Below, one piece after another: positions 1 through 64,000 of a DNA stretch of 64,000 nt. Source of the DNA: Solirubrobacteraceae bacterium (GTDB lineage Bacteria; Actinomycetota; Thermoleophilia; Solirubrobacterales; Solirubrobacteraceae). The DNA is taken from positions 3,232 through 67,231 of the forward strand of contig DASUHF010000035.1 of assembly GCA_036273655.1 (NCBI GenBank), given 5' to 3'. Both the position numbers and the translations under genes were made by a program. The stretch's first letter is position 1. Each line of letters opens with the position of its first letter. The notes beneath the pieces were generated by a model, which searched no databases, was not told where the DNA came from, and saw nothing but the letters and a program-made list of their open reading frames with translations.

Positions 1-80
1 CGCCGCTGTCGGCTCGACGCCCGACTGGTCGCGGGCCGGGCTGATCAAACTCTTTAGCCGGGCCCGGCGATCTGCTTGAA

Positions 81-2261
81 GTGCTGCATGCCACCGGCGA
101 GCGCCTGGCAGCGCGGGCGCGTCGAGGTGGTCTGGTGGTGGTCGTCGATGATGCGCACTGGCTCGATCCGGCGTCATCGGCGCTGCTCCTGGCGCTGGTG
201 ACGCGCCACCACGTGCGGGTGCTCGCGACCGTGCGCGCGGGCACCCCGGCGCCCGACGCGGTCAGGGCGTTGTGGAAGGACGCGGGACTGTTGCGGCTGG
301 ATCTCGAGCCGCTCGGCCAGGACGCGACGACCGATATGGCCGTTCGGTTGCTGGGCGCCCCGGTCGAGCGGGGAACCCAGCGGTGGCTGTGGCAAACCAG
401 CGCCGGTAACCCGCTGTTCTTGAGCGAGCTGGTGCGTTCAGGGGTCGAGCGCGGAGCGCTGGTGCTCGAGCGGGGGCATTGGCGGCGCGTCGCCGCTGTC
501 CCGCCGGCCGAGCGGCTGCTCGATCTGCTCGACGAGCGAATCGATGCGCTCACCGCGGCCGAGCGCAGAGCGTTTGCGCTGGTGGCGCTCACCGAGCCGG
601 CCAGCCTCGAGCTGCTCGCGCGGCTCGACGCGTTCGACTCGGCGCGGTCGCTGGAGTCGCGCGGACTGCTGGCCGGTGCGCCGACGGCGGCTGGAGCAGG
701 CCTGCGGGTGGGTCACCCGCTGTACGGCGAGGCGGTGCGCGCCTCGTTGCGGGCGACGGAGGCGCGGGCGCTGCACCGCGAGTTGGCCGAGCAGCTTGAC
801 CCGGCGGCTGCGGGCAATCGCCTGCGGCTGGTGTCGTGGGCGCTCGAGGACGGCCAGCCGGTGGAGACCAGCGAGCTTTCGGAGGGCGCTGAGGCGGCGC
901 TGGCTGCCTTCGATCCAGAGCTGGCGATTCGCCTGGGCCGGGCCGCGGTCGACGCCGGCGGCGGACTCGACGCCACGCTGAGCCTGGCCAGCGCGCTGCG
1001 GGCGGTCGGACGCTTCGGAGAGGCCGAGCAACATCTCCGCGCGGTCGAGGCCGCCGCCCGGGGCGGGCCGCGCATCACGACCTATCTCTTCCTGCGCGTC
1101 GGCAACGCATGGGCGCTCGGCGACTCCGCACAGGCGCGTGCCCTTCTCGCTCGCCGGGATCTCGCGCGTGACAGCGAGGCGATCGCCGCGGCGCTGTACT
1201 CCTACGAGGGACGTCACCGTGAAGCGGTCAGCTCCGCCCGGAAGGCGCTCGCCGCCGACACCACCGACCGGCTGCGATCGCCGCGATCGCAGGCGGATAT
1301 GGCCTCGCTGTGCTCGGCGAGCCGCGCGCCGCGCTGGAGTTGCTCGACCGCGCGCAGCGGGTCGCCGCGGGCGTCGAGTCGGAATGGCCGCTGGCCGCGA
1401 TCGCCGTGCTCGCCGCCTTCTACGCCGGCGAGCAGTGGGCCGAGCGCCGCGACAGTCTCAACGAACCCCACGCCGCGGCTCGTGCCGCCGGCGACGACGC
1501 TCGCCGCCGCGCGCGCCACCGCCGGCGACGTCGAGGGCGCGAGGGAGGCCTGGGAGACCGGAGCCCGGCTGCTCGGCGAACGGCCACCCAATCCGCTCGC
1601 TCGCACCCTGGTCGATCGTGCCGCCGTGCTCGTCTGTGCCGGCGAGGGCGACCCCGTCCGCGCCCGGGCACTCGCGCTGGATGGCGCGCGTGCGGCCGGC
1701 GAGGCGATCATGGTGGAGGGTGAGATGCTGCACCTGCATCTGCGCGTCGGCGGCGATCCCAAGCACGTCGCCAGCCGACTCGAGCAGATCGCAGCGGCCA
1801 CCCAAGCGCCCATGGCCCAGCTGTGGGCGCGCCAGGCGACCGGCGCCCGCGATCACGATGCGGCCGCGCTCGCAGCCGTCGCCAGCGGCTACGAACAGAT
1901 CGGCGCGCGCATCTACGCGGCCGAAGCTGCCGCCCAGGCGGCGATCGCGCACGCTGGCACCGGCAACCGCGACGCCGCTCGGCGTCAAGAGGCGCGGGCT
2001 GCCCGCCTCGCCGCCGGTTGCGGTGCCGGCGGTCTCACATTGGTCGCCACGATGCGCACGTCCGGCCTGACGGCGCGCGAACAGCAGATCACACGACTCG
2101 TGGCGCTCGGCCTGAGCAACGCCCAGATCGCCGAGCGACTGTCGCTGTCCGTCCGCACCGTCGAATCGCACGTCTACCGAGCCACCACCAAGCTCGGGGT
2201 CCGCGACCGCACAGCGCTCGCAGCACTGCTCGACACGCGCCGCGTGACTGCCGGCACCTGA
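81..2261 (+). CDS. LuxR/LAL-type transcriptional regulator (GerE HTH at C-terminus); frame integrity doubtful
   Basis: 726-aa ORF. C-terminal LTAREQQITRLVALGLSNAQIAERLSLSVRTVESHVYRATTKLGV is a LuxR/GerE HTH. N-terminal VVVVDDAHWLDPASSALL resembles the Walker-B-like block of large ATP-binding LuxR regulators, but no P-loop precedes it (in-frame stop at 42-44). The middle is Ala/Leu-rich and TPR-like. Confidence 0.75.
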   Translation: MLHATGERLAARARRGGLVVVVDDAHWLDPASSALLLALVTRHHVRVLATVRAGTPAPDAVRALWKDAGLLRLDLEPLGQDATTDMAVRLLGAPVERGTQRWLWQTSAGNPLFLSELVRSGVERGALVLERGHWRRVAAVPPAERLLDLLDERIDALTAAERRAFALVALTEPASLELLARLDAFDSARSLESRGLLAGAPTAAGAGLRVGHPLYGEAVRASLRATEARALHRELAEQLDPAAAGNRLRLVSWALEDGQPVETSELSEGAEAALAAFDPELAIRLGRAAVDAGGGLDATLSLASALRAVGRFGEAEQHLRAVEAAARGGPRITTYLFLRVGNAWALGDSAQARALLARRDLARDSEAIAAALYSYEGRHREAVSSARKALAADTTDRLRSPRSQADMASLCSASRAPRWSCSTARSGSPRASSRNGRWPRSPCSPPSTPASSGPSAATVSTNPTPRLVPPATTLAAARATAGDVEGAREAWETGARLLGERPPNPLARTLVDRAAVLVCAGEGDPVRARALALDGARAAGEAIMVEGEMLHLHLRVGGDPKHVASRLEQIAAATQAPMAQLWARQATGARDHDAAALAAVASGYEQIGARIYAAEAAAQAAIAHAGTGNRDAARRQEARAARLAAGCGAGGLTLVATMRTSGLTAREQQITRLVALGLSNAQIAERLSLSVRTVESHVYRATTKLGVRDRTALAALLDTRRVTAGT

Positions 2262-2332
2262 CCGGCGCGCACATACGCTTCGGGTTCGGGCGTTCGGGCC
2301 TTTACGGGCGAGGCTCGGGGTTCGGGCCGCTC

Positions 2333-2590
2333 CCGGCCGGGACGTTCGCGGCGGATGTCGAGGTGCCGCAGGGAGACCTCACCGATCCCTCGACGCTGCG
2401 CGGCGTGTGGGACGGGGTCGGCGGCGTGTTCCTGCTGCCCGGATACGACGAGACGCCGGCGATCCTCCGGGCGGTCATGGCGGCGGGAGTGCAACGGGTC
2501 GTGCTGCTGTCGGGCGGCTCGGCCGGCAGCGGCGACATGACCAACGCGGTCACCGCCTACCGCCAACTGGCGAACATTGCAGATCTCGTT
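2333..2590 (+). pseudogene. relic of an NmrA/SDR-like NAD(P)-binding protein (internal fragment only)
   Basis: Translation VEVPQGDLTDPSTLRGVWDGVGGVFLLPGYDETPAILRAVMAAGVQRVVLLSGGSAG matches central NmrA-family blocks. There is no Rossmann GxxGxxG N-terminus and no C-terminal half. It is squeezed between the LuxR stop (2261) and the mtnA stop (2619). Confidence 0.5.
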
Positions 2591-2620
2591 CGGACGGCCC
2601 GAACGGATCCCGCAATGTTC
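2572..2620 (-). terminator. compound stem-loop overlapping the mtnA stop codon (possible terminator, no U-tract)
   Basis: GAACATTGC-a-GATC-t-CGTTCGG-acggc-CCGAACG-GATC-cc-GCAATGTTC gives 9+4+7 bp of pairing. It lies at the 3' end of the bolA-grxD-mtnA transcription unit. Confidence 0.45.
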
Positions 2621-3671
2621 AACCCAAGCGCGCTGCCACCGCCGGTGCCAGCAGCCGTGCGATCGAGTCGCCGTCGACCGGGCGCGCGACGCCGCGCTCG
2701 GTGACGAGTGCGGTGACCAGGTGCGCCGGGGTGATATCGAACGCGGGGTTCAGTGCCGCGCTGGCCGCGGGTGCCACCCGGAAGCGGCCGCCGTCGGCCG
2801 GGACCGAGGCGACCTCGTCCGGATCCCGCTGCTCGATCACGATCTCTGAGCCCGACGGCGTGTCCGGGTCGATCGTCGAGCACGGGCCCGCGACGACGAA
2901 CGGGATCTGAGCCGCGGCCGCCGCCAGCGCGTGCGCATAGGTGCCGACCTTGTTGGCGACGTCGCCGTTGGCCGCGACGCGGTCACACCCGACGATCACC
3001 GCGCCGACATCGCCGCGCGCGATCAGCCCGGCGGCCGCGCCGTCGACGATCACCGCGTGCTCGATTCCGAGTCGCCCGAGCTCGTAGGCGGTCAGCCGCG
3101 CTCCTTGCAGCAGCGGTCGCGTCTCGGTCGCGAGCACGAGCTCGAGCTCGCCGCGGTCGTGCAACTCCGCGATCGGCGCCAACGCCGTACCGCGACCGGG
3201 CGCCGCCAGCGCGCCGGTGTTGCAGTGAGTGAGGATCCGCCGCGCGCCCAGCGACGACAGCAGCTCGGCGCCATGCGCGGCGATCGCCTCGCTGGAAGCG
3301 GTCTCCTGGCGCTCGATCGCCTGCGCCTCGGCCAACGCCCGCGCCGCCCGCCCGCCGTCGTCGCCCGTCTCCGCGGCGGCACGGACACGCTCGACCGCCC
3401 AGGCGAGATTGACGGCGGTCGGCCGTGCCGCCACTAGCGTCCCGCAGGCGCGCTGCAGCGAGCCCGGGTCTCCGGCGAGCTCGAGCGCGACCCCGTAGGC
3501 CGCCGCGACGCCGATCAGCGGCGCGCCGCGGATGCTCAGGCGCCGCAGCGCCCGCGCGACGTCGTCTGCGCCGCGCAACCGAAGCCAGCGCTCGTCCCAC
3601 GGCAGCAGCGTCTGGTCGAGCGCCCAGAGGACACCGTCGTCGTGGCGCAGCGCCTTCAGCTGCTGGGCCAC
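2619..3671 (-). CDS. mtnA: S-methyl-5-thioribose-1-phosphate isomerase (eIF-2B alpha/beta/delta-like family)
   Basis: 350 aa. N-terminus ALRHDDGVLWALDQTLLPWDERWLRL, plus SIRGAPLIGVAAAYG, HCNTGALA and ANKVGTY blocks typical of MtnA. Confidence 0.88.
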   Translation of the reverse strand: MAQQLKALRHDDGVLWALDQTLLPWDERWLRLRGADDVARALRRLSIRGAPLIGVAAAYGVALELAGDPGSLQRACGTLVAARPTAVNLAWAVERVRAAAETGDDGGRAARALAEAQAIERQETASSEAIAAHGAELLSSLGARRILTHCNTGALAAPGRGTALAPIAELHDRGELELVLATETRPLLQGARLTAYELGRLGIEHAVIVDGAAAGLIARGDVGAVIVGCDRVAANGDVANKVGTYAHALAAAAAQIPFVVAGPCSTIDPDTPSGSEIVIEQRDPDEVASVPADGGRFRVAPAASAALNPAFDITPAHLVTALVTERGVARPVDGDSIARLLAPAVAARLG

Positions 3672-3686
3672 GACGGGCCTAGTCCG

Positions 3687-4088
3687 TTACAGCCGGTTGT
3701 CGATCGAGAGCGGGGCGGTGGGCTGCGCCGCGACCGGATCGGCCGTCTGCGAGTCGGCCGGCCGCTCGACGCCGAGCGTGTCGAACAGCTCGCCGGACTC
3801 GTACATCTCGGTGACGATGTCACAGCCACCGATCAGCTCGCCGCCGACGAACAGCTGCGGGATCGTCGGCCACTTCGAGAGCGCCGACAGCTCCTGGCGG
3901 ATCCGCGGATCGGGTAGGACGTCGACGGCGGCGAAGCGCGCGCCGACCGACTGCAGGATCGCGACCGTGCGGGCCGAGAACCCGCACGCGGGAGCGTCGG
4001 GGTTTCCCTTCATGAACAGGATCACCGGGTTCTCGGTGATCGCTTCCTGGATCGCGTCTCGCATCGGGTTCGAGGTCTCGTCGCTCAT
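3687..4088 (-). CDS. grxD: monothiol glutaredoxin (Grx4/GrxD family, CGFS active site)
   Basis: 133 aa with ILFMKGNPDAPACGFSARTV and WPTIPQLFVGGELIGGCDI. Confidence 0.9.
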   Translation of the reverse strand: MSDETSNPMRDAIQEAITENPVILFMKGNPDAPACGFSARTVAILQSVGARFAAVDVLPDPRIRQELSALSKWPTIPQLFVGGELIGGCDIVTEMYESGELFDTLGVERPADSQTADPVAAQPTAPLSIDNRL

Positions 4089-4324
4089 CGCGCCTCCTCT
4101 GGCGTCTTGTTTCGAGTCTGGATCGAGAGCGCGTGGATGCGGTCGCCGAGCTCGGCTCCGAACACGTCGTAGACGAGCCGATGCTGGGCGATCCGAGACA
4201 GCCCTTCGAACGCCGGCGCGCTGACCACGGCGTTGAAGTGGTGGCCGTCGCCGGTGACCTCGGCCACCGATCCGGGAATGCCCGCCTCGATCCGCTCCTT
4301 GAGCTCCTGTGGGGTTGCGGACAT
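4085..4324 (-). CDS. BolA family protein
   Basis: MSATPQELKERIEAGIPGSVAEVTGDGHHFNAVVSAPAFEGLSRIAQHRLVY is BolA-like. Its stop overlaps the grxD ATG (ATGA). The ORF track starts at 4357; the ATG at 4324 is preferred. Confidence 0.8.
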   Translation of the reverse strand: MSATPQELKERIEAGIPGSVAEVTGDGHHFNAVVSAPAFEGLSRIAQHRLVYDVFGAELGDRIHALSIQTRNKTPEEAR

Positions 4325-4345
4325 GGGGTTAAGCGTAGCCGCACC

Positions 4346-4357
4346 GTGCCGCGGCAC
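4346..4357. promoter_or_regulatory. 12-bp perfect palindrome GTGCCGCGGCAC in the bolA/erpA divergent region; TACACT -10-like hexamer at 4365-4370
   Basis: Read directly from the sequence. The palindrome sits 24 nt upstream of the erpA ATG (4381). TACACT lies 10 nt upstream of the ATG and no SD is visible, suggesting a near-leaderless erpA. Confidence 0.3.
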
Positions 4358-4380
4358 CCGTCGCTACACTTCGTAAAGCT

Positions 4381-4734
4381 ATGATCACTCTCACCGACAA
4401 CGGCGCCGAGAAGGTTCGCGAGTTCCTTGCCGCTCAGGAGGCCGTCGCCGACACGGCGGGCCTGCGCGTCGGGGTGCGGGGCGGAGGCTGCTCGGGCTTC
4501 CAGTACGCCCTCGCGTTCGACGAGCAGCGAGACGGGGACACCGTGTTCGAGGACAAGGGGATCCGCCTGCTGGTCGACACGCCGAGTCTGCCGTACGTGC
4601 GGGGCTCGGTGATCGACTTCGTCGACGGGCTCCAAGGCGCCGGCTTCAAGGTCGACAACCCCAACGTGGTCGCCGCGTGCGGCTGCGGCTCTTCCTTCCG
4701 CGTGGCGGAGGAGGAGCAGGTCTCCGCGGTCTAG
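4381..4734 (+). CDS. erpA: iron-sulfur cluster insertion/carrier protein (HesB/IscA/ErpA family)
   Basis: 117 aa with LRVGVRGGGCSGFQY and the C-terminal CGCGSSF cysteine signature. Confidence 0.9.
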   Translation: MITLTDNGAEKVREFLAAQEAVADTAGLRVGVRGGGCSGFQYALAFDEQRDGDTVFEDKGIRLLVDTPSLPYVRGSVIDFVDGLQGAGFKVDNPNVVAACGCGSSFRVAEEEQVSAV

Positions 4735-5183
4735 TCGCGCGCGCCGCGCGGGTGGGCGATGATCACCGTCCGCTCGGTGTGAGCGGTGATCGACGACGTG
4801 ACGCTGCCCGACAACAGGCCGCCGAAGCGGCCGTGGCAGTGGGCGCAGAGCACGATCGCCGCCGCGTCGCGCTCGTCGGCGAGCTCGGCGATCCCCTTCC
4901 AGATCGGCGACGCCTCGCGTTCGACCGCCTGCGCCTGAAAGCCGAGCTCGCGCGCCAGCTCGGCGCCCTGCTCGGCCGTCTGCAGCGCCGCGGCGCGCAC
5001 CGCCGGCACGTGCTCGGCGTTGAACGAGCCGCCGTCCGCCGGGACGAAGCCGACATCGAACGGCTGCCACACGCAGACGACGAGGAGCAACCGGTCGGGA
5101 CGCAGCAGCTTCTCGGCCTGCTCGATCGCGAGCCGGCCGAGATCTGAGCCGTCGAACGCAACGACGATCGGGCCGTCGTTCAC
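4731..5183 (-). CDS. universal stress protein (UspA family)
   Basis: C-terminal 150 aa of the 4731..6326 ORF: IVVAFDGSDLGRLAIEQA ... IVLCAHCHGRFGGLLSGSVTSSITAHTERTVIIA. GTG at 5183 overlaps the MFS stop (GTGA). Confidence 0.8.
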   Translation of the reverse strand: MNDGPIVVAFDGSDLGRLAIEQAEKLLRPDRLLLVVCVWQPFDVGFVPADGGSFNAEHVPAVRAAALQTAEQGAELARELGFQAQAVEREASPIWKGIAELADERDAAAIVLCAHCHGRFGGLLSGSVTSSITAHTERTVIIAHPRGARD

Positions 5184-6661
5184 GAATGGATCTCCGCGAC
5201 GCGGCGCCCAGTGCGCTCGCGCACGGCCGCCAGCAGCGGCGGCGAGTACCAGGCCGGGTGCTCGCCGGCCAGGAACTGCTCGATGTCGGCCGGGGCCGCC
5301 CGGGCGCCGCCGAGCGCGTACAGCGCGACAGCGATCAGCGAGCCGGCGATCGCCAGGCCCGCGCCGATCCACAGCGCGATCCCGGTGCCGCCGTACGGTC
5401 CCGTGCCGACCGTCTGAGCGAAGTGCGCGAACACAGGAGCGATCATGAACGCCGCGACCGCGCGCATCAACTCCACGATCGCGAACACCCGCTGCAGGTT
5501 CAGCGCCTGCAGCGAGAAGCCGGCGACGAACAGCGCCGGGGCGACGGTCGCGCCGACCCCGATCCCGGTCAGGCCCGAGCCGACCAGCGTCAGCGCCACC
5601 GTCGGCGGCAGCTCGATCCTGAACGTGACGATGCCGGCCGCGAGGAACAGCATCCCGATCAGCGGCAGGTACTGCAGCCCGCGGCGCTGCAGCACCGCGC
5701 CGAGCACGATCGCGGTGATCACTGCGCCCGCGAACTCGGGCAGATACAGCAGCCCCAGGTGCAGCGGGCTGTGCAGCGGCGCCAGCACGTTCGCCGACAG
5801 ATCGGTGGCCGACACCGAGGCGGCAGCGGCGAACAGCGCGATCACGATGCCCGCGACCGGGATCGTGCTCGTCAGCATCGACTTGATCGTGAGCAGCGGC
5901 CGCTCCTTCAGCGACTGGCTCGTGATCAGCACGACGATCACGGCGAGGCCGCCGATCAGCGGCACGGCGGTGGTCGCGCCGAGGAACGGGTGCGTGAGCA
6001 ATTGCGAGGCGCCGAAGAAGGCGGCGCCGGAGCCGACCGCCGCCAGCACGATCGCGAGCGGGTCCTTCGGCGCGGTCGGGTCGGCCGGCGGCGCGTCCTC
6101 GAACGTCAGCACCGACAGCAGCAGCGCCGTCATCGCGATTCCGGCCACGACCCAGAACAGCGGCCGCCACCCGTGGGCGCCCGCCTGGATGCCGCCGATC
6201 AGCGGCCCGAGCGCGACCGCGCCGAAGATGCACATGTTCATGATCACCGCGGTTGGGCGCAGGCGCGACGGCGGGAAGCCGAGGAACAGCGGCGGCGCCG
6301 CCGCGATCAGCAACAGGCTCGTGCACAGCCCCTGCACCACGTGGCCGACGATGAACATCGCCGGGCTCTGTGCGGCCGCGGTCATCACCGACCCGATCAC
6401 GAGGAAGATCGCATACAGCACCATCATCCGTCGCTGCGGCAGCAGCGCCGCGAACTGGACGGCGAGCACGGTGCCGACCGCGTAGGCGGCGTTCGCGAGC
6501 CCGAGGCCGAGGCTCATCGTCTGCAGGCTCATGTGCAGGTCGCCGGCGATCGTCGGCGTGATCGGCCCGAGTGCACCCGACAGCGCCAGGTACGGCACGA
6601 GCGCGAATACGACCATCGAGGCGACGGGGTAGTAGCGGCCGGCGAGGGGTCCTTGGCGCAT
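5180..6661 (-). CDS. MFS transporter (DHA2-like, about 14 TM segments)
   Basis: 493 aa, hydrophobic throughout. Has MFS-like LPQRRMMVLYAIFLVIGSVMTA and GAVALGPLIGG blocks. Confidence 0.85.
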   Translation of the reverse strand: MRQGPLAGRYYPVASMVVFALVPYLALSGALGPITPTIAGDLHMSLQTMSLGLGLANAAYAVGTVLAVQFAALLPQRRMMVLYAIFLVIGSVMTAAAQSPAMFIVGHVVQGLCTSLLLIAAAPPLFLGFPPSRLRPTAVIMNMCIFGAVALGPLIGGIQAGAHGWRPLFWVVAGIAMTALLLSVLTFEDAPPADPTAPKDPLAIVLAAVGSGAAFFGASQLLTHPFLGATTAVPLIGGLAVIVVLITSQSLKERPLLTIKSMLTSTIPVAGIVIALFAAAASVSATDLSANVLAPLHSPLHLGLLYLPEFAGAVITAIVLGAVLQRRGLQYLPLIGMLFLAAGIVTFRIELPPTVALTLVGSGLTGIGVGATVAPALFVAGFSLQALNLQRVFAIVELMRAVAAFMIAPVFAHFAQTVGTGPYGGTGIALWIGAGLAIAGSLIAVALYALGGARAAPADIEQFLAGEHPAWYSPPLLAAVRERTGRRVAEIHS

Positions 6662-6744
6662 CAGCGCACCCCTTCTATGGTGGGTGAGGGCTCGAGCATC
6701 GCGTCGAGCCTAGCGCACCCGGAGACCTCCTCCGGATGTAGAAC

Positions 6745-7485
6745 TCATTGAACGCCGACGGTGAGCAACTCGCCGTCGAGCGAGCCGAGCGCGCGTTCCA
6801 GCGAGCACGCGACGCACGTGAACGTGGGCGTGTCGCGCTTGGTGTAGGCGCTCGACTCGGTCGTGCGCAACCGCTGCACGAGGTCGAGGAAGTCGCCCGG
6901 GTTGTCTGACTCGAACGCGACCACGAACTCCTGGTCGTCGAGCCCGAACGAGTAGCTCGTGTTGAGGTCGACGCTCGGGAACTCCTTGCCGACCTTGATG
7001 TGCTCCTGCATGATCCGCCAGCGCTCCTGGGGATCCAGCAGATACCAGTCGCGCGTCTTGACGAACGGGTACACGAACAGGTACTTGCCGTGCGCCGGAC
7101 GCACCTCCAGCCGCGACTCATCGGAGTACTCGGACTCCTTGGTCATCGCCAGAAACGAGTAGCTGGTCTCGCACCACTTCATCAGGCCGCTCTGCTGCAA
7201 GACGACGTGGAACTCGTGGATCCGCTCGAGGTTCTGGGCCTGTGAGAGCAGCATCATGTCTGCGTCGCCACGGGTCCCGACCAGCGAGAACGACCGCAGC
7301 AGATGACCGTCGGCGAAGTCCTCGCAGGCCGCCGCGAACTGGAGCTTGTGTTCGGCGCGCTCGGATGAATCCAGGCGCCTCCAGGCAGGATCCACCTTCA
7401 GGAAGGTGTATTTGACGAAGTGCCTGACCCTCATGCGAATACGATGATAAGCATCCCGAAACGCCCGTTCCCCGGCGGGGTACAA
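6745..7485 (-). CDS. hemQ: coproheme decarboxylase / chlorite dismutase-family protein (HemQ/ChdC)
   Basis: YTFLKVDPAWRRL, YLFVYPFVKTRDWYLLDPQERWRIMQEHIKVGKEF and FVVAFESDNPGDFLDLV are typical of actinobacterial HemQ. Alternative start at the ATG at 7434. Confidence 0.85.
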   Translation of the reverse strand: MYPAGERAFRDAYHRIRMRVRHFVKYTFLKVDPAWRRLDSSERAEHKLQFAAACEDFADGHLLRSFSLVGTRGDADMMLLSQAQNLERIHEFHVVLQQSGLMKWCETSYSFLAMTKESEYSDESRLEVRPAHGKYLFVYPFVKTRDWYLLDPQERWRIMQEHIKVGKEFPSVDLNTSYSFGLDDQEFVVAFESDNPGDFLDLVQRLRTTESSAYTKRDTPTFTCVACSLERALGSLDGELLTVGVQ

Positions 7486-7492
7486 GGATAAG

Positions 7493-9856
7493 ATGGCAAC
7501 GATGAAGGTCGCCCTCGTCTCCCCATATTCCTGGAGCTATCCGGGGGGCGTGACGAGACATATCGACGCGCTCGCGCACCAGTTCATGGCCGACGGCCAC
7601 GACGTGCGCGTGCTGGCGCCGTTCGATCCCGTCGATTTCGGCTCGACGGCACTGCATCGCGGCGCCCGTCCCGTGCCGACGACGCTGCCCGACTACGTGA
7701 TCGGGCTCGGCCGCACGGTCGGGATCAAGGCCAACGGCGCCGTCTCGAACCTGTCGATCACGCCGCAGGGCATCGCGCGCGTGCAGCGCGAGCTGCGGAG
7801 CGGCGGCTACGACGTGGTCCACATTCACGAGCCGGTCGCGCCGCTGACGAGCTGGTTCAGCGCCGCGCTGACGCCGCTGCCGCTGGTGGGCACGTTCCAC
7901 TCGTTCTCCGAGAGCCGGCTCACCAACGGCGTCGGAAACGCGTTCGGTACGCGGCTCGTGCTCAACCACCTGCACGTGCGGATCGCCGTGTCGCAGGCGG
8001 CGGCATGGACCGGGCGTCGGTTCTTCGGCGGCCACTACCGCGTGATTCCCAACGGCGTTCACCTCGACGAGACCGCGCTCGCGGCCGCCGGGCGGCCGAT
8101 CGGGGACAAGCTGCGGATCGTGTTCGTCGGCCAGGCGGTCGAGCGCAAGGGGCTGCCGCTGCTGATGCGCGCGTTCGAGGCGCTCCGTGAGCACATCCCC
8201 TGCGAGCTGACTGTGATCGGTCCGACGCGCGAGCAGCTCGAGCCGCTGATGCTCGATTCTGAGGGCGTGCGGCGGCTGGAGCACGTCGACGACGAGCGTA
8301 AGCGCATCGAGCTCGCGGCCGCCGACGTGCTGTGCGCGCCGTCGCTGCGCGGGGAGAGCTTCGGGATGGTGCTGACCGAGGCGTTCGCGGCCGGCACGCC
8401 GGTCGTCGCCTCCGACATCGCCGGCTACCGCGACGTCGTGCGCAATGGCATCGACGGGGTGCTGGTGCCGCCCGCCGATGCGCAGGCGCTGGCCGAGGCG
8501 CTGCGAGATCTGTACGACGAGCCCGATCGGCGGGTCGCGATGTCGCGCGCCGCCGCCGACGACGTCCGCCGCTTCGCGTGGCCACAGGTCGCCTCCGAGG
8601 TGATGTCCGCCTACGCCGACGCGATCGCGACCCCGAAGCCGGCCGGCTCCGCCCAGCAGCTGTCGGTCGCGGTCGGCTTGAAGGCCGCCGATCTCAAGCC
8701 CCACGTGCCCGCTCGCCGGCTGCCGTCGCTCGAGCCCAAGCCCGTCGCCAGGCGCCGGCCGGTCGTGACGGCCGTGCGCCGGGTCGCGCTGACCGCGTTC
8801 TCGATCGGCGTGATCTACCTCGTGTGGATGGCGCTGAAGAAGATCGGCATCCAGAACATCGCCAACGCGGTCGCCACCTCGAGCCCGTCCTACGTCCTCC
8901 TTGGCCTGCTGATCATGTGCTCCGCGATGGCGATGCGGGCGGTCTCGTGGCTTGCGATCCTGCGCGCCGCGCTGCCCAAGGCCGCGGTGCGATTGTCGGA
9001 CTCGATGCAGGGCACGTTCATCGGCGTGCTGATGTCGGCGACGTTACCCGCGCGTCTGGGCGAGCCCTCGCGCGCGCTCGTGATCGCGCGCCGCACCGGC
9101 CGTCCGCGGGAGAACCTGCCGATCGTGCTCGGCACGGTCGTGTCGCAGACGCTGTTGAACATCGTCGCGCTGATCGTGCTCGGTGCCGTGATGTTCACGT
9201 CGGTCGATCTGTTCTCCGGCCACGAGCACGTGCTGCTGTTCGCTGCGATCGCCCCCGCGGCGCTGCTGGTGGCGGTGCTGCTCGCGCCCCTGCTACTGCG
9301 CCACGGCGCGGCGGGGACGCGCTCGGCGCGCGTGACCGCGGCACTGCAGTCCGCGCGACGCGCGATGACTCGCGTCCGCGCCGGGTTGCTCGTGTTCCGG
9401 CTCCCGAAGCTCGGCGCGATCGCGACGTTCGCGCAGCTGGCGGCGTGGGCGCTGCAGTGGCTGTCGTGCTACACGCTGCTGGTCGCGCTGGGCCTGAACC
9501 ATCAGGCCGGGCTCGCGGCGGCGGCCGCGGTCCTGTTCGCGGTCAACATCACCGCGGTGGTCCCGGCGACGCCGGCCAATCTCGGCGTCTTCCAGGCCGC
9601 TTGCGCGACCGTCTTGCACACCGGCTGGCACGTCGGCATCGGTACCGGCGTCGCCTACGGCGTGATCCTCCAGGCGGTCGAGATCACGACCGCGATCCTG
9701 ATGGGCGCACCGGCGCTGCTGAAGGAGGGCATGTCCTGGCGCGAGGTGCGGCTGCGGGCGATGCACGCCACGCCGGTCAAGCTGCCGGCGCGGCCGCAGC
9801 GTTCCGGACGGTCGGGGCGGTCCGGGCGGCGGGCCGGGGCCGAGGCGAACGTCTGA
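7493..9856 (+). CDS. fusion protein: GT4 glycosyltransferase (PimA-like) plus lysyl-PG-synthase-type flippase-like TM domain
   Basis: 787 aa. N-terminal half has MKVALVSPYSWSYPGGVTRHIDALA and ESFGMVLTEAFAAGTPVVASDIAGYRD (GT4 EX7E region). C-terminal half (from about aa 440) is polytopic membrane, resembling the MprF/UPF0104 TM region. Confidence 0.8.
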   Translation: MATMKVALVSPYSWSYPGGVTRHIDALAHQFMADGHDVRVLAPFDPVDFGSTALHRGARPVPTTLPDYVIGLGRTVGIKANGAVSNLSITPQGIARVQRELRSGGYDVVHIHEPVAPLTSWFSAALTPLPLVGTFHSFSESRLTNGVGNAFGTRLVLNHLHVRIAVSQAAAWTGRRFFGGHYRVIPNGVHLDETALAAAGRPIGDKLRIVFVGQAVERKGLPLLMRAFEALREHIPCELTVIGPTREQLEPLMLDSEGVRRLEHVDDERKRIELAAADVLCAPSLRGESFGMVLTEAFAAGTPVVASDIAGYRDVVRNGIDGVLVPPADAQALAEALRDLYDEPDRRVAMSRAAADDVRRFAWPQVASEVMSAYADAIATPKPAGSAQQLSVAVGLKAADLKPHVPARRLPSLEPKPVARRRPVVTAVRRVALTAFSIGVIYLVWMALKKIGIQNIANAVATSSPSYVLLGLLIMCSAMAMRAVSWLAILRAALPKAAVRLSDSMQGTFIGVLMSATLPARLGEPSRALVIARRTGRPRENLPIVLGTVVSQTLLNIVALIVLGAVMFTSVDLFSGHEHVLLFAAIAPAALLVAVLLAPLLLRHGAAGTRSARVTAALQSARRAMTRVRAGLLVFRLPKLGAIATFAQLAAWALQWLSCYTLLVALGLNHQAGLAAAAAVLFAVNITAVVPATPANLGVFQAACATVLHTGWHVGIGTGVAYGVILQAVEITTAILMGAPALLKEGMSWREVRLRAMHATPVKLPARPQRSGRSGRSGRRAGAEANV

Positions 9857-9898
9857 GCGGCCTGGGCGGCGGGTTGCGCGACGCCCCCGGGTGGCCGG

Positions 9899-10543
9899 TC
9901 AGGGTTGCCGGCCGACGATCACGTCGTTGACGAGCTGCGGGCCGAACAGGCCGTGGCCGGCGACGCCGGGGATCGAGTCCAGCCAATTTGCGAGCGGGCC
10001 GGGACCGTTGTCGATCGGCCCGACGTAGTCGGCGAGCACGCCGCCGTCGGGCGTCGGTGGCGCGTTGTCACGGAGGCGGGCGTTTTGGAGCTCGCGCAGC
10101 GTCGACGCGAGGCCGAAGCGCTCAAGCTCGAGCGGCACCGGCGGGTGCAGGGCGTCGACGAGCTTGTCCGCGGACGCGATCACGACGAAGCGGTCGGCCG
10201 CGGCGGCGACGATCTTCTCGCGCAACTGGGCGCCGTGGCCGCCCTTGATCGCCCAGTGGTCGTCGGTCACCTGGTCGGCACCGTCGATCGCGATGTCGAG
10301 CCGATCGAGCGCGTCGAACGGCTCGACTTCGATCCCCAGCTCGTGCGCGCGCTGCTCGGTCTCCGGCGAGGTCGCGACGCAGCGGAGATCGGGGACGTGG
10401 CGGGCGGCGAGCGCGTCGAGCAGCCAGGCGACGGTGCGCCCGGTGCCGAGGCCGACGCGCATCCCGGGCTGCACCAGGGCCGCCGCCTGTTCGCCGGCCC
10501 TGCGCATCTGTTCAAGTTGAGTCAGAGGTTTTGCGTTCGTCAC
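9899..10543 (-). CDS. rpiA: ribose-5-phosphate isomerase A
   Basis: LTQLEQMRRAGEQAAALVQPGMRVGLGTGRTVAWLL, IAIDGADQV and KGGHGAQLREKIVAAAA are RpiA blocks. GTG at 10543 is preferred; an ATG at 10507 is possible. Confidence 0.85.
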   Translation of the reverse strand: MTNAKPLTQLEQMRRAGEQAAALVQPGMRVGLGTGRTVAWLLDALAARHVPDLRCVATSPETEQRAHELGIEVEPFDALDRLDIAIDGADQVTDDHWAIKGGHGAQLREKIVAAAADRFVVIASADKLVDALHPPVPLELERFGLASTLRELQNARLRDNAPPTPDGGVLADYVGPIDNGPGPLANWLDSIPGVAGHGLFGPQLVNDVIVGRQP

Positions 10544-10646
10544 CGTGCTGTCAGACCTTGGGTGGGACGCTCCACAGCATGGCAGCGCAAGCCGATGCTG
10601 GGCACAAAACGCTCGTATATCGAACGTTTGATGCCCAGCTGTCGGG

Positions 10647-11306
10647 TTGGCAGGGAGGCAGCATGGGGTGTTCGCGTTGCGCCAGGTCCCGGAGCACGCC
10701 CAGGCGGTGCGGCGGCGGGAGCGGGCCGGGCGGCTGTTCGGCATCCACCACGGCGTCTACGCGCTCGTCCCCCGCCGGCTGCTGAGCCGCGAGGGCCGCT
10801 GGCTGGCGGCGGTGCTGGCCTGCGGCGATCGGGCGGCGCTCAGCCACCGCTCGGCTGCCCACCTGCACGAACTGCGGGCGACGACGCGCAGCGGGATCGA
10901 GGTGATCGTCGTGGGACGCACCGCCCGCCGGCACCCGGGCATCGAGCTGCACCGCTCGGCGAACCTCACGACCGACGACCTCACCGAGGTCCACGGCATC
11001 CCCGTGACGACGGTCGCCCGGACGCTGCTCGACCTCGCGGCGGTCGTGCCGCTGCGCCACACGGCCTGCGCACTGCACCGGGCTGAGCTGCTGGGGGTGC
11101 TCCATGTCCGCGCGATCGCGCGGCTCCTGGCCGCCTGGCGCGCCGCCGGCGGTCCCGAGCCCGAATGCAACGCCTACGTCGACCCGGGCGACCGCGGCCC
11201 GCCGCTCCGGCCCGACTTCGTGTGGCGTGACGCCAACGTCGCGGTCGATCCGCCTCGTGCAGACGCTGATCGCCAGCCGACGCTGATCGTCAGGCGTCGG
11301 CCATGA
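10647..11306 (+). CDS. DUF559-family protein, degenerate copy (internal deletion and missing C-terminal nuclease-like core)
   Basis: The N-terminal two thirds align with the full-length paralogue at 55661..56698 (HGVYALV, LSHRSAA, GIPVTTVARTLLDLAA). It ends at PDFVWRDANVAVD, where the paralogue continues VVVEFDSGQHH...GWTVIRITW. Its 3' end overlaps the metH stop. Confidence 0.6.
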   Translation: MAGRQHGVFALRQVPEHAQAVRRRERAGRLFGIHHGVYALVPRRLLSREGRWLAAVLACGDRAALSHRSAAHLHELRATTRSGIEVIVVGRTARRHPGIELHRSANLTTDDLTEVHGIPVTTVARTLLDLAAVVPLRHTACALHRAELLGVLHVRAIARLLAAWRAAGGPEPECNAYVDPGDRGPPLRPDFVWRDANVAVDPPRADADRQPTLIVRRRP

Positions 11307-14300
11307 CCGGCTCGCCCGCGCCCTCGCCCTCGCCGCCGGTCGCGGCGCGCTGATCGGGGTCGGAGTCGGGCAGCTCGTCCAGCAGCGTCGGATCGCGCTC
11401 GGTGCCGGCGATCAGCTCGTCGCCGGCGGTGCGCTCGATCGGCTGCAGGCGGCCGGAGCGCATGCCGAAGTAGATCGCCTGCGGGTGGTGGGCGACGATC
11501 GCGAGCGTCGACTGCTCGGGCTCGACCGCGTGACCGCCCGACAGCGCCAGGCCGATCGACGGCGCGTCCAGCAGCCGGAACACCTTCTCGAGCTCTGACT
11601 GCTCGGGGCACGACGGGTAGCCCCACGAGTAGCGGCGGCCCTGCGACGCCGAGATCCCGAGATCCGAGCGGACGCGGGCATGCAGCCACTCGGCCATGCC
11701 CTCGGCGGTCTGCACGCCGAGTCCGTGCGTGAACAGCTGCTCGGCAAATTCTCCGTCGGCCTCCAGCGACGCCATCAGCTCGGTGACCTCCGAGCCCGCG
11801 GTCACCGCCTGCAGCGCCACCACGTCCACATCGCCGGACCCCACCGGTCGGTAGAAGTCGCTGAGGCAGATCCGGTCGTGGCGCGGCTGGCGTGGGAACA
11901 CGAGCCGCTCCAACTCCCTCTCGCCGGGAGCGTCCGGATCCCACACGATCAGCTCGTTGCCGTCGGCGTTGCACGGGAAATAGCCCAGCAGCGCCCGCGG
12001 ATGCAGGTAGGTCTGCTCGCGCCACATCCGCTCCAGACGCGGCTTGAAGTCGTCTCGGACGAGCGCCTCCCAGGCCTCGCCCTTGACGCCGCGCCCGCCC
12101 CAGTGCAGCTTGAACAGCACGTGCGTGTCGAGGTGGCGGTAGACCTCGTCCATCGGCACCTCGAGCTCGCGCACGCCCCAGAACGGCGGCGACGGCACCG
12201 CAACCTCCACCGACGCGTCTGAGCGGACCGAGTCGTCGGTGACCGGCGGCGCGTCGTCCTCGGGCGCCTCCGGCTGCTCGCGCAGGCGCTTGGCGGCGGC
12301 GCGAACGTCGGCCACCAGCGTCTGGCGGGCATCGGAGTCGATCAGCTGGTCCATCTTCGCCAGCCCCTCGAACGCGTCCTTGCAGTAGAACACGCCCGGC
12401 TCGTAGACCTCGTCTGACTCGGTGCCGTTGGGGTAGAGGATCCGCAGGCCGAAGTTGCGGTTGATCGCGGCCCCGCCGATCAGCACCGGGTACTCGAGAC
12501 CCCGCGTGTGCAGCTCCTGCACCGCGGCCGGCATCTGCTTCGACGTCGACACCAGCAGCGCCGACAGGCCGATCGCGGTGGCGTCGTGCTCGACCGCGGC
12601 CTCCAAAATGGTGGAGATCGGGACCTGCTTGCCGAGGTCGACGACCGTGTACCCGTTGTTGGTGAGGATCGTGTTGACCAGCGACTTGCCGATGTCGTGG
12701 ACGTCGCCGAACACGGTCGCGACCACCACCGTCCCCTTCGTGTAGCCCTCGAGCTTGTCCAAATACAGCTCCAGTTGAGCGACGGCCTTCTTCATGACCT
12801 CGGCCGACTGCAGCACGAACGGCAGGATCAACTCGCCGGCGCCGAACTTGTCGCCGACCTCCTTCATCGCCGGCAGCAGCACGTCGTTCAAGGTGGGAAC
12901 GGCGCCGATCTTTTCCACCGAGCGGTCGATCCAGTCCTCGACGCCCTCCTTCTTGCGGCGCAGGATGTGGAAGTGCAGCGCCTCCTCGGGCTCCATGCCG
13001 AGCGTCGGGTCCGCGGCCGCGGCACCGTCATCGGCGTCCGACGAGCCCTTGGCCTCGAAGTGGGCGATGAACCGCTCGAGCGCGTCCTCACGACGGTCGA
13101 ACACGAGATCGTCGGCGAGCTCGCGCTCCACATCCGGGATCTCCGCATAGGGAGTGATGTGGTTGGGGTTGACCATCGCCAGGTCCAGCCCCGCCTCCAC
13201 GCAGTGGTGCAGGAACACGCTGTTCAAAACGCTCCGCGCCGCAAGCCCGACGCCGAACGAGACGTTGGAGACGCCCAGCGATGTCTGCACGCCCGGGATC
13301 TGCTGCTTGATCGCGCGGATCCCCTCGATCGTCGCGACCGCCGACGGCCGCCACTCGGGGTCGCCGGTCGTCAGCGTGAACGTCAGGCAGTCGAAGATCA
13401 GCGCGTCGCGATCGAGCCCGTGCTCCTCGCAGCACAGCGCGGTGATCCGCTTGGCGATCTCGAGCTTGCGCTCGGCGGTCTTGCCCATCCCGACCTCGTC
13501 GATCGTCAGCGCGATCAGCGCGGCGCCGTGCGCCTTGACGAGCGGTACGACGCGGTCGAGCTTGTCGCGCCCGGCCTCCAAATTCACGCTGTTGACGATC
13601 GCGCGGCCGGGGATCTGCTCGAGCGCCGTCTCGATCACGTCGGGCTCGGTCGAGTCGACCTGGATCGGCGCCGGCTGGGTCAGCGACACGCGCTTGACGA
13701 CCTGGCGCATCTGCTCGGCCTCGTCCTGGCGCTCGGTCAGCGCGACGCAGATGTCGAGCACGTGGGCGCCGCCGGTGACCTGGTCCTCGGCAACCGTCAG
13801 CAGCCCGTCGTAGTCGTCGGCGAGCAGCATCTCCTTGGCCTTACGCGACCCCTGCGAGTTGACCCGCTCGCCGATCAGCGTCGGTCGCGGTGCCTGGACG
13901 AGCGGCGTGGCGGCGATCATCGAGCTGACGTGGGCGGGGCGGCGCGCCGGCCGGGCCGAGACCGCGTGGCCGCGCACACGTTCGGCGATCGCCGCGATGT
14001 GCTCCGGCGTCGTGCCGCAGCAGCCGCCGACGATCGAGACGCCGTAGCGGTCGACGAACTCTCCGAGCACCTCCGCCAGCGGACCCGGCTGCTCGGGGAA
14101 GATCGTCTCGCCGTTGGGCCCCTGCAGCGGCAGGCCCGCGTTCGGGATACAGTGCACCGGGACCGAGCTGAACTCCCCGAGGAAGCGGATCGCGTCGCGC
14201 ATGTCCTCGGGGCCGGTCGAGCAGTTGAGCCCGACCACGTCGACCCGCAGCGCCTCGAGCGTCGCCAGCGCCGAGCTGATGTCGGTGCCGAGCAGCATCT

Positions 14301-14889
14301 TGCCGCCCTGCGGCAGCAGCGACACGCTGCACTGGATCGGCACCGCGCGCCCGGCCGCCGTAAACGCGTCGCGCGCGCCGAACACGGCCGCCTTGAGCTC
14401 GAGGATGTCCTGCGTGGTCTCGATGATGATCAGATCGACGCCGCCCTCGAGCAGGCCCGCGGACTGCTCGGCGAACACCTCGCGCAGCTGGGCGAACGTG
14501 ATTTGACCGAGCGTCGGATCGTCGGAGGCGGGAAGGAAGCCGGTGGGGCCGATCGAGCCGGCCACGAAGCGCTCGGCGCCGGCCGCGCGGCGGGCGATCT
14601 CGGCGGCCTTGACGTTGATCTCGCGCGTGTGGTCGGCCAGTCCCCACTCGCCGAGCTTGCACCGCGAGGCCTGGAACGTGTCGGTCTCAAGCACGTCGGC
14701 ACCGGCTTCGATCATCGACGCGTGCACGCCCTCGATCACGTCAGGGCGGTTGAGCACGAGCACCTCGTGGCAGCGCCCGGGAAGGCGGTAGTCGTGCTCG
14801 AGGCTGAGGTCAAACTGCTCGAGGGTGGCGCCCATACCGCCGTCGAACACGACGGTTCGCTCGCGGGTCGTCTGCAGGTAGTCATGCAT
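11290..14889 (-). CDS. metH: cobalamin-dependent methionine synthase
   Basis: 1199 aa covering all MetH modules: Hcy-binding (VVFDGGMGATLEQ), pterin-binding, B12-binding (ATVFGDVHDIGKSLV) and the AdoMet activation domain. Confidence 0.95.
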   Translation of the reverse strand: MHDYLQTTRERTVVFDGGMGATLEQFDLSLEHDYRLPGRCHEVLVLNRPDVIEGVHASMIEAGADVLETDTFQASRCKLGEWGLADHTREINVKAAEIARRAAGAERFVAGSIGPTGFLPASDDPTLGQITFAQLREVFAEQSAGLLEGGVDLIIIETTQDILELKAAVFGARDAFTAAGRAVPIQCSVSLLPQGGKMLLGTDISSALATLEALRVDVVGLNCSTGPEDMRDAIRFLGEFSSVPVHCIPNAGLPLQGPNGETIFPEQPGPLAEVLGEFVDRYGVSIVGGCCGTTPEHIAAIAERVRGHAVSARPARRPAHVSSMIAATPLVQAPRPTLIGERVNSQGSRKAKEMLLADDYDGLLTVAEDQVTGGAHVLDICVALTERQDEAEQMRQVVKRVSLTQPAPIQVDSTEPDVIETALEQIPGRAIVNSVNLEAGRDKLDRVVPLVKAHGAALIALTIDEVGMGKTAERKLEIAKRITALCCEEHGLDRDALIFDCLTFTLTTGDPEWRPSAVATIEGIRAIKQQIPGVQTSLGVSNVSFGVGLAARSVLNSVFLHHCVEAGLDLAMVNPNHITPYAEIPDVERELADDLVFDRREDALERFIAHFEAKGSSDADDGAAAADPTLGMEPEEALHFHILRRKKEGVEDWIDRSVEKIGAVPTLNDVLLPAMKEVGDKFGAGELILPFVLQSAEVMKKAVAQLELYLDKLEGYTKGTVVVATVFGDVHDIGKSLVNTILTNNGYTVVDLGKQVPISTILEAAVEHDATAIGLSALLVSTSKQMPAAVQELHTRGLEYPVLIGGAAINRNFGLRILYPNGTESDEVYEPGVFYCKDAFEGLAKMDQLIDSDARQTLVADVRAAAKRLREQPEAPEDDAPPVTDDSVRSDASVEVAVPSPPFWGVRELEVPMDEVYRHLDTHVLFKLHWGGRGVKGEAWEALVRDDFKPRLERMWREQTYLHPRALLGYFPCNADGNELIVWDPDAPGERELERLVFPRQPRHDRICLSDFYRPVGSGDVDVVALQAVTAGSEVTELMASLEADGEFAEQLFTHGLGVQTAEGMAEWLHARVRSDLGISASQGRRYSWGYPSCPEQSELEKVFRLLDAPSIGLALSGGHAVEPEQSTLAIVAHHPQAIYFGMRSGRLQPIERTAGDELIAGTERDPTLLDELPDSDPDQRAATGGEGEGAGEPVMADA

Positions 14890-14905
14890 CGATCGCGGAC
14901 CCTAG

Positions 14906-14935
14906 CAAACCTTGACACGGTTGTGGCAAGGTTTG
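14906..14935. promoter_or_regulatory. perfect 9-bp inverted repeat CAAACCTTG-N12-CAAGGTTTG in the metH / anti-sigma-kinase divergent region
   Basis: Read directly. It starts 17 nt upstream of the metH ATG (14889) and ends 52 nt upstream of the ATG at 14987. A TAGGGT -10-like hexamer (minus strand) lies 9 nt upstream of the metH ATG. Confidence 0.3.
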
Positions 14936-14986
14936 GTTTCGCGGCCGGACGCGTATCCTGGCGACAGCTGGGGTAACTACAGGAAT

Positions 14987-15412
14987 ATGCAGGCCGGGAC
15001 GACGACGTTTACGCGCAGTTATGAGGCCGAGCCGGCTTCGGTCGGGCTCGCTCGCGCCGAGCTCGCCGCCTTCGCAGCGCACGCCGGCGCCTCCGAGCCG
15101 CTGCTGGACGGCGTCCGCCTTGCCGTGTCCGAGGCCGTGACGAACGCCGTCCGTCACGCGTATCCCCTCGATCCCGGGGAGATCCGGGTGCACGCGAGCG
15201 TCGGTGGCGAGGCGCTCGACGTGGTGGTCGCAGACGACGGCTGCGGCGTGCACTCCGGCGATGACGGCGGCGGGCTCGGCCTTGGCCTGGCGGTGATCTG
15301 CGAGGTCTCAGACGAGATGACGCTGGCACCGCGCGCCGACGGCGGCACCGAGGTGCGGATGCGCTTCAGTCTGTTGGAGTCGGGCTCAGGCGCCCCGGTC
15401 GGTCCGCTCTGA
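14987..15412 (+). CDS. anti-sigma regulatory factor / RsbW-like Ser-Thr kinase (HATPase_c_2)
   Basis: VRLAVSEAVTNAVRHAY and DDGCGV...GGGLGLGLAVI motifs. AGGAA RBS before the ATG at 14987. Confidence 0.75.
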   Translation: MQAGTTTFTRSYEAEPASVGLARAELAAFAAHAGASEPLLDGVRLAVSEAVTNAVRHAYPLDPGEIRVHASVGGEALDVVVADDGCGVHSGDDGGGLGLGLAVICEVSDEMTLAPRADGGTEVRMRFSLLESGSGAPVGPL

Positions 15413-15592
15413 GGAGTCGGCCGCGGCCTTCGCGGGCGGCGGCGGCTCGAGCGACGTCGCAGACCGGAACTCGCGGATCGAACGCCCGACGGCGCGGCTG
15501 GCCTGGGGGAGCTTCTTGGGACCCAGGATGAGCAGGACGGCGAGCAGGATGATCAGCAGATGCGTCGGCTGCAGGATGTCGTGGGCGATCAC
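15386..15592 (-). CDS. tatA: twin-arginine translocase subunit TatA/E
   Basis: 68 aa. Single N-terminal TM helix followed by LGPKKLPQASRAVGRSIREFR. Confidence 0.9.
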   Translation of the reverse strand: MIAHDILQPTHLLIILLAVLLILGPKKLPQASRAVGRSIREFRSATSLEPPPPAKAAADSSERTDRGA

Positions 15593-15619
15593 CCTTTGCA
15601 GCGTACAGCCTCCCCGCGG

Positions 15620-16570
15620 TCACGCGGCGCCGTGCCCATTCGTTCGAGCGTGCCTGCGCCAGCGGCCCGGCGCGATCCCTTCGTGGCGCTTGAACGCGGC
15701 CGCGAACGAGAACTCGGATGCGTAGCCGAGCGACTGCGCGATCGCGGCGATTCCGTCGTTGGTGTCTCGCAGCCGTTCTCGTGCCAGCGCCATCCGCCAG
15801 CCGGTGACGTACGCCAGCGGCGTGACCCCGAGCTCGAGGCTGAAGCGGCGTGCGAACGCCGCACGTGAGAGCGACGCCCGCGCCGCCAGTTCCGCGACCG
15901 TCCAGGGATGTCCCGGATCGGCGTGCACAGCGCGCAGCGCCGGGCCGAGATGAGGGTCGCTGGAGGCGCGAAACCATGCCGGCGCCGCCGGCCGGTTGGC
16001 GGTGAAGTGCTCGCGCAGGATCTGGACGAACGCGACGTCGAGCAGCCGGTCGAGCAGCGTTTGCTGGCCCGGCTCGTCTTCGAGTAGCTCGCGCGCGATC
16101 AGATCCGTCGTGGCGCGCAGGGGGCCGCCGGCGGCCGGCTTGACCAGAAGCGTGGGGGGCAGCGATGAGATCAGGGCCACCGACAGATCCCCCTCGAACA
16201 GGTACGCGCCACAGAAGAACGCGGCAGCGGCCGAGCCGCCGGGGCGTTCGAGCACGAGATGACGGCCCGGCGAGTCGGCGGCGAGCTGTTCGATCGGCAC
16301 GCACGCGGCCCCGGCAGCGTGCGCGAGATGTTGCTCGGTCCGCTCGCGTACGAGCAACACGTCCCCCGGGCGGATCGTCATCGCATCGGCCGGGTCGCCG
16401 ACCCAGAACGTGACTTCGCCCCTGAGAACCGTGTGCAGCGTGGGGCCCGGCACGGCGGGCAGCGCGATCCCCCAGTCGCCGCGGACGCGGGCCCGCGCGA
16501 ACGCCGCGCCGCGGGCGCGCGAGCGGGTGAGCAGATCGGTGAGGACATCCATACCGAGAGACGATTTCAT
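15620..16570 (-). CDS. AraC-family transcriptional regulator with N-terminal cupin-like domain
   Basis: C-terminal WTVAELAARASLSRAAFARRFSLELGVTPLAYVTGWRMALARERL ... AQSLGYASEFSFAAAFKR (two AraC HTH units). Possible start at MDVLTDLL (16552). Confidence 0.85.
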   Translation of the reverse strand: MKSSLGMDVLTDLLTRSRARGAAFARARVRGDWGIALPAVPGPTLHTVLRGEVTFWVGDPADAMTIRPGDVLLVRERTEQHLAHAAGAACVPIEQLAADSPGRHLVLERPGGSAAAAFFCGAYLFEGDLSVALISSLPPTLLVKPAAGGPLRATTDLIARELLEDEPGQQTLLDRLLDVAFVQILREHFTANRPAAPAWFRASSDPHLGPALRAVHADPGHPWTVAELAARASLSRAAFARRFSLELGVTPLAYVTGWRMALARERLRDTNDGIAAIAQSLGYASEFSFAAAFKRHEGIAPGRWRRHARTNGHGAA

Positions 16571-16656
16571 ATGGATGGAAGCTGATCAAGCATGGACAGT
16601 CTGCGGCGGCCGCGATTTGCTGCTGAGGGTTGCTGATCGACCCAAGGAGCACTCAG

Positions 16657-17571
16657 ATGGCACACGCAGTCAGATTCGACGCCTACGGTCCCGTCGACGT
16701 CCTCAAGGTGGTCGACGTCGAGCGGCCGGTGCCTGGACCCGGCCAGGCGCTCGTCCGGGTCAAGGCGGCCGCGATCAACCTCGGCGAGTCAAAGACGCGG
16801 GAGGGGCTGATGCAAGACGTGTGGCCGACGACGTTCCCCTCCGGCCAGGGCACCGATCTTGCGGGGGTCGTGGCGGAGGTCGGCGACGGGGTCACGCGCG
16901 TCGCGGCCGGGGATGAGGTCATCGGCTTCAGCCTTGGCCGAGCAAGCCACGCACAGCTGGCGTTGGTCGAGGAGGACAACCTCGTGCCGCGCCCGGCGAA
17001 CGTCGACTGGGAGCAGGCCGGAGCCGTGTTCGTCGCCGGTACGAGCGCCTACGCGACGGTCCGCGCGGTCGCGCTACGTGAGGGCGACACGGTCGCGATC
17101 TCGGCCGCTGCCGGGGGTGTCGGCACGATCGCCGTGCAGCTTGCGCGGCGCCGCGGCGCGCGCGTGATCGGCCTTGCCAGCACGCCTCGCCACCGGTGGC
17201 TCGCCGACCACGGAGCGATCCCCGTCAGCTACGGCGAAGGCATGCTCGAGCGCCTCCGCCGGCTCGGACCGATTGACGCGTTCATCGACGGCCACGGCGA
17301 CGGATACGTCGAGCTTGCGCTTGAGCTCGGCGTCGCACCCGAACGGATCGACACGATCGTCGACCCCACCGCCGTCGAGCGCCACGGCGTCAAGTTCGAG
17401 GGCCACGCCGTCGCTGCAAACGCCGACGTGCTCGCCGAGCTCGTCGGGTTGATGGATGCGGGCGAGCTCGAGATCCCGGTTGCCGCCACCTACCCGCTGA
17501 ACGAGGTGCAGGCCGCCTACCGCCACCTGGAGAGCGGTCACCTCCTCGGCAAGATCGTGCTCACCCCGTAG
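16657..17571 (+). CDS. NADPH:quinone oxidoreductase / zinc-type alcohol dehydrogenase-like (MDR superfamily)
   Basis: GPGQALVRVKAAAINLGE and ISAAAGGVGTIAVQLARRRGARVIG (Rossmann). AAGGAG RBS 8 nt before the ATG at 16657. Confidence 0.85.
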   Translation: MAHAVRFDAYGPVDVLKVVDVERPVPGPGQALVRVKAAAINLGESKTREGLMQDVWPTTFPSGQGTDLAGVVAEVGDGVTRVAAGDEVIGFSLGRASHAQLALVEEDNLVPRPANVDWEQAGAVFVAGTSAYATVRAVALREGDTVAISAAAGGVGTIAVQLARRRGARVIGLASTPRHRWLADHGAIPVSYGEGMLERLRRLGPIDAFIDGHGDGYVELALELGVAPERIDTIVDPTAVERHGVKFEGHAVAANADVLAELVGLMDAGELEIPVAATYPLNEVQAAYRHLESGHLLGKIVLTP

Positions 17572-18986
17572 TGGCCCACGGGTCGGGCACAATGTCGGCG
17601 GTGAGCGACGAGCAGGGTCGAGCCCAGGCGGCGGAGAAGATGCGGGCCGCCGGCGCGCACGAAGAGGCGATCGGAGCCTTCGAGGACGCCTACGAGCGGC
17701 TCGTCCAGGGCGGCGAGGCGCTGCTGCCGACCGCGTCGCTGCAGCCCGTCGGCGACGTGCCGAGATTCGAGGAGCTGCCCGAGGCCGACGCCGCACAGGC
17801 GCTTGCGAAGACGGCGCTGATCAAGCTCAACGGCGGCCTGGCGACGTCGATGGGGCTGCGGGAGCCCAAGTCGCTGATCGAGGTCCACGAGGGCCATACG
17901 TTCCTGGACGTGATCGTCGGCCAGGCAAAGGCGCTGCGCGACCGCTACGGGGTCCGGCTGCCGCTGATCCTGATGGACTCAGACGCCACGCGCGAGGCGA
18001 CGCTTGCGGCGCTTCAGTCGATCGGCGGCGCCGACAACGACGGCATCGACGCCGACTTCTTGCAGAGCATGATTCCCAAGCTGGACGCCGAGACGCTGGC
18101 GCCGGTGACGTGGCGCCAAGCGCCGGCGCTCGAGTGGTCTCCGCCCGGCCACGGCGACGTCTACGGCGCGCTGCGGCGCTCGGGGATGCTCGCGGCGCTG
18201 CGCGAGCACGGGATCCGCTTCGCGATGATCTCCAACGCCGACAATCTCGGCGCGCAGCTGGACCCGAGGATCGTCGCGCACATGGCGTCCGAGCAGATCC
18301 CGTTTTTGATGGAGGTCGTGCAGGGCACCGAGGCCGACCGCAAAGGCGGCCACGTTGCGCGGCGGCGCTCGGACGGGCAGCTGGTGCTGCGCGAGACCGC
18401 GCAGACCCCGCCCGAGGATGAGGAGTCGTTTCGGGACTACCGGCGCTGGCGCTACTACAACACGAACACGCTGTGGGTCGACCTGGACGTGCTCGCGCAG
18501 CGGCTCGACGAGCGCGACGGGGTCCTGTCGCTGCCGCTGATCGTCAACCGCAAGACGGTCGATCCCCGCGACGGCGACTCGACCCCCGTGATCCAGCTCG
18601 AGTCGGCGATGGGCGCCGCGATCGAGAGCTTTGAGGGCGCCGCGCTGCTGCTGGTCCCGCGCACCCGGTTCGCGCCCGTCAAGACGACCGACGACCTGCT
18701 CGTGCTGCGCTCCGACGTGTACACCATCTCCGACGAGATGGTCGTCGCACCGGTGCCCGAGCGCGCCGCGAACCTGCCGTACGTCGAGCTCGACAAGCGC
18801 TACTACAAGCTGATCGACGCGTTCGAGGCGCGCTTCCCCGAAGGCCCGCCGTCGCTCAAGGAGGCCGAGCGCCTGGTCGTGTCGGGCGACGTCACGTTCG
18901 GGGCGGACGTGGTCGTGCGCGGCTCGGTGTCGCTGGACGTGACCGAGCCCGAGCAGATCGATCCGGGCACCGTGCTGAGCGGCTGA
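17571..18986 (+). CDS. UTP--glucose-1-phosphate uridylyltransferase, eukaryote-type UDPGP family
   Basis: LIKLNGGLATSMGLREPKSLIEV, NADNLGA and NTNTLWVDL blocks. GTG at 17571 overlaps the upstream stop; the ATG at 17592 is an alternative. Confidence 0.85.
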   Translation: MAHGSGTMSAVSDEQGRAQAAEKMRAAGAHEEAIGAFEDAYERLVQGGEALLPTASLQPVGDVPRFEELPEADAAQALAKTALIKLNGGLATSMGLREPKSLIEVHEGHTFLDVIVGQAKALRDRYGVRLPLILMDSDATREATLAALQSIGGADNDGIDADFLQSMIPKLDAETLAPVTWRQAPALEWSPPGHGDVYGALRRSGMLAALREHGIRFAMISNADNLGAQLDPRIVAHMASEQIPFLMEVVQGTEADRKGGHVARRRSDGQLVLRETAQTPPEDEESFRDYRRWRYYNTNTLWVDLDVLAQRLDERDGVLSLPLIVNRKTVDPRDGDSTPVIQLESAMGAAIESFEGAALLLVPRTRFAPVKTTDDLLVLRSDVYTISDEMVVAPVPERAANLPYVELDKRYYKLIDAFEARFPEGPPSLKEAERLVVSGDVTFGADVVVRGSVSLDVTEPEQIDPGTVLSG

Positions 18987-18990
18987 ACGC

Positions 18991-20415
18991 TCAGCGGGGC
19001 CGCCCGGCGCCGAGCGCGCCGGGGATCTCGTCGCGACGCGCGGGCGCGCCTGCCGACAGCGGTACCGGCAGCGTCACCGTCGGCGTACGACCCGCCCGGG
19101 CGCCGGCGGCCGCGGTGCGCATGCGCGCGGCGGTCGCGAGCCGGCGGGCGTTGGTCCAGTCGACATGCGCGGGCCGGTAGCGCAGCAGTGCGGCCCACGT
19201 CTGCGAGCCGACGATGCCGTCGACGCCGAGCCCGTGCGCGCGCTGGAACGCCATCACGTCGGCGACCGTCCTGGCCTTGAACTTGCCGCTGACCTTGACC
19301 GCGTAGCCGGCCGACACGAGATGCTCCTGGATCCATACGACGAGGTCGCCGCGTGCGCCGCGGCCGACCGTGGCAAGCGCCTGGTAGGGCGCGAAGCCCG
19401 GCAGCCGGCCGACCGGCCTCGAGATCGCGCGCCAGGCCGCCTGACGGGCCGACTGCCAGTCCCACCACGACACGCCGGTGGCGCCGTACGCGCGCGAGAT
19501 CGCCCGGAAGTGCTCGATCTGGGCCGATGGCGGGTCGGAGTAGATCTGACCGAGTGGGTAGATCCGGCGGCGGTAGGGGCGGTTGAACGCGTACGTGTGC
19601 GCGTACACGTACGAGACGCTCGTGCCGATGTCCTTCCAGTACATCTGCGGCACGTTGAACTGGGCGCCGCCGGGGCCCAGGAACACGGAGTAGGGGAAGC
19701 TCGGGTGGTAGTCGACGTACGGGAAGCTCGCCAGCGCCAGCGGATAGCGCGGGCCGATCAGACTGCGCAGCCGCTCGATGTAGGTCTGCGCGGCCACGTA
19801 GCGACCCTCGTACTGGGCTTCGGCATCGATCACCAGGCAGTTGGCGCCGTGCCTGACCGCCTCGGCGCCGGCGTTCGCCTCCGCGACCGGCTTGTAGCCG
19901 TACACGTACTGCCAGGCGCAGACCTTCAGGCCGCCGCGCTGCAGCGCGTGCACGACCGCCGAGCTGAACTGGCCTGACCAGAAGCCGCCGCCGTCCGAGG
20001 ACTTCATGAACACGGTCGAGATCCCGTATCGGTGAGCGCGGGCGAGGATCGTCGCGAGGTTGCCGTGCGCGGTCGAGCCCAGCTCCCAGATCCACACCCC
20101 GCGACCGTGCAGCGGGTTGGAGCCGTGGTGGTGGGCGCGGTGGTGCCGGTGCCGGGAGCGCGCGTGATGGCGCTGATGGCGCTGATGGCGCTGGTGCTTG
20201 GTGTGGCCGCCGAGCGAGGCGCCGCCACCGCCGGAGGCGAACGCGGACGCGGCGCCTGCGAACGCGGCGGCGATCGTCAACGCGACGGCCAGTAGCAGCG
20301 CCGCGCGAGCGCGACGGCCCCGTGTCGGTCCTCGCGTACGACGGCCGCCGCGATGGTCGCGGTCGAGCAGCATACGGATCGTCACCGTACCGAAAAACCC
20401 GGCAGTTGCTCGCAA
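18991..20415 (-). CDS. secreted protein: His-rich linker, glycoside-hydrolase-like TIM-barrel domain, peptidoglycan-binding domain
   Basis: RR-containing signal peptide. HTKHQRHQRHQRHHARSRHRHHRAHHHG tract. C-terminal GDLVVWIQEHLVSAGY...VMAFQRAHGLGVDGIVGSQTWAAL matches PG_binding_1. The hydrolase family is not resolved by eye. Confidence 0.7.
   Translation of the reverse strand: MRATAGFFGTVTIRMLLDRDHRGGRRTRGPTRGRRARAALLLAVALTIAAAFAGAASAFASGGGGASLGGHTKHQRHQRHQRHHARSRHRHHRAHHHGSNPLHGRGVWIWELGSTAHGNLATILARAHRYGISTVFMKSSDGGGFWSGQFSSAVVHALQRGGLKVCAWQYVYGYKPVAEANAGAEAVRHGANCLVIDAEAQYEGRYVAAQTYIERLRSLIGPRYPLALASFPYVDYHPSFPYSVFLGPGGAQFNVPQMYWKDIGTSVSYVYAHTYAFNRPYRRRIYPLGQIYSDPPSAQIEHFRAISRAYGATGVSWWDWQSARQAAWRAISRPVGRLPGFAPYQALATVGRGARGDLVVWIQEHLVSAGYAVKVSGKFKARTVADVMAFQRAHGLGVDGIVGSQTWAALLRYRPAHVDWTNARRLATAARMRTAAAGARAGRTPTVTLPVPLSAGAPARRDEIPGALGAGRPR
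20165..20191. repeat. perfect 9-nt tandem repeat (TGATGGCGC)x3 inside the His-rich coding tract
   Basis: Read directly. It encodes (HQR)3 on the minus strand. Confidence 0.9.
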
Positions 20416-20464
20416 GTTGTGGTGTTTGGGGCGAGCCCGGCCCGAGGCCGGCTCGCGCCCGGCA

Positions 20465-22612
20465 CTACTTCACGAACAGAATCTCGGAGTACTTCGGCAG
20501 CGGCCACAGGTCGTCGGCGACGACCTTTTCGAGCGCGTCGGCCGCCTCGCGCACGCCCGCCATCGCCGGGATCGTCGTGTCGCGCATGTACTGGGCGTGC
20601 GCGAGCGACTCCTGGGGCTGGTTGACCGCGAGGTTGGCCTCCTCGAGCACCTTGATCGCCTCGACCAGCGTCGAGATCAGCGACTCGGCCTCGGCAGCGA
20701 GCTCGCCCAGTTGCGCGGCGAGCAGCATCGACAGGTGTCGCGCGGACGCCGGCAGCAGCATCGTCTTGGCGATCGTCGCCGCCGTCTCGGCCTCGATGTT
20801 GATCTTCGTCGTGTACTGCTCGAGGAACACCTCGTAACGGGACTCGAGCTCGCGCCTGGACAGCACCCCGTAGTTGGAGAACACGGTGACCGTGTCGTCC
20901 GCGAGCATGTAGGGGAGGGCATCGGGCGTCGTCGGCAGGTTCAGCAGCCCGCGCGACATCGCCTCGGCGTGCCAGTCCTCCGAGTAGTTGTCACCGCCGA
21001 ACACGACCTGCTTGTTGGCCGCGTAGCTGCCCTGCAGGATCGGCCGCAGCGCTGCCTCGAGGTCGGCGCCGCCCTCGAGCGCGTCCTCGAGCTCCTCGGC
21101 GAGGTAGTCGATCGCCTCGGCGACGATCGTGTTGAGCACCGTATTGGGCAGCGACAGCGACATGCTCGAGCCCAACGCCCGGAATTCGAACTTGTTGCCG
21201 GTGAACGCGAACGGGCTCGTGCGGTTGCGGTCGCCGCCGTGCATCGGCATCGGCGGCAGCACCGGCGTGCCGAGGCCGAGGAACGACTCCGGCGTCGACT
21301 CCCCGGACTCGCCGCGTTCGATCGCACCGAACACGCGCTCGAGCTCGGCGCCGAGGAAGATCGAGATGATCGCGGGCGGGGCCTCGTTGGCCCCGAGCCG
21401 GTGGTCCTGGCCGGCGGTCGCCACCGACGCCCGCAACAGCCCCTGGTGCTTGTGGACGGCCTGGATCACGGCCGCCGCGAAGAACAGGAACTGCAGGTTC
21501 TCGTGGGGCGTGTCGCCCGGGTCGAGCAGGTTCTCCCCCTCGTCGGTCCCCATCGACCAGTTGTTGTGCTTGCCCGAGCCGTTGACGCCCGCGAACGGCT
21601 TCTCGTGCAGCAGGCACACCAGCCCGTAGCGGCGGGCGACGTTCTGCATGATCTGCATCGTCAGCTGCTGGTGGTCGGCGCCGACGTTGGAGTTCTCGAA
21701 GATCGGCGCGACCTCGTACTGCGACGGCGCCACCTCGTTGTGACGGGTCTTGATCGGCACGCCGAGTTTGGCGAGCTCCTGCTCGGTCTCGAGCATGCAG
21801 GCGAGCACCCGCTCGGGGATCGAGCCGAAGTAGTGGTCGTCGAGCTCGTGCCCCTTCGGGGGCTTGGCGCCGAACAGCGTGCGGCCGGTCGTGATCAGGT
21901 CCGGCCGCTCGAAGTAATACTGCTCGTCGATCAGGAAGTACTCCTGCTCGGGGCCGACGGTCGTGAACACCCGCTCGGCGGTCGAGTTGCCGAACAGCCG
22001 CAGCGCCCGGACCGCCGACTTCGACAGCGCGTCCATCGAGCGCAGCAGCGGGATCTTGTTGTCCAGCGCCTCGCCGGTCCAGGACACGAACGCGGTCGGG
22101 ATGCACAGCAGCGCGCCGTTGGGGTTCTCGAGGAGGAACGCCGGGCTGGTCGGGTCCCAGGCGGTGTAGCCGCGGGCCTCGAACGTCGCGCGGATGCCGC
22201 CGGTCGGAAACGACGAGGCGTCGGGCTCGGCCTGGATCAGCTCCTTGCCGGAGAACTCCGGCAGCGCGGTGCCCTCGCCGGTCGGCGCGTAGAAGCTGTC
22301 GTGCTTCTCGGCGGTCAGCCCCGTCAACGGCTGGAACACGTGCGCGTAGTGGGTCGCACCCCGCTCCAGCGCCCATTCCTTCATCGCCAGCGCGACCGCG
22401 TCGGCCAGCGACGTGTCGAGCGCCTCGCCCTTGGCGAGCGTCTTGGAGAGCTTGCCGTACACCTCCTTGGGCAGGCGCTGGCGCTGGATCGCCGAGCTGA
22501 ACACGTTCTCGCCGAAGATCTGGTTGTCCGAGACGGTCAGGTCGGTGGTGCCGAGCGTGTCGCCGTTGGGGCTCCACTTGGCTGCGAGAACGTTCTGCTG
22601 GCGGATGGGCAT
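20465..22612 (-). CDS. glnN: glutamine synthetase type III
   Basis: 715 aa. The N-terminus [34 protein letters not shown] and the length are characteristic of GSIII, and catalytic-core blocks are present. Confidence 0.9.
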
Positions 22613-22812
22613 GGGCTTTAGTGATTCCTTTCCGGATGCCGGCGATAGCGGCGTGGCGCGGACGCGATGGCCGCACTCCTGGAGAATGAGGCCAGAGGCT
22701 AGGTCACGTTCGGCGCCGGGTCACTATCCCAATGTCCAAACTGGGCGACAATCGCTCGGCCGCGCGGAGCATCCGAGTCGTGGCGCACGCCGTGTTGGGT
22801 AATAGTGCGCGT

Positions 22813-23868
22813 ATGAGCTCAGACGCCGACATCGGACCCGCGACCTGGTACTTGCCCGCGCCGGGCCGCTACGACGAGGTCGAATATCGACGGTGCGGGC
22901 GCAGCGGCCTGAAGCTGCCGCCGATCTCGCTCGGCCTGTGGCAGAACTTCGGCGACGACCGCCCGCTGGCGACGAGCCGCGCGATCCTGCGGCGTGCGTT
23001 CGACCTCGGGATCACGCACTTCGACCTCGCCAACAACTACGGGCCGCCGTACGGTTCGGCCGAGACCAACTTCGGCCGGATCTTCGCCGAGGACTTCTCG
23101 CGGCTGCGCCACGAGCTCGTGATCTCGACCAAGGCCGGCTACGACATGTGGCCGGGGCCCTACGGTGACCTCGGCTCGCGCAAGTACCTGCTCGACAGCC
23201 TCGACGAGTCGCTTGTGCGGATGCGCCTCGACCACGTCGACATCTTCTACTCGCACCGCCTCGACCCCGAGACGCCGCTGGAGGAGACGATGGGGGCGCT
23301 GGATTTCGCCGTGCGCTCGGGCAAGGCGCGCTACGCCGGGATCTCTTCCTACAGCCCCGAGCGCACGCTCGAGGCGGCGGCGATCCTGCGCCGGCTGGGG
23401 ACGCCGTTGTTGATTCATCAACCGTCCTACTCGATGTTCAACCGCTGGATCGAGCCCGAGCTGCTTGACGTGCTCGACCGCGAGGGCGTCGGCTGCATCG
23501 CGTTCTCGCCGCTGGCGCAGGGGCTGCTCACCGACAAGTACCTCGACGGGATCCCGTCGGACTCGCGCGTGCGGCGGGGGCTGCATTTCTCCGAAGGGCT
23601 GCTCACCGACGCCAACATCGAGCGGGCGCGCGCGCTCAACGAGATCGCGCAGCGACGCGGCCAGACGCTGGCGCAGATGGCGATCGCGTGGGTCCTGCGC
23701 GATCGGCGCGTGACCTCGGCGCTCGTCGGCGCGTCGAGCGTCGCGCAGCTTGAAAACAGCGTCGCGGCGCTGGCGCAGCCGGACTTCGCGGCCGACGAGC
23801 TGGCGGAGATCGACCGTTACGCGGTGGACGGCGAGATCAACATCTGGGCCGCGTCGAGCAACGCGTAG
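22813..23868 (+). CDS. gpr: aldo/keto reductase, L-glyceraldehyde-3-phosphate reductase (YghZ/Gpr-like)
   Basis: YRRCGRSGLKLPPISLGLWQNFG...AILRRAFDLGITHFDLANNYGPPYGSAETNFGRIF is very close to the E. coli YghZ N-terminus. Confidence 0.88.
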   Translation: MSSDADIGPATWYLPAPGRYDEVEYRRCGRSGLKLPPISLGLWQNFGDDRPLATSRAILRRAFDLGITHFDLANNYGPPYGSAETNFGRIFAEDFSRLRHELVISTKAGYDMWPGPYGDLGSRKYLLDSLDESLVRMRLDHVDIFYSHRLDPETPLEETMGALDFAVRSGKARYAGISSYSPERTLEAAAILRRLGTPLLIHQPSYSMFNRWIEPELLDVLDREGVGCIAFSPLAQGLLTDKYLDGIPSDSRVRRGLHFSEGLLTDANIERARALNEIAQRRGQTLAQMAIAWVLRDRRVTSALVGASSVAQLENSVAALAQPDFAADELAEIDRYAVDGEINIWAASSNA

Positions 23869-23923
23869 CCGCAGCTCGGTTCCGGGCGGCTCCGCAGGAC
23901 CAATGCAACGCTGAGTGGGATAT

Positions 23924-23944
23924 CAGTCCGGATATGCCGGACTG
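23924..23944. terminator. 8-bp hairpin CAGTCCGG-atatg-CCGGACTG between convergent genes
   Basis: Read directly. It lies between the gpr stop (23868) and the lipoprotein stop (23959). No U-tract. Confidence 0.4.
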
Positions 23945-23958
23945 AGGTCTCACGCGAC

Positions 23959-24708
23959 TCAGCGCTTGGTCGTGACCTTGCCGTTGGGCTGCACGATGTA
24001 GTGGGGCGGCTTGGGCGAGACCGTGCCAACGATCGTGCCGCGCGCCGGCTTGTTGCCGGCGAGGACCGCACGATTGTGCCCGTTGAGCGCCGCCGCGACC
24101 TGCCACGCGACCGTGAACCGCCCCGCCCTGACCGGCGTCACCGTCCACACGAACCGGGCCGTGTGGCCGGGCGCCAGCCGGCCCAGCGCCCAGGTGTTGG
24201 AGTAGGCGGTGACGGCCGCGCCCGGGCCGAGGTTGCGGCAGCTATAGCCGCACTTGCCGGGCGGCCGCAGGACGATCCAGATCGGCCGTGACGCGTTGGC
24301 GAGGTTCGGCGCCTTGCCGATCGCGTAGGAGAACGCCTGGACGGTCGTGCCCTCGCCGCGCGGGGCCTTGTAGGAGCAGGTCGTGTTGCAGATCGAGACG
24401 GCGACGTTGGGCAGTGCCCGGCGGCCGGTGTTGCGGACCGCGAGCACGAGCCGCACGCGTTGGGCCAGCGACTGCCGGCGCGGGAACGACGCGCTCACCG
24501 CGATCGGGTAATTCTCGGCCGCAACGCGTTGACCGGCCGGGCCGGTCGTGCTCGACGCCGAGCCCGAGCCGCCGCAGCCCGACGCCGCCAGCGCCACCGT
24601 CGCCGTGGCGATGACCATGCAGATCCTCGCTCTCCGCCCGCTCAACGCGCCGTCAACACTAACAGTCGACCTTCTGGCGTCTTGGCGGCTACCGGTGGTG
24701 CTCGACAT
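23959..24708 (-). CDS. lipoprotein of unknown function (CARDB/Ig-like fold suspected)
   Basis: Lipobox TVALAASGCGG. The beta-rich body includes RLVLAVRNTGRRALPNVAVSI. Start chosen at MSSTTG (24708). Confidence 0.65.
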   Translation of the reverse strand: MSSTTGSRQDARRSTVSVDGALSGRRARICMVIATATVALAASGCGGSGSASSTTGPAGQRVAAENYPIAVSASFPRRQSLAQRVRLVLAVRNTGRRALPNVAVSICNTTCSYKAPRGEGTTVQAFSYAIGKAPNLANASRPIWIVLRPPGKCGYSCRNLGPGAAVTAYSNTWALGRLAPGHTARFVWTVTPVRAGRFTVAWQVAAALNGHNRAVLAGNKPARGTIVGTVSPKPPHYIVQPNGKVTTKR

Positions 24709-24775
24709 GCCCGTCACGTAGGCTTTGCGCCGCCGCGCGGCCCCCGTGGGCGCGGGTTCAGGGAGGAGACCACCG

Positions 24776-25585
24776 TTGCTGAGAGCCGTCGCCGATCGAA
24801 CCTTCTCGCCGACCAGATCGGCGCTGGAGGAGGTCGGCAACATGGTCATCCTGACGGGACGCACGATCGTCTCAGCGGTGCGGCCCCCGTACCCGTACGG
24901 CCCGGAGTTCGTCGGTCAATTCCTGTTCGCGATGCGGCTGTGCTGGTTTCCGCTGCTGATCTCGACGATCGCGTTCGGCTACGAGGCGCCGGGGCTGCAG
25001 GGCGCGAACTTCCTCGTGCTGTTCGGCGCGATCGACCGGCTCGGCGGCTTCTTCGTGCTGTCGTCGGTACGCGAGTTCGCCCCGTTCGTGGACGCGATCG
25101 TGCTGGCCGGCGTCGCCGGCACGGCGATCACCGCCGACCTCGGCGCGCGCAAGATCCGTGAGGAGCTCGAGGCGCTACAGGTGCTCGGCGTCGACCCGGT
25201 CAAGAACCTCGTCGTGCCGCGCTTTCTAGCGCTGATGCTGCTGACCGGCCTGTTCGACGTGTACGCGCTGATCTTCGGCGTGATCGGCGGGATCGCGGCG
25301 ACGCTCGTCAACCACGCGCCGCTGGGGCCGTTCTTCGCGACGTTCTTCAACAACGCCGAGACCACGGATTTGTGGGGCTCGGTCGTGAAGACGACGCTGT
25401 TCGGGGCGATCATCGCGATCGTCTGCTGCTACAAGGGCATGACCGCGTCCGGCGGGGCCGAGGGCGTGGGCCGCGCCGTCAACCAGGCGGTCGTGATCGC
25501 GTTCCTCGGCGTGTTCGCGTTCAACTACGCGTTCACCCAGACGCTGCTGGCCACCCACCCGCAGATCACCACGATCGTCAAGTGA
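24776..25585 (+). CDS. MlaE/YrbE-family ABC permease (YrbEA-like)
   Basis: FVLSSVREFAPFVDAIVLAGVAGTAITADLGARKIREELEALQVLGVDPVKNLVVPRFLA is the MlaE signature. TTG at 24776 is preceded by a GGGAGGAG SD. Confidence 0.85.
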   Translation: MLRAVADRTFSPTRSALEEVGNMVILTGRTIVSAVRPPYPYGPEFVGQFLFAMRLCWFPLLISTIAFGYEAPGLQGANFLVLFGAIDRLGGFFVLSSVREFAPFVDAIVLAGVAGTAITADLGARKIREELEALQVLGVDPVKNLVVPRFLALMLLTGLFDVYALIFGVIGGIAATLVNHAPLGPFFATFFNNAETTDLWGSVVKTTLFGAIIAIVCCYKGMTASGGAEGVGRAVNQAVVIAFLGVFAFNYAFTQTLLATHPQITTIVK

Positions 25586-25589
25586 CCAC

Positions 25590-26387
25590 GTGAACGAGCT
25601 GATCGCGACACCCCGGGGCTGGATCGAATCGTTCGGCGAGATGACGAAGTTCGCCGGTCGCATGATCGGCGACGTCGTCTCGCTGCGCGTGTTCAAGTTC
25701 TTCGGCGAGGCGCTGCGGCAGGCCGGGATCCTGATCGTCTCCTCGACGCTCGTGATCTTCGGGCTCGTGTTCATCATCGGCCTGGAGTGCGGGATCGAGG
25801 GCGGCTACTTCACCTACGGCGAGGGGACGCCGGCGTACTCGGGCGTGTTCGCCGCGTGGTGTGACCTGCGCGAGCTGGTCCCGCTCGTGTTCGGCTACAT
25901 GATGGCCGCCAAGGTCGGCACCGGGATCGTCGCCGAGCTCGGCTCGATGCGGATTTCCGACGAGATCGACGCGCTCGAGGTGATGGGCATCAGCGGCATG
26001 CGGTTCCTCTGCGCGACGCGGCTGCTGGCGGCGATGATGGTGCTGCCGTTCGTCTACCTGTGCTCGATCGGCGCGGGCTTCTTCGCCTCCTATCTGGCGG
26101 TCGTGCAGCAGCTCGGATACGTCTCCTCGGGCGGCTTCTTATTGATCTTCTGGCAGTTCCAGAACCCGACCGATGTCTTATTCAGCTTGATAAAGGCGAT
26201 GGCGATGGCGTTCGTCATCGTCATCGTTGGCTGCTACTACGGCTACAACGCCAGTGGCGGCCCCGTCGGCGTGGGCACGGCCACGGCCAAGTCGATGGTC
26301 GTCAACCTCGTCTCGGTCCACCTGATCGGGATGCTCGGCACGCAGCTGTTCTGGGGGGCCAACCCGCGCGCGCCGATCGGCGGATGA
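25590..26387 (+). CDS. MlaE/YrbE-family ABC permease (YrbEB-like)
   Basis: MAAKVGTGIVAELGSMRISDEIDALEVMGISGMRFLCATRLLA is the paralogous MlaE signature. Confidence 0.85.
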   Translation: MNELIATPRGWIESFGEMTKFAGRMIGDVVSLRVFKFFGEALRQAGILIVSSTLVIFGLVFIIGLECGIEGGYFTYGEGTPAYSGVFAAWCDLRELVPLVFGYMMAAKVGTGIVAELGSMRISDEIDALEVMGISGMRFLCATRLLAAMMVLPFVYLCSIGAGFFASYLAVVQQLGYVSSGGFLLIFWQFQNPTDVLFSLIKAMAMAFVIVIVGCYYGYNASGGPVGVGTATAKSMVVNLVSVHLIGMLGTQLFWGANPRAPIGG

Positions 26388-26425
26388 CCAGGCCCGACGG
26401 TCTAGATTCCAGGGCGGAGGTACTG

Positions 26426-35199: not shown

Positions 35200-36161
35200 C
35201 GGTCGCGGGCGCTTCGCGCCGGGCCGGGATCGACGTCGCCGTGGAGGTCCGCGTCGAGGTGCGGCCGCCGTCGCCGTTTCGAATGCCGCGCCGGCTCGGG
35301 CTCGACCGGCTCGCGCGCCGGCGCGGCGACGTCGTGCGGCGCCTGATCCACCGTGGCGAGGAGCCGGTCGAGATCCGCGCCGTGCAGCTGTCGGCCGACC
35401 GCGTGCTGTTCGGCGCTCGCGCCCGCAGCCAGGAGCTCGCCGCGTGGGGAATCGCGCGGATGCGGCGCTGGCTCGGCGTCGATCTCGACCTGCGCGCGTT
35501 CCACGAGCGCTACCGCTTCGACCCGCTGATCGGCGCCTCGGTCCGCGCCAACCCGCAGCTGCGCCCGTCGGCGCGCCCGGATCCGTTCGAGGCGCTCTGG
35601 TTCGCCGTCTGCGAGCAGCTGATCGAGTACGAGCGGGCGGCCGTGATCCAGCGGCGCGTGATCGCGCGGCTCGGTCGCCGTGACCCCGCGTGCGGCCTGC
35701 GCGACGGTCCGACCGCGGCGGTGCTGGCCGCCCAGGCGCCGGCGCTGCTGGCCTCGTTCGACCTGACCGAGGGCCGTGCGCTGGCGCTGCGGCGGGCCGC
35801 CCACGAGGTCGCCTCAGGCCGCGTCGACCTCGACAGCGCCGACCCCGCCGTGCAGGAGCGCGGCTGGCGGCGGCTGCGGGCGATCCCGGGAATCGGCTCC
35901 TGGACCGTGCAGACGCTGGCGCTGCGCGGCCAGGGTCGGATCGACCAGCTGCCGGCCGGCGATCTCGCGTATGTGAAGCTCGTGGGACGGCTTTCTTACG
36001 ACGGTCCGCCCGGGTCGCCGGCGCCGCGTGCGACCGAGGAGGAGGTGGCGCGGCTGTTCGAGCCGTACGGGAAGTGGGCGGCGCTTGCCGCACTGCACGC
36101 GCTGGTCGGACACGGGGCGGGGCTGACCGGAGCGGGTGCGGCGGCGCAGCTGGCTGCGTGA
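35196..36161 (+). CDS. DNA-3-methyladenine glycosylase II-like (HhH-GPD, AlkA family)
   Basis: DPFEALWFAVCEQLIEYERAAVIQRRV, LRAIPGIGSWTVQTLALRG and QLPAGDLAYVKLVG. Confidence 0.8.
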   Translation: MTVAGASRRAGIDVAVEVRVEVRPPSPFRMPRRLGLDRLARRRGDVVRRLIHRGEEPVEIRAVQLSADRVLFGARARSQELAAWGIARMRRWLGVDLDLRAFHERYRFDPLIGASVRANPQLRPSARPDPFEALWFAVCEQLIEYERAAVIQRRVIARLGRRDPACGLRDGPTAAVLAAQAPALLASFDLTEGRALALRRAAHEVASGRVDLDSADPAVQERGWRRLRAIPGIGSWTVQTLALRGQGRIDQLPAGDLAYVKLVGRLSYDGPPGSPAPRATEEEVARLFEPYGKWAALAALHALVGHGAGLTGAGAAAQLAA

Positions 36162-36353
36162 GGGAGTGCCGTCGTTCGAAGGGCGGTCGCGCTGCTTGCG
36201 TCGTGACGGTGTCGTCGCCGAAAGAAACGGCAGCACCGAGGGGGAGGGCCGGCCGCCCGGCCACGGGAGCGCCCAAGATGGCGATAAATCCAGGTCCGGC
36301 AGCGGGTGTCGCGATGACGCGCGGCGGCGTCGCGATAGCCCGCCGCGGCCGGA

Positions 36354-37367
36354 TTAGGGGCCCTGCCCGGCCAGCAGCTGGTTGGTCGACGCGTATCGGC
36401 TCGCCGCCAGGTGCTTGATCAGGTGGTGCTCGTACATCCACTTGCCGTAGGCGTTCCACCGCGTCTGGAACTGCCAGCCCCACGGCTTGTCCTGGCTCGG
36501 GAAGAACGCGTGCAGCGACGCGTGCACGGAGGCAGAGGTCAGCTTCGGATCAAGCGACGGGTCGGCGGACTCGAGCGCCGAGATCCCCTGCGAGGGGTTG
36601 GCGCGGACCGCGTAGTAGCCGCGGCCGATCGCCTGCACGAGCCGCCGCAGCAGGCTCAGGTGCTCGGCGAAGTACTTCTCGGTCGTGACCAGCACGAGCT
36701 CGTCGTACGAGGGGACGCCCCCGCGCGCGACCGGGATCACGTTCGGCTTGCGGTGCTGCTGGCGCAGCTGGATCGCCTCCACGTTCCAGTAACCGCCGAG
36801 CGTCGCGTCGACGCGGCCGGTGAGCATCGCCGGTACGAGGTTGGAGCCGACGTTGACCTGCTTGACCGATCCGATCGGGACCCCGGCGTGCCCGAGCATC
36901 GTGTTCAGGTACGCGGTCTGGTAGGGGATGCCGGCGGTGCCGACGGTCTTGCCGCGCAGCTGCGAGACGCGCGTGATGTGCTTTGACCCGACCGAGATCA
37001 GCGACGTCAGCGGCTGCTGGACGAGCGCCGCGATCGACACGATGGTCTGCTTGTGGTCGCGGGCGAGCATGACCTCGGGCTCGTAGGAGACCGCGACATC
37101 GACCTTGCCGGCCTCCAGCAGCGACAGCGGCGCATTCGGGCTCGGCGGCGTCTCCACGTGCAGGTTGATCCCGGCTGTCTTCATGTCGCCGTTCGCCATC
37201 GCCTCGTAGATGCCGACGTGGTCGGCGTTCGGGAACCAGTCGAGCATCATCGTCACGTTGTCGGCCTGCGAGGAGACCGGCTCGATCTGATCGTGCTTCT
37301 CGCCGCAGGCGGCGAGCAGCACGGCGGCGAGCGCCGCCAGCAGCGCCAAGGCGATGGTCTTCCTCAT
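36354..37367 (-). CDS. thiY: NMT1/THI5-like ABC substrate-binding lipoprotein (ThiY-type, thiamine-pyrimidine uptake inferred)
   Basis: Lipobox LLAACGE. MLDWFPNADHVGIY is an NMT1-like block. It is the last gene of an operon headed by a TPP riboswitch. Confidence 0.75.
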   Translation of the reverse strand: MRKTIALALLAALAAVLLAACGEKHDQIEPVSSQADNVTMMLDWFPNADHVGIYEAMANGDMKTAGINLHVETPPSPNAPLSLLEAGKVDVAVSYEPEVMLARDHKQTIVSIAALVQQPLTSLISVGSKHITRVSQLRGKTVGTAGIPYQTAYLNTMLGHAGVPIGSVKQVNVGSNLVPAMLTGRVDATLGGYWNVEAIQLRQQHRKPNVIPVARGGVPSYDELVLVTTEKYFAEHLSLLRRLVQAIGRGYYAVRANPSQGISALESADPSLDPKLTSASVHASLHAFFPSQDKPWGWQFQTRWNAYGKWMYEHHLIKHLAASRYASTNQLLAGQGP

Positions 37368-38200
37368 CGGTCGTCATCCTTTATCCGGGTCGCCGTGGAG
37401 TACGCCCACGGAACGGTCAGTCGCTCGCCCAGGGTCAGCGCGCAGAACAGCAGGATCGCGAACAGCGACAGGATCACGACCGCGGCGAACGCGCGTGCCA
37501 TCAACAGCTGCGGAATGGCCTGGGTGAACACGAACCCGAGCCCCGAGTTCGAGCCCGCCTGCTCGGCGAACACGGCGCCGATCACGGCGACGATCACGGC
37601 GATCTTTGCGCCCGTGAACACACCCGGCAGCGCGCTCGGCAGCTCGATCGTCATGAACGTCCGCCGCCGCGACATGTCGAACGTGCGCACGAGCTTCAGC
37701 AGCTCCGGGTCGACCGAGGCAAAGCCGGCGAGCGTCGTGATCACGATCGAGAAGAACGACACGAGCGCGATCACGACCAGCTTCGGCAGGATCCCGAACC
37801 CGAGCCACAGCACGAGCACCGGCGCGATCATCGGGATCGGGATCGTCTGCGACGCGATCAGCAGCGGATAGGCCGCACGCCGCACGGACGCGAAGAAGTG
37901 CATCACGGTCGCCAGCGCGAGCGCCGCGGCCGCCGCCACCAGGATCCCGAGCAGCACCTCCTCGGCCGTCACCAGGAAGTTGGACCACAGCAGTGCGCGG
38001 TCGTCGTACATCGAGGACGCGATCGCGTGCGGCGCCGGCAGGATCAGCGGATCGGCGCCGCCGAGGTCGACATACAGCTCCCAGGCGCCGATCAGCGCGG
38101 CGAGCAGCACGACCGCGCGCCACTGGCCGAGCGCGGTGCGCCACGGCACGGCCACCGCGCGCCGTGGCACGCGCGCCGGCGTCCTGCCCACGGCGGTCAC
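37364..38200 (-). CDS. thiX: ABC permease (ThiX / SsuC-TauC family)
   Basis: 278 aa, 6 TM. EAA-like loop VRTFDMSRRRTFMTIELPSALPGVFTG. Confidence 0.8.
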   Translation of the reverse strand: MTAVGRTPARVPRRAVAVPWRTALGQWRAVVLLAALIGAWELYVDLGGADPLILPAPHAIASSMYDDRALLWSNFLVTAEEVLLGILVAAAAALALATVMHFFASVRRAAYPLLIASQTIPIPMIAPVLVLWLGFGILPKLVVIALVSFFSIVITTLAGFASVDPELLKLVRTFDMSRRRTFMTIELPSALPGVFTGAKIAVIVAVIGAVFAEQAGSNSGLGFVFTQAIPQLLMARAFAAVVILSLFAILLFCALTLGERLTVPWAYSTATRIKDDDR

Positions 38201-38991
38201 TCGCCGACCCCGAGTGCCGTCAGGACCCGTTCACGCAGCGCGACGACTGCCGTGTCGGCGCGGCGGCGCGGGCGCGCGAGCGCCACCTCGACGGATGCCA
38301 GGACCCGCCCGGGCCTGCCCGACAGCACGACCACGCGGTCGCCGAGCATCACCGCCTCCTCGACGTCATGGGTGACGAGCACGACGGTCCGCGGCTCGGT
38401 CGCGAGCACGTGCCCGAGCCAGCCCTGCATCTCGGCGCGCGTGATCGCGTCAAGCGACGCGAACGGCTCGTCGAGCGCGAGCACCGGCTTGCCCGCCAGC
38501 AGCGAGCGCAAAAACGACACCCGCTGGCGCATGCCGCCCGAGAGCTCGGCCGGGCGCGTCGCTGCGAACTCGTCCAGCCCGAAGCGCTCAAGCCACGGCC
38601 GCGCGCGCCTGCGCGCCTCGTCGCGGCCGATGCCGGCGGCGCGCAGCGCGAGCGCGGCGTTGTCGAGGGCCGACGCCCATGGCAGCAGCAGGTCGCGCTG
38701 GGGCATCAGCGCCGCGGGCGCACAGCGGACGGCGCCGTCGTCGGGTCGCTGCAGGCCGCAGATCAACTCCAGCAGCGTGCTCTTGCCGCAGCCCGAGGGG
38801 CCGACGACGGAGACGATCTCGCCCGCGGCCGCATGCAGCGAGACGTCGGCGAGCGCGTGCACCGGCGGGCGCCGGCTGGGTTTGAAGATCCGGCTGACCC
38901 GGTCGACCTGCACCGGGAACGTCACCTGCTCGGATTCGTTGGGCGGCCCGGAAGCCGCTTCGCGAGACGCCTGCAACGGGGTCTCGATCAT
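38197..38991 (-). CDS. thiZ: ABC ATPase (ThiZ / SsuB-TauB family)
   Basis: GPSGCGKSTLL, LSGGMRQRVSFLRSL and LALDEPFASLD. ATG at 38991 follows directly after the riboswitch. Confidence 0.85.
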   Translation of the reverse strand: MIETPLQASREAASGPPNESEQVTFPVQVDRVSRIFKPSRRPPVHALADVSLHAAAGEIVSVVGPSGCGKSTLLELICGLQRPDDGAVRCAPAALMPQRDLLLPWASALDNAALALRAAGIGRDEARRRARPWLERFGLDEFAATRPAELSGGMRQRVSFLRSLLAGKPVLALDEPFASLDAITRAEMQGWLGHVLATEPRTVVLVTHDVEEAVMLGDRVVVLSGRPGRVLASVEVALARPRRRADTAVVALRERVLTALGVGE

Positions 38992-38996
38992 CGCGT

Positions 38997-39106
38997 CGCT
39001 CCCTACGTAGGAATTACCCCACAGGTTCGAAGGGTCTGCGCCGGGCCGCCGCATCCGCCGCGGTTGGCGCCATCTCAGCCGGCATGCCCGCCAGCCCCCC
39101 TGGTGT
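38997..39106 (-). promoter_or_regulatory. TPP (THI-box) riboswitch
   Basis: Minus-strand RNA: caccaGGGGGGCugg..gGCUGAGAugg[long GC-rich P3]cagACCCuucGAACCUGugGGGUAAUuCCuaCGUAGGGAgcgacgcgAUG. All conserved TPP-aptamer blocks (CUGAGA, ACCC, GAACCUG, GGUAAU, CGUAGGGA) are present in order. GGGAG, the likely SD, lies inside the 3' P1 strand. Confidence 0.88.
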
Positions 39107-39132
39107 CAAGTTGCGCTGCAGATCCTACCGGG

Positions 39133-41079
39133 TCATCCCTGGCCCGCGAACGAGTCGATCAGCCCGACCGCGGGATCCGTGCTCGACACGGCCGCCGAGG
39201 AAGGATCGATCAGCTCGTAGCCCGAGACCGACGGACCGGCGCTCGACAGATCGCGCTGGAGCATCGGCACCGTCGGCGCGTGGGCGCCGGACCCGGAGCG
39301 GATCTCGGTCAGGATCTCGACCGAGCGATGGGCGTTGGTCGCCTGCGCCGACGCCTGGCGCACGAACGCCGCGAACCGGTTGGGCCGGTGCTGCAGCGAC
39401 TGCGCCTGGATCACGTACACATCGCTGTAGCGGGCCGCCCCCGCCGCGAACCGGCGCTTGAGGTACTTGCTCGTCCACTTGATCTTCCGCAGGTGCCGCG
39501 AGCCGGACTTGGCGACGTTCAGCGACGGCGAGCCGACGAGCAGCAGGCCGTGCGCATGGGCGACGAGACCGGCCTGCCGGAACGCCTCGGCCGGATCCTG
39601 GAGCTGGTTGCGCGGCGTCGCCGGCGTCCGCGGCTGGTACTGCACCGCGACCGTGCCCGCGGGCAGCTGGCCGCGGGTGACGCGCTGTGAGAGCAGCTTC
39701 TCGTTGGCGAACGTCGCGGTCGGCACCGCGTTGCCCAACCCGATCACCTGAGCGCCGGCGGCGCCGGTGCCGGTCACGAACGAGAACGGGGTGTCGAACA
39801 GCAGCGTCGACGCGCTCGGCGAGGCCGCCATCAGGCGACTGGCGCCGCCCGCGGAGACCATCCACGACGCCGGCCCCTGCAGCCCATTGACCGGCGCCAT
39901 CGCCTCGGCCTGCGCTTCGGCGGCGTAGTCGTCGAACAGGATCTGCCCAGGTCCGTCGCCCGCGACCGTGCTGCACTGGAAGTTGGACGTGTACGTCGTC
40001 GGCGTGTACGTGTAGCCGGTCACGATCGTTCCGGGCAGGTCGAACGCGAAGCCGACCAGGCCGATCCGCTTGCTCGCCAGGTAGGCGAGCAGCTCGATGC
40101 TCTGTTGCGGCGATCCGGGGGTGCAGGCCGGCGTGATCGCGGCGCCGTCCCACTCGGTGACGATCACCGGCGCCCGCGCCGAGAAGTTGCCGAACGCCTT
40201 GTTCCAGGAGTTGACCCCGAGCGGCAGGTTCGGGTAGTGGACGCCGTAGGCCAGCTGTGGGTTCGACGGGTTCGCGGGGTCGCTCACCGCCGGCACGCCG
40301 GCGAGGTTGGTCTCGCCGCCGAGCGACGGCAGCACGATCACGTTGTCGGCGCCGTCGGCACGGATCTGGTCGACCAGCTGCTGCATGCCGATCGCGGTGC
40401 AGGAGTCGCCGAGCCCGTTGCCGTAGACGAGCGTGCCGCCGTTCAGCCACTCCGACCACCCGGTCGCGGTCGCCGCCAGCCCCGGCTCGTTGTAGAGCTC
40501 GAACATCACGCCCGGATCGCCGTTGAACATCGCCGCCAGCTCGTTCCAGTCAGTCAGAGCGCCGCCGTCGGGCAGCGGGCAGCGGTGTCCGCTGTCGGCC
40601 TGGCCGGCGGGCGGCTCGGACTGCAGCGAGACCATCACGTACATCCCGAGCGAGCGCGCCATCTCGATGCCGTTCTCGACCTGTTGCACGTACGCTCGCG
40701 AGTACTCGGAGCTGGCCGGATCGAGCCCGTACTCCGAGATCTGGAAGCGGATGAGGTTGGCGTGGTCGGCGGCCGCGGCCTGCAGTTCCTGGAGGCCGAA
40801 GTGCTGCCCGGCGGGGATGTACTTGCCCCACAGGTCGTCGCGGGGCGCGACAAGGCCGACGATCTGCACGCCGCGAGCGACGAACGGCGAGCCGTCGGCA
40901 TACAGCTGGTTGCCCTGGACGCTCAACCCCGGCGTCGCGACGGCGTGTGGCGAGAGGCCGCGCGACGTCCGCGGCGCGTGCCCGCGCGCGACCGCCGTCG
41001 ACGCCAGCAAAGCAAGCAACACTGCGGCCGCGGTCGGGGCAACGACGCGCCGCGCTAGCCGGATTGCACCCACTGTCAC
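39133..41079 (-). CDS. secreted GH5 glycoside hydrolase (cellulase/mannanase-type) with a C-terminal region of about 300 aa of unknown function
   Basis: Signal peptide after the GTG at 41079. VMFELYNEP (acid/base Glu) and PVIVTEWD (nucleophile Glu) are GH5 motifs. Confidence 0.75.
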   Translation of the reverse strand: MTVGAIRLARRVVAPTAAAVLLALLASTAVARGHAPRTSRGLSPHAVATPGLSVQGNQLYADGSPFVARGVQIVGLVAPRDDLWGKYIPAGQHFGLQELQAAAADHANLIRFQISEYGLDPASSEYSRAYVQQVENGIEMARSLGMYVMVSLQSEPPAGQADSGHRCPLPDGGALTDWNELAAMFNGDPGVMFELYNEPGLAATATGWSEWLNGGTLVYGNGLGDSCTAIGMQQLVDQIRADGADNVIVLPSLGGETNLAGVPAVSDPANPSNPQLAYGVHYPNLPLGVNSWNKAFGNFSARAPVIVTEWDGAAITPACTPGSPQQSIELLAYLASKRIGLVGFAFDLPGTIVTGYTYTPTTYTSNFQCSTVAGDGPGQILFDDYAAEAQAEAMAPVNGLQGPASWMVSAGGASRLMAASPSASTLLFDTPFSFVTGTGAAGAQVIGLGNAVPTATFANEKLLSQRVTRGQLPAGTVAVQYQPRTPATPRNQLQDPAEAFRQAGLVAHAHGLLLVGSPSLNVAKSGSRHLRKIKWTSKYLKRRFAAGAARYSDVYVIQAQSLQHRPNRFAAFVRQASAQATNAHRSVEILTEIRSGSGAHAPTVPMLQRDLSSAGPSVSGYELIDPSSAAVSSTDPAVGLIDSFAGQG

Positions 41080-41196
41080 TGGACAACACCAGATTTGCAG
41101 CCAAGTTGCGCCGCGGGGGCAGCCGCGTCGCGTGCGGGCCGGCGAGCGCGCGACGTTCGCGGGCAGCTGCACCGGGGTCGTTGGCATCCTTCCCGG

Positions 41197-41739
41197 ATGG
41201 GACCCATCGACGGCGACGGCGTCCGACGCAACATTGAGCTGAAGGCGGTCGACCCGGCCCCGGCGCGTTCGGTGCATACGTGCCGAGCGATCGGCGCCGA
41301 GGATGCCGGCGTCATTCATCAACTGGACACGTACTTCGCCGTCCCGCATGGGAGGCTGAAGCTCCGCGTCGAGTCGCCGGGCCGACCGCACCTCCTCCAG
41401 TACGAGCGCGCCGATCGCCCGGAGGCACGCCAGAGTGCCTACCGGATCGTTGCGCTCGACGACGGCGATGGGCTGCGGGAGGCGTTGGCGGCAGCGCTCG
41501 GTGTGGTGGTGACCGTGGAGAAGCGCCGCCGTCTCTTCCTGTGGCGCCAGGTCCGCATCCATCTCGACGAGGTTGCTGGGCTGGGCAGCTTCATCGAGTT
41601 GGAGGCAGTCGCGCCCGCAGGGTCGGACCTCGCGGCCGAACACTCGCATGTCGCCGAGCTTCGTGGGGTTCTTGGCATCACCGACGCTCGGCTCTGCGCC
41701 AGCGGCTATGCCGCGCAACTCATTGCGGCGCAGCACTGA
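41197..41739 (+). CDS. CYTH-domain protein / class IV adenylate cyclase (CyaB-like)
   Basis: RNIELKAV (EXEXK), DTYFAVPHGRLKLR, VTVEKRRRLFLWRQVRIHLDEVAGLGSFIELEAV. Confidence 0.8.
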   Translation: MGPIDGDGVRRNIELKAVDPAPARSVHTCRAIGAEDAGVIHQLDTYFAVPHGRLKLRVESPGRPHLLQYERADRPEARQSAYRIVALDDGDGLREALAAALGVVVTVEKRRRLFLWRQVRIHLDEVAGLGSFIELEAVAPAGSDLAAEHSHVAELRGVLGITDARLCASGYAAQLIAAQH

Positions 41740-41813
41740 TGGGGCGGCACGCGCCCGGCCAGCGCGGGCGGGCACGGCGAGACCCGCGACCGCATTTGGT
41801 AGGCCCCGGAGCG

Positions 41814-41929
41814 GCCGAACATTTCAACGAAACTGGCGACGGCGCGGGCGCCGACGTTGCAATGTCCGGTCCAGCCGAACATTTTCCCGTCGACTCCAAA
41901 TACCGTCTGGAAAACGGAAAAATGTTCGG
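41814..41929. repeat. three copies of CCGAACATTT(T)(T)C: two direct copies exactly 60 nt apart, one inverted
   Basis: 41814-41825 gCCGAACATTTC, 41874-41886 gCCGAACATTTTC, and 41917-41929 GAAAAATGTTCGG (inverted). Copies 2 and 3 can form an 11-bp stem around a 31-nt loop. Confidence 0.85.
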
Positions 41930-42011
41930 GGGTTGGCCGCGAGCGCGTCTTCTCGCCCCAGCGTCCATACCGGCATCCGCCACCCGCGTCCCTCGGCGCG
42001 ACCGAGGATCG

Positions 42012-43454
42012 CTAGACGGTGACCGGCTGCGTCAGCGCCTTGACGAAATCCTCGAGCTGATCGGTCCGCCAACACTCGAACGCCTCGCAGTGCTCGGCGT
42101 AGGCGGCGATCACCGAATCGCCGTAGTTCCAGTACAGCCGCGGCTCGGGGTTGAGCCAGAACGTGCGGCCGGCGCGGGCGGTGATCTGCGCGAACACATC
42201 GTCGCGGGGCGGGCGGCCGTTGGTGCGGGCGTCGCCGAGGACGATCACGGTCGCCCGCGGGTGCAGCTCGTCCTCGATCGTCTCCAGGAACTCGGTCCAG
42301 ACGCGGCCGTAGTCGGTGTAGCCGGAGATGTCGGCGACGCCGGCATCGCGCGACACGGCCTCCGAGGCGGCCTTGAAGTCGCGCTCGCGCTCGAACACGT
42401 CGGTGACCTCGGAGATCCGCTCGATGAACACGAACGAGCGCAGCTTGCGGAACGAGTCGTGCAGCGCGTGCAGCACGCTCAAAAAGAACGTGGAGGCGCT
42501 GGTGACGCTCGTCGAGACGTCGCAGAGCACGAAGATCTCGGGCCGGCGCGGGCGCCGCGGCCGGTATTTGAGCTCGATCGGCACGCCGCCGGACTGCAGC
42601 GACGCGCGCATCGTGCGGCGCACGTCGACATGGGCATGGCGCTTGCGGCCGCGCAGCTCGTGGCCCTGCGTGGCCAGCCGGCGCTTGAGCTGGGCCACGA
42701 CCCGGTGCACCGCCGCGAGGTCCTGGATCGGCCCGCTCGGCAGCGCCCGGTCGAGCTCGGACAGCGGCCGCTTCGGCGGCAGGCTCTGGGTGCGCTCGAT
42801 CATGTCGCGCTCGAGCTCACGGCGCAGGTGCTGCTCGAAGCGCCGCAGCTGGTCACGAGGGAGGCCGTCGTGGCGGGGGTCGTCGTCGGGCAGCGTCGGT
42901 TGCGGCTCCGTGCGCAGGCCGAGCGCGCGGCGGATGCGCTGCACGTCGACGCCCAACACCCCCGAGCCCTCGCCGCGCCCGAACGCCGCGATCGCCAACC
43001 GCGCGAGGTCGCGCAGCGTCGCCTCGTCGCCGTCGCGCAGCGCCGCCGCGATCTGGCGGCGCAGCTCCTCGAGGTCGACCTCGAGCTCGCCCGCGGTGCC
43101 GGCGGGCGGACCTTCGGTGATCTGCTGGCGCGCCGCCTCGGCCTCGGCCGCCCGGAAGAAGAAGCGGTCGAACACCAGCTCGAACACCCGCCGGTCCTCG
43201 GGGGACTTCGCGAGCGTCGCGGCGAGCGCCTCCCTGAACGCGGGCTGGTTGCGCCAGCTGACGTGCGTCAGCGCGTCGAACGCGTCGAGCAGCTCCGACG
43301 TGCCGATCGCCACGTTTTCCGAGCGCAGCTCCTCCGCGAACGAGATCAGCTGGCCGTCGAACCCGCCGGGCGGGCGATCCGGGATCTTGGCGTACAGCCT
43401 GGCGGCCGGCGGCTGCCCGGCGCGGCCGTCTCGGTCAGGCGGCCGGGCGGGCAT
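42012..43454 (-). CDS. VWA-domain protein, CoxE-like
   Basis: 480 aa. N-terminal FAEELRSENVAIGTSELLDAFDAL. C-terminal VWA with MIDAS IFVLCDVSTSV. Confidence 0.8.
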   Translation of the reverse strand: MPARPPDRDGRAGQPPAARLYAKIPDRPPGGFDGQLISFAEELRSENVAIGTSELLDAFDALTHVSWRNQPAFREALAATLAKSPEDRRVFELVFDRFFFRAAEAEAARQQITEGPPAGTAGELEVDLEELRRQIAAALRDGDEATLRDLARLAIAAFGRGEGSGVLGVDVQRIRRALGLRTEPQPTLPDDDPRHDGLPRDQLRRFEQHLRRELERDMIERTQSLPPKRPLSELDRALPSGPIQDLAAVHRVVAQLKRRLATQGHELRGRKRHAHVDVRRTMRASLQSGGVPIELKYRPRRPRRPEIFVLCDVSTSVTSASTFFLSVLHALHDSFRKLRSFVFIERISEVTDVFERERDFKAASEAVSRDAGVADISGYTDYGRVWTEFLETIEDELHPRATVIVLGDARTNGRPPRDDVFAQITARAGRTFWLNPEPRLYWNYGDSVIAAYAEHCEAFECWRTDQLEDFVKALTQPVTV

Positions 43455-44340
43455 CCTGCGCCGCCTCCAGCTTGACGCCGACGCGGGCGGCGACCGTGTC
43501 CAGGTCGGTCCGGTGCTTGACGATCACGCTCATCGTCTGTCGGAACGTGTCCCCGTCGATCTCCTCTGCGCCAAGCAGCATCAGCGCCCGCGCCCAGTCG
43601 ATCGACTCGGCGATACTCGGCGGCTTCTTGAGGTCGAGCTCGCGGATCTGCCCGACGATCTCGACGAGCTTGCGCGCGACCGCGTCGTGCAGGCCGGGCG
43701 AGTGCAGGCGGACGATCTCGAGCTCGTGCTCATGGTCGGGGTAGTCCAGCCACAGGTACAGGCAGCGGCGCTTGAGCGCCTCGGTCAGCTCGCGCGTGTT
43801 GTTGGACGTCAGCAGCACGACCGGCTGCGTGCGGGCCTCGATCCGCCCGAGCTCGGGGATCGAAATCTGGAAGTCCGACAGCAGCTCGAGCAGCATCGCC
43901 TCGAACTCCTGGTCGGTCTTGTCGATCTCGTCGATCAACAACACGACCGGCTGCTCGGAGGCGATTGCGGTCATCAGCGGACGCGGCAGCAGGAACTCCT
44001 CGCCGAAGATGTCCTCCTGCACGTCGGACCAGCCGGTGTCGCCGGACTCCGCCTGGATCCGCAGCAGCTGCTTGCGGTAGTTCCACTCATACAGCGCCTT
44101 GGCCTCGTCCAGGCCCTCGTAGCACTGCAGCCGCACCAGCGTCCGGTCCAGGTAGCGCGACAGCGCCTTCGCCAGCTCGGTCTTGCCGACGCCGGCCGGT
44201 CCCTCGACGAGCACCGGCTTGTCGAGCTTGGTCGCCAAAAAGCTGACCAGCGCGGTCGACTCGCCGGCGAGATAGCCGACCTCGCGCAGGCCGGCGGTGA
44301 CGTCGTCGACGGAGGTGGGCTGGATCATCGTGTCGGTCAT
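43435..44340 (-). CDS. MoxR-like AAA+ ATPase (CoxD-like)
   Basis: VLVEGPAGVGKTELAKAL (Walker A), VVLLIDEIDK (Walker B), LKRRCLYLWLDYPD. Confidence 0.88.
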   Translation of the reverse strand: MTDTMIQPTSVDDVTAGLREVGYLAGESTALVSFLATKLDKPVLVEGPAGVGKTELAKALSRYLDRTLVRLQCYEGLDEAKALYEWNYRKQLLRIQAESGDTGWSDVQEDIFGEEFLLPRPLMTAIASEQPVVLLIDEIDKTDQEFEAMLLELLSDFQISIPELGRIEARTQPVVLLTSNNTRELTEALKRRCLYLWLDYPDHEHELEIVRLHSPGLHDAVARKLVEIVGQIRELDLKKPPSIAESIDWARALMLLGAEEIDGDTFRQTMSVIVKHRTDLDTVAARVGVKLEAAQDARPAA

Positions 44341-44360
44341 CGCGCTCGATCGTCTGGCGG

Positions 44361-44594
44361 GTGGCGGTCGCGTCAAATATAGGCTTGCCGTTCGCCGTGC
44401 CCCTCATCGTCGCAACGCTTGAGTCCGACACCCGCGCGACCGTCCTCGTGCTGGCGCTGGGCTTCGCGATCGGCATCGCGGGCCATCTCACCCGCTCGCG
44501 CGCGCTCGTCGTCATCGGGATCCTGATGATCGCGATCGTCAGCGCGTACTTCACGTTCGCGCTGCGGCCGGGCAGTTCCGGCTCGTTCTTTTAG
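44361..44594 (+). CDS. small hypothetical membrane protein (2 TM)
   Basis: 77-aa ORF with good GC3 bias from about 44385 onward, so the TTG at 44385 is a more likely start. Hydrophobic VLVLALGFAIGIAG and LVVIGILMIAIVSAYF. Confidence 0.5.
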   Translation: MAVASNIGLPFAVPLIVATLESDTRATVLVLALGFAIGIAGHLTRSRALVVIGILMIAIVSAYFTFALRPGSSGSFF

Positions 44595-44611
44595 AGCGTG
44601 GCGGCGCGCCG

Positions 44612-45313
44612 TCAGTCGCCCAGGTCCAGCCAGCCCGTCGCCTGCTCCTCCCAGAGCGTGCGGTCGGGGCGGGGAGCGACGCGGTCGGACCGTGGTGTGC
44701 GCCCGTGCCGCGGCACGCGGTCGGGACGTGCCGGCCGGGCGGCGCGATCGACGCGGCCGGGCGGCGGCGGCCGGTCCGGGTCTGACGGGCGCGACCGACG
44801 TGGCGAGCGCGACGGGCGCGTTCTGCGCGCCGAGCCAACCGCGTCCGGCGCCGGCACGCGGATCAGCCGCACGCCGGCGACGGCCAGCAGCGCGCCGCAG
44901 CCGAGCGCGAGAAACAGGCCCCAGCGGACCGACACCACCGTCGCGTCGAGCGCGTGCCTGGTCGTTCCCGGAGCGGTCGCCAGTTGTATCAGCACGACCA
45001 CGAACGCAAGCGCGCCGAGCGACGCGACGAGCGCGCCGAGCCACCGCCGCCGGCTGCCGCCCTCGTCGGCGGCGGAGAGCGGAATCGCCGCCATCAACAC
45101 CAGCGCGACGACGGCGACGACGAGCATGAGCCCCTCGGTGAACGAGAATGCGTCCCACCCCGAGCGGGTGAGCGTCATCGTCTTCAGGCCGGTGAGGCCG
45201 CGAGCGACGACCGAGTCGCGGTACCAGGGGGCGAACAGGCTGATCAGCAGCCCTGCTGCGGCCGCCGCGGCGAGCGCCCGCCGGCCATGCATCTGACGCG
45301 AGGGCCGAGGCAC
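44612..45313 (-). CDS. hypothetical membrane protein (4 TM) with an Arg/Pro-rich disordered tail
   Basis: 233 aa. TM segments are followed by the RPSRSPRRSRPSDPDRPPPPGR... tail. Alternative start at 45292. Confidence 0.55.
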   Translation of the reverse strand: MPRPSRQMHGRRALAAAAAAGLLISLFAPWYRDSVVARGLTGLKTMTLTRSGWDAFSFTEGLMLVVAVVALVLMAAIPLSAADEGGSRRRWLGALVASLGALAFVVVLIQLATAPGTTRHALDATVVSVRWGLFLALGCGALLAVAGVRLIRVPAPDAVGSARRTRPSRSPRRSRPSDPDRPPPPGRVDRAARPARPDRVPRHGRTPRSDRVAPRPDRTLWEEQATGWLDLGD

Positions 45314-45350
45314 GGCGGCCGATTGTATGAGGCCTGCCGGTCGCCGGCGC

Positions 45351-45815
45351 CTACAAAATCGGGATGTCGTGTACGTCCGACGCCGGCGCCGTCGGCCGCT
45401 CGGCGCGCTCCAGATACCAGTCGATCAGTGCCCGCAGGGCGATCAACAGCTCGCGCACGGCGTCGGCAAGTCGTCGACGCAGCTCCGGCGGGATCCGGTC
45501 GCGGACGCCGGCGAGCAGCGCCATCAGCAGCTCGAGCTCGTCGGGGTCGAGCCACCGATCGCGGCGACGGTGCTCGCCGGCGGGACGCTCCCAGCCCGCC
45601 GCCGGCGGCCGCTCGGGGTCGAGTTCGGGGTCGCCGGAATCGTCGTCGTGCGCGACCTCTGGCTCGGGCTCGGCGGCCGGCTCGCGCGCGCCCACCGCGG
45701 CCTCGAGCACCGACTCCGACAGCAGCCGCTCGGCGCGCTGGGCGGCGGCGTCCAGACGTTCGGTCAGCCGACGCAGCCGCTCGCGGTCGTCGCCTGCGGC
45801 GCCGAGCTCAGCCAT
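45351..45815 (-). CDS. hypothetical acidic/coiled-coil protein coupled to the ArsA-like gene
   Basis: 154 aa from the ATG at 45815, which overlaps the upstream stop by 8 nt (ATGGCTGA). No family recognised. Confidence 0.5.
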   Translation of the reverse strand: MAELGAAGDDRERLRRLTERLDAAAQRAERLLSESVLEAAVGAREPAAEPEPEVAHDDDSGDPELDPERPPAAGWERPAGEHRRRDRWLDPDELELLMALLAGVRDRIPPELRRRLADAVRELLIALRALIDWYLERAERPTAPASDVHDIPIL

Positions 45816-46974
45816 CGAAGCGGATCTCCAGCGAGCCGTCCGTAAACGTCGCGGCGCCGGGGCGCATCGTCGCCATCGCCGGCGGCAGCATGATCGTGCG
45901 CCGCTGGCCGTCGACGGAGACGACCAGCTCGAGCCCGATCTGCTTGAGCGCGATGTCTCCCTTGTCGACGAACGGCAGCGCCAACCGCAGTCGCGCGCCA
46001 TCGTCATCGACGTCGAGCGTCTGCGCGGGCCCCTCGAACAGCACCGCGGACGCGTCTTGGTTGCCGAACAGCGCATCGGCGAGGCGGTCGAGCATGCCCG
46101 GCCCGACCACCTCCTGTTCGAAGTACGGCGCGCGCAGGACCGGCACCGGCGCAAACGCCGACTCGACCAGCTCCAGGTTCTCCTGCTGGACGCGCCGCCA
46201 GGCCGCGAAGTAGTCGCCGACGGCCTCTGAGAACATGCGGTTGACGATCACCGCATCGGTCAGGTACCCGTACAGGTTCAGGTACGTGAACGTGCGCATC
46301 GCCTCGCCGATCACCATCCGGTCGGGGTTCATCACCAGCCGGATCGTGCAGCGGCTGCGGTCGCGCAGGATCTCGTTCATCTCGATCAGGTTCTGCGAGA
46401 GCCGCTCGATGTCGGCGAACACGGCCTGGTCGGGCAGCGAGATGTCCAGCAGCGAGCGAGCGATCGGCCGCGCCGCGGCGAGCAGTTGGCGCTCGAGCGG
46501 GAACACCTTGTCGATCCACCAGCGCGCGACGTCGGGGAACGACAGCAGCCGCAGCGTCTCACCGGTCGGAGCGCAGTCGACGACGATCACGTCCCACTTG
46601 CCGGAGTCGTGGTGGGCCTGCAGGCGCAGCAGCGCGAACAGCTCGTCCATGCCCGGTGGCACGGTCAGCTCCTCGGCCGAGATCCGGTCGACGCCGCGCT
46701 CCACGAGCAGCTCCGACAGCCACCGTTGCACGCCCGACCAGTGGCCATGCATCTCCTCCTGCGCGCGTACCTCCTGGGCCCACAGCCGCGTCGACACGCG
46801 CGTCGGCTCGCCTCCGCAGTCGGCCGACAGCGACTCCGACAGGCTGTGCGCGGGGTCGGTGGAGACGATTAGCGTCCGGTGGCCGGCGGCCGCGCACGCC
46901 CGCGCCGTGCAGGCCGCAACCGAGGTCTTGCCGACGCCGCCCTTGCCGGTGTAGAGGATCGTCCTCGGGGCCAT
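45808..46974 (-). CDS. ArsA/Get3-family ATPase with a C-terminal HSP20-like domain
   Basis: YTGKGGVGKTSVAA (P-loop), LIVSTDPAHSLSESL and DVIVVDCAPTGETLRLL. The C-terminus ARLRLALPFVDKGDIALKQIGLELVVSV is CS/HSP20-like. Confidence 0.85.
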   Translation of the reverse strand: MAPRTILYTGKGGVGKTSVAACTARACAAAGHRTLIVSTDPAHSLSESLSADCGGEPTRVSTRLWAQEVRAQEEMHGHWSGVQRWLSELLVERGVDRISAEELTVPPGMDELFALLRLQAHHDSGKWDVIVVDCAPTGETLRLLSFPDVARWWIDKVFPLERQLLAAARPIARSLLDISLPDQAVFADIERLSQNLIEMNEILRDRSRCTIRLVMNPDRMVIGEAMRTFTYLNLYGYLTDAVIVNRMFSEAVGDYFAAWRRVQQENLELVESAFAPVPVLRAPYFEQEVVGPGMLDRLADALFGNQDASAVLFEGPAQTLDVDDDGARLRLALPFVDKGDIALKQIGLELVVSVDGQRRTIMLPPAMATMRPGAATFTDGSLEIRFDG

Positions 46975-47011
46975 GGCGGTCCGAGTCTACGGGCGCCGCG
47001 ACCCCGCGCCG

Positions 47012-48496
47012 CTACCCGGAGACCGTGAGCGTCCCGGTGATCCGGTTGAAGTTGCCGGCGAGGTCGGTGGCGGCCAGCCGCACCCCGTAGGTCCCGACCC
47101 TGAGCTTCGGCACGCTGAAGCGGTGTACGCCATAGCCGAAGCTCGCGCTCGTCGAGAAGACGGTGCTCGTACCGCTGGTGATGACGATGCCGACGTGGGA
47201 GACCTTCGAGAGCCGGAATCGCAGCGCGAACCAGGTGTGCGGTTTGGCGCGCCGAGTCAGGTCGGCAAGTGTCGGTGGCGTGGTCTCGTCGGCGACGAAC
47301 GCCCGCGCGGTCGTGCAGTAGACCGGCGTGTTCGTCAGCGTGCACAGCTCCTGCAAGAAGCCGGTGACGAGCTCGTGGTAAGACAAATCGTCCTCGACGC
47401 CCGGCTGATACAGCGACCAGGCGCCGGTGTCGAAGCGCGGCACCTCGGCGATCGCCTCGGCATTTCCCTCGTCGAACAATGTTTGCGCGGTCGCGTTGCC
47501 ACTCACCTGCGCGTAGTCGTGCAGCCCGATCAGCGTCTGCAGGAACGCGTTGATGATCGACAGCTTCGGCGCGAACGTGTACTGGAGGAAGCGGACGCCG
47601 CGCTTGGTGGGGACCGCGACGCCGGTCGGCGGGCGCCGCTTGAAGATCTGGAGCGCGTGCGCGCCGGTGACCAGGTAGGCGCGGTTCCCGGTCGCCTCGT
47701 AGGCGCGCGTCAGCGCCTCGAGCCCGGTCGCCTGCGACATCGCGCTCGTCCACGGCGGCTTGCCGCCGTCGAACTCAAACAGGTACTCCCAGGTGAGGCC
47801 GCGGCCGCGCCGGGACGCGAGCGCGATCATCTCCGACAGCAGTTGCTCCATTGCGGAGTAGTACGACGGTCCGGCCGTATAGAGGCCGTCGGCCTTGCCG
47901 AACGTGCCGAGCACCTGCAGCTGGATGCCCTGCCTCGGGTAGTACTGCCAGACGAGCTGCGAGCCGGCGAATTCGATCCGCTGATCGGGGGCGGGCAGCG
48001 ATCCCTTCGTCCACCACCTGCGATTGGCGTCGAGCGTCGCAACCACTTCGGCCAGTCGCGGCGGCGACAGCGCGCCGCCGGCGGCGAGGTTGTGGACGGT
48101 CTCGGTCACGGCTGCAAGCTCGGACTTCCTCGTTCCGTACAGGCGCCGCTCCGCCCGCAGCGCGGCGTTGAAGGCGCGAAGCGTCTGCCGGTACTGCCCG
48201 GAGCTGATGCGGCGATGGCTACGCAGGCGCGACAGCACCGACTTGACCGTGACCGGTTTGCGCTTGTGCTTATGGCTGGGGGGCAGCGTGCGGCCACGAC
48301 GCGCGCTCACGGCGACACGCGGTCCGAGGGAGGGGGCGGGCGTCGTCGCGGCCGGGCTCAGAAAGCGGTCGTCGCGCTCGTGCACGCGCCCGTGGGGGCC
48401 GAGCACGAGTACCGGAGCCGCGGTCGCCGTGCCGGGGAACGCGACGACGCAGAGCAGGACGACCAGGCACCTGCGCACCGAGGCGACGGTAACCAC
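47012..48496 (-). CDS. secreted D-glucuronyl C5-epimerase-family protein with a C-terminal Ig-like domain
   Basis: Signal peptide. PPWTSAMSQATGLEALTRAYEATGNRAYL, IINAFLQTLIGLHDYA and TGAWSLYQPG...LSYHELVTGFL match the C5-epim_C pattern. Confidence 0.75.
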   Translation of the reverse strand: MVTVASVRRCLVVLLCVVAFPGTATAAPVLVLGPHGRVHERDDRFLSPAATTPAPSLGPRVAVSARRGRTLPPSHKHKRKPVTVKSVLSRLRSHRRISSGQYRQTLRAFNAALRAERRLYGTRKSELAAVTETVHNLAAGGALSPPRLAEVVATLDANRRWWTKGSLPAPDQRIEFAGSQLVWQYYPRQGIQLQVLGTFGKADGLYTAGPSYYSAMEQLLSEMIALASRRGRGLTWEYLFEFDGGKPPWTSAMSQATGLEALTRAYEATGNRAYLVTGAHALQIFKRRPPTGVAVPTKRGVRFLQYTFAPKLSIINAFLQTLIGLHDYAQVSGNATAQTLFDEGNAEAIAEVPRFDTGAWSLYQPGVEDDLSYHELVTGFLQELCTLTNTPVYCTTARAFVADETTPPTLADLTRRAKPHTWFALRFRLSKVSHVGIVITSGTSTVFSTSASFGYGVHRFSVPKLRVGTYGVRLAATDLAGNFNRITGTLTVSG

Positions 48497-48508
48497 CTCG
48501 CGGATCCG

Positions 48509-50911
48509 TCAGCCGCTGTGTTCGACGTCGTAGTCGTGCTCCTGATCAGCTGCGCCGAGGAGCTTGGAAACGTCCACGACCGGCGCCGAGACGGGCAGCG
48601 TCAGCGGCGCGCGGTCCGGGTCGGTCGGGTGGCCGGGCGTGTCGCGCGACGCTCGGCGACGGTCGGGGAAGCCGAGGTACAGGACCCGCTCCCAGTCGGG
48701 CATCGCGACACCGTCGGGTTGCTCGCGCGGACGGGGCGCGCTGCGGGCGGGCATCGGCGCCGGGTGGCGCGGCTTGTACAGCCACGAGACGACATTGACC
48801 CAGATGTCGACGAGCGAGTTGCGCAAGCCGATGAATGCGACGATCGCGTACGCCGCCAGCACGGCGTTGATCGCCGCGAACACCGCGTTCGCCCACAGGC
48901 CGTGGTCATAGGCGCGCTTGAACGTGTACGCCGAGAACGCGACGAGTAGGTATGGGAGGACCACGTACACGAACGCTGGGACCGTCCGGTCGCGCACCTT
49001 CGGGGTGCGTTTGAATTTGCCCTTGGCGCCGGTCAGCGCCTGCACGATCGAGCTGAGGCTGCCCGCGAGGTTGACCGGCAGCAGCAGCAGGTTGAACCCG
49101 TAGATGCTGAGGGCATCGAGCCTGCGGTAACCGCAGTAGCGCAGGTCGACGGCCATCGCCAGGAAGTACGGGACGGCGACGGCGTACGTCAGCGGCGACA
49201 CCAGGTGGCCGTTGAACGGGATCACCATCAGGCACAGGACGAACAGCGAGCTCCAGAAGATCGAGGCCATGTAGTTGAGCCGGAGCAGCATCTCTCCGAT
49301 CGTCGTGCGCTCGCCCCGGGTGCGGCGCAGGCGAACCGCTCGCGCCAGCTTCGGAACGATCAACAAGCCGCCGTTGGCCCACCGCTCGCGCTGGATGCAG
49401 AGGGAGCCGAAATCAGGCGGCGTCGCGCTATACGCCAGCCGCTCCGGGTAATTGTGCAATGTCCAGCCGTGCGCCGCGAGGTCGATCGTGGATTCGGTGT
49501 CCTCGATCACGGTCCGGTCGGAGATGTAGCGGTAGATCTTGAACTCGCCCTGATACTCGACCTCCTCGATGTCCTCCAGCGCGCGCTTGCGCAGCACCGC
49601 GTTGGCTCCGACCCAAAACGTGGCGTCGTGGTAGGTCATCCCCTGATGGATGATGTGCTGCAGGTCGGTGGTCGCCCCCGCGATCAGCTCCAGCCGCGTC
49701 GCCGGCCCGGGGAACGCGCTATAGGGCGCCTGGGCGACCGCGACGCGACCATGTTCCTCGCGCTCGAGCAGATGCACCAGGCGCAGGCAGTACTCGGGCA
49801 TGATGACGCTGTCGGCGTCGATCGTCAGCACGTATTCGCAGTCGGGCACGACGAGGTCCGGCTCGGCGTCGCCGGCGTCGAGCAGGTGCAGGCCCGCGGG
49901 CGTCTGGCGTTCGACGTAGCTTGAGCCCATCAGTCCGATGTAGCTGTTGAGGTTCATCGCCTTGTTGGGCTCGGCCGACAACGACGCATACCGCTTGCGC
50001 TGGAAGCTTGAGACCTCCGCCTGGAACGTCCAGACGAGCCGGTGATACAGCTGCTCCAGGCGCTCGATCGTGAGCTTGGTGGGATCGTCCGCAGCGGCGG
50101 ACCGCAGCACGCGCCCGGTCAGCATCAGGTCGGACGCGAGCCTGCCCAGCACGTGTGTGGCGAAGAAGCGCTCGTTGTGATCGGTGGCCTGATACTGGTC
50201 TGCCAGGGACTGCATCCAGGTGCCGGCGTACTCGTACTCGAGCGCGAGCGCGACGACCTGCTCGACGGTCGGTTCGCCGTTGCGGTCAACGGTGTCCTCG
50301 AACCGCGCCAATCCCTGCTCCACGCGCTGTCGCGGCTCCGACAGCAGCCGCTCGACCTCCGCGGGCAGCGCCTGCGCGCTGTCGAGTAGCCGCCGTGGCT
50401 CGGCGTAGCGGGGATTGGGCGGGTCGTCGATCAGCAGCACGATCTGGAGGTCCGGGTACTCCTGCAGAGCGACCGACAGCAGCGTCATCAGGATCACTCT
50501 GGGCTCCTCCTGGTAGGAGGGCACCAGCACCGTCATCGTCGGACGCCGCTCGGAGAAGAATGCATCGATCACCGCTCGCGGGGCGCGGCGGTGCTGGCGT
50601 GCGCGGTAGTAGAACCCGAGCCGCCCGAACAGGTAGCCGACCGCCGACGCGGCCAGCAGACTGACCGCGACGAGGAAGCCGACCGTTTGCAGCAGGCTCG
50701 AGTGGCCGGGTCCGTCGTGCAGTAGTTGGCCGTTGACGACCGTGATCACCAATGCCAGCCAGGCGGCCACGGTGACCGCGACCGCGCCGCGGCCGAACAA
50801 CATCGACCGGTCGCCCGCCACGCGCGGCACGACCGGCATCGGGTCTTGATGGGCGCTGACGCCCCACTGGCGCCGGGGCCGCGGGGAATCGATTCGACGT
50901 CGGCCGAGCAT
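48509..50911 (-). CDS. processive family-2 glycosyltransferase, cellulose-synthase (BcsA)-like, no PilZ domain
   Basis: VLVPSYQEE, LLIDDP, NKAMNLN (KAGNLN-like), TIDADS, EDTEST and QRERWANG, flanked by TM helices. KFKRTPK is near the C-terminal TM bundle. The ATG at 50911 lies 2 nt after the upstream stop. Confidence 0.85.
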   Translation of the reverse strand: MLGRRRIDSPRPRRQWGVSAHQDPMPVVPRVAGDRSMLFGRGAVAVTVAAWLALVITVVNGQLLHDGPGHSSLLQTVGFLVAVSLLAASAVGYLFGRLGFYYRARQHRRAPRAVIDAFFSERRPTMTVLVPSYQEEPRVILMTLLSVALQEYPDLQIVLLIDDPPNPRYAEPRRLLDSAQALPAEVERLLSEPRQRVEQGLARFEDTVDRNGEPTVEQVVALALEYEYAGTWMQSLADQYQATDHNERFFATHVLGRLASDLMLTGRVLRSAAADDPTKLTIERLEQLYHRLVWTFQAEVSSFQRKRYASLSAEPNKAMNLNSYIGLMGSSYVERQTPAGLHLLDAGDAEPDLVVPDCEYVLTIDADSVIMPEYCLRLVHLLEREEHGRVAVAQAPYSAFPGPATRLELIAGATTDLQHIIHQGMTYHDATFWVGANAVLRKRALEDIEEVEYQGEFKIYRYISDRTVIEDTESTIDLAAHGWTLHNYPERLAYSATPPDFGSLCIQRERWANGGLLIVPKLARAVRLRRTRGERTTIGEMLLRLNYMASIFWSSLFVLCLMVIPFNGHLVSPLTYAVAVPYFLAMAVDLRYCGYRRLDALSIYGFNLLLLPVNLAGSLSSIVQALTGAKGKFKRTPKVRDRTVPAFVYVVLPYLLVAFSAYTFKRAYDHGLWANAVFAAINAVLAAYAIVAFIGLRNSLVDIWVNVVSWLYKPRHPAPMPARSAPRPREQPDGVAMPDWERVLYLGFPDRRRASRDTPGHPTDPDRAPLTLPVSAPVVDVSKLLGAADQEHDYDVEHSG

Positions 50912-50913
50912 GA

Positions 50914-52524
50914 TCACGAAGCTCCGCTCGTGGTGTTGCTCGCCGGCTCGCCGGCGTACTTGAACAGCGGTTGCCACGGCGCGCTCGGGTCGGGCGGGAG
51001 CTGATCCAGCGGCTGCTGGCCGCTGCTGTACCAGCGGGCGCGGTACGGCAGGCCCTGGAACCGAACGCGGTCGCCGACACGGTAGACGGCGGTCGGCGAC
51101 CACCTCGGGTAGCGGGCGGTTGCGAGCCGGACGATTGCCGGTGCATGACTGCCGCGTGGTACCGGCCCGATCGGCTGCCAGGGACCGGTCGGTGCGTCGC
51201 CGGCCGCCGAACCCGGAGCGGTCCCCTGGTTGTACCAGCCCGCCTGGTAGATCTGCCCCTGCCACACGACCTTGTAGCCGGCTACGTAGGGCGCGGTTGC
51301 GCTCCAGATCGGATAGGGGCTCGTCGCCGGGTTGTCGGACGTCGTCGGTGGCGCCGACGAGGTGGGAGCAGACGCGGACGCGTGCGCGGTCTTGGTGCCG
51401 CGCAGGCCGCTGAAGATGTGCGTGAATTCGAGTTTGCGCTGGGTCACGCCGCTGCACGTGTTCGACACGACGCCGGTACGCGCGAACGCGCCACCGCATT
51501 CCGAGTCGCGGTTCAGCGACCACACCGACACGCGGGCGATTCGGCGCTGGGCCACGAACCTCGACAGCGCTCGAGCGTCGGGGATCGTGAACCGCTGTCC
51601 TGGGACGTCGTTGACGCCGAGCATCACGGTCGCGCCGACGCGACTCCATGCCGCCGCGGCGCTCAGGCTGAGACCGGATGTCCGCCACAGCGACTGCACC
51701 TGGTCACGGGTCGCCGTCAGCGCGCGCTCGACGGTCCCGAGCATGTCGTGCGTCGCGCCCTCGCCCGGTCCAAAGTCCATCGCCATCGCGTTGACACCGG
51801 CGAGCTTCACGTGGGCCCGCAGCATCGCCCGCACCGCGGCGGTGCCCTGTGAGGTCAGTCCGGTCTTGGAAACGGGCAGCGTCACCCAGACCCGGAGCGG
51901 CGTATGCGCGGCCGCGAGCCGACGCTGGATCGTGGCGACCGCCGCCGCCCGCCTCGTATCGGCGGCGGTGTTGGCGAGCGTCGCGCCCTCGAGGTCGAAG
52001 TCGACGGCGGTCGCGTGGTAGCGGCGAATCGGCGCCATGTACGCGCTGACCAGTTGGCTGCGGCTGGTGCATCCGACCGCCAGCTCGCTGTTTGCCTGGC
52101 CCCCGAACGAGACCATGACCGCGCCTCCCTGGGCCCGCAGCTCGGCGGTGCGCGCATCGAGGTCGAGTGCCTGCTCGGCCTGCGCCAGCGTGTAGTAGGT
52201 GCCCCAGGTCGGTGTGCAGGGCTGCGACCGCGCGCTGACGATGAACGCCAGGTACACGCTCGACACCGGGTTGGCCGATGGCAGCTGGAACGGGTAGGTG
52301 GGCGTCTGGGTGACGTCGACGTACGGGGCGTACACGGGAGAGACCGACGTGGCGCCCGCGGCGCTGTTGTGGGCGAACAGGCGCCAGATCCCGAATGCGG
52401 CCCCTGCGAGCACGAGCAACAGCAACAGCACCCGGATCGGTGAGAGCTCGGGCGCCGGTGGCCCGAGCGGCGGCTCAGGCGGCCGCTCGGATACGGCGGC
52501 GGATTGTCCCCCGGTGATGGCCAT
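50914..52524 (-). CDS. membrane-anchored GH18 (chitinase class III-like) protein with two C-terminal CBM5/12 modules
   Basis: N-terminal TM helix. YAPYVDVT, SFGGQANSELA and the catalytic AVDFDLEG (DxDxE). Two W/Y-rich modules: YPIWSATAPYVAGYKVVWQGQIYQAGWY and YPRWSPTAVYRVGDRVRFQGLPYRARWY. Confidence 0.85.
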   Translation of the reverse strand: MAITGGQSAAVSERPPEPPLGPPAPELSPIRVLLLLLVLAGAAFGIWRLFAHNSAAGATSVSPVYAPYVDVTQTPTYPFQLPSANPVSSVYLAFIVSARSQPCTPTWGTYYTLAQAEQALDLDARTAELRAQGGAVMVSFGGQANSELAVGCTSRSQLVSAYMAPIRRYHATAVDFDLEGATLANTAADTRRAAAVATIQRRLAAAHTPLRVWVTLPVSKTGLTSQGTAAVRAMLRAHVKLAGVNAMAMDFGPGEGATHDMLGTVERALTATRDQVQSLWRTSGLSLSAAAAWSRVGATVMLGVNDVPGQRFTIPDARALSRFVAQRRIARVSVWSLNRDSECGGAFARTGVVSNTCSGVTQRKLEFTHIFSGLRGTKTAHASASAPTSSAPPTTSDNPATSPYPIWSATAPYVAGYKVVWQGQIYQAGWYNQGTAPGSAAGDAPTGPWQPIGPVPRGSHAPAIVRLATARYPRWSPTAVYRVGDRVRFQGLPYRARWYSSGQQPLDQLPPDPSAPWQPLFKYAGEPASNTTSGAS

Positions 52525-52641
52525 ATACGCGCCGACACGGCGCCACTCCGGGAATCGGCAGATCGGCGCTGGGACTTGAGGGCAGGGCTCGAGTCTTCAG
52601 CGGGCGGTCACCTGCTCGCCGGCGTCAGCGGCTCGCGGGCG

Positions 52642-52953
52642 CTACTCGCGCCCGGGGTCCTGCTCGTCGTCCTCGGCGTCGTCGGGCTCCTCGTTGTCGG
52701 GGTCGCTCTCGGCGGCGCCGGCGTGGAGGTGCACCTGGAAGGCTTCGAGCAGTTCGTCGCGGCGGTTCTCGTCGACCGGGGTGTCGTCGGCGATCAGGAC
52801 CCACTCGGCGCCCTCGTACTGCTCCATGTTGAAGACCTCGGAGTCGAGGTCGGGGGAGTCGTCGACGATCACGACGACCTCCGTCTGCGGGTTGAAGTAC
52901 GTGCCGGGACGGTTGACGAGCTCGTCCAGTTCGAATACGCGAGGATCTGCCAT
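52642..52953 (-). CDS. hypothetical highly acidic small protein
   Basis: 103 aa with good GC3 bias and an Asp/Glu-rich C-terminus. No family recognised. Confidence 0.55.
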   Translation of the reverse strand: MADPRVFELDELVNRPGTYFNPQTEVVVIVDDSPDLDSEVFNMEQYEGAEWVLIADDTPVDENRRDELLEAFQVHLHAGAAESDPDNEEPDDAEDDEQDPGRE

Positions 52954-52973
52954 AGCGCGTGCAGGCTAGACGG

Positions 52974-53447
52974 TCACGCCGCCCCGTGCGTCGGGGGGCT
53001 GGCGAGCCCGCTCAGGTCCACCAGCTCGCGCTCGATCTCGGCCTCGACGTCGAGCGGCTCCAGGCCCTTGCGGGCGCGCCGATGGTTGCGCGCGAGCACC
53101 AGCTGACGGATCTCCTCGCGCAGCTCGTCGTCCGCCTCGGGCACGGTCGTCAGTCGCGCAAGCTCCGCCTCGACGTCGAGCTCAGGCTCGCCCCGGCGCC
53201 GCCGCCGGGCGTTGCGCGCCTCCAGCATCTGGCGAACCTCCTCGTCGCGCTGGCGGAACGCCGCCGGAGCGCGGGGCGCCTCGGAGTCGAGCACCAGCCG
53301 GTCTGAGCCGTACCGCGCCCAGTCGCGCCTGGAGGTCGCGACCGCGATCAGGGCGCCGAGCACGCCGACCGCGCAGACCCCCAGGACCACGAACAGGAAC
53401 GCGCTCTCCACGACCCCATCAGTGTCGCGCATCGGCTGGCCGAGCAC
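52974..53447 (-). CDS. hypothetical membrane-anchored protein with an internal repeat of about 40 aa
   Basis: One TM helix (FLFVVLGVCAVGVLGALIAV). Repeats are EEVRQMLEARNARRRRRGEPELDVEAELARL and EEIRQLVLARNHRRARKGLEPLDVEAEIEREL. Alternative start at 53432. Confidence 0.55.
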   Translation of the reverse strand: MLGQPMRDTDGVVESAFLFVVLGVCAVGVLGALIAVATSRRDWARYGSDRLVLDSEAPRAPAAFRQRDEEVRQMLEARNARRRRRGEPELDVEAELARLTTVPEADDELREEIRQLVLARNHRRARKGLEPLDVEAEIERELVDLSGLASPPTHGAA

Positions 53448-53574
53448 CAGGCGCGGCCGGCGAAGTTCGGCGATCCGCTCCCGCCGTCCGGAAGCGAATC
53501 GGCAAGCTTTTTGGCACGGCTCGCGTCGCCATGGCAGCCGTCCGGGCAGCCGCTATCCTACGCTCCCGAAGCAT

Positions 53575-53592
53575 ATTGACTGACTAGTCAAT
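53575..53592. promoter_or_regulatory. 7-bp inverted repeat ATTGACT-gact-AGTCAAT immediately upstream of the acyl-CoA dehydrogenase RBS
   Basis: Read directly. The GAAGGAG SD is at 53594-53600 and the ATG at 53606. Confidence 0.3.
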
Positions 53593-53605
53593 CGAAGGAG
53601 CAACC

Positions 53606-54775
53606 ATGGTCGATTTCACGCTCACCGACGAGCAGCAGGACATGCGCGAGATGGCGCACGACTTCGCCGAGAAGGAGATCCGTCCGGTGGCGTGGGACTA
53701 CGACCGCGACGCCACCTGGCCCGGCGAGATCATCGAGAAGGCCTGGGAGTTGGGGATCATGAACACCCATCTGCCGGCCGAGTACGGCGGCCCGGGACTC
53801 GGGACGCTCGACGGCTGCATCATCGAAGAAGAGATCGCCTGGGGATGCTCGGGGATCGGCACCTCGCTGTCGTGCAACGGGTTGGCCGCGACGCCGATCA
53901 AGGTCGCCGCCTCCGAAAAGCTCAAGAAGGAGTACCTCGGCCGCCTCGCCGAGGCGCCGCTGCTGGCCTCGTTCTGCCTGACCGAGCCGGACGCCGGCTC
54001 CGACGTGTCGGGGATGAAGACGACCGCCGTGCGCAAGGGCGACAAGTGGGTGATCAACGGCTCGAAGTGCTTCATCACCAACGGCGAGTACGCCAACTGG
54101 TACACGGTCTATGCCAAGACCGACAAGGAGGCCGGGCACCGCGGCATCTCCTGCTTCATCGTTCCCCGCGACGCGGGCGTCGTCGTCGACAAGCACGAGG
54201 ACAAGATGGGTCAGCGGGCGTCGAACACCGCGACGATCACGTTTCCCGAGGTCGAGATCCCGCTCGATCACCTCGTCGGCGAGGAGAACAAGGGCTTCAA
54301 GATCGCGATGATGACGCTCGATCGCACCCGTCCCGGCGTCGCCGCGATGGGCGTCGGCGTCGGCCGCGCCGCGATGGAGATGGCCGCCGAATATGCCAAA
54401 CAGCGCGTCCAGTTCGGCGTGCCGATCGCGATGCACGAGGCGATCCAGTTCATGATCGCCGACATGGCCACCAAGGTCCATCTCGGCCGGCTCGCGACGT
54501 GGAACTCGGCCGTGCTGCTCGACCAGGGCAAGCGCAACACGATCGAGTCCTCGCACGCCAAGCGCTTCACCGCCGACTCCGCGATGGAGATCACGACCGA
54601 CGCGGTCCAGGTGTTCGGCGGCTACGGCTTCATCAAGGAGTACAAGATCGAGAAGCTGATGCGTGACGCGAAGATCCTGCAGCTGTACGAGGGCACCGCG
54701 CAGATCCAGCGGCTCGTGATCGCGCGCGAGACGCTGTTGCCGCGTCGCGTCGCCGAGCCCGCGGCGGCGGCGTAG
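53606..54775 (+). CDS. acyl-CoA dehydrogenase (short/medium-chain type)
   Basis: 389 aa. FCLTEPDAGSDVSGMKTTA, INGSKCFITNG, and C-terminal QVFGGYGFIKEY...YEGTAQIQRLVIAR. Confidence 0.92.
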   Translation: MVDFTLTDEQQDMREMAHDFAEKEIRPVAWDYDRDATWPGEIIEKAWELGIMNTHLPAEYGGPGLGTLDGCIIEEEIAWGCSGIGTSLSCNGLAATPIKVAASEKLKKEYLGRLAEAPLLASFCLTEPDAGSDVSGMKTTAVRKGDKWVINGSKCFITNGEYANWYTVYAKTDKEAGHRGISCFIVPRDAGVVVDKHEDKMGQRASNTATITFPEVEIPLDHLVGEENKGFKIAMMTLDRTRPGVAAMGVGVGRAAMEMAAEYAKQRVQFGVPIAMHEAIQFMIADMATKVHLGRLATWNSAVLLDQGKRNTIESSHAKRFTADSAMEITTDAVQVFGGYGFIKEYKIEKLMRDAKILQLYEGTAQIQRLVIARETLLPRRVAEPAAAA

Positions 54776-54782
54776 TCGTCGC

Positions 54783-55436
54783 TCAGCCGAGCTCGTCGCG
54801 CAGCAGCCCGTAGACGCGGACGTCGACGCGGCGGCCTTCGAGGTCGACCGCGTCCCGCCGCAGCGTCCCCTCGTGGCGAAAGCCGCAGCGCTCGACCACG
54901 CGCTGTGACGGGCCGTTGGCCGTCTCGACCCGGGCCATCAGGCGTTCGAGCCCGAGCGCGGTGAACGCCCAGCGCGCGACCAGCGTGACCGCCGACGTCG
55001 TCCGGCCGTGGCCGCGGCCGCGCTCCAGCAGCCAGTAGCTGACCAGCGCCGTGCGGTTGCGGGGATGAAAGCCCCAGATCGAAACCGAGCCGAGCGCATG
55101 CGTGGGCTCGTCGTGCGTCGTGATCGCGAGCTCGAGGCGCTCGCCGTTTCGACGGGCGGTCTCGGTGCGCTGCAGCCAGGCGGCCGCTTCGTCGGTGCCG
55201 TTGGGCAGCGAGTGGCGGAAGCGGTGCACGAGCGGGTCCTGTCCCGCGGCGACGAGGGTCTGCAGATCCGCGGCTCGCCAGGGGCGAAGGGTGGTGGTGC
55301 CGTCGGTGAGCGGTGGGTCGGGGAACGGCAGCGGGTTGAACGGCCGCGCCGACGGAGGGTCGACGGGTGGCCGTGCGCCGGTGGGCGCCGCCGGCCGCGA
55401 GTCGGCGGCGAACGGCGGCTCTGAAGGGGTCGGCAT
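54783..55436 (-). CDS. GNAT N-acetyltransferase (RimJ/RimL-like)
   Basis: LRPWRAADLQTL, GRGHGRTTSAVTLVARWAF and VETANGPSQRVVERCGFRHEGTLR. ATG at 55436. Confidence 0.8.
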   Translation of the reverse strand: MPTPSEPPFAADSRPAAPTGARPPVDPPSARPFNPLPFPDPPLTDGTTTLRPWRAADLQTLVAAGQDPLVHRFRHSLPNGTDEAAAWLQRTETARRNGERLELAITTHDEPTHALGSVSIWGFHPRNRTALVSYWLLERGRGHGRTTSAVTLVARWAFTALGLERLMARVETANGPSQRVVERCGFRHEGTLRRDAVDLEGRRVDVRVYGLLRDELG

Positions 55437-55660
55437 CCACTCCAGCGTCGCACTTTCTCGGCGTCGCACGTTCGGCGCCACGCTTCGGGCGCCCTGAGTG
55501 ATTCGCCAATCCATCCCCGTCCAGGGTGGGTTGGTTGGCGATGCGTGAGCGATCGTGATCCGTCGCCATCCTGCGTTGAGGCCGCGTGAAATGGCGAGCA
55601 ATTCACGTCCGTGGAAGTCGAGGGGGGTGAAATCGTGGTCGCCAACCGCTCTTACGAGAC

Positions 55661-56698
55661 ATGGCGACAACGCATCCCGCTCCTACGGCAACAACGCGTC
55701 CCTCTCCTCAGACCATGGCGACGACACAATCCCCGATTCGGAGGACGGCGACGCGACGCGGGTGGCCGGAGCGGGCGGTGTCGGCGCTGGGCGCCCAGCA
55801 GCGGCTGCTCGTGTCCCGGCGGCAGCTGCTGGCGCTCGGCGCGGGCCTGGGCTCGATCAACTACGCGCTCGCGCGCGGACGGCTGCATCGATTCGACGCG
55901 GGCGTGTACGCGCTCGTCGAGGAGATCGCGCTGCCGCCGCTGGCGGCCGAGCAGGCGGCGGTTCTCGTGTGCGGCCCGGACATGGTCATCAGCCATCGGT
56001 CGGCCGCGGCGGTGTGGGGTCTCGCCGAGCCATCGGCCGGGCCGGTCGGCGTCACGGTCTTCGGCCGGGCAGCGGGCCGGGCCCGCAGCTGGATCCACTG
56101 TCACCGGACGCGCGCGCTCGACCCGGCCGACATCCGCCACCGCGCCGGGTTGCCGGTCACCGCGCCGGCGCGCACGGTAATCGACTTTGCCGCCGAGAGC
56201 TCCGCGCGCGAGGCCGAGCTGGCGCTCGACCGGGCGCTGGCAGCGCGGCTCACGAGCCGCACCGCCATCCAGGAGGCGATCGCGCGGGCGCCGCGGCGCG
56301 CGGGCGTGGCAACGATCCGGCCGCTGCTCGACCCCGGCCGTGGCAGCACCGCGACCGCCTCGCCTCCGGAGGCGCTGCTGCTCGAGCTCGTCCGCCGCGG
56401 TGGGCTGCCCGAGCCTGAGATCAACGTCTCGCTCGGCGACCCGGGCAGCGCGTCGGCGCTCGACCGCTACCGACCCGACCTGCTGTGGCGCGAGCAGCGG
56501 GTCGTCGTCGAGTTCGACAGCGGGCAGCACCACTCGGGCCGTCACGCGTTCGAGGGCGACCGCCGGCGCGACGCCGAGATGATCGCTGCCGGCTGGACCG
56601 TGATCCGGATCACGTGGACGGAGCTGATCGAGCAGCCCGAGCGCGTGCTCGTGTGGATCGCGACCGCGCTCGCGCGTCGAACGGCGGCCGCTGCTTGA
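55661..56698 (+). CDS. DUF559-family protein, full length (N-terminal wHTH-like region plus C-terminal Vsr-like endonuclease fold)
   Basis: LVSRRQLLALGAGLGSINYALARGRLHRFDAGVYAL, ISHRSAAAVWGL, PEPEINV and VVVEFDSGQHH...RRRDAEMIAAGWTVIRITW. A second in-frame ATG at 55715 is equally plausible. Confidence 0.8.
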   Translation: MATTHPAPTATTRPSPQTMATTQSPIRRTATRRGWPERAVSALGAQQRLLVSRRQLLALGAGLGSINYALARGRLHRFDAGVYALVEEIALPPLAAEQAAVLVCGPDMVISHRSAAAVWGLAEPSAGPVGVTVFGRAAGRARSWIHCHRTRALDPADIRHRAGLPVTAPARTVIDFAAESSAREAELALDRALAARLTSRTAIQEAIARAPRRAGVATIRPLLDPGRGSTATASPPEALLLELVRRGGLPEPEINVSLGDPGSASALDRYRPDLLWREQRVVVEFDSGQHHSGRHAFEGDRRRDAEMIAAGWTVIRITWTELIEQPERVLVWIATALARRTAAAA

Positions 56699-56704
56699 CT
56701 GGAC

Positions 56705-57244
56705 GTGATGTTCCAGATGCGCGACGGAGGCCAAGACGACCTCGGTTGGCTGTTGGGCCTGTTCGACGAGGCGGTCGCGTGGATGGTGCAGCGCGGGCAG
56801 ACCGGGCAGTGGGGCTCGAAGCCGTTCACGGGCGATCCGCAGCGCACCGCGCGCGTCGGCGGCCTGGTCGACTCGGGCGGCCTGCGGGTCGCCGAGCTCG
56901 ACGGCGAGCCGGTTGCGGCGCTCGTGGTCGGGATCGCGCCGCTGTACGTGCCGCCGGCCGACGTGCCCGAGCTGTACGTCAACCTGCTGATCAGCTCGCG
57001 GCGGCACGCGGGCAAGGGGATCGGGTCGCGGCTGGTGCGCCACGCGATCGGCGAGGCGCACGAGCGTGACGCCGAGCAGCTGCGGGTCGACTGCTGGGCG
57101 GGTGCGCCGTCGCTGGTGCGCTGGTACCGCGATCAGGGCTTCGTGCCGACCGCCACCTTCGACGTCGACGGCTGGCCGGGGCAGATCTTCGCGATGCCGC
57201 TCGCGGGCCGCGATCGAATCGGCGCGGGCGCGGGCGCGGGCTGA
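56705..57244 (+). CDS. GNAT-family acetyltransferase
   Basis: YVNLLISSRRHAGKGIGSRLVRHAIGEAHERDAEQLRVDCWAGAPSLVRWYRDQGF. Confidence 0.75.
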   Translation: MMFQMRDGGQDDLGWLLGLFDEAVAWMVQRGQTGQWGSKPFTGDPQRTARVGGLVDSGGLRVAELDGEPVAALVVGIAPLYVPPADVPELYVNLLISSRRHAGKGIGSRLVRHAIGEAHERDAEQLRVDCWAGAPSLVRWYRDQGFVPTATFDVDGWPGQIFAMPLAGRDRIGAGAGAG

Positions 57245-58113
57245 CGCGCCGGCGCGGGCGCGGCCTCGGTCCGACGCAGGAGTACGGTCCCGACTCCGGC
57301 CGCAGCGACCGCCATGCCGACGAACGTCAGCGGGTGCACGGACTCGCCGAGCGCCGGCCACGACGCGATCGCGGTCACCGCGGGAACGAGCAGCAGCAGC
57401 GCCCCGACGCGGCTGGCGTCGATCCGCGAGATCAGCGTCACGAACACGAGCAGGGCGCCGATGCCCATCCCGAGCCCGAGCCACAGGCCGGTGCCGACGA
57501 GCTTCGCAGACAGCTCGTAGCGCCCGCCGGCGATGAGCGCCGCCGGCACGAACAGGACGGCCGCGGTCGCCGACTGCACCGCCGCCGACACGCGCGGGTC
57601 GACGCCGGCCGTCCAGCGCTTCTGCAGCACGGTGCCGCCCGCGAGGCCGAGCATCGAGGAGGCAGTGAACAGCAGGCCGAGGCCGAGCCGGGCGCTGCCG
57701 AGCGACGGGATCAGACCGATCGCGACGCCGCCGAGGCCGGTCACGAGGCCCGCCCACACACGCCGATCGGCGCGCTCGTGGCCGCCGGCGATCGCGAACG
57801 CGGTCGTCAGCAGCGGCGCGCAGCCCAGGACCACGAGCGCCGACAGGCCCGCAGGGACGCCGAGCGCGAAACCCGTGTAGGCGCCGCCGAACTGCGTCAC
57901 CTGCAGCAGCAGCCCGATCACGATCAGCCGCCGCCACGGCGCGCGCCGCAGGTCGCCGTGGCGCGCGGCCAGCGGCAGCGCGGCCAGCGCCGACAGGCCG
58001 AAGCGGGTGGCCAGCAGCGGCAGCGGGCCGGCGGCCTGGATCGCGAGATCGCCGATCACGTAGCCGGAGGCCCACAGCGCTACGAACAGCGGGGCGAGAG
58101 CTCGGTTGGACAT
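57133..58113 (-). CDS. DMT/EamA-family transporter
   Basis: About 10 TM segments with two EamA-like halves. The start at MSNRALAPLF (58113) is preferred over 58149. The 3' tail overlaps the convergent GNAT gene by 112 nt. Confidence 0.8.
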   Translation of the reverse strand: MSNRALAPLFVALWASGYVIGDLAIQAAGPLPLLATRFGLSALAALPLAARHGDLRRAPWRRLIVIGLLLQVTQFGGAYTGFALGVPAGLSALVVLGCAPLLTTAFAIAGGHERADRRVWAGLVTGLGGVAIGLIPSLGSARLGLGLLFTASSMLGLAGGTVLQKRWTAGVDPRVSAAVQSATAAVLFVPAALIAGGRYELSAKLVGTGLWLGLGMGIGALLVFVTLISRIDASRVGALLLLVPAVTAIASWPALGESVHPLTFVGMAVAAAGVGTVLLRRTEAAPAPARQPAPAPAPIRSRPASGIAKICPGQPSTSKVAVGTKP

Positions 58114-58231
58114 GACGACGATCCTCGATGCCGGGCGGCGAGGCAGCAATCACTCACGCAGGCATGATCGATGCCGATGCGTTATCGGTCGCTTGCAAGG
58201 GCGCCGCGTGCCTGCCACGATCGTCCTCACG

Positions 58232-59092
58232 ATGGACCTCGATCCCACGCATCTGCGCTCGTTCGACGCGATCGTCCGCCACGGCGGCTACCACCGGGCG
58301 GCCGAGGCGCTGCACCTGACGCAGCCGGCGATCAGCCGCCACATCCGCCGGCTCGAGCAGCAGCTCGGCGAGCCGCTGTTTCGCAAGCGCGGCCGCGGTG
58401 TGGAGCTGACCTCGTTCGGGGCCCGTGCCGTCGAGGAGCTCGGCGCGGTGCTCGACGCTCACGATCGCGCCGTCTCGCGGTTGCTGCGCGACGAGCGGGC
58501 GCCGTTCGTGCTCGGCACCGTCGACAACCTGTCCGAGCCACTGCTGCCCGAGCTGCTGGCGATCGTCCGCGGCCACCTCGGCGACCGCGGGCTGCGGCTG
58601 CGCGTCGACCGCTCACGGGTGCTCGCCGAGAGCTTCGGACGCGGCGAGCTCGACGCCGCGCTGGTGATGGATCCCCGCGGCGACAGTCGCGGGGTCAGGC
58701 TCGGCGAGCTGCCGCTGCGATGGTGGACGGCCGCATCGCTTGACGCGCCCGCGACGCTGCCTGCGCAGGTGCCGCTCGTCGCCTACGAGTCGCCGTGCAG
58801 CTTCCGCGAGCTCGCGATCGCGCGGATCCGGGAGCTCGGCGCAGAACCGCTTGTGACCGCCGAGGCGCCGCATCTGTCCGGGGTCGCCACCGCGGCCCGC
58901 AACGGGCTCGGGTATGCGCTGTTGCCGTTCGGCGGCGATGGGCTGCGCGCGATCTGCGAGGGCCCGCTCGCCGAGCGGCTCCAAGCGCCGCTGTGGCTGC
59001 TGGCGACGCCCGAGCACGCGGCGCTGGCCGAGCCGATGCGCGTCGCGATGGTCCGCGCCGCGGCCCGGCCGCGGCTGGCCGTCGCCGCCTGA
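58232..59092 (+). CDS. LysR-family transcriptional regulator
   Basis: MDLDPTHLRSFDAIVRHGGYHRAAEALHLTQPAISRHIRRLEQQLGEPLFRKRGRGVELT. It is divergent from the EamA gene. Confidence 0.88.
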   Translation: MDLDPTHLRSFDAIVRHGGYHRAAEALHLTQPAISRHIRRLEQQLGEPLFRKRGRGVELTSFGARAVEELGAVLDAHDRAVSRLLRDERAPFVLGTVDNLSEPLLPELLAIVRGHLGDRGLRLRVDRSRVLAESFGRGELDAALVMDPRGDSRGVRLGELPLRWWTAASLDAPATLPAQVPLVAYESPCSFRELAIARIRELGAEPLVTAEAPHLSGVATAARNGLGYALLPFGGDGLRAICEGPLAERLQAPLWLLATPEHAALAEPMRVAMVRAAARPRLAVAA

Positions 59093-59126
59093 CCGAACCT
59101 CAGCGCGGTTCGCCTGCTCGGGTGCG

Positions 59127-60119
59127 TCACCACCAGCCCTTGCGCCTGAACCAGATCGCCATCATCGCCACCGAGGCGACCAGCAGCCCGATCCCGAGCA
59201 CCCAGAACGACCACGCCGAATCGATGAAGTCGGTGGTGAGCAGCGAGAAGTTCTGGCCGAAGAACCCGGTCAGGAACGTCAGCGGCAAGAAGATCGTCGC
59301 GATGATCGTCAGCTGCTTGTTGATCTCGCCCTGGTTGTTGGCGACCTGTGACAGATAGAGGTCGCTTGCGCCCGACAGCAGGTCGCGGTAGGAGTCGACG
59401 AGCTCGGAGATCCGGATCAGGCTGTCGTACAGGTCGCGGAAATAGAGCTTGTCGTCGGTGTCGAGCCCGGGCAGCGCTGCGATGTCATCGCCGCGGCGCT
59501 GGAACATGTCGCGCATCGGCGTGACCACCCGGCGCATCGACACGAGGTCTCGCTTGAGCGAGAAGATCGCCTGCAGCTGATCGGAGCTGATGCGCTGGAT
59601 CACGGCATCCTCGAGCGCATCGATCTGGTCGTCGACGCGCTCGAGCACCGGCACGAACGTGGAGACCACCGCGTCGAGGATCTTGTAGACGAGGAACTGC
59701 TCGGAGCGAATCTGACGGTCGTGGCATTCGCTGCGAAGCTCGTCGAGGGACTCGTTTCGGCTGGGATGGATCGTCACCACGGCCTGGCCGTGGATGATCA
59801 TGTGCACCTCTCGCAGCAGCCGATCGCCGGACTTGGTGTCCGGATCGACACCGAACACGACGAGGTAGACGTAGTCCTCGTAGTCCTCGATCTTCGGACG
59901 CTGGCCGAACGTCTTTGCGTCGTCGATCGTCAGCGGGTGCAGCTTCATGTGGCGAGCGACTTCCTGAAGCTCTGCCTCCTTCGGTCCCTCCAGGTCGATC
60001 CAGGCAAACCCGTCCTCGCGGATGTGCCGGGAGATGTCCGCCCCGTCGGGGTTGTGCAGGCACCGAGCCCGCAGGCGGTGGCGATCGCGCGATCCAGACG
60101 CCGGTGCGGTGTCGCTCAC
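59127..60119 (-). CDS. corA: CorA-family divalent-cation channel with a GQN variant of the GMN signature
   Basis: LTIIATIFLPLTFLTGFFGQNF followed by a second TM helix and a basic C-terminus. Confidence 0.85.
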   Translation of the reverse strand: MSDTAPASGSRDRHRLRARCLHNPDGADISRHIREDGFAWIDLEGPKEAELQEVARHMKLHPLTIDDAKTFGQRPKIEDYEDYVYLVVFGVDPDTKSGDRLLREVHMIIHGQAVVTIHPSRNESLDELRSECHDRQIRSEQFLVYKILDAVVSTFVPVLERVDDQIDALEDAVIQRISSDQLQAIFSLKRDLVSMRRVVTPMRDMFQRRGDDIAALPGLDTDDKLYFRDLYDSLIRISELVDSYRDLLSGASDLYLSQVANNQGEINKQLTIIATIFLPLTFLTGFFGQNFSLLTTDFIDSAWSFWVLGIGLLVASVAMMAIWFRRKGWW

Positions 60120-60134
60120 CTGGCGAAACGTACC

Positions 60135-61037
60135 TCAGTCGGTCGCGCTGAACTCCCAGATCGCGGCGCCGAGCATCACCAGCCCGAGCCCGACCACGAC
60201 CGCCGCCTCGAGCAGCGTCGGCACCCGCCAGCCCCACCAGGTGATCCCCGGATCGAGCGCATGGCGCGCGGCGGCGGAGATGTCGAGGTGGTTGAAGACG
60301 ACCCGTCGCATCGGATCGACCGCGTACGTCAGCGGGTCGACCCGGTTGAGCACGGTCAGCCAGCCGGGCAGTCCCGAGGCCGGGAACAACGCCCCGGAGA
60401 TGAAGAACATCGGCGTGATCACCATCTGCATCACGCCCATGAACGACTGCATCTGCTTGATTCGCACCGCGATCATCACGCCGAAGGCGGTGATCGAGAA
60501 CGCCAGCAGCAGCTGCAACACGAGCACCTCGATGATCATCAGCGGGTCGTACGGAACGTGTACGGCGCCCGCCAGGCACAGCACGATCACGCCCTGGGTG
60601 CTGGCCACGGTCGCGCCGCCGAGGCACTTGCCGATCACGATCGAGCTGCGGCGGATGGGCGCGACCATCATCTCGCGCAGGAACCCGTACTCGCGGTCCC
60701 AGACGATCGAGGCGGCCGAGAACATCGCCGTGAACAACACCGAGATCGCGAGGATCCCCGGATAGATGAACGTCTTCAGCTGCACGCCGTGGGTGCTCGC
60801 CGCCGACAGCTGCTGCAGTCCCGAGCCGAGCACGAACAAAAACAGCAGCGGCTGCACGAGCACGGTGACGATCCGCAGGCGGTCGGAGAAGTAGCGGATC
60901 AGCTCTCGTTTCCAGACGATCTTGATCGCGCGCAGCTCGGACTTCAGCGTGCGCTCCGGGACCGTGACGCGGACGATCGGCGCGGTCGCCGCCGCCGGCT
61001 GTTCCTCGGGCCGGGTCGGCTCGGTCGTCGTGCTCAT
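60135..61037 (-). CDS. ABC-2-type transporter permease (DrrB-like)
   Basis: 300 aa, 6 TM, with ABC-2-like IVWDREYGFLREMMVAPIRRSSIVIGK. Confidence 0.85.
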   Translation of the reverse strand: MSTTTEPTRPEEQPAAATAPIVRVTVPERTLKSELRAIKIVWKRELIRYFSDRLRIVTVLVQPLLFLFVLGSGLQQLSAASTHGVQLKTFIYPGILAISVLFTAMFSAASIVWDREYGFLREMMVAPIRRSSIVIGKCLGGATVASTQGVIVLCLAGAVHVPYDPLMIIEVLVLQLLLAFSITAFGVMIAVRIKQMQSFMGVMQMVITPMFFISGALFPASGLPGWLTVLNRVDPLTYAVDPMRRVVFNHLDISAAARHALDPGITWWGWRVPTLLEAAVVVGLGLVMLGAAIWEFSATD

Positions 61038-62071
61038 CGACGACCGCCGCTCATCATCTGCATCATCACCCGGTTGCGGTGCTTGGACTGGTCCTCCTCG
61101 GCGTCGCGGATCGTCGTGCCCGTGTAGGACATGAACACGTCGTCGAGCGTTGGGCGGCTGACCGCGACCGAGAGGATCGGCAGCTCGAATTCGGCGAACA
61201 GGCGCGGCACGAACGCCTCGCCGCCGACGACGCCGAACACGACCGCGCCCTCCGACACCTGCGCCTCGAGCCCGAACTGCCGCGCGAGCGCGTCGATCGC
61301 GGCCTCGTTGTCGTCGGTCTGGATCGTCACGCGGTCGCGGCCGACGGTCGCCTTCAGCGCCTCGGGCGTGTCGAGCGCGACGATCTCGCCGTGGTCCATG
61401 ATCGCGATCCGGTCACACCACTCGGCCTCGTCCATGTAGTGCGTGGTCATGAAGATCGTGATCTCCTCGCGCTGCTGCAGCTGCTGGATGTAGCTCCAGA
61501 TCGAGCGGCGCGTCTGGGGATCGAGGCCGATCGTCGGCTCGTCGAGGAACAGCACCCGCGGCGAGTGCATCAGGCCGCGCGCGATCTCCAGCCGCCTGCG
61601 CATCCCGCCCGAGAACGTGCCGACGGTCCCGTCGCGGCGCTCCCACAGCCCGACCATCTCCATCACCTGGCGCATGCGCGGCTTGACGAGGCTGCCCTCG
61701 ACCCCGTACAGCTCGGCGTGCAGCTGCAGGTTCTGGGCCGCGGTCAGGTAGCCGTCGAGCGTCGGGTCCTGGAATACGAGCCCGATGTTGCGGCGCACGT
61801 CGTCGCGCTCGGAGACGACGTCGTGGCCGGCCACACGCGCCGAGCCCGAACTGGGCCTGGCGAGCGTGCAGAGCATGTTGATCGTCGTCGACTTGCCGGC
61901 GCCGTTGGGGCCGAGGAAGCCGAACACTTCGCCCGGCGCGACCTCGAAGTCGATGCCCCGCACGGCCCGGACCTCGCCGTAGTGCTTGGCGAGGTCCGTG
62001 ACCGAGATCGCCGGGGTGGTGACTGCGGGTCGGCCGGAGGAGTCGACTGCGGTCGGCGCCATCGCGGCCAT
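61034..62071 (-). CDS. ABC transporter ATPase (DrrA/daunorubicin-resistance type)
   Basis: GFLGPNGAGKSTTI, FSGGMRRRLEIARGL and LFLDEPTIGLDP. ATG at 62071; the upstream part of the track ORF overlaps padR. Confidence 0.88.
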   Translation of the reverse strand: MAAMAPTAVDSSGRPAVTTPAISVTDLAKHYGEVRAVRGIDFEVAPGEVFGFLGPNGAGKSTTINMLCTLARPSSGSARVAGHDVVSERDDVRRNIGLVFQDPTLDGYLTAAQNLQLHAELYGVEGSLVKPRMRQVMEMVGLWERRDGTVGTFSGGMRRRLEIARGLMHSPRVLFLDEPTIGLDPQTRRSIWSYIQQLQQREEITIFMTTHYMDEAEWCDRIAIMDHGEIVALDTPEALKATVGRDRVTIQTDDNEAAIDALARQFGLEAQVSEGAVVFGVVGGEAFVPRLFAEFELPILSVAVSRPTLDDVFMSYTGTTIRDAEEDQSKHRNRVMMQMMSGGRR

Positions 62072-62075
62072 TACG

Positions 62076-62993
62076 TTAGCCCTCGTCGTGGCCGTTGTCG
62101 TCCTGCGGTGCCTCGCCGTCACCGGCGTCTGCGGCGTCGCTGTCGGCGGCTCCTGCCGGGTCTGTGTCGTCGGCGTCGTCGGGCTCGATGTCATCGGCGT
62201 CGTCGGGGTCCTCGGCGAGGATCCCGTACAGCCCGCGCCGGGTCTCGTGCAGGAGTTTCAGCGCCCGCTCGCGCTGCTCGTCGGTCCCGACCGAGGCCAC
62301 CTGCCAGACGGCCTTGCCGATCCCGATCACGAGCGGGCCGAGCTCGGCCATCGCATGTTCGGAGCGGTCGTCGGCGGGCGTCCACGGGTCCGGCTCGCCG
62401 GCCCGGGTCTCGAGCTGCTCACGGCCCGCGTCGGTGATCTCGAACGCACGCCGGCCCTCGGCCTGGATCGTTCCGATCAGGCCCTCGTCCTCGAGCTGGG
62501 ACAGGGTCGGGTACATCGAGCCGGGGCTCGGACGCCAGTGGCCGCCCGAGCGCTCCTCGATCTCCTGCATCAGCTGGTAGCCGTTGCGGGGCTCCTCCGC
62601 CAGCAGTCGCAAGACCGCGAGGCGCACGTCGCCGCGACGCGCGCGGCCACGGCCGCGCCCGCGACCCCGCGGGCCGCCGAAGCCCGGGCCGCCGAAGCCG
62701 CGCAGCCGGCGCAGCGCGATCAGCTCGTCGAGCTCCTCGGGCGTCGGGCGCCGGTGGCCGCGGGGGCCGACCTTGCCGGCGCGGCTCAGCACCCAGCTCG
62801 CCAGCGCCTCGAGGTCGCTCTGGCCGCCGCCGTGGCGCCCGGAGCCGCCGCGGTGTCCACCGCAGCGCTCGTCATGCAGCCGCTCGCGCTCGTCGCCGGG
62901 ACGGCCGCGCTCGGCTCCGAAGCCGCGTCCGCGGCTCCATTGTTGTCCCCAGGGGCCTTGCCCTGGCCATTCGTGTGCGTATGCACCGGTCAT
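62076..62993 (-). CDS. PadR-family transcriptional regulator with a Gly/Arg-rich N-terminal and an acidic C-terminal extension
   Basis: GDVRLAVLRLLAEEPRNGYQLMQEIEERSGGHWRPSPGSMYPTLSQLEDEGLI is the PadR wHTH core. Confidence 0.88.
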   Translation of the reverse strand: MTGAYAHEWPGQGPWGQQWSRGRGFGAERGRPGDERERLHDERCGGHRGGSGRHGGGQSDLEALASWVLSRAGKVGPRGHRRPTPEELDELIALRRLRGFGGPGFGGPRGRGRGRGRARRGDVRLAVLRLLAEEPRNGYQLMQEIEERSGGHWRPSPGSMYPTLSQLEDEGLIGTIQAEGRRAFEITDAGREQLETRAGEPDPWTPADDRSEHAMAELGPLVIGIGKAVWQVASVGTDEQRERALKLLHETRRGLYGILAEDPDDADDIEPDDADDTDPAGAADSDAADAGDGEAPQDDNGHDEG

Positions 62994-63025
62994 GTCGTGT
63001 TTCCCTTCGTAGAGGTTGTCGTATG

Positions 63026-63060
63026 TCGCCGAGTGTCGGCGATGTAGTAACGATATATCG
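63026..63060. promoter_or_regulatory. palindromes in the lower-GC padR upstream region (candidate PadR operators)
   Basis: TCGCCGA-gtg-TCGGCGA (63026-63042) is flanked by ATG/TGT. CGATATATCG (63051-63060) is a 10-bp perfect palindrome. Confidence 0.3.
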
Positions 63061-63182
63061 CAATTGTATCGTCATGTAAACACGTTGGGCGGCGAGACGT
63101 GCGTCCGGCCCGGTGCGGCGAAGGCCGTGGGGTCTCCGCAGCGGACGCGGTCGCGCCGCGGGGGCAGCGCCTCGTTCGTCCC

Positions 63183-64000
63183 TCAGCGCGCGGGCGCGCT
63201 TCCGCGTCCGCGGCGGACGGCTCCACGCCGCGGTTTGGTCGCCATGAGGGTGTAGGAGGCGGCGAGGCGCTCGGGGCGGTCGCGGAGACGCCACTCGCCG
63301 GTGTGGTCGCGCTCCATGTGGCCGGGCAGGGCCTCCCAGGGGACGGAGTCGTGCTCGGTGAGGCCGGTGAGCGTCAGGCCCTCGTCGAGCAACGCGGTGA
63401 CGATCTCGCCGAGGCCGTGGTTCCACTCGTACGTGAGGCCGTGCTCGATCGGCGTGTCGGTCTGGACGTAGGTCTTGGGGCTGTCGAACACGAGCGGCTC
63501 GGGGCGCTCGAAGTACGAGTAGGCGAGGCGCGGCTCGCCGTGCGGTTCGTCGTCGAGCGCCCACAGCATCGGATGGCCCTCGCGCATGAACAACCGGCCG
63601 CCGGGCTCAAGCAGCTCGGCGACGACCGCCGCCCAGCGCGTGATCGACGGCAGCCAGCAGAGCGCACCGATGCCGGTGTACACGAGCTCGAACGTCTCGC
63701 CGGCGAGCGCGTCGACGGCGCCGTACACGTCGGACTCGACGAAACGGACGTCGGTGCCGGTCGCGGCCGCCAGCGCTCGCGCCCGCTGCAGCGAGACTGA
63801 GGAGAAGTCAAGGCCGGTCATGCGCGCGCCGAGTCGCGCCAGCGACACCGTGTCGGTGCCGATGTGGCACTGCAGGTGCACCGCGCGCAGGCCGGCGATG
63901 TCGCCGAGCCGCCGCCGGTCGAACCGCACGACGCCGCTCAGGTGCGCGGGGTCCTCGACGAATCTCTGCAGCTCGTAGTCGGGCGAGGTGGCGTGTGCCG
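63183..64000 (-). CDS. class I SAM-dependent methyltransferase (5' end runs off the window)
   Basis: VHLQCHIGTDTVSLARLGARMTGLDFS, FELVYTGIGALCWL and GGRLFMREGHP. The frame stays open upstream of 63929 (..SPDYELQRFVEDPAHLSGVV) to the window edge. Confidence 0.8.
   Translation of the reverse strand, partial: AHATSPDYELQRFVEDPAHLSGVVRFDRRRLGDIAGLRAVHLQCHIGTDTVSLARLGARMTGLDFSSVSLQRARALAAATGTDVRFVESDVYGAVDALAGETFELVYTGIGALCWLPSITRWAAVVAELLEPGGRLFMREGHPMLWALDDEPHGEPRLAYSYFERPEPLVFDSPKTYVQTDTPIEHGLTYEWNHGLGEIVTALLDEGLTLTGLTEHDSVPWEALPGHMERDHTGEWRLRDRPERLAASYTLMATKPRRGAVRRGRGSAPAR

What the first reader, a model, noticed from the sequence alone, without database searches (positions are those of the whole stretch)
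47012..52524. GH18+CBM5/12, BcsA-like GT2 and glucuronyl-C5-epimerase-like cluster: possible uncharacterised exopolysaccharide system
Three co-directional genes are separated by gaps of 2 and 12 nt. The first is a membrane-anchored GH18 with an intact DxDxE motif (AVDFDLEG) and two chitin-binding-type CBM5/12 modules. The second is a processive GT2 with the cellulose-synthase signatures (KAMNLN, TIDADS, TED, QRERW) but no PilZ domain. The third is a secreted D-glucuronyl C5-epimerase-family protein with an Ig-like tail. In bcs operons a dedicated GH8 hydrolase accompanies the synthase. Here a GH18 takes that place, pointing to a GlcNAc-containing polymer. The C5-epimerase homologue suggests uronic-acid epimerisation after polymerisation, as in heparan- or dermatan-like glycosaminoglycans. 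I am not aware of a characterised bacterial system with this trio.
Basis: partly seen in the sequence, partly recalled or inferred. Interest (0 to 1): 0.7.

Follow-up and report, generated by a model that had tools for sequence, protein, structure and literature searches.

The report
Conserved chitinase–synthase pair; epimerase is a bystander
A membrane sugar-polymer synthase and a membrane-anchored chitinase form a conserved, apparently unstudied two-gene unit across actinobacteria that probably makes and trims a chitin-like polymer, while the neighbouring epimerase-like gene is adjacent only because this unit landed next to it in one lineage.

Summary
The three genes exist as described, on the minus strand of a Solirubrobacterales (Actinomycetota) window: a membrane-anchored GH18 with two CBM5/12 modules, a BcsA-like GT2, and a secreted C5-epimerase-family protein.

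**The trio is not a conserved system.**
- GH18 lies next to the GT2 in 78 of 81 related loci across Actinomycetota. The other three contigs are too short to judge.
- The pair occurs in three gene orders and, in several genomes, as one fused GT2-TM-GH18-CBM protein.
- None of those loci has the epimerase within 10 kb.
- The epimerase-like gene belongs to a separate conserved Solirubrobacteraceae backbone. Equally close relatives keep that backbone without GH18–GT2.
- So the trio arose because the two-gene cassette sits in a variable slot of that backbone.

**The GT2 is outside the curated synthase families.** It scores far below the cellulose, PNAG, NodC and MdoH thresholds. Family members carry fusions to extracytoplasmic CE4, LCP and amidase-like domains, a membrane acyltransferase, and cytoplasmic EAL.

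**Best reading:** an uncharacterised synthase-plus-hydrolase module for a GlcNAc polymer, probably β-1,4 and chitin-like. The product is inferred, not shown. The glycosaminoglycan-like epimerisation idea is not supported.

The parts
50914..52524 (-). Gene for a membrane-anchored GH18 chitinase-type protein with two C-terminal CBM5/12 modules (536 aa). It is the partner of the synthase.
   Evidence: ORF and translation. PDB 9buf exochitinase 1 at E=2e-56. Pfam CBM_5_12. Adjacent to the GT2 in 78/81 loci.
52375..52431 (-). Single N-terminal transmembrane helix of the GH18 protein (residues 32-50), preceded by a conserved cytoplasmic (R)RLSxxR-type motif (ELSPIR here).
   Evidence: Hydropathy scan. 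The TM helix and the motif are conserved in the GH18 partners of every sampled locus.
51400..52362 (-). GH18 catalytic domain (residues 55-375).
   Evidence: Full-length alignment to solved chitinases 9buf, 2dsk and 3a4w.
51988..52002 (-). DxDxE catalytic motif (D175-F-D-L-E179).
   Evidence: Motif position. Aligned with DFDIE of 9buf. A D[LF]D[IVL]E motif is kept in all 78 partner GH18s.
51202..51318 (-). First CBM5/12-type module (about residues 403-441).
   Evidence: Pfam CBM_5_12 with 2 stretches, and CBM_5_12_2 at 415-441. PDB hits 2d49 and 6z40.
50971..51102 (-). Second CBM5/12 module (residues 475-518).
   Evidence: Pfam CBM_5_12 best stretch 475-518.
48509..50911 (-). Gene for a processive membrane GT2 synthase (800 aa). 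It has 2 N-terminal TM helices, a GT-A domain, interface helices and a C-terminal TM bundle.
   Evidence: Pfam. AlphaFold2 model with pLDDT 84.8 and pTM 0.84. Foldseek finds BcsA at 3e-13, then CesA, HAS, cyclic glucan synthase and chitin synthases.
50024..50404 (-). Family-specific helical insertion of about 125 residues (170-296) between the DD and DAD motifs of the GT-A domain.
   Evidence: Secondary structure of the model. The region is covered by full-length matches in the family. It is absent from the BcsA alignment.
49379..49393 (-). QRERW (QxxRW) acceptor-binding motif, residues 507-511.
48512..48769 (-). Disordered C-terminal tail of the GT2 (residues 715-800). It contains no PilZ or EAL domain.
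   Evidence: pLDDT below 50. No Pfam domain.
47012..48496 (-). Gene for a secreted D-glucuronyl C5-epimerase-family protein with an Ig-like tail (494 aa). It is a neighbour and not part of the conserved module.
   Evidence: Pfam C5-epim_C at 8e-30. GlcE PDB hits at 1e-10. Model and Foldseek. Synteny.
45808..46974 (-). ArsA/Get3-type ATPase. It is a backbone gene that follows the epimerase-like gene in all relatives.
   Evidence: Pfam and NCBIfam. Synteny.
52642..53447 (-). Two small backbone ORFs (157 aa and 103 aa, no Pfam hit). They mark the upstream edge of the slot that holds GH18-GT2.
   Evidence: Conserved at 65-88% identity in L082 and L084-L088.

Best explanation
The functional unit is two genes, not three.

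**How the unit is proposed to work**
- The GT2 is a processive, membrane-integrated synthase. It polymerises a UDP-sugar on the cytoplasmic face and threads the chain out through its own transmembrane channel. The fold and motifs are shown. The activity is inferred.
- The partner is a single-pass membrane protein. Its GH18 chitinase domain and two CBM5/12 modules lie outside the membrane next to the channel exit. The topology is inferred from the fusion proteins.
- There the CBMs would hold the emerging chain and the GH18 would cut it. This would set chain length, release the chain, or clear stalled polymer, as BcsZ, PgaB, PelA and AlgL do in other synthase-dependent systems.

**Likely product**
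- GH18 catalysis needs a 2-acetamido sugar, and relatives of the synthase are fused to CE4 deacetylases. The product is therefore most likely a poly-GlcNAc chain.
- It is probably beta-1,4 (chitin-like), because the GH18 is close to true chitinases.

**Regulation**
- In relatives, control by c-di-GMP is likely from EAL fusions and GGDEF neighbours. No receptor domain is visible in this window's protein.

**The epimerase-like gene**
- It encodes a secreted enzyme that belongs to a different, conserved Solirubrobacteraceae neighbourhood.
- It became the third gene only because the GH18-GT2 cassette sits in a variable slot just upstream of it.
For: **Pairing**
- GH18+CBM lies next to the GT2 in 78/81 loci from Solirubrobacterales, Acidimicrobiales, Actinoplanes, Blastococcus, Conexibacter, Streptosporangiaceae and others. 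The three exceptions are contigs of 2.4-3.3 kb.
- Three gene orders occur: 29 divergent, 29 downstream and 20 upstream.
- No third gene is universally conserved beside the pair.
- The reverse test agrees. Three GH18 homologues that I looked up all sit beside the GT2.

**Fusions**
- P0122 is GT2-TM-GH18-CBMx2, and it aligns to the whole window GH18 at E=5e-124.
- Single ORFs of 1337 and 1587 aa span both genes in L068 and L030. L038 looks the same.

**Enzyme integrity**
- All partner GH18s keep DxDxE and the TM anchor.
- The GT2 keeps DD, DAD, ED and QxxRW, plus an FKRTPK loop resembling the BcsA gating loop.
- The structure model is confident and BcsA/CesA/HAS-like.

**Family fusions**
- CE4 occurs in six representatives, LytR_cpsA_psr in two, and DMFA2_C and Acyl_transf_3 in one each. 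EAL occurs in four.
- An extra TM helix precedes most of the GH18, CE4, LCP and DMFA2_C fusions, with exceptions. No EAL fusion has one.
- A PAS-GGDEF gene lies nearby in 14/80 loci.

**Independence of the epimerase**
- It is absent within 10 kb in all 80 genome loci, and absent from L001 and L089.
- L084-L086 have the order ACAD, two small ORFs, epimerase, ArsA, AAA/VWA, GH5, with no GH18-GT2.
- Only the window and L082, L083, L087 and L088 have the cassette in that slot.
Against: - No experiment exists. The product sugar and linkage are inferred from the partner enzymes only.
- By sequence, the only solved relatives of the GT2 are cellulose synthases (BcsA, profile E=1e-14). The best NCBIfam hit is CelA rather than PgaC or NodC. 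A glucan product therefore cannot be excluded.
- GH18 and CE4 enzymes can also act on peptidoglycan.
- CE4 fused to a GT2 is known from the PNAG (beta-1,6) synthase MatB (PMC5972031).
- The 12-nt gap and shared strand mean the epimerase-like gene is probably co-transcribed with the GT2 in this lineage. A lineage-specific functional link is not strictly excluded.
- Whole-genome co-occurrence could not be tested.
- Only the 80 best of at least 590 related genome loci were examined.
Confidence: 0.6

Rival explanations
1. Cellulose-like glucan plus wall remodelling. The GT2 makes a beta-glucan, as its nearest relative BcsA does. The anchored GH18-CBM5/12 protein does not cut the product. Instead it opens the chitin-like glycan backbone of peptidoglycan locally so that the chain can pass the thick wall. 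This would resemble LpmP and CslZ beside CslA in Streptomyces.
For: - BcsA is the only sequence-detectable solved relative, and CelA is the best NCBIfam hit.
- The FWVGAN and IEDTES motifs align with BcsA FFCGS and TEDAET.
- In Streptomyces, CslA/GlxA make cellulose and an LPMO remodels peptidoglycan to allow deposition (PMC11022532, PMC9040799).
- CE4 and LCP fusions could also be directed at the wall.
- From my own knowledge, some GH18 enzymes such as hevamine also cleave peptidoglycan.
Against: - The GH18 domain is closest to bona fide chitinases (2e-56 to exochitinase 1).
- It carries CBM5/12 rather than wall-binding modules such as LysM or PG_binding.
- In every characterised synthase-dependent system, the operon hydrolase or lyase cuts the system's own polymer (established knowledge: BcsZ, PgaB, PelA, PslG, AlgL).
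- Fusion of the hydrolase to the synthase places it at the channel exit.
Confidence: 0.17
2. PNAG-type polymer. The GT2 makes beta-1,6-poly-GlcNAc, and the GH18 domain is its dedicated hydrolase. The GH18-like barrel of PgaB (GH153) would be the analogue.
For: - NCBIfam PgaC_IcaA hit at E=2e-11.
- The GT2-TM-CE4 architecture in relatives mirrors the PNAG synthase MatB (PMC5972031).
Against: - The PgaC score is 43 bits against a 422-bit cut-off, and it is lower than the CelA score.
- No GH18 is known to cut beta-1,6-GlcNAc (own knowledge).
- The catalytic domain is close to chitinases, and CBM5/12 binds crystalline beta-1,4 polymers.
Confidence: 0.08
3. First reader's model. The three genes are one system that makes a GlcNAc/uronic-acid polymer. 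The secreted C5-epimerase homologue epimerises it after polymerisation, giving a heparan- or dermatan-like glycosaminoglycan.
For: - The genes are co-directional with a 12-nt gap.
- The trio is kept in five loci of one lineage (window, L082, L083, L087, L088).
- The protein keeps four of the five GlcE catalytic residues, equivalent to Y500, N510, Y560 and Y578 (residue list from PMC13308652).
- Its best structural match is the GlcE helical domain.
- HAS-type single GT2 enzymes can make GlcNAc/GlcA copolymers, and HAS is a structural neighbour.
Against: - The epimerase is absent from all 80 other GH18-GT2 loci.
- It is present without GH18-GT2, in the same backbone position, in equally close relatives.
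- It shows no sequence specialisation in trio loci.
- Gln is invariant at the E499 position.
- It lacks the GlcE beta-hairpin and beta-sandwich domains.
- No UDP-glucose dehydrogenase or other uronic-acid gene was found among the neighbours scanned.
- GH18 is not known to cut uronic-acid polymers (own knowledge).
Confidence: 0.06
4. Coincidental or regulatory adjacency. The GH18 is an ordinary nutritional chitinase, and the GT2 has an unrelated product.
For: - Databases annotate the protein simply as 'chitinase'.
- The catalytic domain resembles secreted chitinases.
Against: - Adjacency holds in all evaluable loci across orders despite rearrangement.
- Covalent fusions exist.
- The conserved membrane anchor with a juxtamembrane motif is unlike a freely secreted enzyme.
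Confidence: 0.03

Closest known systems
Bacterial cellulose synthase system (BcsA with BcsB and the GH8 endoglucanase BcsZ)
   Same: - It is a membrane-integrated processive GT2 with D, DxD, ED and QxxRW motifs and a gating-loop-like motif.
- BcsA is the best hit by both sequence and fold.
- A dedicated extracytoplasmic hydrolase is encoded beside the synthase, together with an anchored carbohydrate-binding partner.
   Different: - It scores 79.8 bits against the 699-bit CelA cut-off, at about 16% identity.
- There is no PilZ domain, no BcsB and no GH8.
- A helical insertion of about 125 residues sits in the GT-A domain.
- The partner is a GH18 chitinase with CBM5/12, which implies a GlcNAc substrate rather than glucose.
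PNAG systems (PgaABCD, IcaADBC, Streptomyces MatAB)
   Same: - They are synthase-dependent poly-GlcNAc systems in which a GT2 works with an extracytoplasmic CE4 deacetylase and a hydrolase.
- The MatB GT2-TM-CE4 fusion (PMC5972031) has the same design as the CE4 fusions in this family.
   Different: - The PgaC model scores 43 against a 422 cut-off.
- The partner here is GH18 with CBM5/12, not CE4 with GH153.
- The linkage is expected to be beta-1,4.
Chitin synthases, NodC and class I hyaluronan synthases
   Same: - They share the GT2 superfamily fold (Foldseek: HAS 4e-9, CHS 4e-5).
- They use a GlcNAc donor, as predicted here.
- Fungi also pair chitin synthesis with GH18 chitinases (own knowledge).
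   Different: - No sequence-level hit to the Chitin_synth Pfam models is found for the window protein, and NodC scores 26 against 550.
- The bacterial CHS genes described so far are eukaryote-derived and occur in proteobacteria, in different operons (PMC5122149).
Streptomyces CslA-GlxA-CslZ-LpmP apical glycan system
   Same: - It is an actinobacterial BcsA-like GT2 without PilZ.
- A dedicated hydrolase and a chitin/peptidoglycan-active accessory enzyme are encoded beside it (PMC11022532, PMC9040799).
   Different: - No GlxA, GH6 or AA10 is present here.
- The partner is GH18.
- No Streptomyces locus appears among the best 80 relatives.
[quoted passage not shown]
   Same: - PF06662 domain.
- The alpha-helical catalytic domain superposes at about 3 Å over 211 columns.
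- Equivalents of Y500, N510, Y560 and Y578 are invariant.
   Different: - Gln replaces E499 in every family member.
- There are no beta-hairpin or beta-sandwich domains. The protein has its own helical N-domain and an Ig-like tail.
- It is secreted.
- It is not linked to any uronic-acid polymer synthase.

Membership tests
UDP-forming cellulose synthase BcsA (TIGR03030 / PRK11498) | Whole-protein score at or above the curated equivalog cut-off | tested here: not met
   79.8 bits against 699.1 (TIGR03030), and 26.1 against 992 (NF008558).
UDP-forming cellulose synthase BcsA (TIGR03030 / PRK11498) | GT2 catalytic motifs (DD, DxD, (T)ED, QxxRW) and a transmembrane channel fold | tested here: met
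   DDPP at 162, DAD at 365-367, IED at 469 and QRERW at 507. These are invariant in the family. Foldseek finds BcsA at 3e-13.
UDP-forming cellulose synthase BcsA (TIGR03030 / PRK11498) | C-terminal PilZ c-di-GMP receptor domain | tested here: not met
   No PilZ hit in Pfam. Residues 715-800 are disordered.
UDP-forming cellulose synthase BcsA (TIGR03030 / PRK11498) | BcsB and GH8 BcsZ partners in the operon | tested here: not met
   The neighbours are GH18, C5-epim_C, ArsA and small ORFs. No other conserved neighbour is found across 80 loci.
PNAG synthase PgaC/IcaA (TIGR03937) | Score at or above the equivalog cut-off | tested here: not met
   43.4 bits against 422.3, with only residues 463-566 matched.
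Chitooligosaccharide synthase NodC / chitin synthase | Score at or above the NodC cut-off, or a Pfam Chitin_synth hit | tested here: not met
   NodC scores 26.1 against 550. The window protein has no Chitin_synth hit. Two distant family members give sub-threshold PF03142 hits of 23-26 bits.
Class I hyaluronan synthase | Dual UDP-GlcNAc/UDP-GlcA specificity and sequence membership | not testable with these tools
   Only fold-level similarity is seen (E=4e-9, 10-12% identity). The profile search finds no sequence hit.
GH18 chitinase | DxDxE catalytic motif with the acid Glu | tested here: met
   D175-F-D-L-E179 aligns with 9buf DFDIE. It is conserved in 78/78 partners.
GH18 chitinase | Full-domain homology to enzymes of known structure and activity | tested here: met
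   9buf at E=2e-56 over residues 55-374, and Pyrococcus chitinase at 9e-18. The Pfam PF00704 model is below cut-off (16.4 against 29.6).
GH18 chitinase | Hydrolysis of beta-1,4-GlcNAc linkages | not testable with these tools
   This needs an enzyme assay.
CBM5/12 | Pfam model above the gathering score | tested here: met
   41.8 bits against 26.2, with two stretches.
D-glucuronyl C5-epimerase (GlcE family, PF06662) | C5-epim_C domain above the gathering score | tested here: met
   104.1 bits against 23.3. Foldseek's best hits are GlcE structures.
D-glucuronyl C5-epimerase (GlcE family, PF06662) | Catalytic residues E499, Y500, N510, Y560 and Y578 (human numbering, listed in PMC13308652) | tested here: inconclusive
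   Q305, Y306, N316, Y363 and Y373 are invariant in 29 family members. Four of five are kept, and Glu is always Gln. The loops carrying these residues have low model confidence.
D-glucuronyl C5-epimerase (GlcE family, PF06662) | N-terminal beta-hairpin dimerisation domain and beta-sandwich domain | tested here: not met
   The model shows a helical N-domain and a C-terminal Ig-like sandwich instead. Only about 211 columns align to GlcE.
   0 of 80 genome loci have the epimerase within 10 kb. The epimerase occurs without GH18-GT2 in L084-L086. The trio is seen only in five loci with 82-100% GT2 identity.
Synthase-dependent exopolysaccharide systems (general) | Membrane synthase plus a cognate extracytoplasmic hydrolase or lyase | tested here: met
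   That GH18 is specific for the system's own polymer is inferred.
Synthase-dependent exopolysaccharide systems (general) | c-di-GMP receptor | tested here: inconclusive
   None is found in the window protein, and no riboswitch is found. Relatives carry EAL fusions and GGDEF neighbours in 14/80 loci.

The most novel reading that the evidence does not exclude
The GT2-GH18 pair could be a native bacterial machine for chitin (beta-1,4-poly-GlcNAc). Unlike the proteobacterial CHS genes, it would not be borrowed from eukaryotes.
- The synthase would be physically coupled, and in some species fused, to its own chitinase at the channel exit.
- It would be widespread in soil Actinomycetota.
- Sister branches would deacetylate the polymer (CE4), attach it to the wall (LCP) or place it under c-di-GMP control (EAL).
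- In the window's lineage, the downstream secreted epimerase-family enzyme might additionally have been drawn into the operon.
Probability: 0.4. Interest if true: 0.75.

Novelty: new variant of a known kind. Interest (0 to 1): 0.5.

Why it matters
**If the prediction holds**
- Chitin synthesis is regarded as essentially eukaryotic. The known bacterial GlcNAc polymers are NodC oligomers and beta-1,6 PNAG.
- A conserved actinobacterial synthase with an obligate, sometimes fused, chitinase partner would be a new route to a chitin-like wall or matrix polymer in abundant soil bacteria such as Solirubrobacterales, Acidimicrobiales, Actinoplanes and Geodermatophilaceae.
- This would have consequences for soil amino-sugar budgets, for biofilm and aggregate formation, and for enzymatic production of defined chito-oligomers.
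- The synthase-hydrolase fusion is also a tidy natural experiment on how dedicated hydrolases cooperate with processive synthases.

**A cautionary point**
- Tight spacing and shared orientation of three glyco-genes did not mean one system here. Comparing relatives resolved the trio into a mobile two-gene cassette and a resident neighbour.

Tried and rejected
- **Streptomyces origin.** I first assumed this from the roughly 70% GC content. Homologue names show Solirubrobacterales instead.
- **Literature on the pair or trio.** Six searches found nothing specific. The bacterial CHS paper concerns unrelated eukaryote-type genes in proteobacteria.
- **Reading the GlcE structure papers.** PMC6452739 and PMC4335203 are not held. 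I took the catalytic residue list from PMC13308652 instead.
- **Apparent loss of the epimerase in L088.** No gene is called there, but tblastn shows the gene is present with a frame break in the Ig-like tail. I make no claim of loss.
- **A third conserved partner.** All-against-all clustering of ORFs in 80 loci found none. The second-largest cluster is an antisense ORF artefact inside GH18, and the next is PAS-GGDEF in 14 loci.
- **Regulatory elements.** No Rfam family such as a c-di-GMP riboswitch is present in 44000-56000. No minus-strand terminator or sigma-70-like promoter is found in 45500-53700.
- **Uronic-acid precursor genes.** None was found among the 30 window ORFs scanned.
- **Assigning the donor sugar from GT2 motifs.** I abandoned this. 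The FWVGAN and IEDTES motifs resemble BcsA but are not diagnostic, and I had no reference sequences for a proper phylogeny with CslA, MatB, NodC and HAS.

Full report
**Observation**

The window is about 70% GC. The homologues of its proteins come from Solirubrobacterales, in the Thermoleophilia class of Actinomycetota.

Three co-directional minus-strand ORFs with coding-type GC3 occupy 47012-52524.

*Gene 1 (52524..50914, 536 aa)*
- It has one N-terminal TM helix at residues 32-50.
- Its GH18 catalytic domain aligns end to end with solved chitinases. PDB 9buf 'exochitinase 1' gives E=2e-56, and the Pyrococcus chitinase domain gives 9e-18.
- VDFDLEG lies opposite VDFDIEG in that alignment.
- It carries two CBM5/12 modules.
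- The generic Pfam GH18 model is below threshold (16.4 against 29.6 bits). The assignment therefore rests on the PDB homology.

*Gene 2 (50911..48509, 800 aa)*
- It is a Glyco_trans_2_3 GT2 (E=2.6e-36).
- It contains DDPP, KAMNLN, TIDADS, IED (not literally TED), QRERW and an FKRTPK loop.
- No PilZ domain is present.
- The ATG at 50911 follows the GH18 stop codon by 2 nt and has a GGAG upstream.

*Gene 3 (48496..47012, 494 aa)*
- It has a C5-epim_C domain (8.3e-30).
- Its N-terminus resembles a signal peptide and it ends in an Ig-like beta-sandwich.
- It starts 12 nt after the GT2 stop codon.

**Is the trio a unit?**

I built a profile of 23 diverse family members (A1) and scanned one genome per GTDB species. 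At least 590 loci encode a relative of the GT2. I kept the best 80, which have 50-76% identity.

The tblastn results with the window proteins are clear:
- The GH18 catalytic domain and the CBM pair lie directly beside the GT2 in 78 of 81 loci.
- The three exceptions are contigs of 2.4-3.3 kb with no flanking sequence.
- The epimerase-like protein has no match within 10 kb in any of these loci.

The carriers include Solirubrobacterales, Conexibacter, Acidimicrobiales, Actinoplanes and Paractinoplanes, Planosporangium, Blastococcus and Modestobacter, Streptosporangiaceae, Trebonia and others.

The pair has been rearranged repeatedly yet stays together. GH18 is divergent upstream in 29 loci, downstream in 29 and upstream co-directional in 20. 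In several genomes the two proteins are one polypeptide:
- P0122 (1345 aa) reads GT2, TM helix, GH18, two CBM5/12. It aligns to residues 28-536 of the window GH18 at E=5e-124.
- L068 and L030 have single ORFs of 1337 and 1587 aa spanning both genes.

Every partner GH18 keeps DxDxE and a single N-terminal TM helix preceded by a conserved (R)RLSxxR motif. All-against-all clustering of neighbouring ORFs found no third universally conserved gene. In the reverse direction, three GH18 homologues chosen from a separate search all sit next to the GT2.

**Where the epimerase gene belongs**

Homologues of the third protein (58-88% identity) are abundant in Solirubrobacteraceae. I looked up three of them on long contigs (L084, L085, L086).

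In all three, the gene lies in the same conserved backbone as in the window. The order is: divergent acyl-CoA dehydrogenase, two small ORFs, the C5-epim_C gene, an ArsA/Get3-type ATPase, an AF_1253-domain gene, an AAA plus VWA-CoxE pair, and a GH5. None of the three has GH18 or the GT2.

The space between the second small ORF and the epimerase gene is a variable slot:
- It is empty in L084.
- It holds an unrelated reverse-strand gene in L085 and L086.
- It holds GH18-GT2 in the window, L082, L083, L087 and L088.

Backbone genes are equally similar in both groups. ArsA is 84-86% identical except in L086. The epimerase catalytic domain is 74-80% identical in trio loci and 76-80% identical in non-trio loci. 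So it shows no sign of specialising to the cassette.

Other Solirubrobacterales carry GH18-GT2 at unrelated positions (L001 and L089). The trio is therefore a lineage-specific juxtaposition.

**The synthase**

The GT2 family is large. It has 545 clusters at 50% identity with E<=1e-30, and members match over the full length at 36-56% identity. Public sources name it only generically.

It lies outside every curated synthase equivalog:

| Model | Score (bits) | Cut-off (bits) |
|---|---|---|
| CelA | 79.8 | 699 |
| PgaC | 43 | 422 |
| MdoH | 28 | 328 |
| NodC | 26 | 550 |

By sequence, only BcsA is detectable among solved structures (1.7e-9 for the single sequence, 1e-14 for the profile).

The AlphaFold2 model is confident (pLDDT 84.8, pTM 0.84). 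It shows:
- two N-terminal TM helices
- a GT-A domain interrupted by a helical insertion of about 125 residues (170-296)
- interface helices and a C-terminal TM bundle
- a disordered tail (715-800)

Foldseek ranks the structural neighbours in this order: BcsA (3e-13), plant CesA, hyaluronan synthases, cyclic glucan synthase, then chitin synthases. The protein is thus a processive, channel-forming synthase of its own subfamily.

**Clues to the product**

Fusions in other family members are informative:
- C-terminal CE4 deacetylase in six representatives
- LytR_cpsA_psr in two
- a DMFA2_C amidase-like domain in one
- an Acyl_transf_3 membrane acyltransferase in one
- EAL in four

An extra TM helix precedes most of the GH18, CE4, LCP and DMFA2_C fusions, though not all. 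No EAL fusion has one. This fits modifying domains that act outside the membrane and a cytoplasmic c-di-GMP module. A PAS-GGDEF gene lies nearby in 14 of 80 loci.

GH18 catalysis is substrate-assisted and requires a 2-acetamido sugar. That is established knowledge of the family. Every characterised synthase-dependent system encodes a hydrolase or lyase for its own polymer (BcsZ, PgaB, PelA, PslG, AlgL). Together with the CE4 fusions, this points to a poly-GlcNAc product.

The closeness of the GH18 domain to true chitinases, and the CBM5/12 modules, favour beta-1,4 linkage. This step is inference.

Rivals remain:
- The product could be a glucan, with the GH18 remodelling peptidoglycan as LpmP and CslZ do beside CslA in Streptomyces (PMC9040799, PMC11022532).
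- The product could be a beta-1,6 PNAG-like polymer. The design precedent is MatB, a GT2-TM-CE4 fusion (PMC5972031).

**The third protein**

The key GlcE catalytic residues are E499, Y500, N510, Y560 and Y578 (as listed in PMC13308652, which cites Debarnot 2019).

I anchored the numbering on the Y578F substitution that distinguishes PDB 6i01 from 6hzz in the alignments. On that basis the window protein has Q305, Y306, N316, Y363 and Y373. All five are invariant in 29 family members. Four of the five GlcE residues are kept, and the Glu is always Gln.

The model has pLDDT 75.5, with low confidence in the loops that carry these residues. It matches the GlcE alpha-helical domain at about 3 Å over 211 columns. 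It lacks the GlcE beta-hairpin and beta-sandwich domains.

So this is a secreted member of the C5-epim_C superfamily whose substrate is unknown. Nothing ties it to the GT2 product. No uronic-acid precursor gene was seen among the 30 window ORFs I scanned.

**Comparison with what is known, and novelty**

The module works like a synthase-dependent exopolysaccharide system. It is not a member of the Bcs, Pga/Ica, NodC/CHS or HAS families by any tested criterion.

Six literature searches found no description of a GT2-GH18 pair. The only 'bacterial chitin synthases' reported are eukaryote-derived CHS genes in proteobacteria, in different operons (PMC5122149).

I class the module as a new variant of a known kind. 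The glycosaminoglycan-like trio is not supported (about 6%).

**Verdict**

- The real finding is a widespread, apparently uncharacterised two-gene (sometimes one-gene) synthase-chitinase module, probably for a chitin-like polymer.
- The epimerase-like gene is a resident neighbour.
- Interest is 0.5. The evidence for the module is strong and makes bacterial chitin-like polymer synthesis directly testable in culturable Actinoplanes, Blastococcus and Conexibacter strains. The product is still inferred, and the most eye-catching part of the original claim falls away.

Noticed in passing
L078:2232-6004: A MAG labelled Candidatus Saccharimonadales carries the GT2 (50% identity) with GH18-CBM immediately downstream. 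Saccharibacteria live on Actinobacteria, so this is either horizontal transfer from a host or a binning error.
   Followed up: no
P0169, P0150 (GT2 family members; no window coordinates): In these members the GT2 is fused at its C-terminus to a LytR_cpsA_psr ligase domain. This suggests that in some lineages the polymer is attached covalently to the cell wall.
   Followed up: partly
window 52432-52449 (residues 26-31 of GH18) and the equivalent positions in L001-L081: A conserved cytoplasmic (R)RLS-x-x-R motif sits directly before the GH18 TM helix in all gene arrangements and in the fusion proteins. It could be a docking or sorting signal.
   Followed up: partly
window 39133-44376 (minus strand): A MoxR-like AAA_5 ATPase (43435..44376), a VWA_CoxE protein (42012..43454) and an 880-aa GH5 'cellulase' protein (39133..41775) are conserved in the same backbone as the epimerase-like gene and ArsA across relatives.
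   Followed up: partly
window 45354-46974 (minus strand): An ArsA/Get3-fold ATPase with an HSP20-like tail is followed by an AF_1253-domain gene. The best NCBIfam subfamily hit is TRC40/GET3/ArsA, and a weaker hit is the 'Get3-fold tail-anchor ATPase NosAFP'. This pair always lies directly downstream of the epimerase-like gene.
   Followed up: partly
L088:11133-12615: The epimerase-like gene is not called in this relative. tblastn shows it is present with a frame break in the Ig-like tail, so it is either a pseudogene or a long-read indel.
   Followed up: partly
window 7493-9856 (+): This 787-aa protein fuses a GT4 glycosyltransferase to an LPG_synthase_TM (MprF-type flippase-like) membrane domain. 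It is an unusual architecture and unrelated to the finding.
   Followed up: no
window 17571-18986 (+): This is a eukaryote-type UDPGP-family UDP-sugar pyrophosphorylase (PF01704, E=2e-120). It lies 30 kb from the synthase, so it could supply precursor but is not linked to it.
   Followed up: no
L005:12380-14020, with L006, L008, L011 and L018: A triple-PAS GGDEF diguanylate cyclase is encoded convergently, immediately downstream of the GT2, in several Solirubrobacterales. The window has the epimerase-like gene in that position instead.
   Followed up: partly
window 55661-56698 (+): This ORF has a DUF559 / REase_MTES_1575 endonuclease-like domain, and it lies between backbone genes upstream of the locus.
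   Followed up: no
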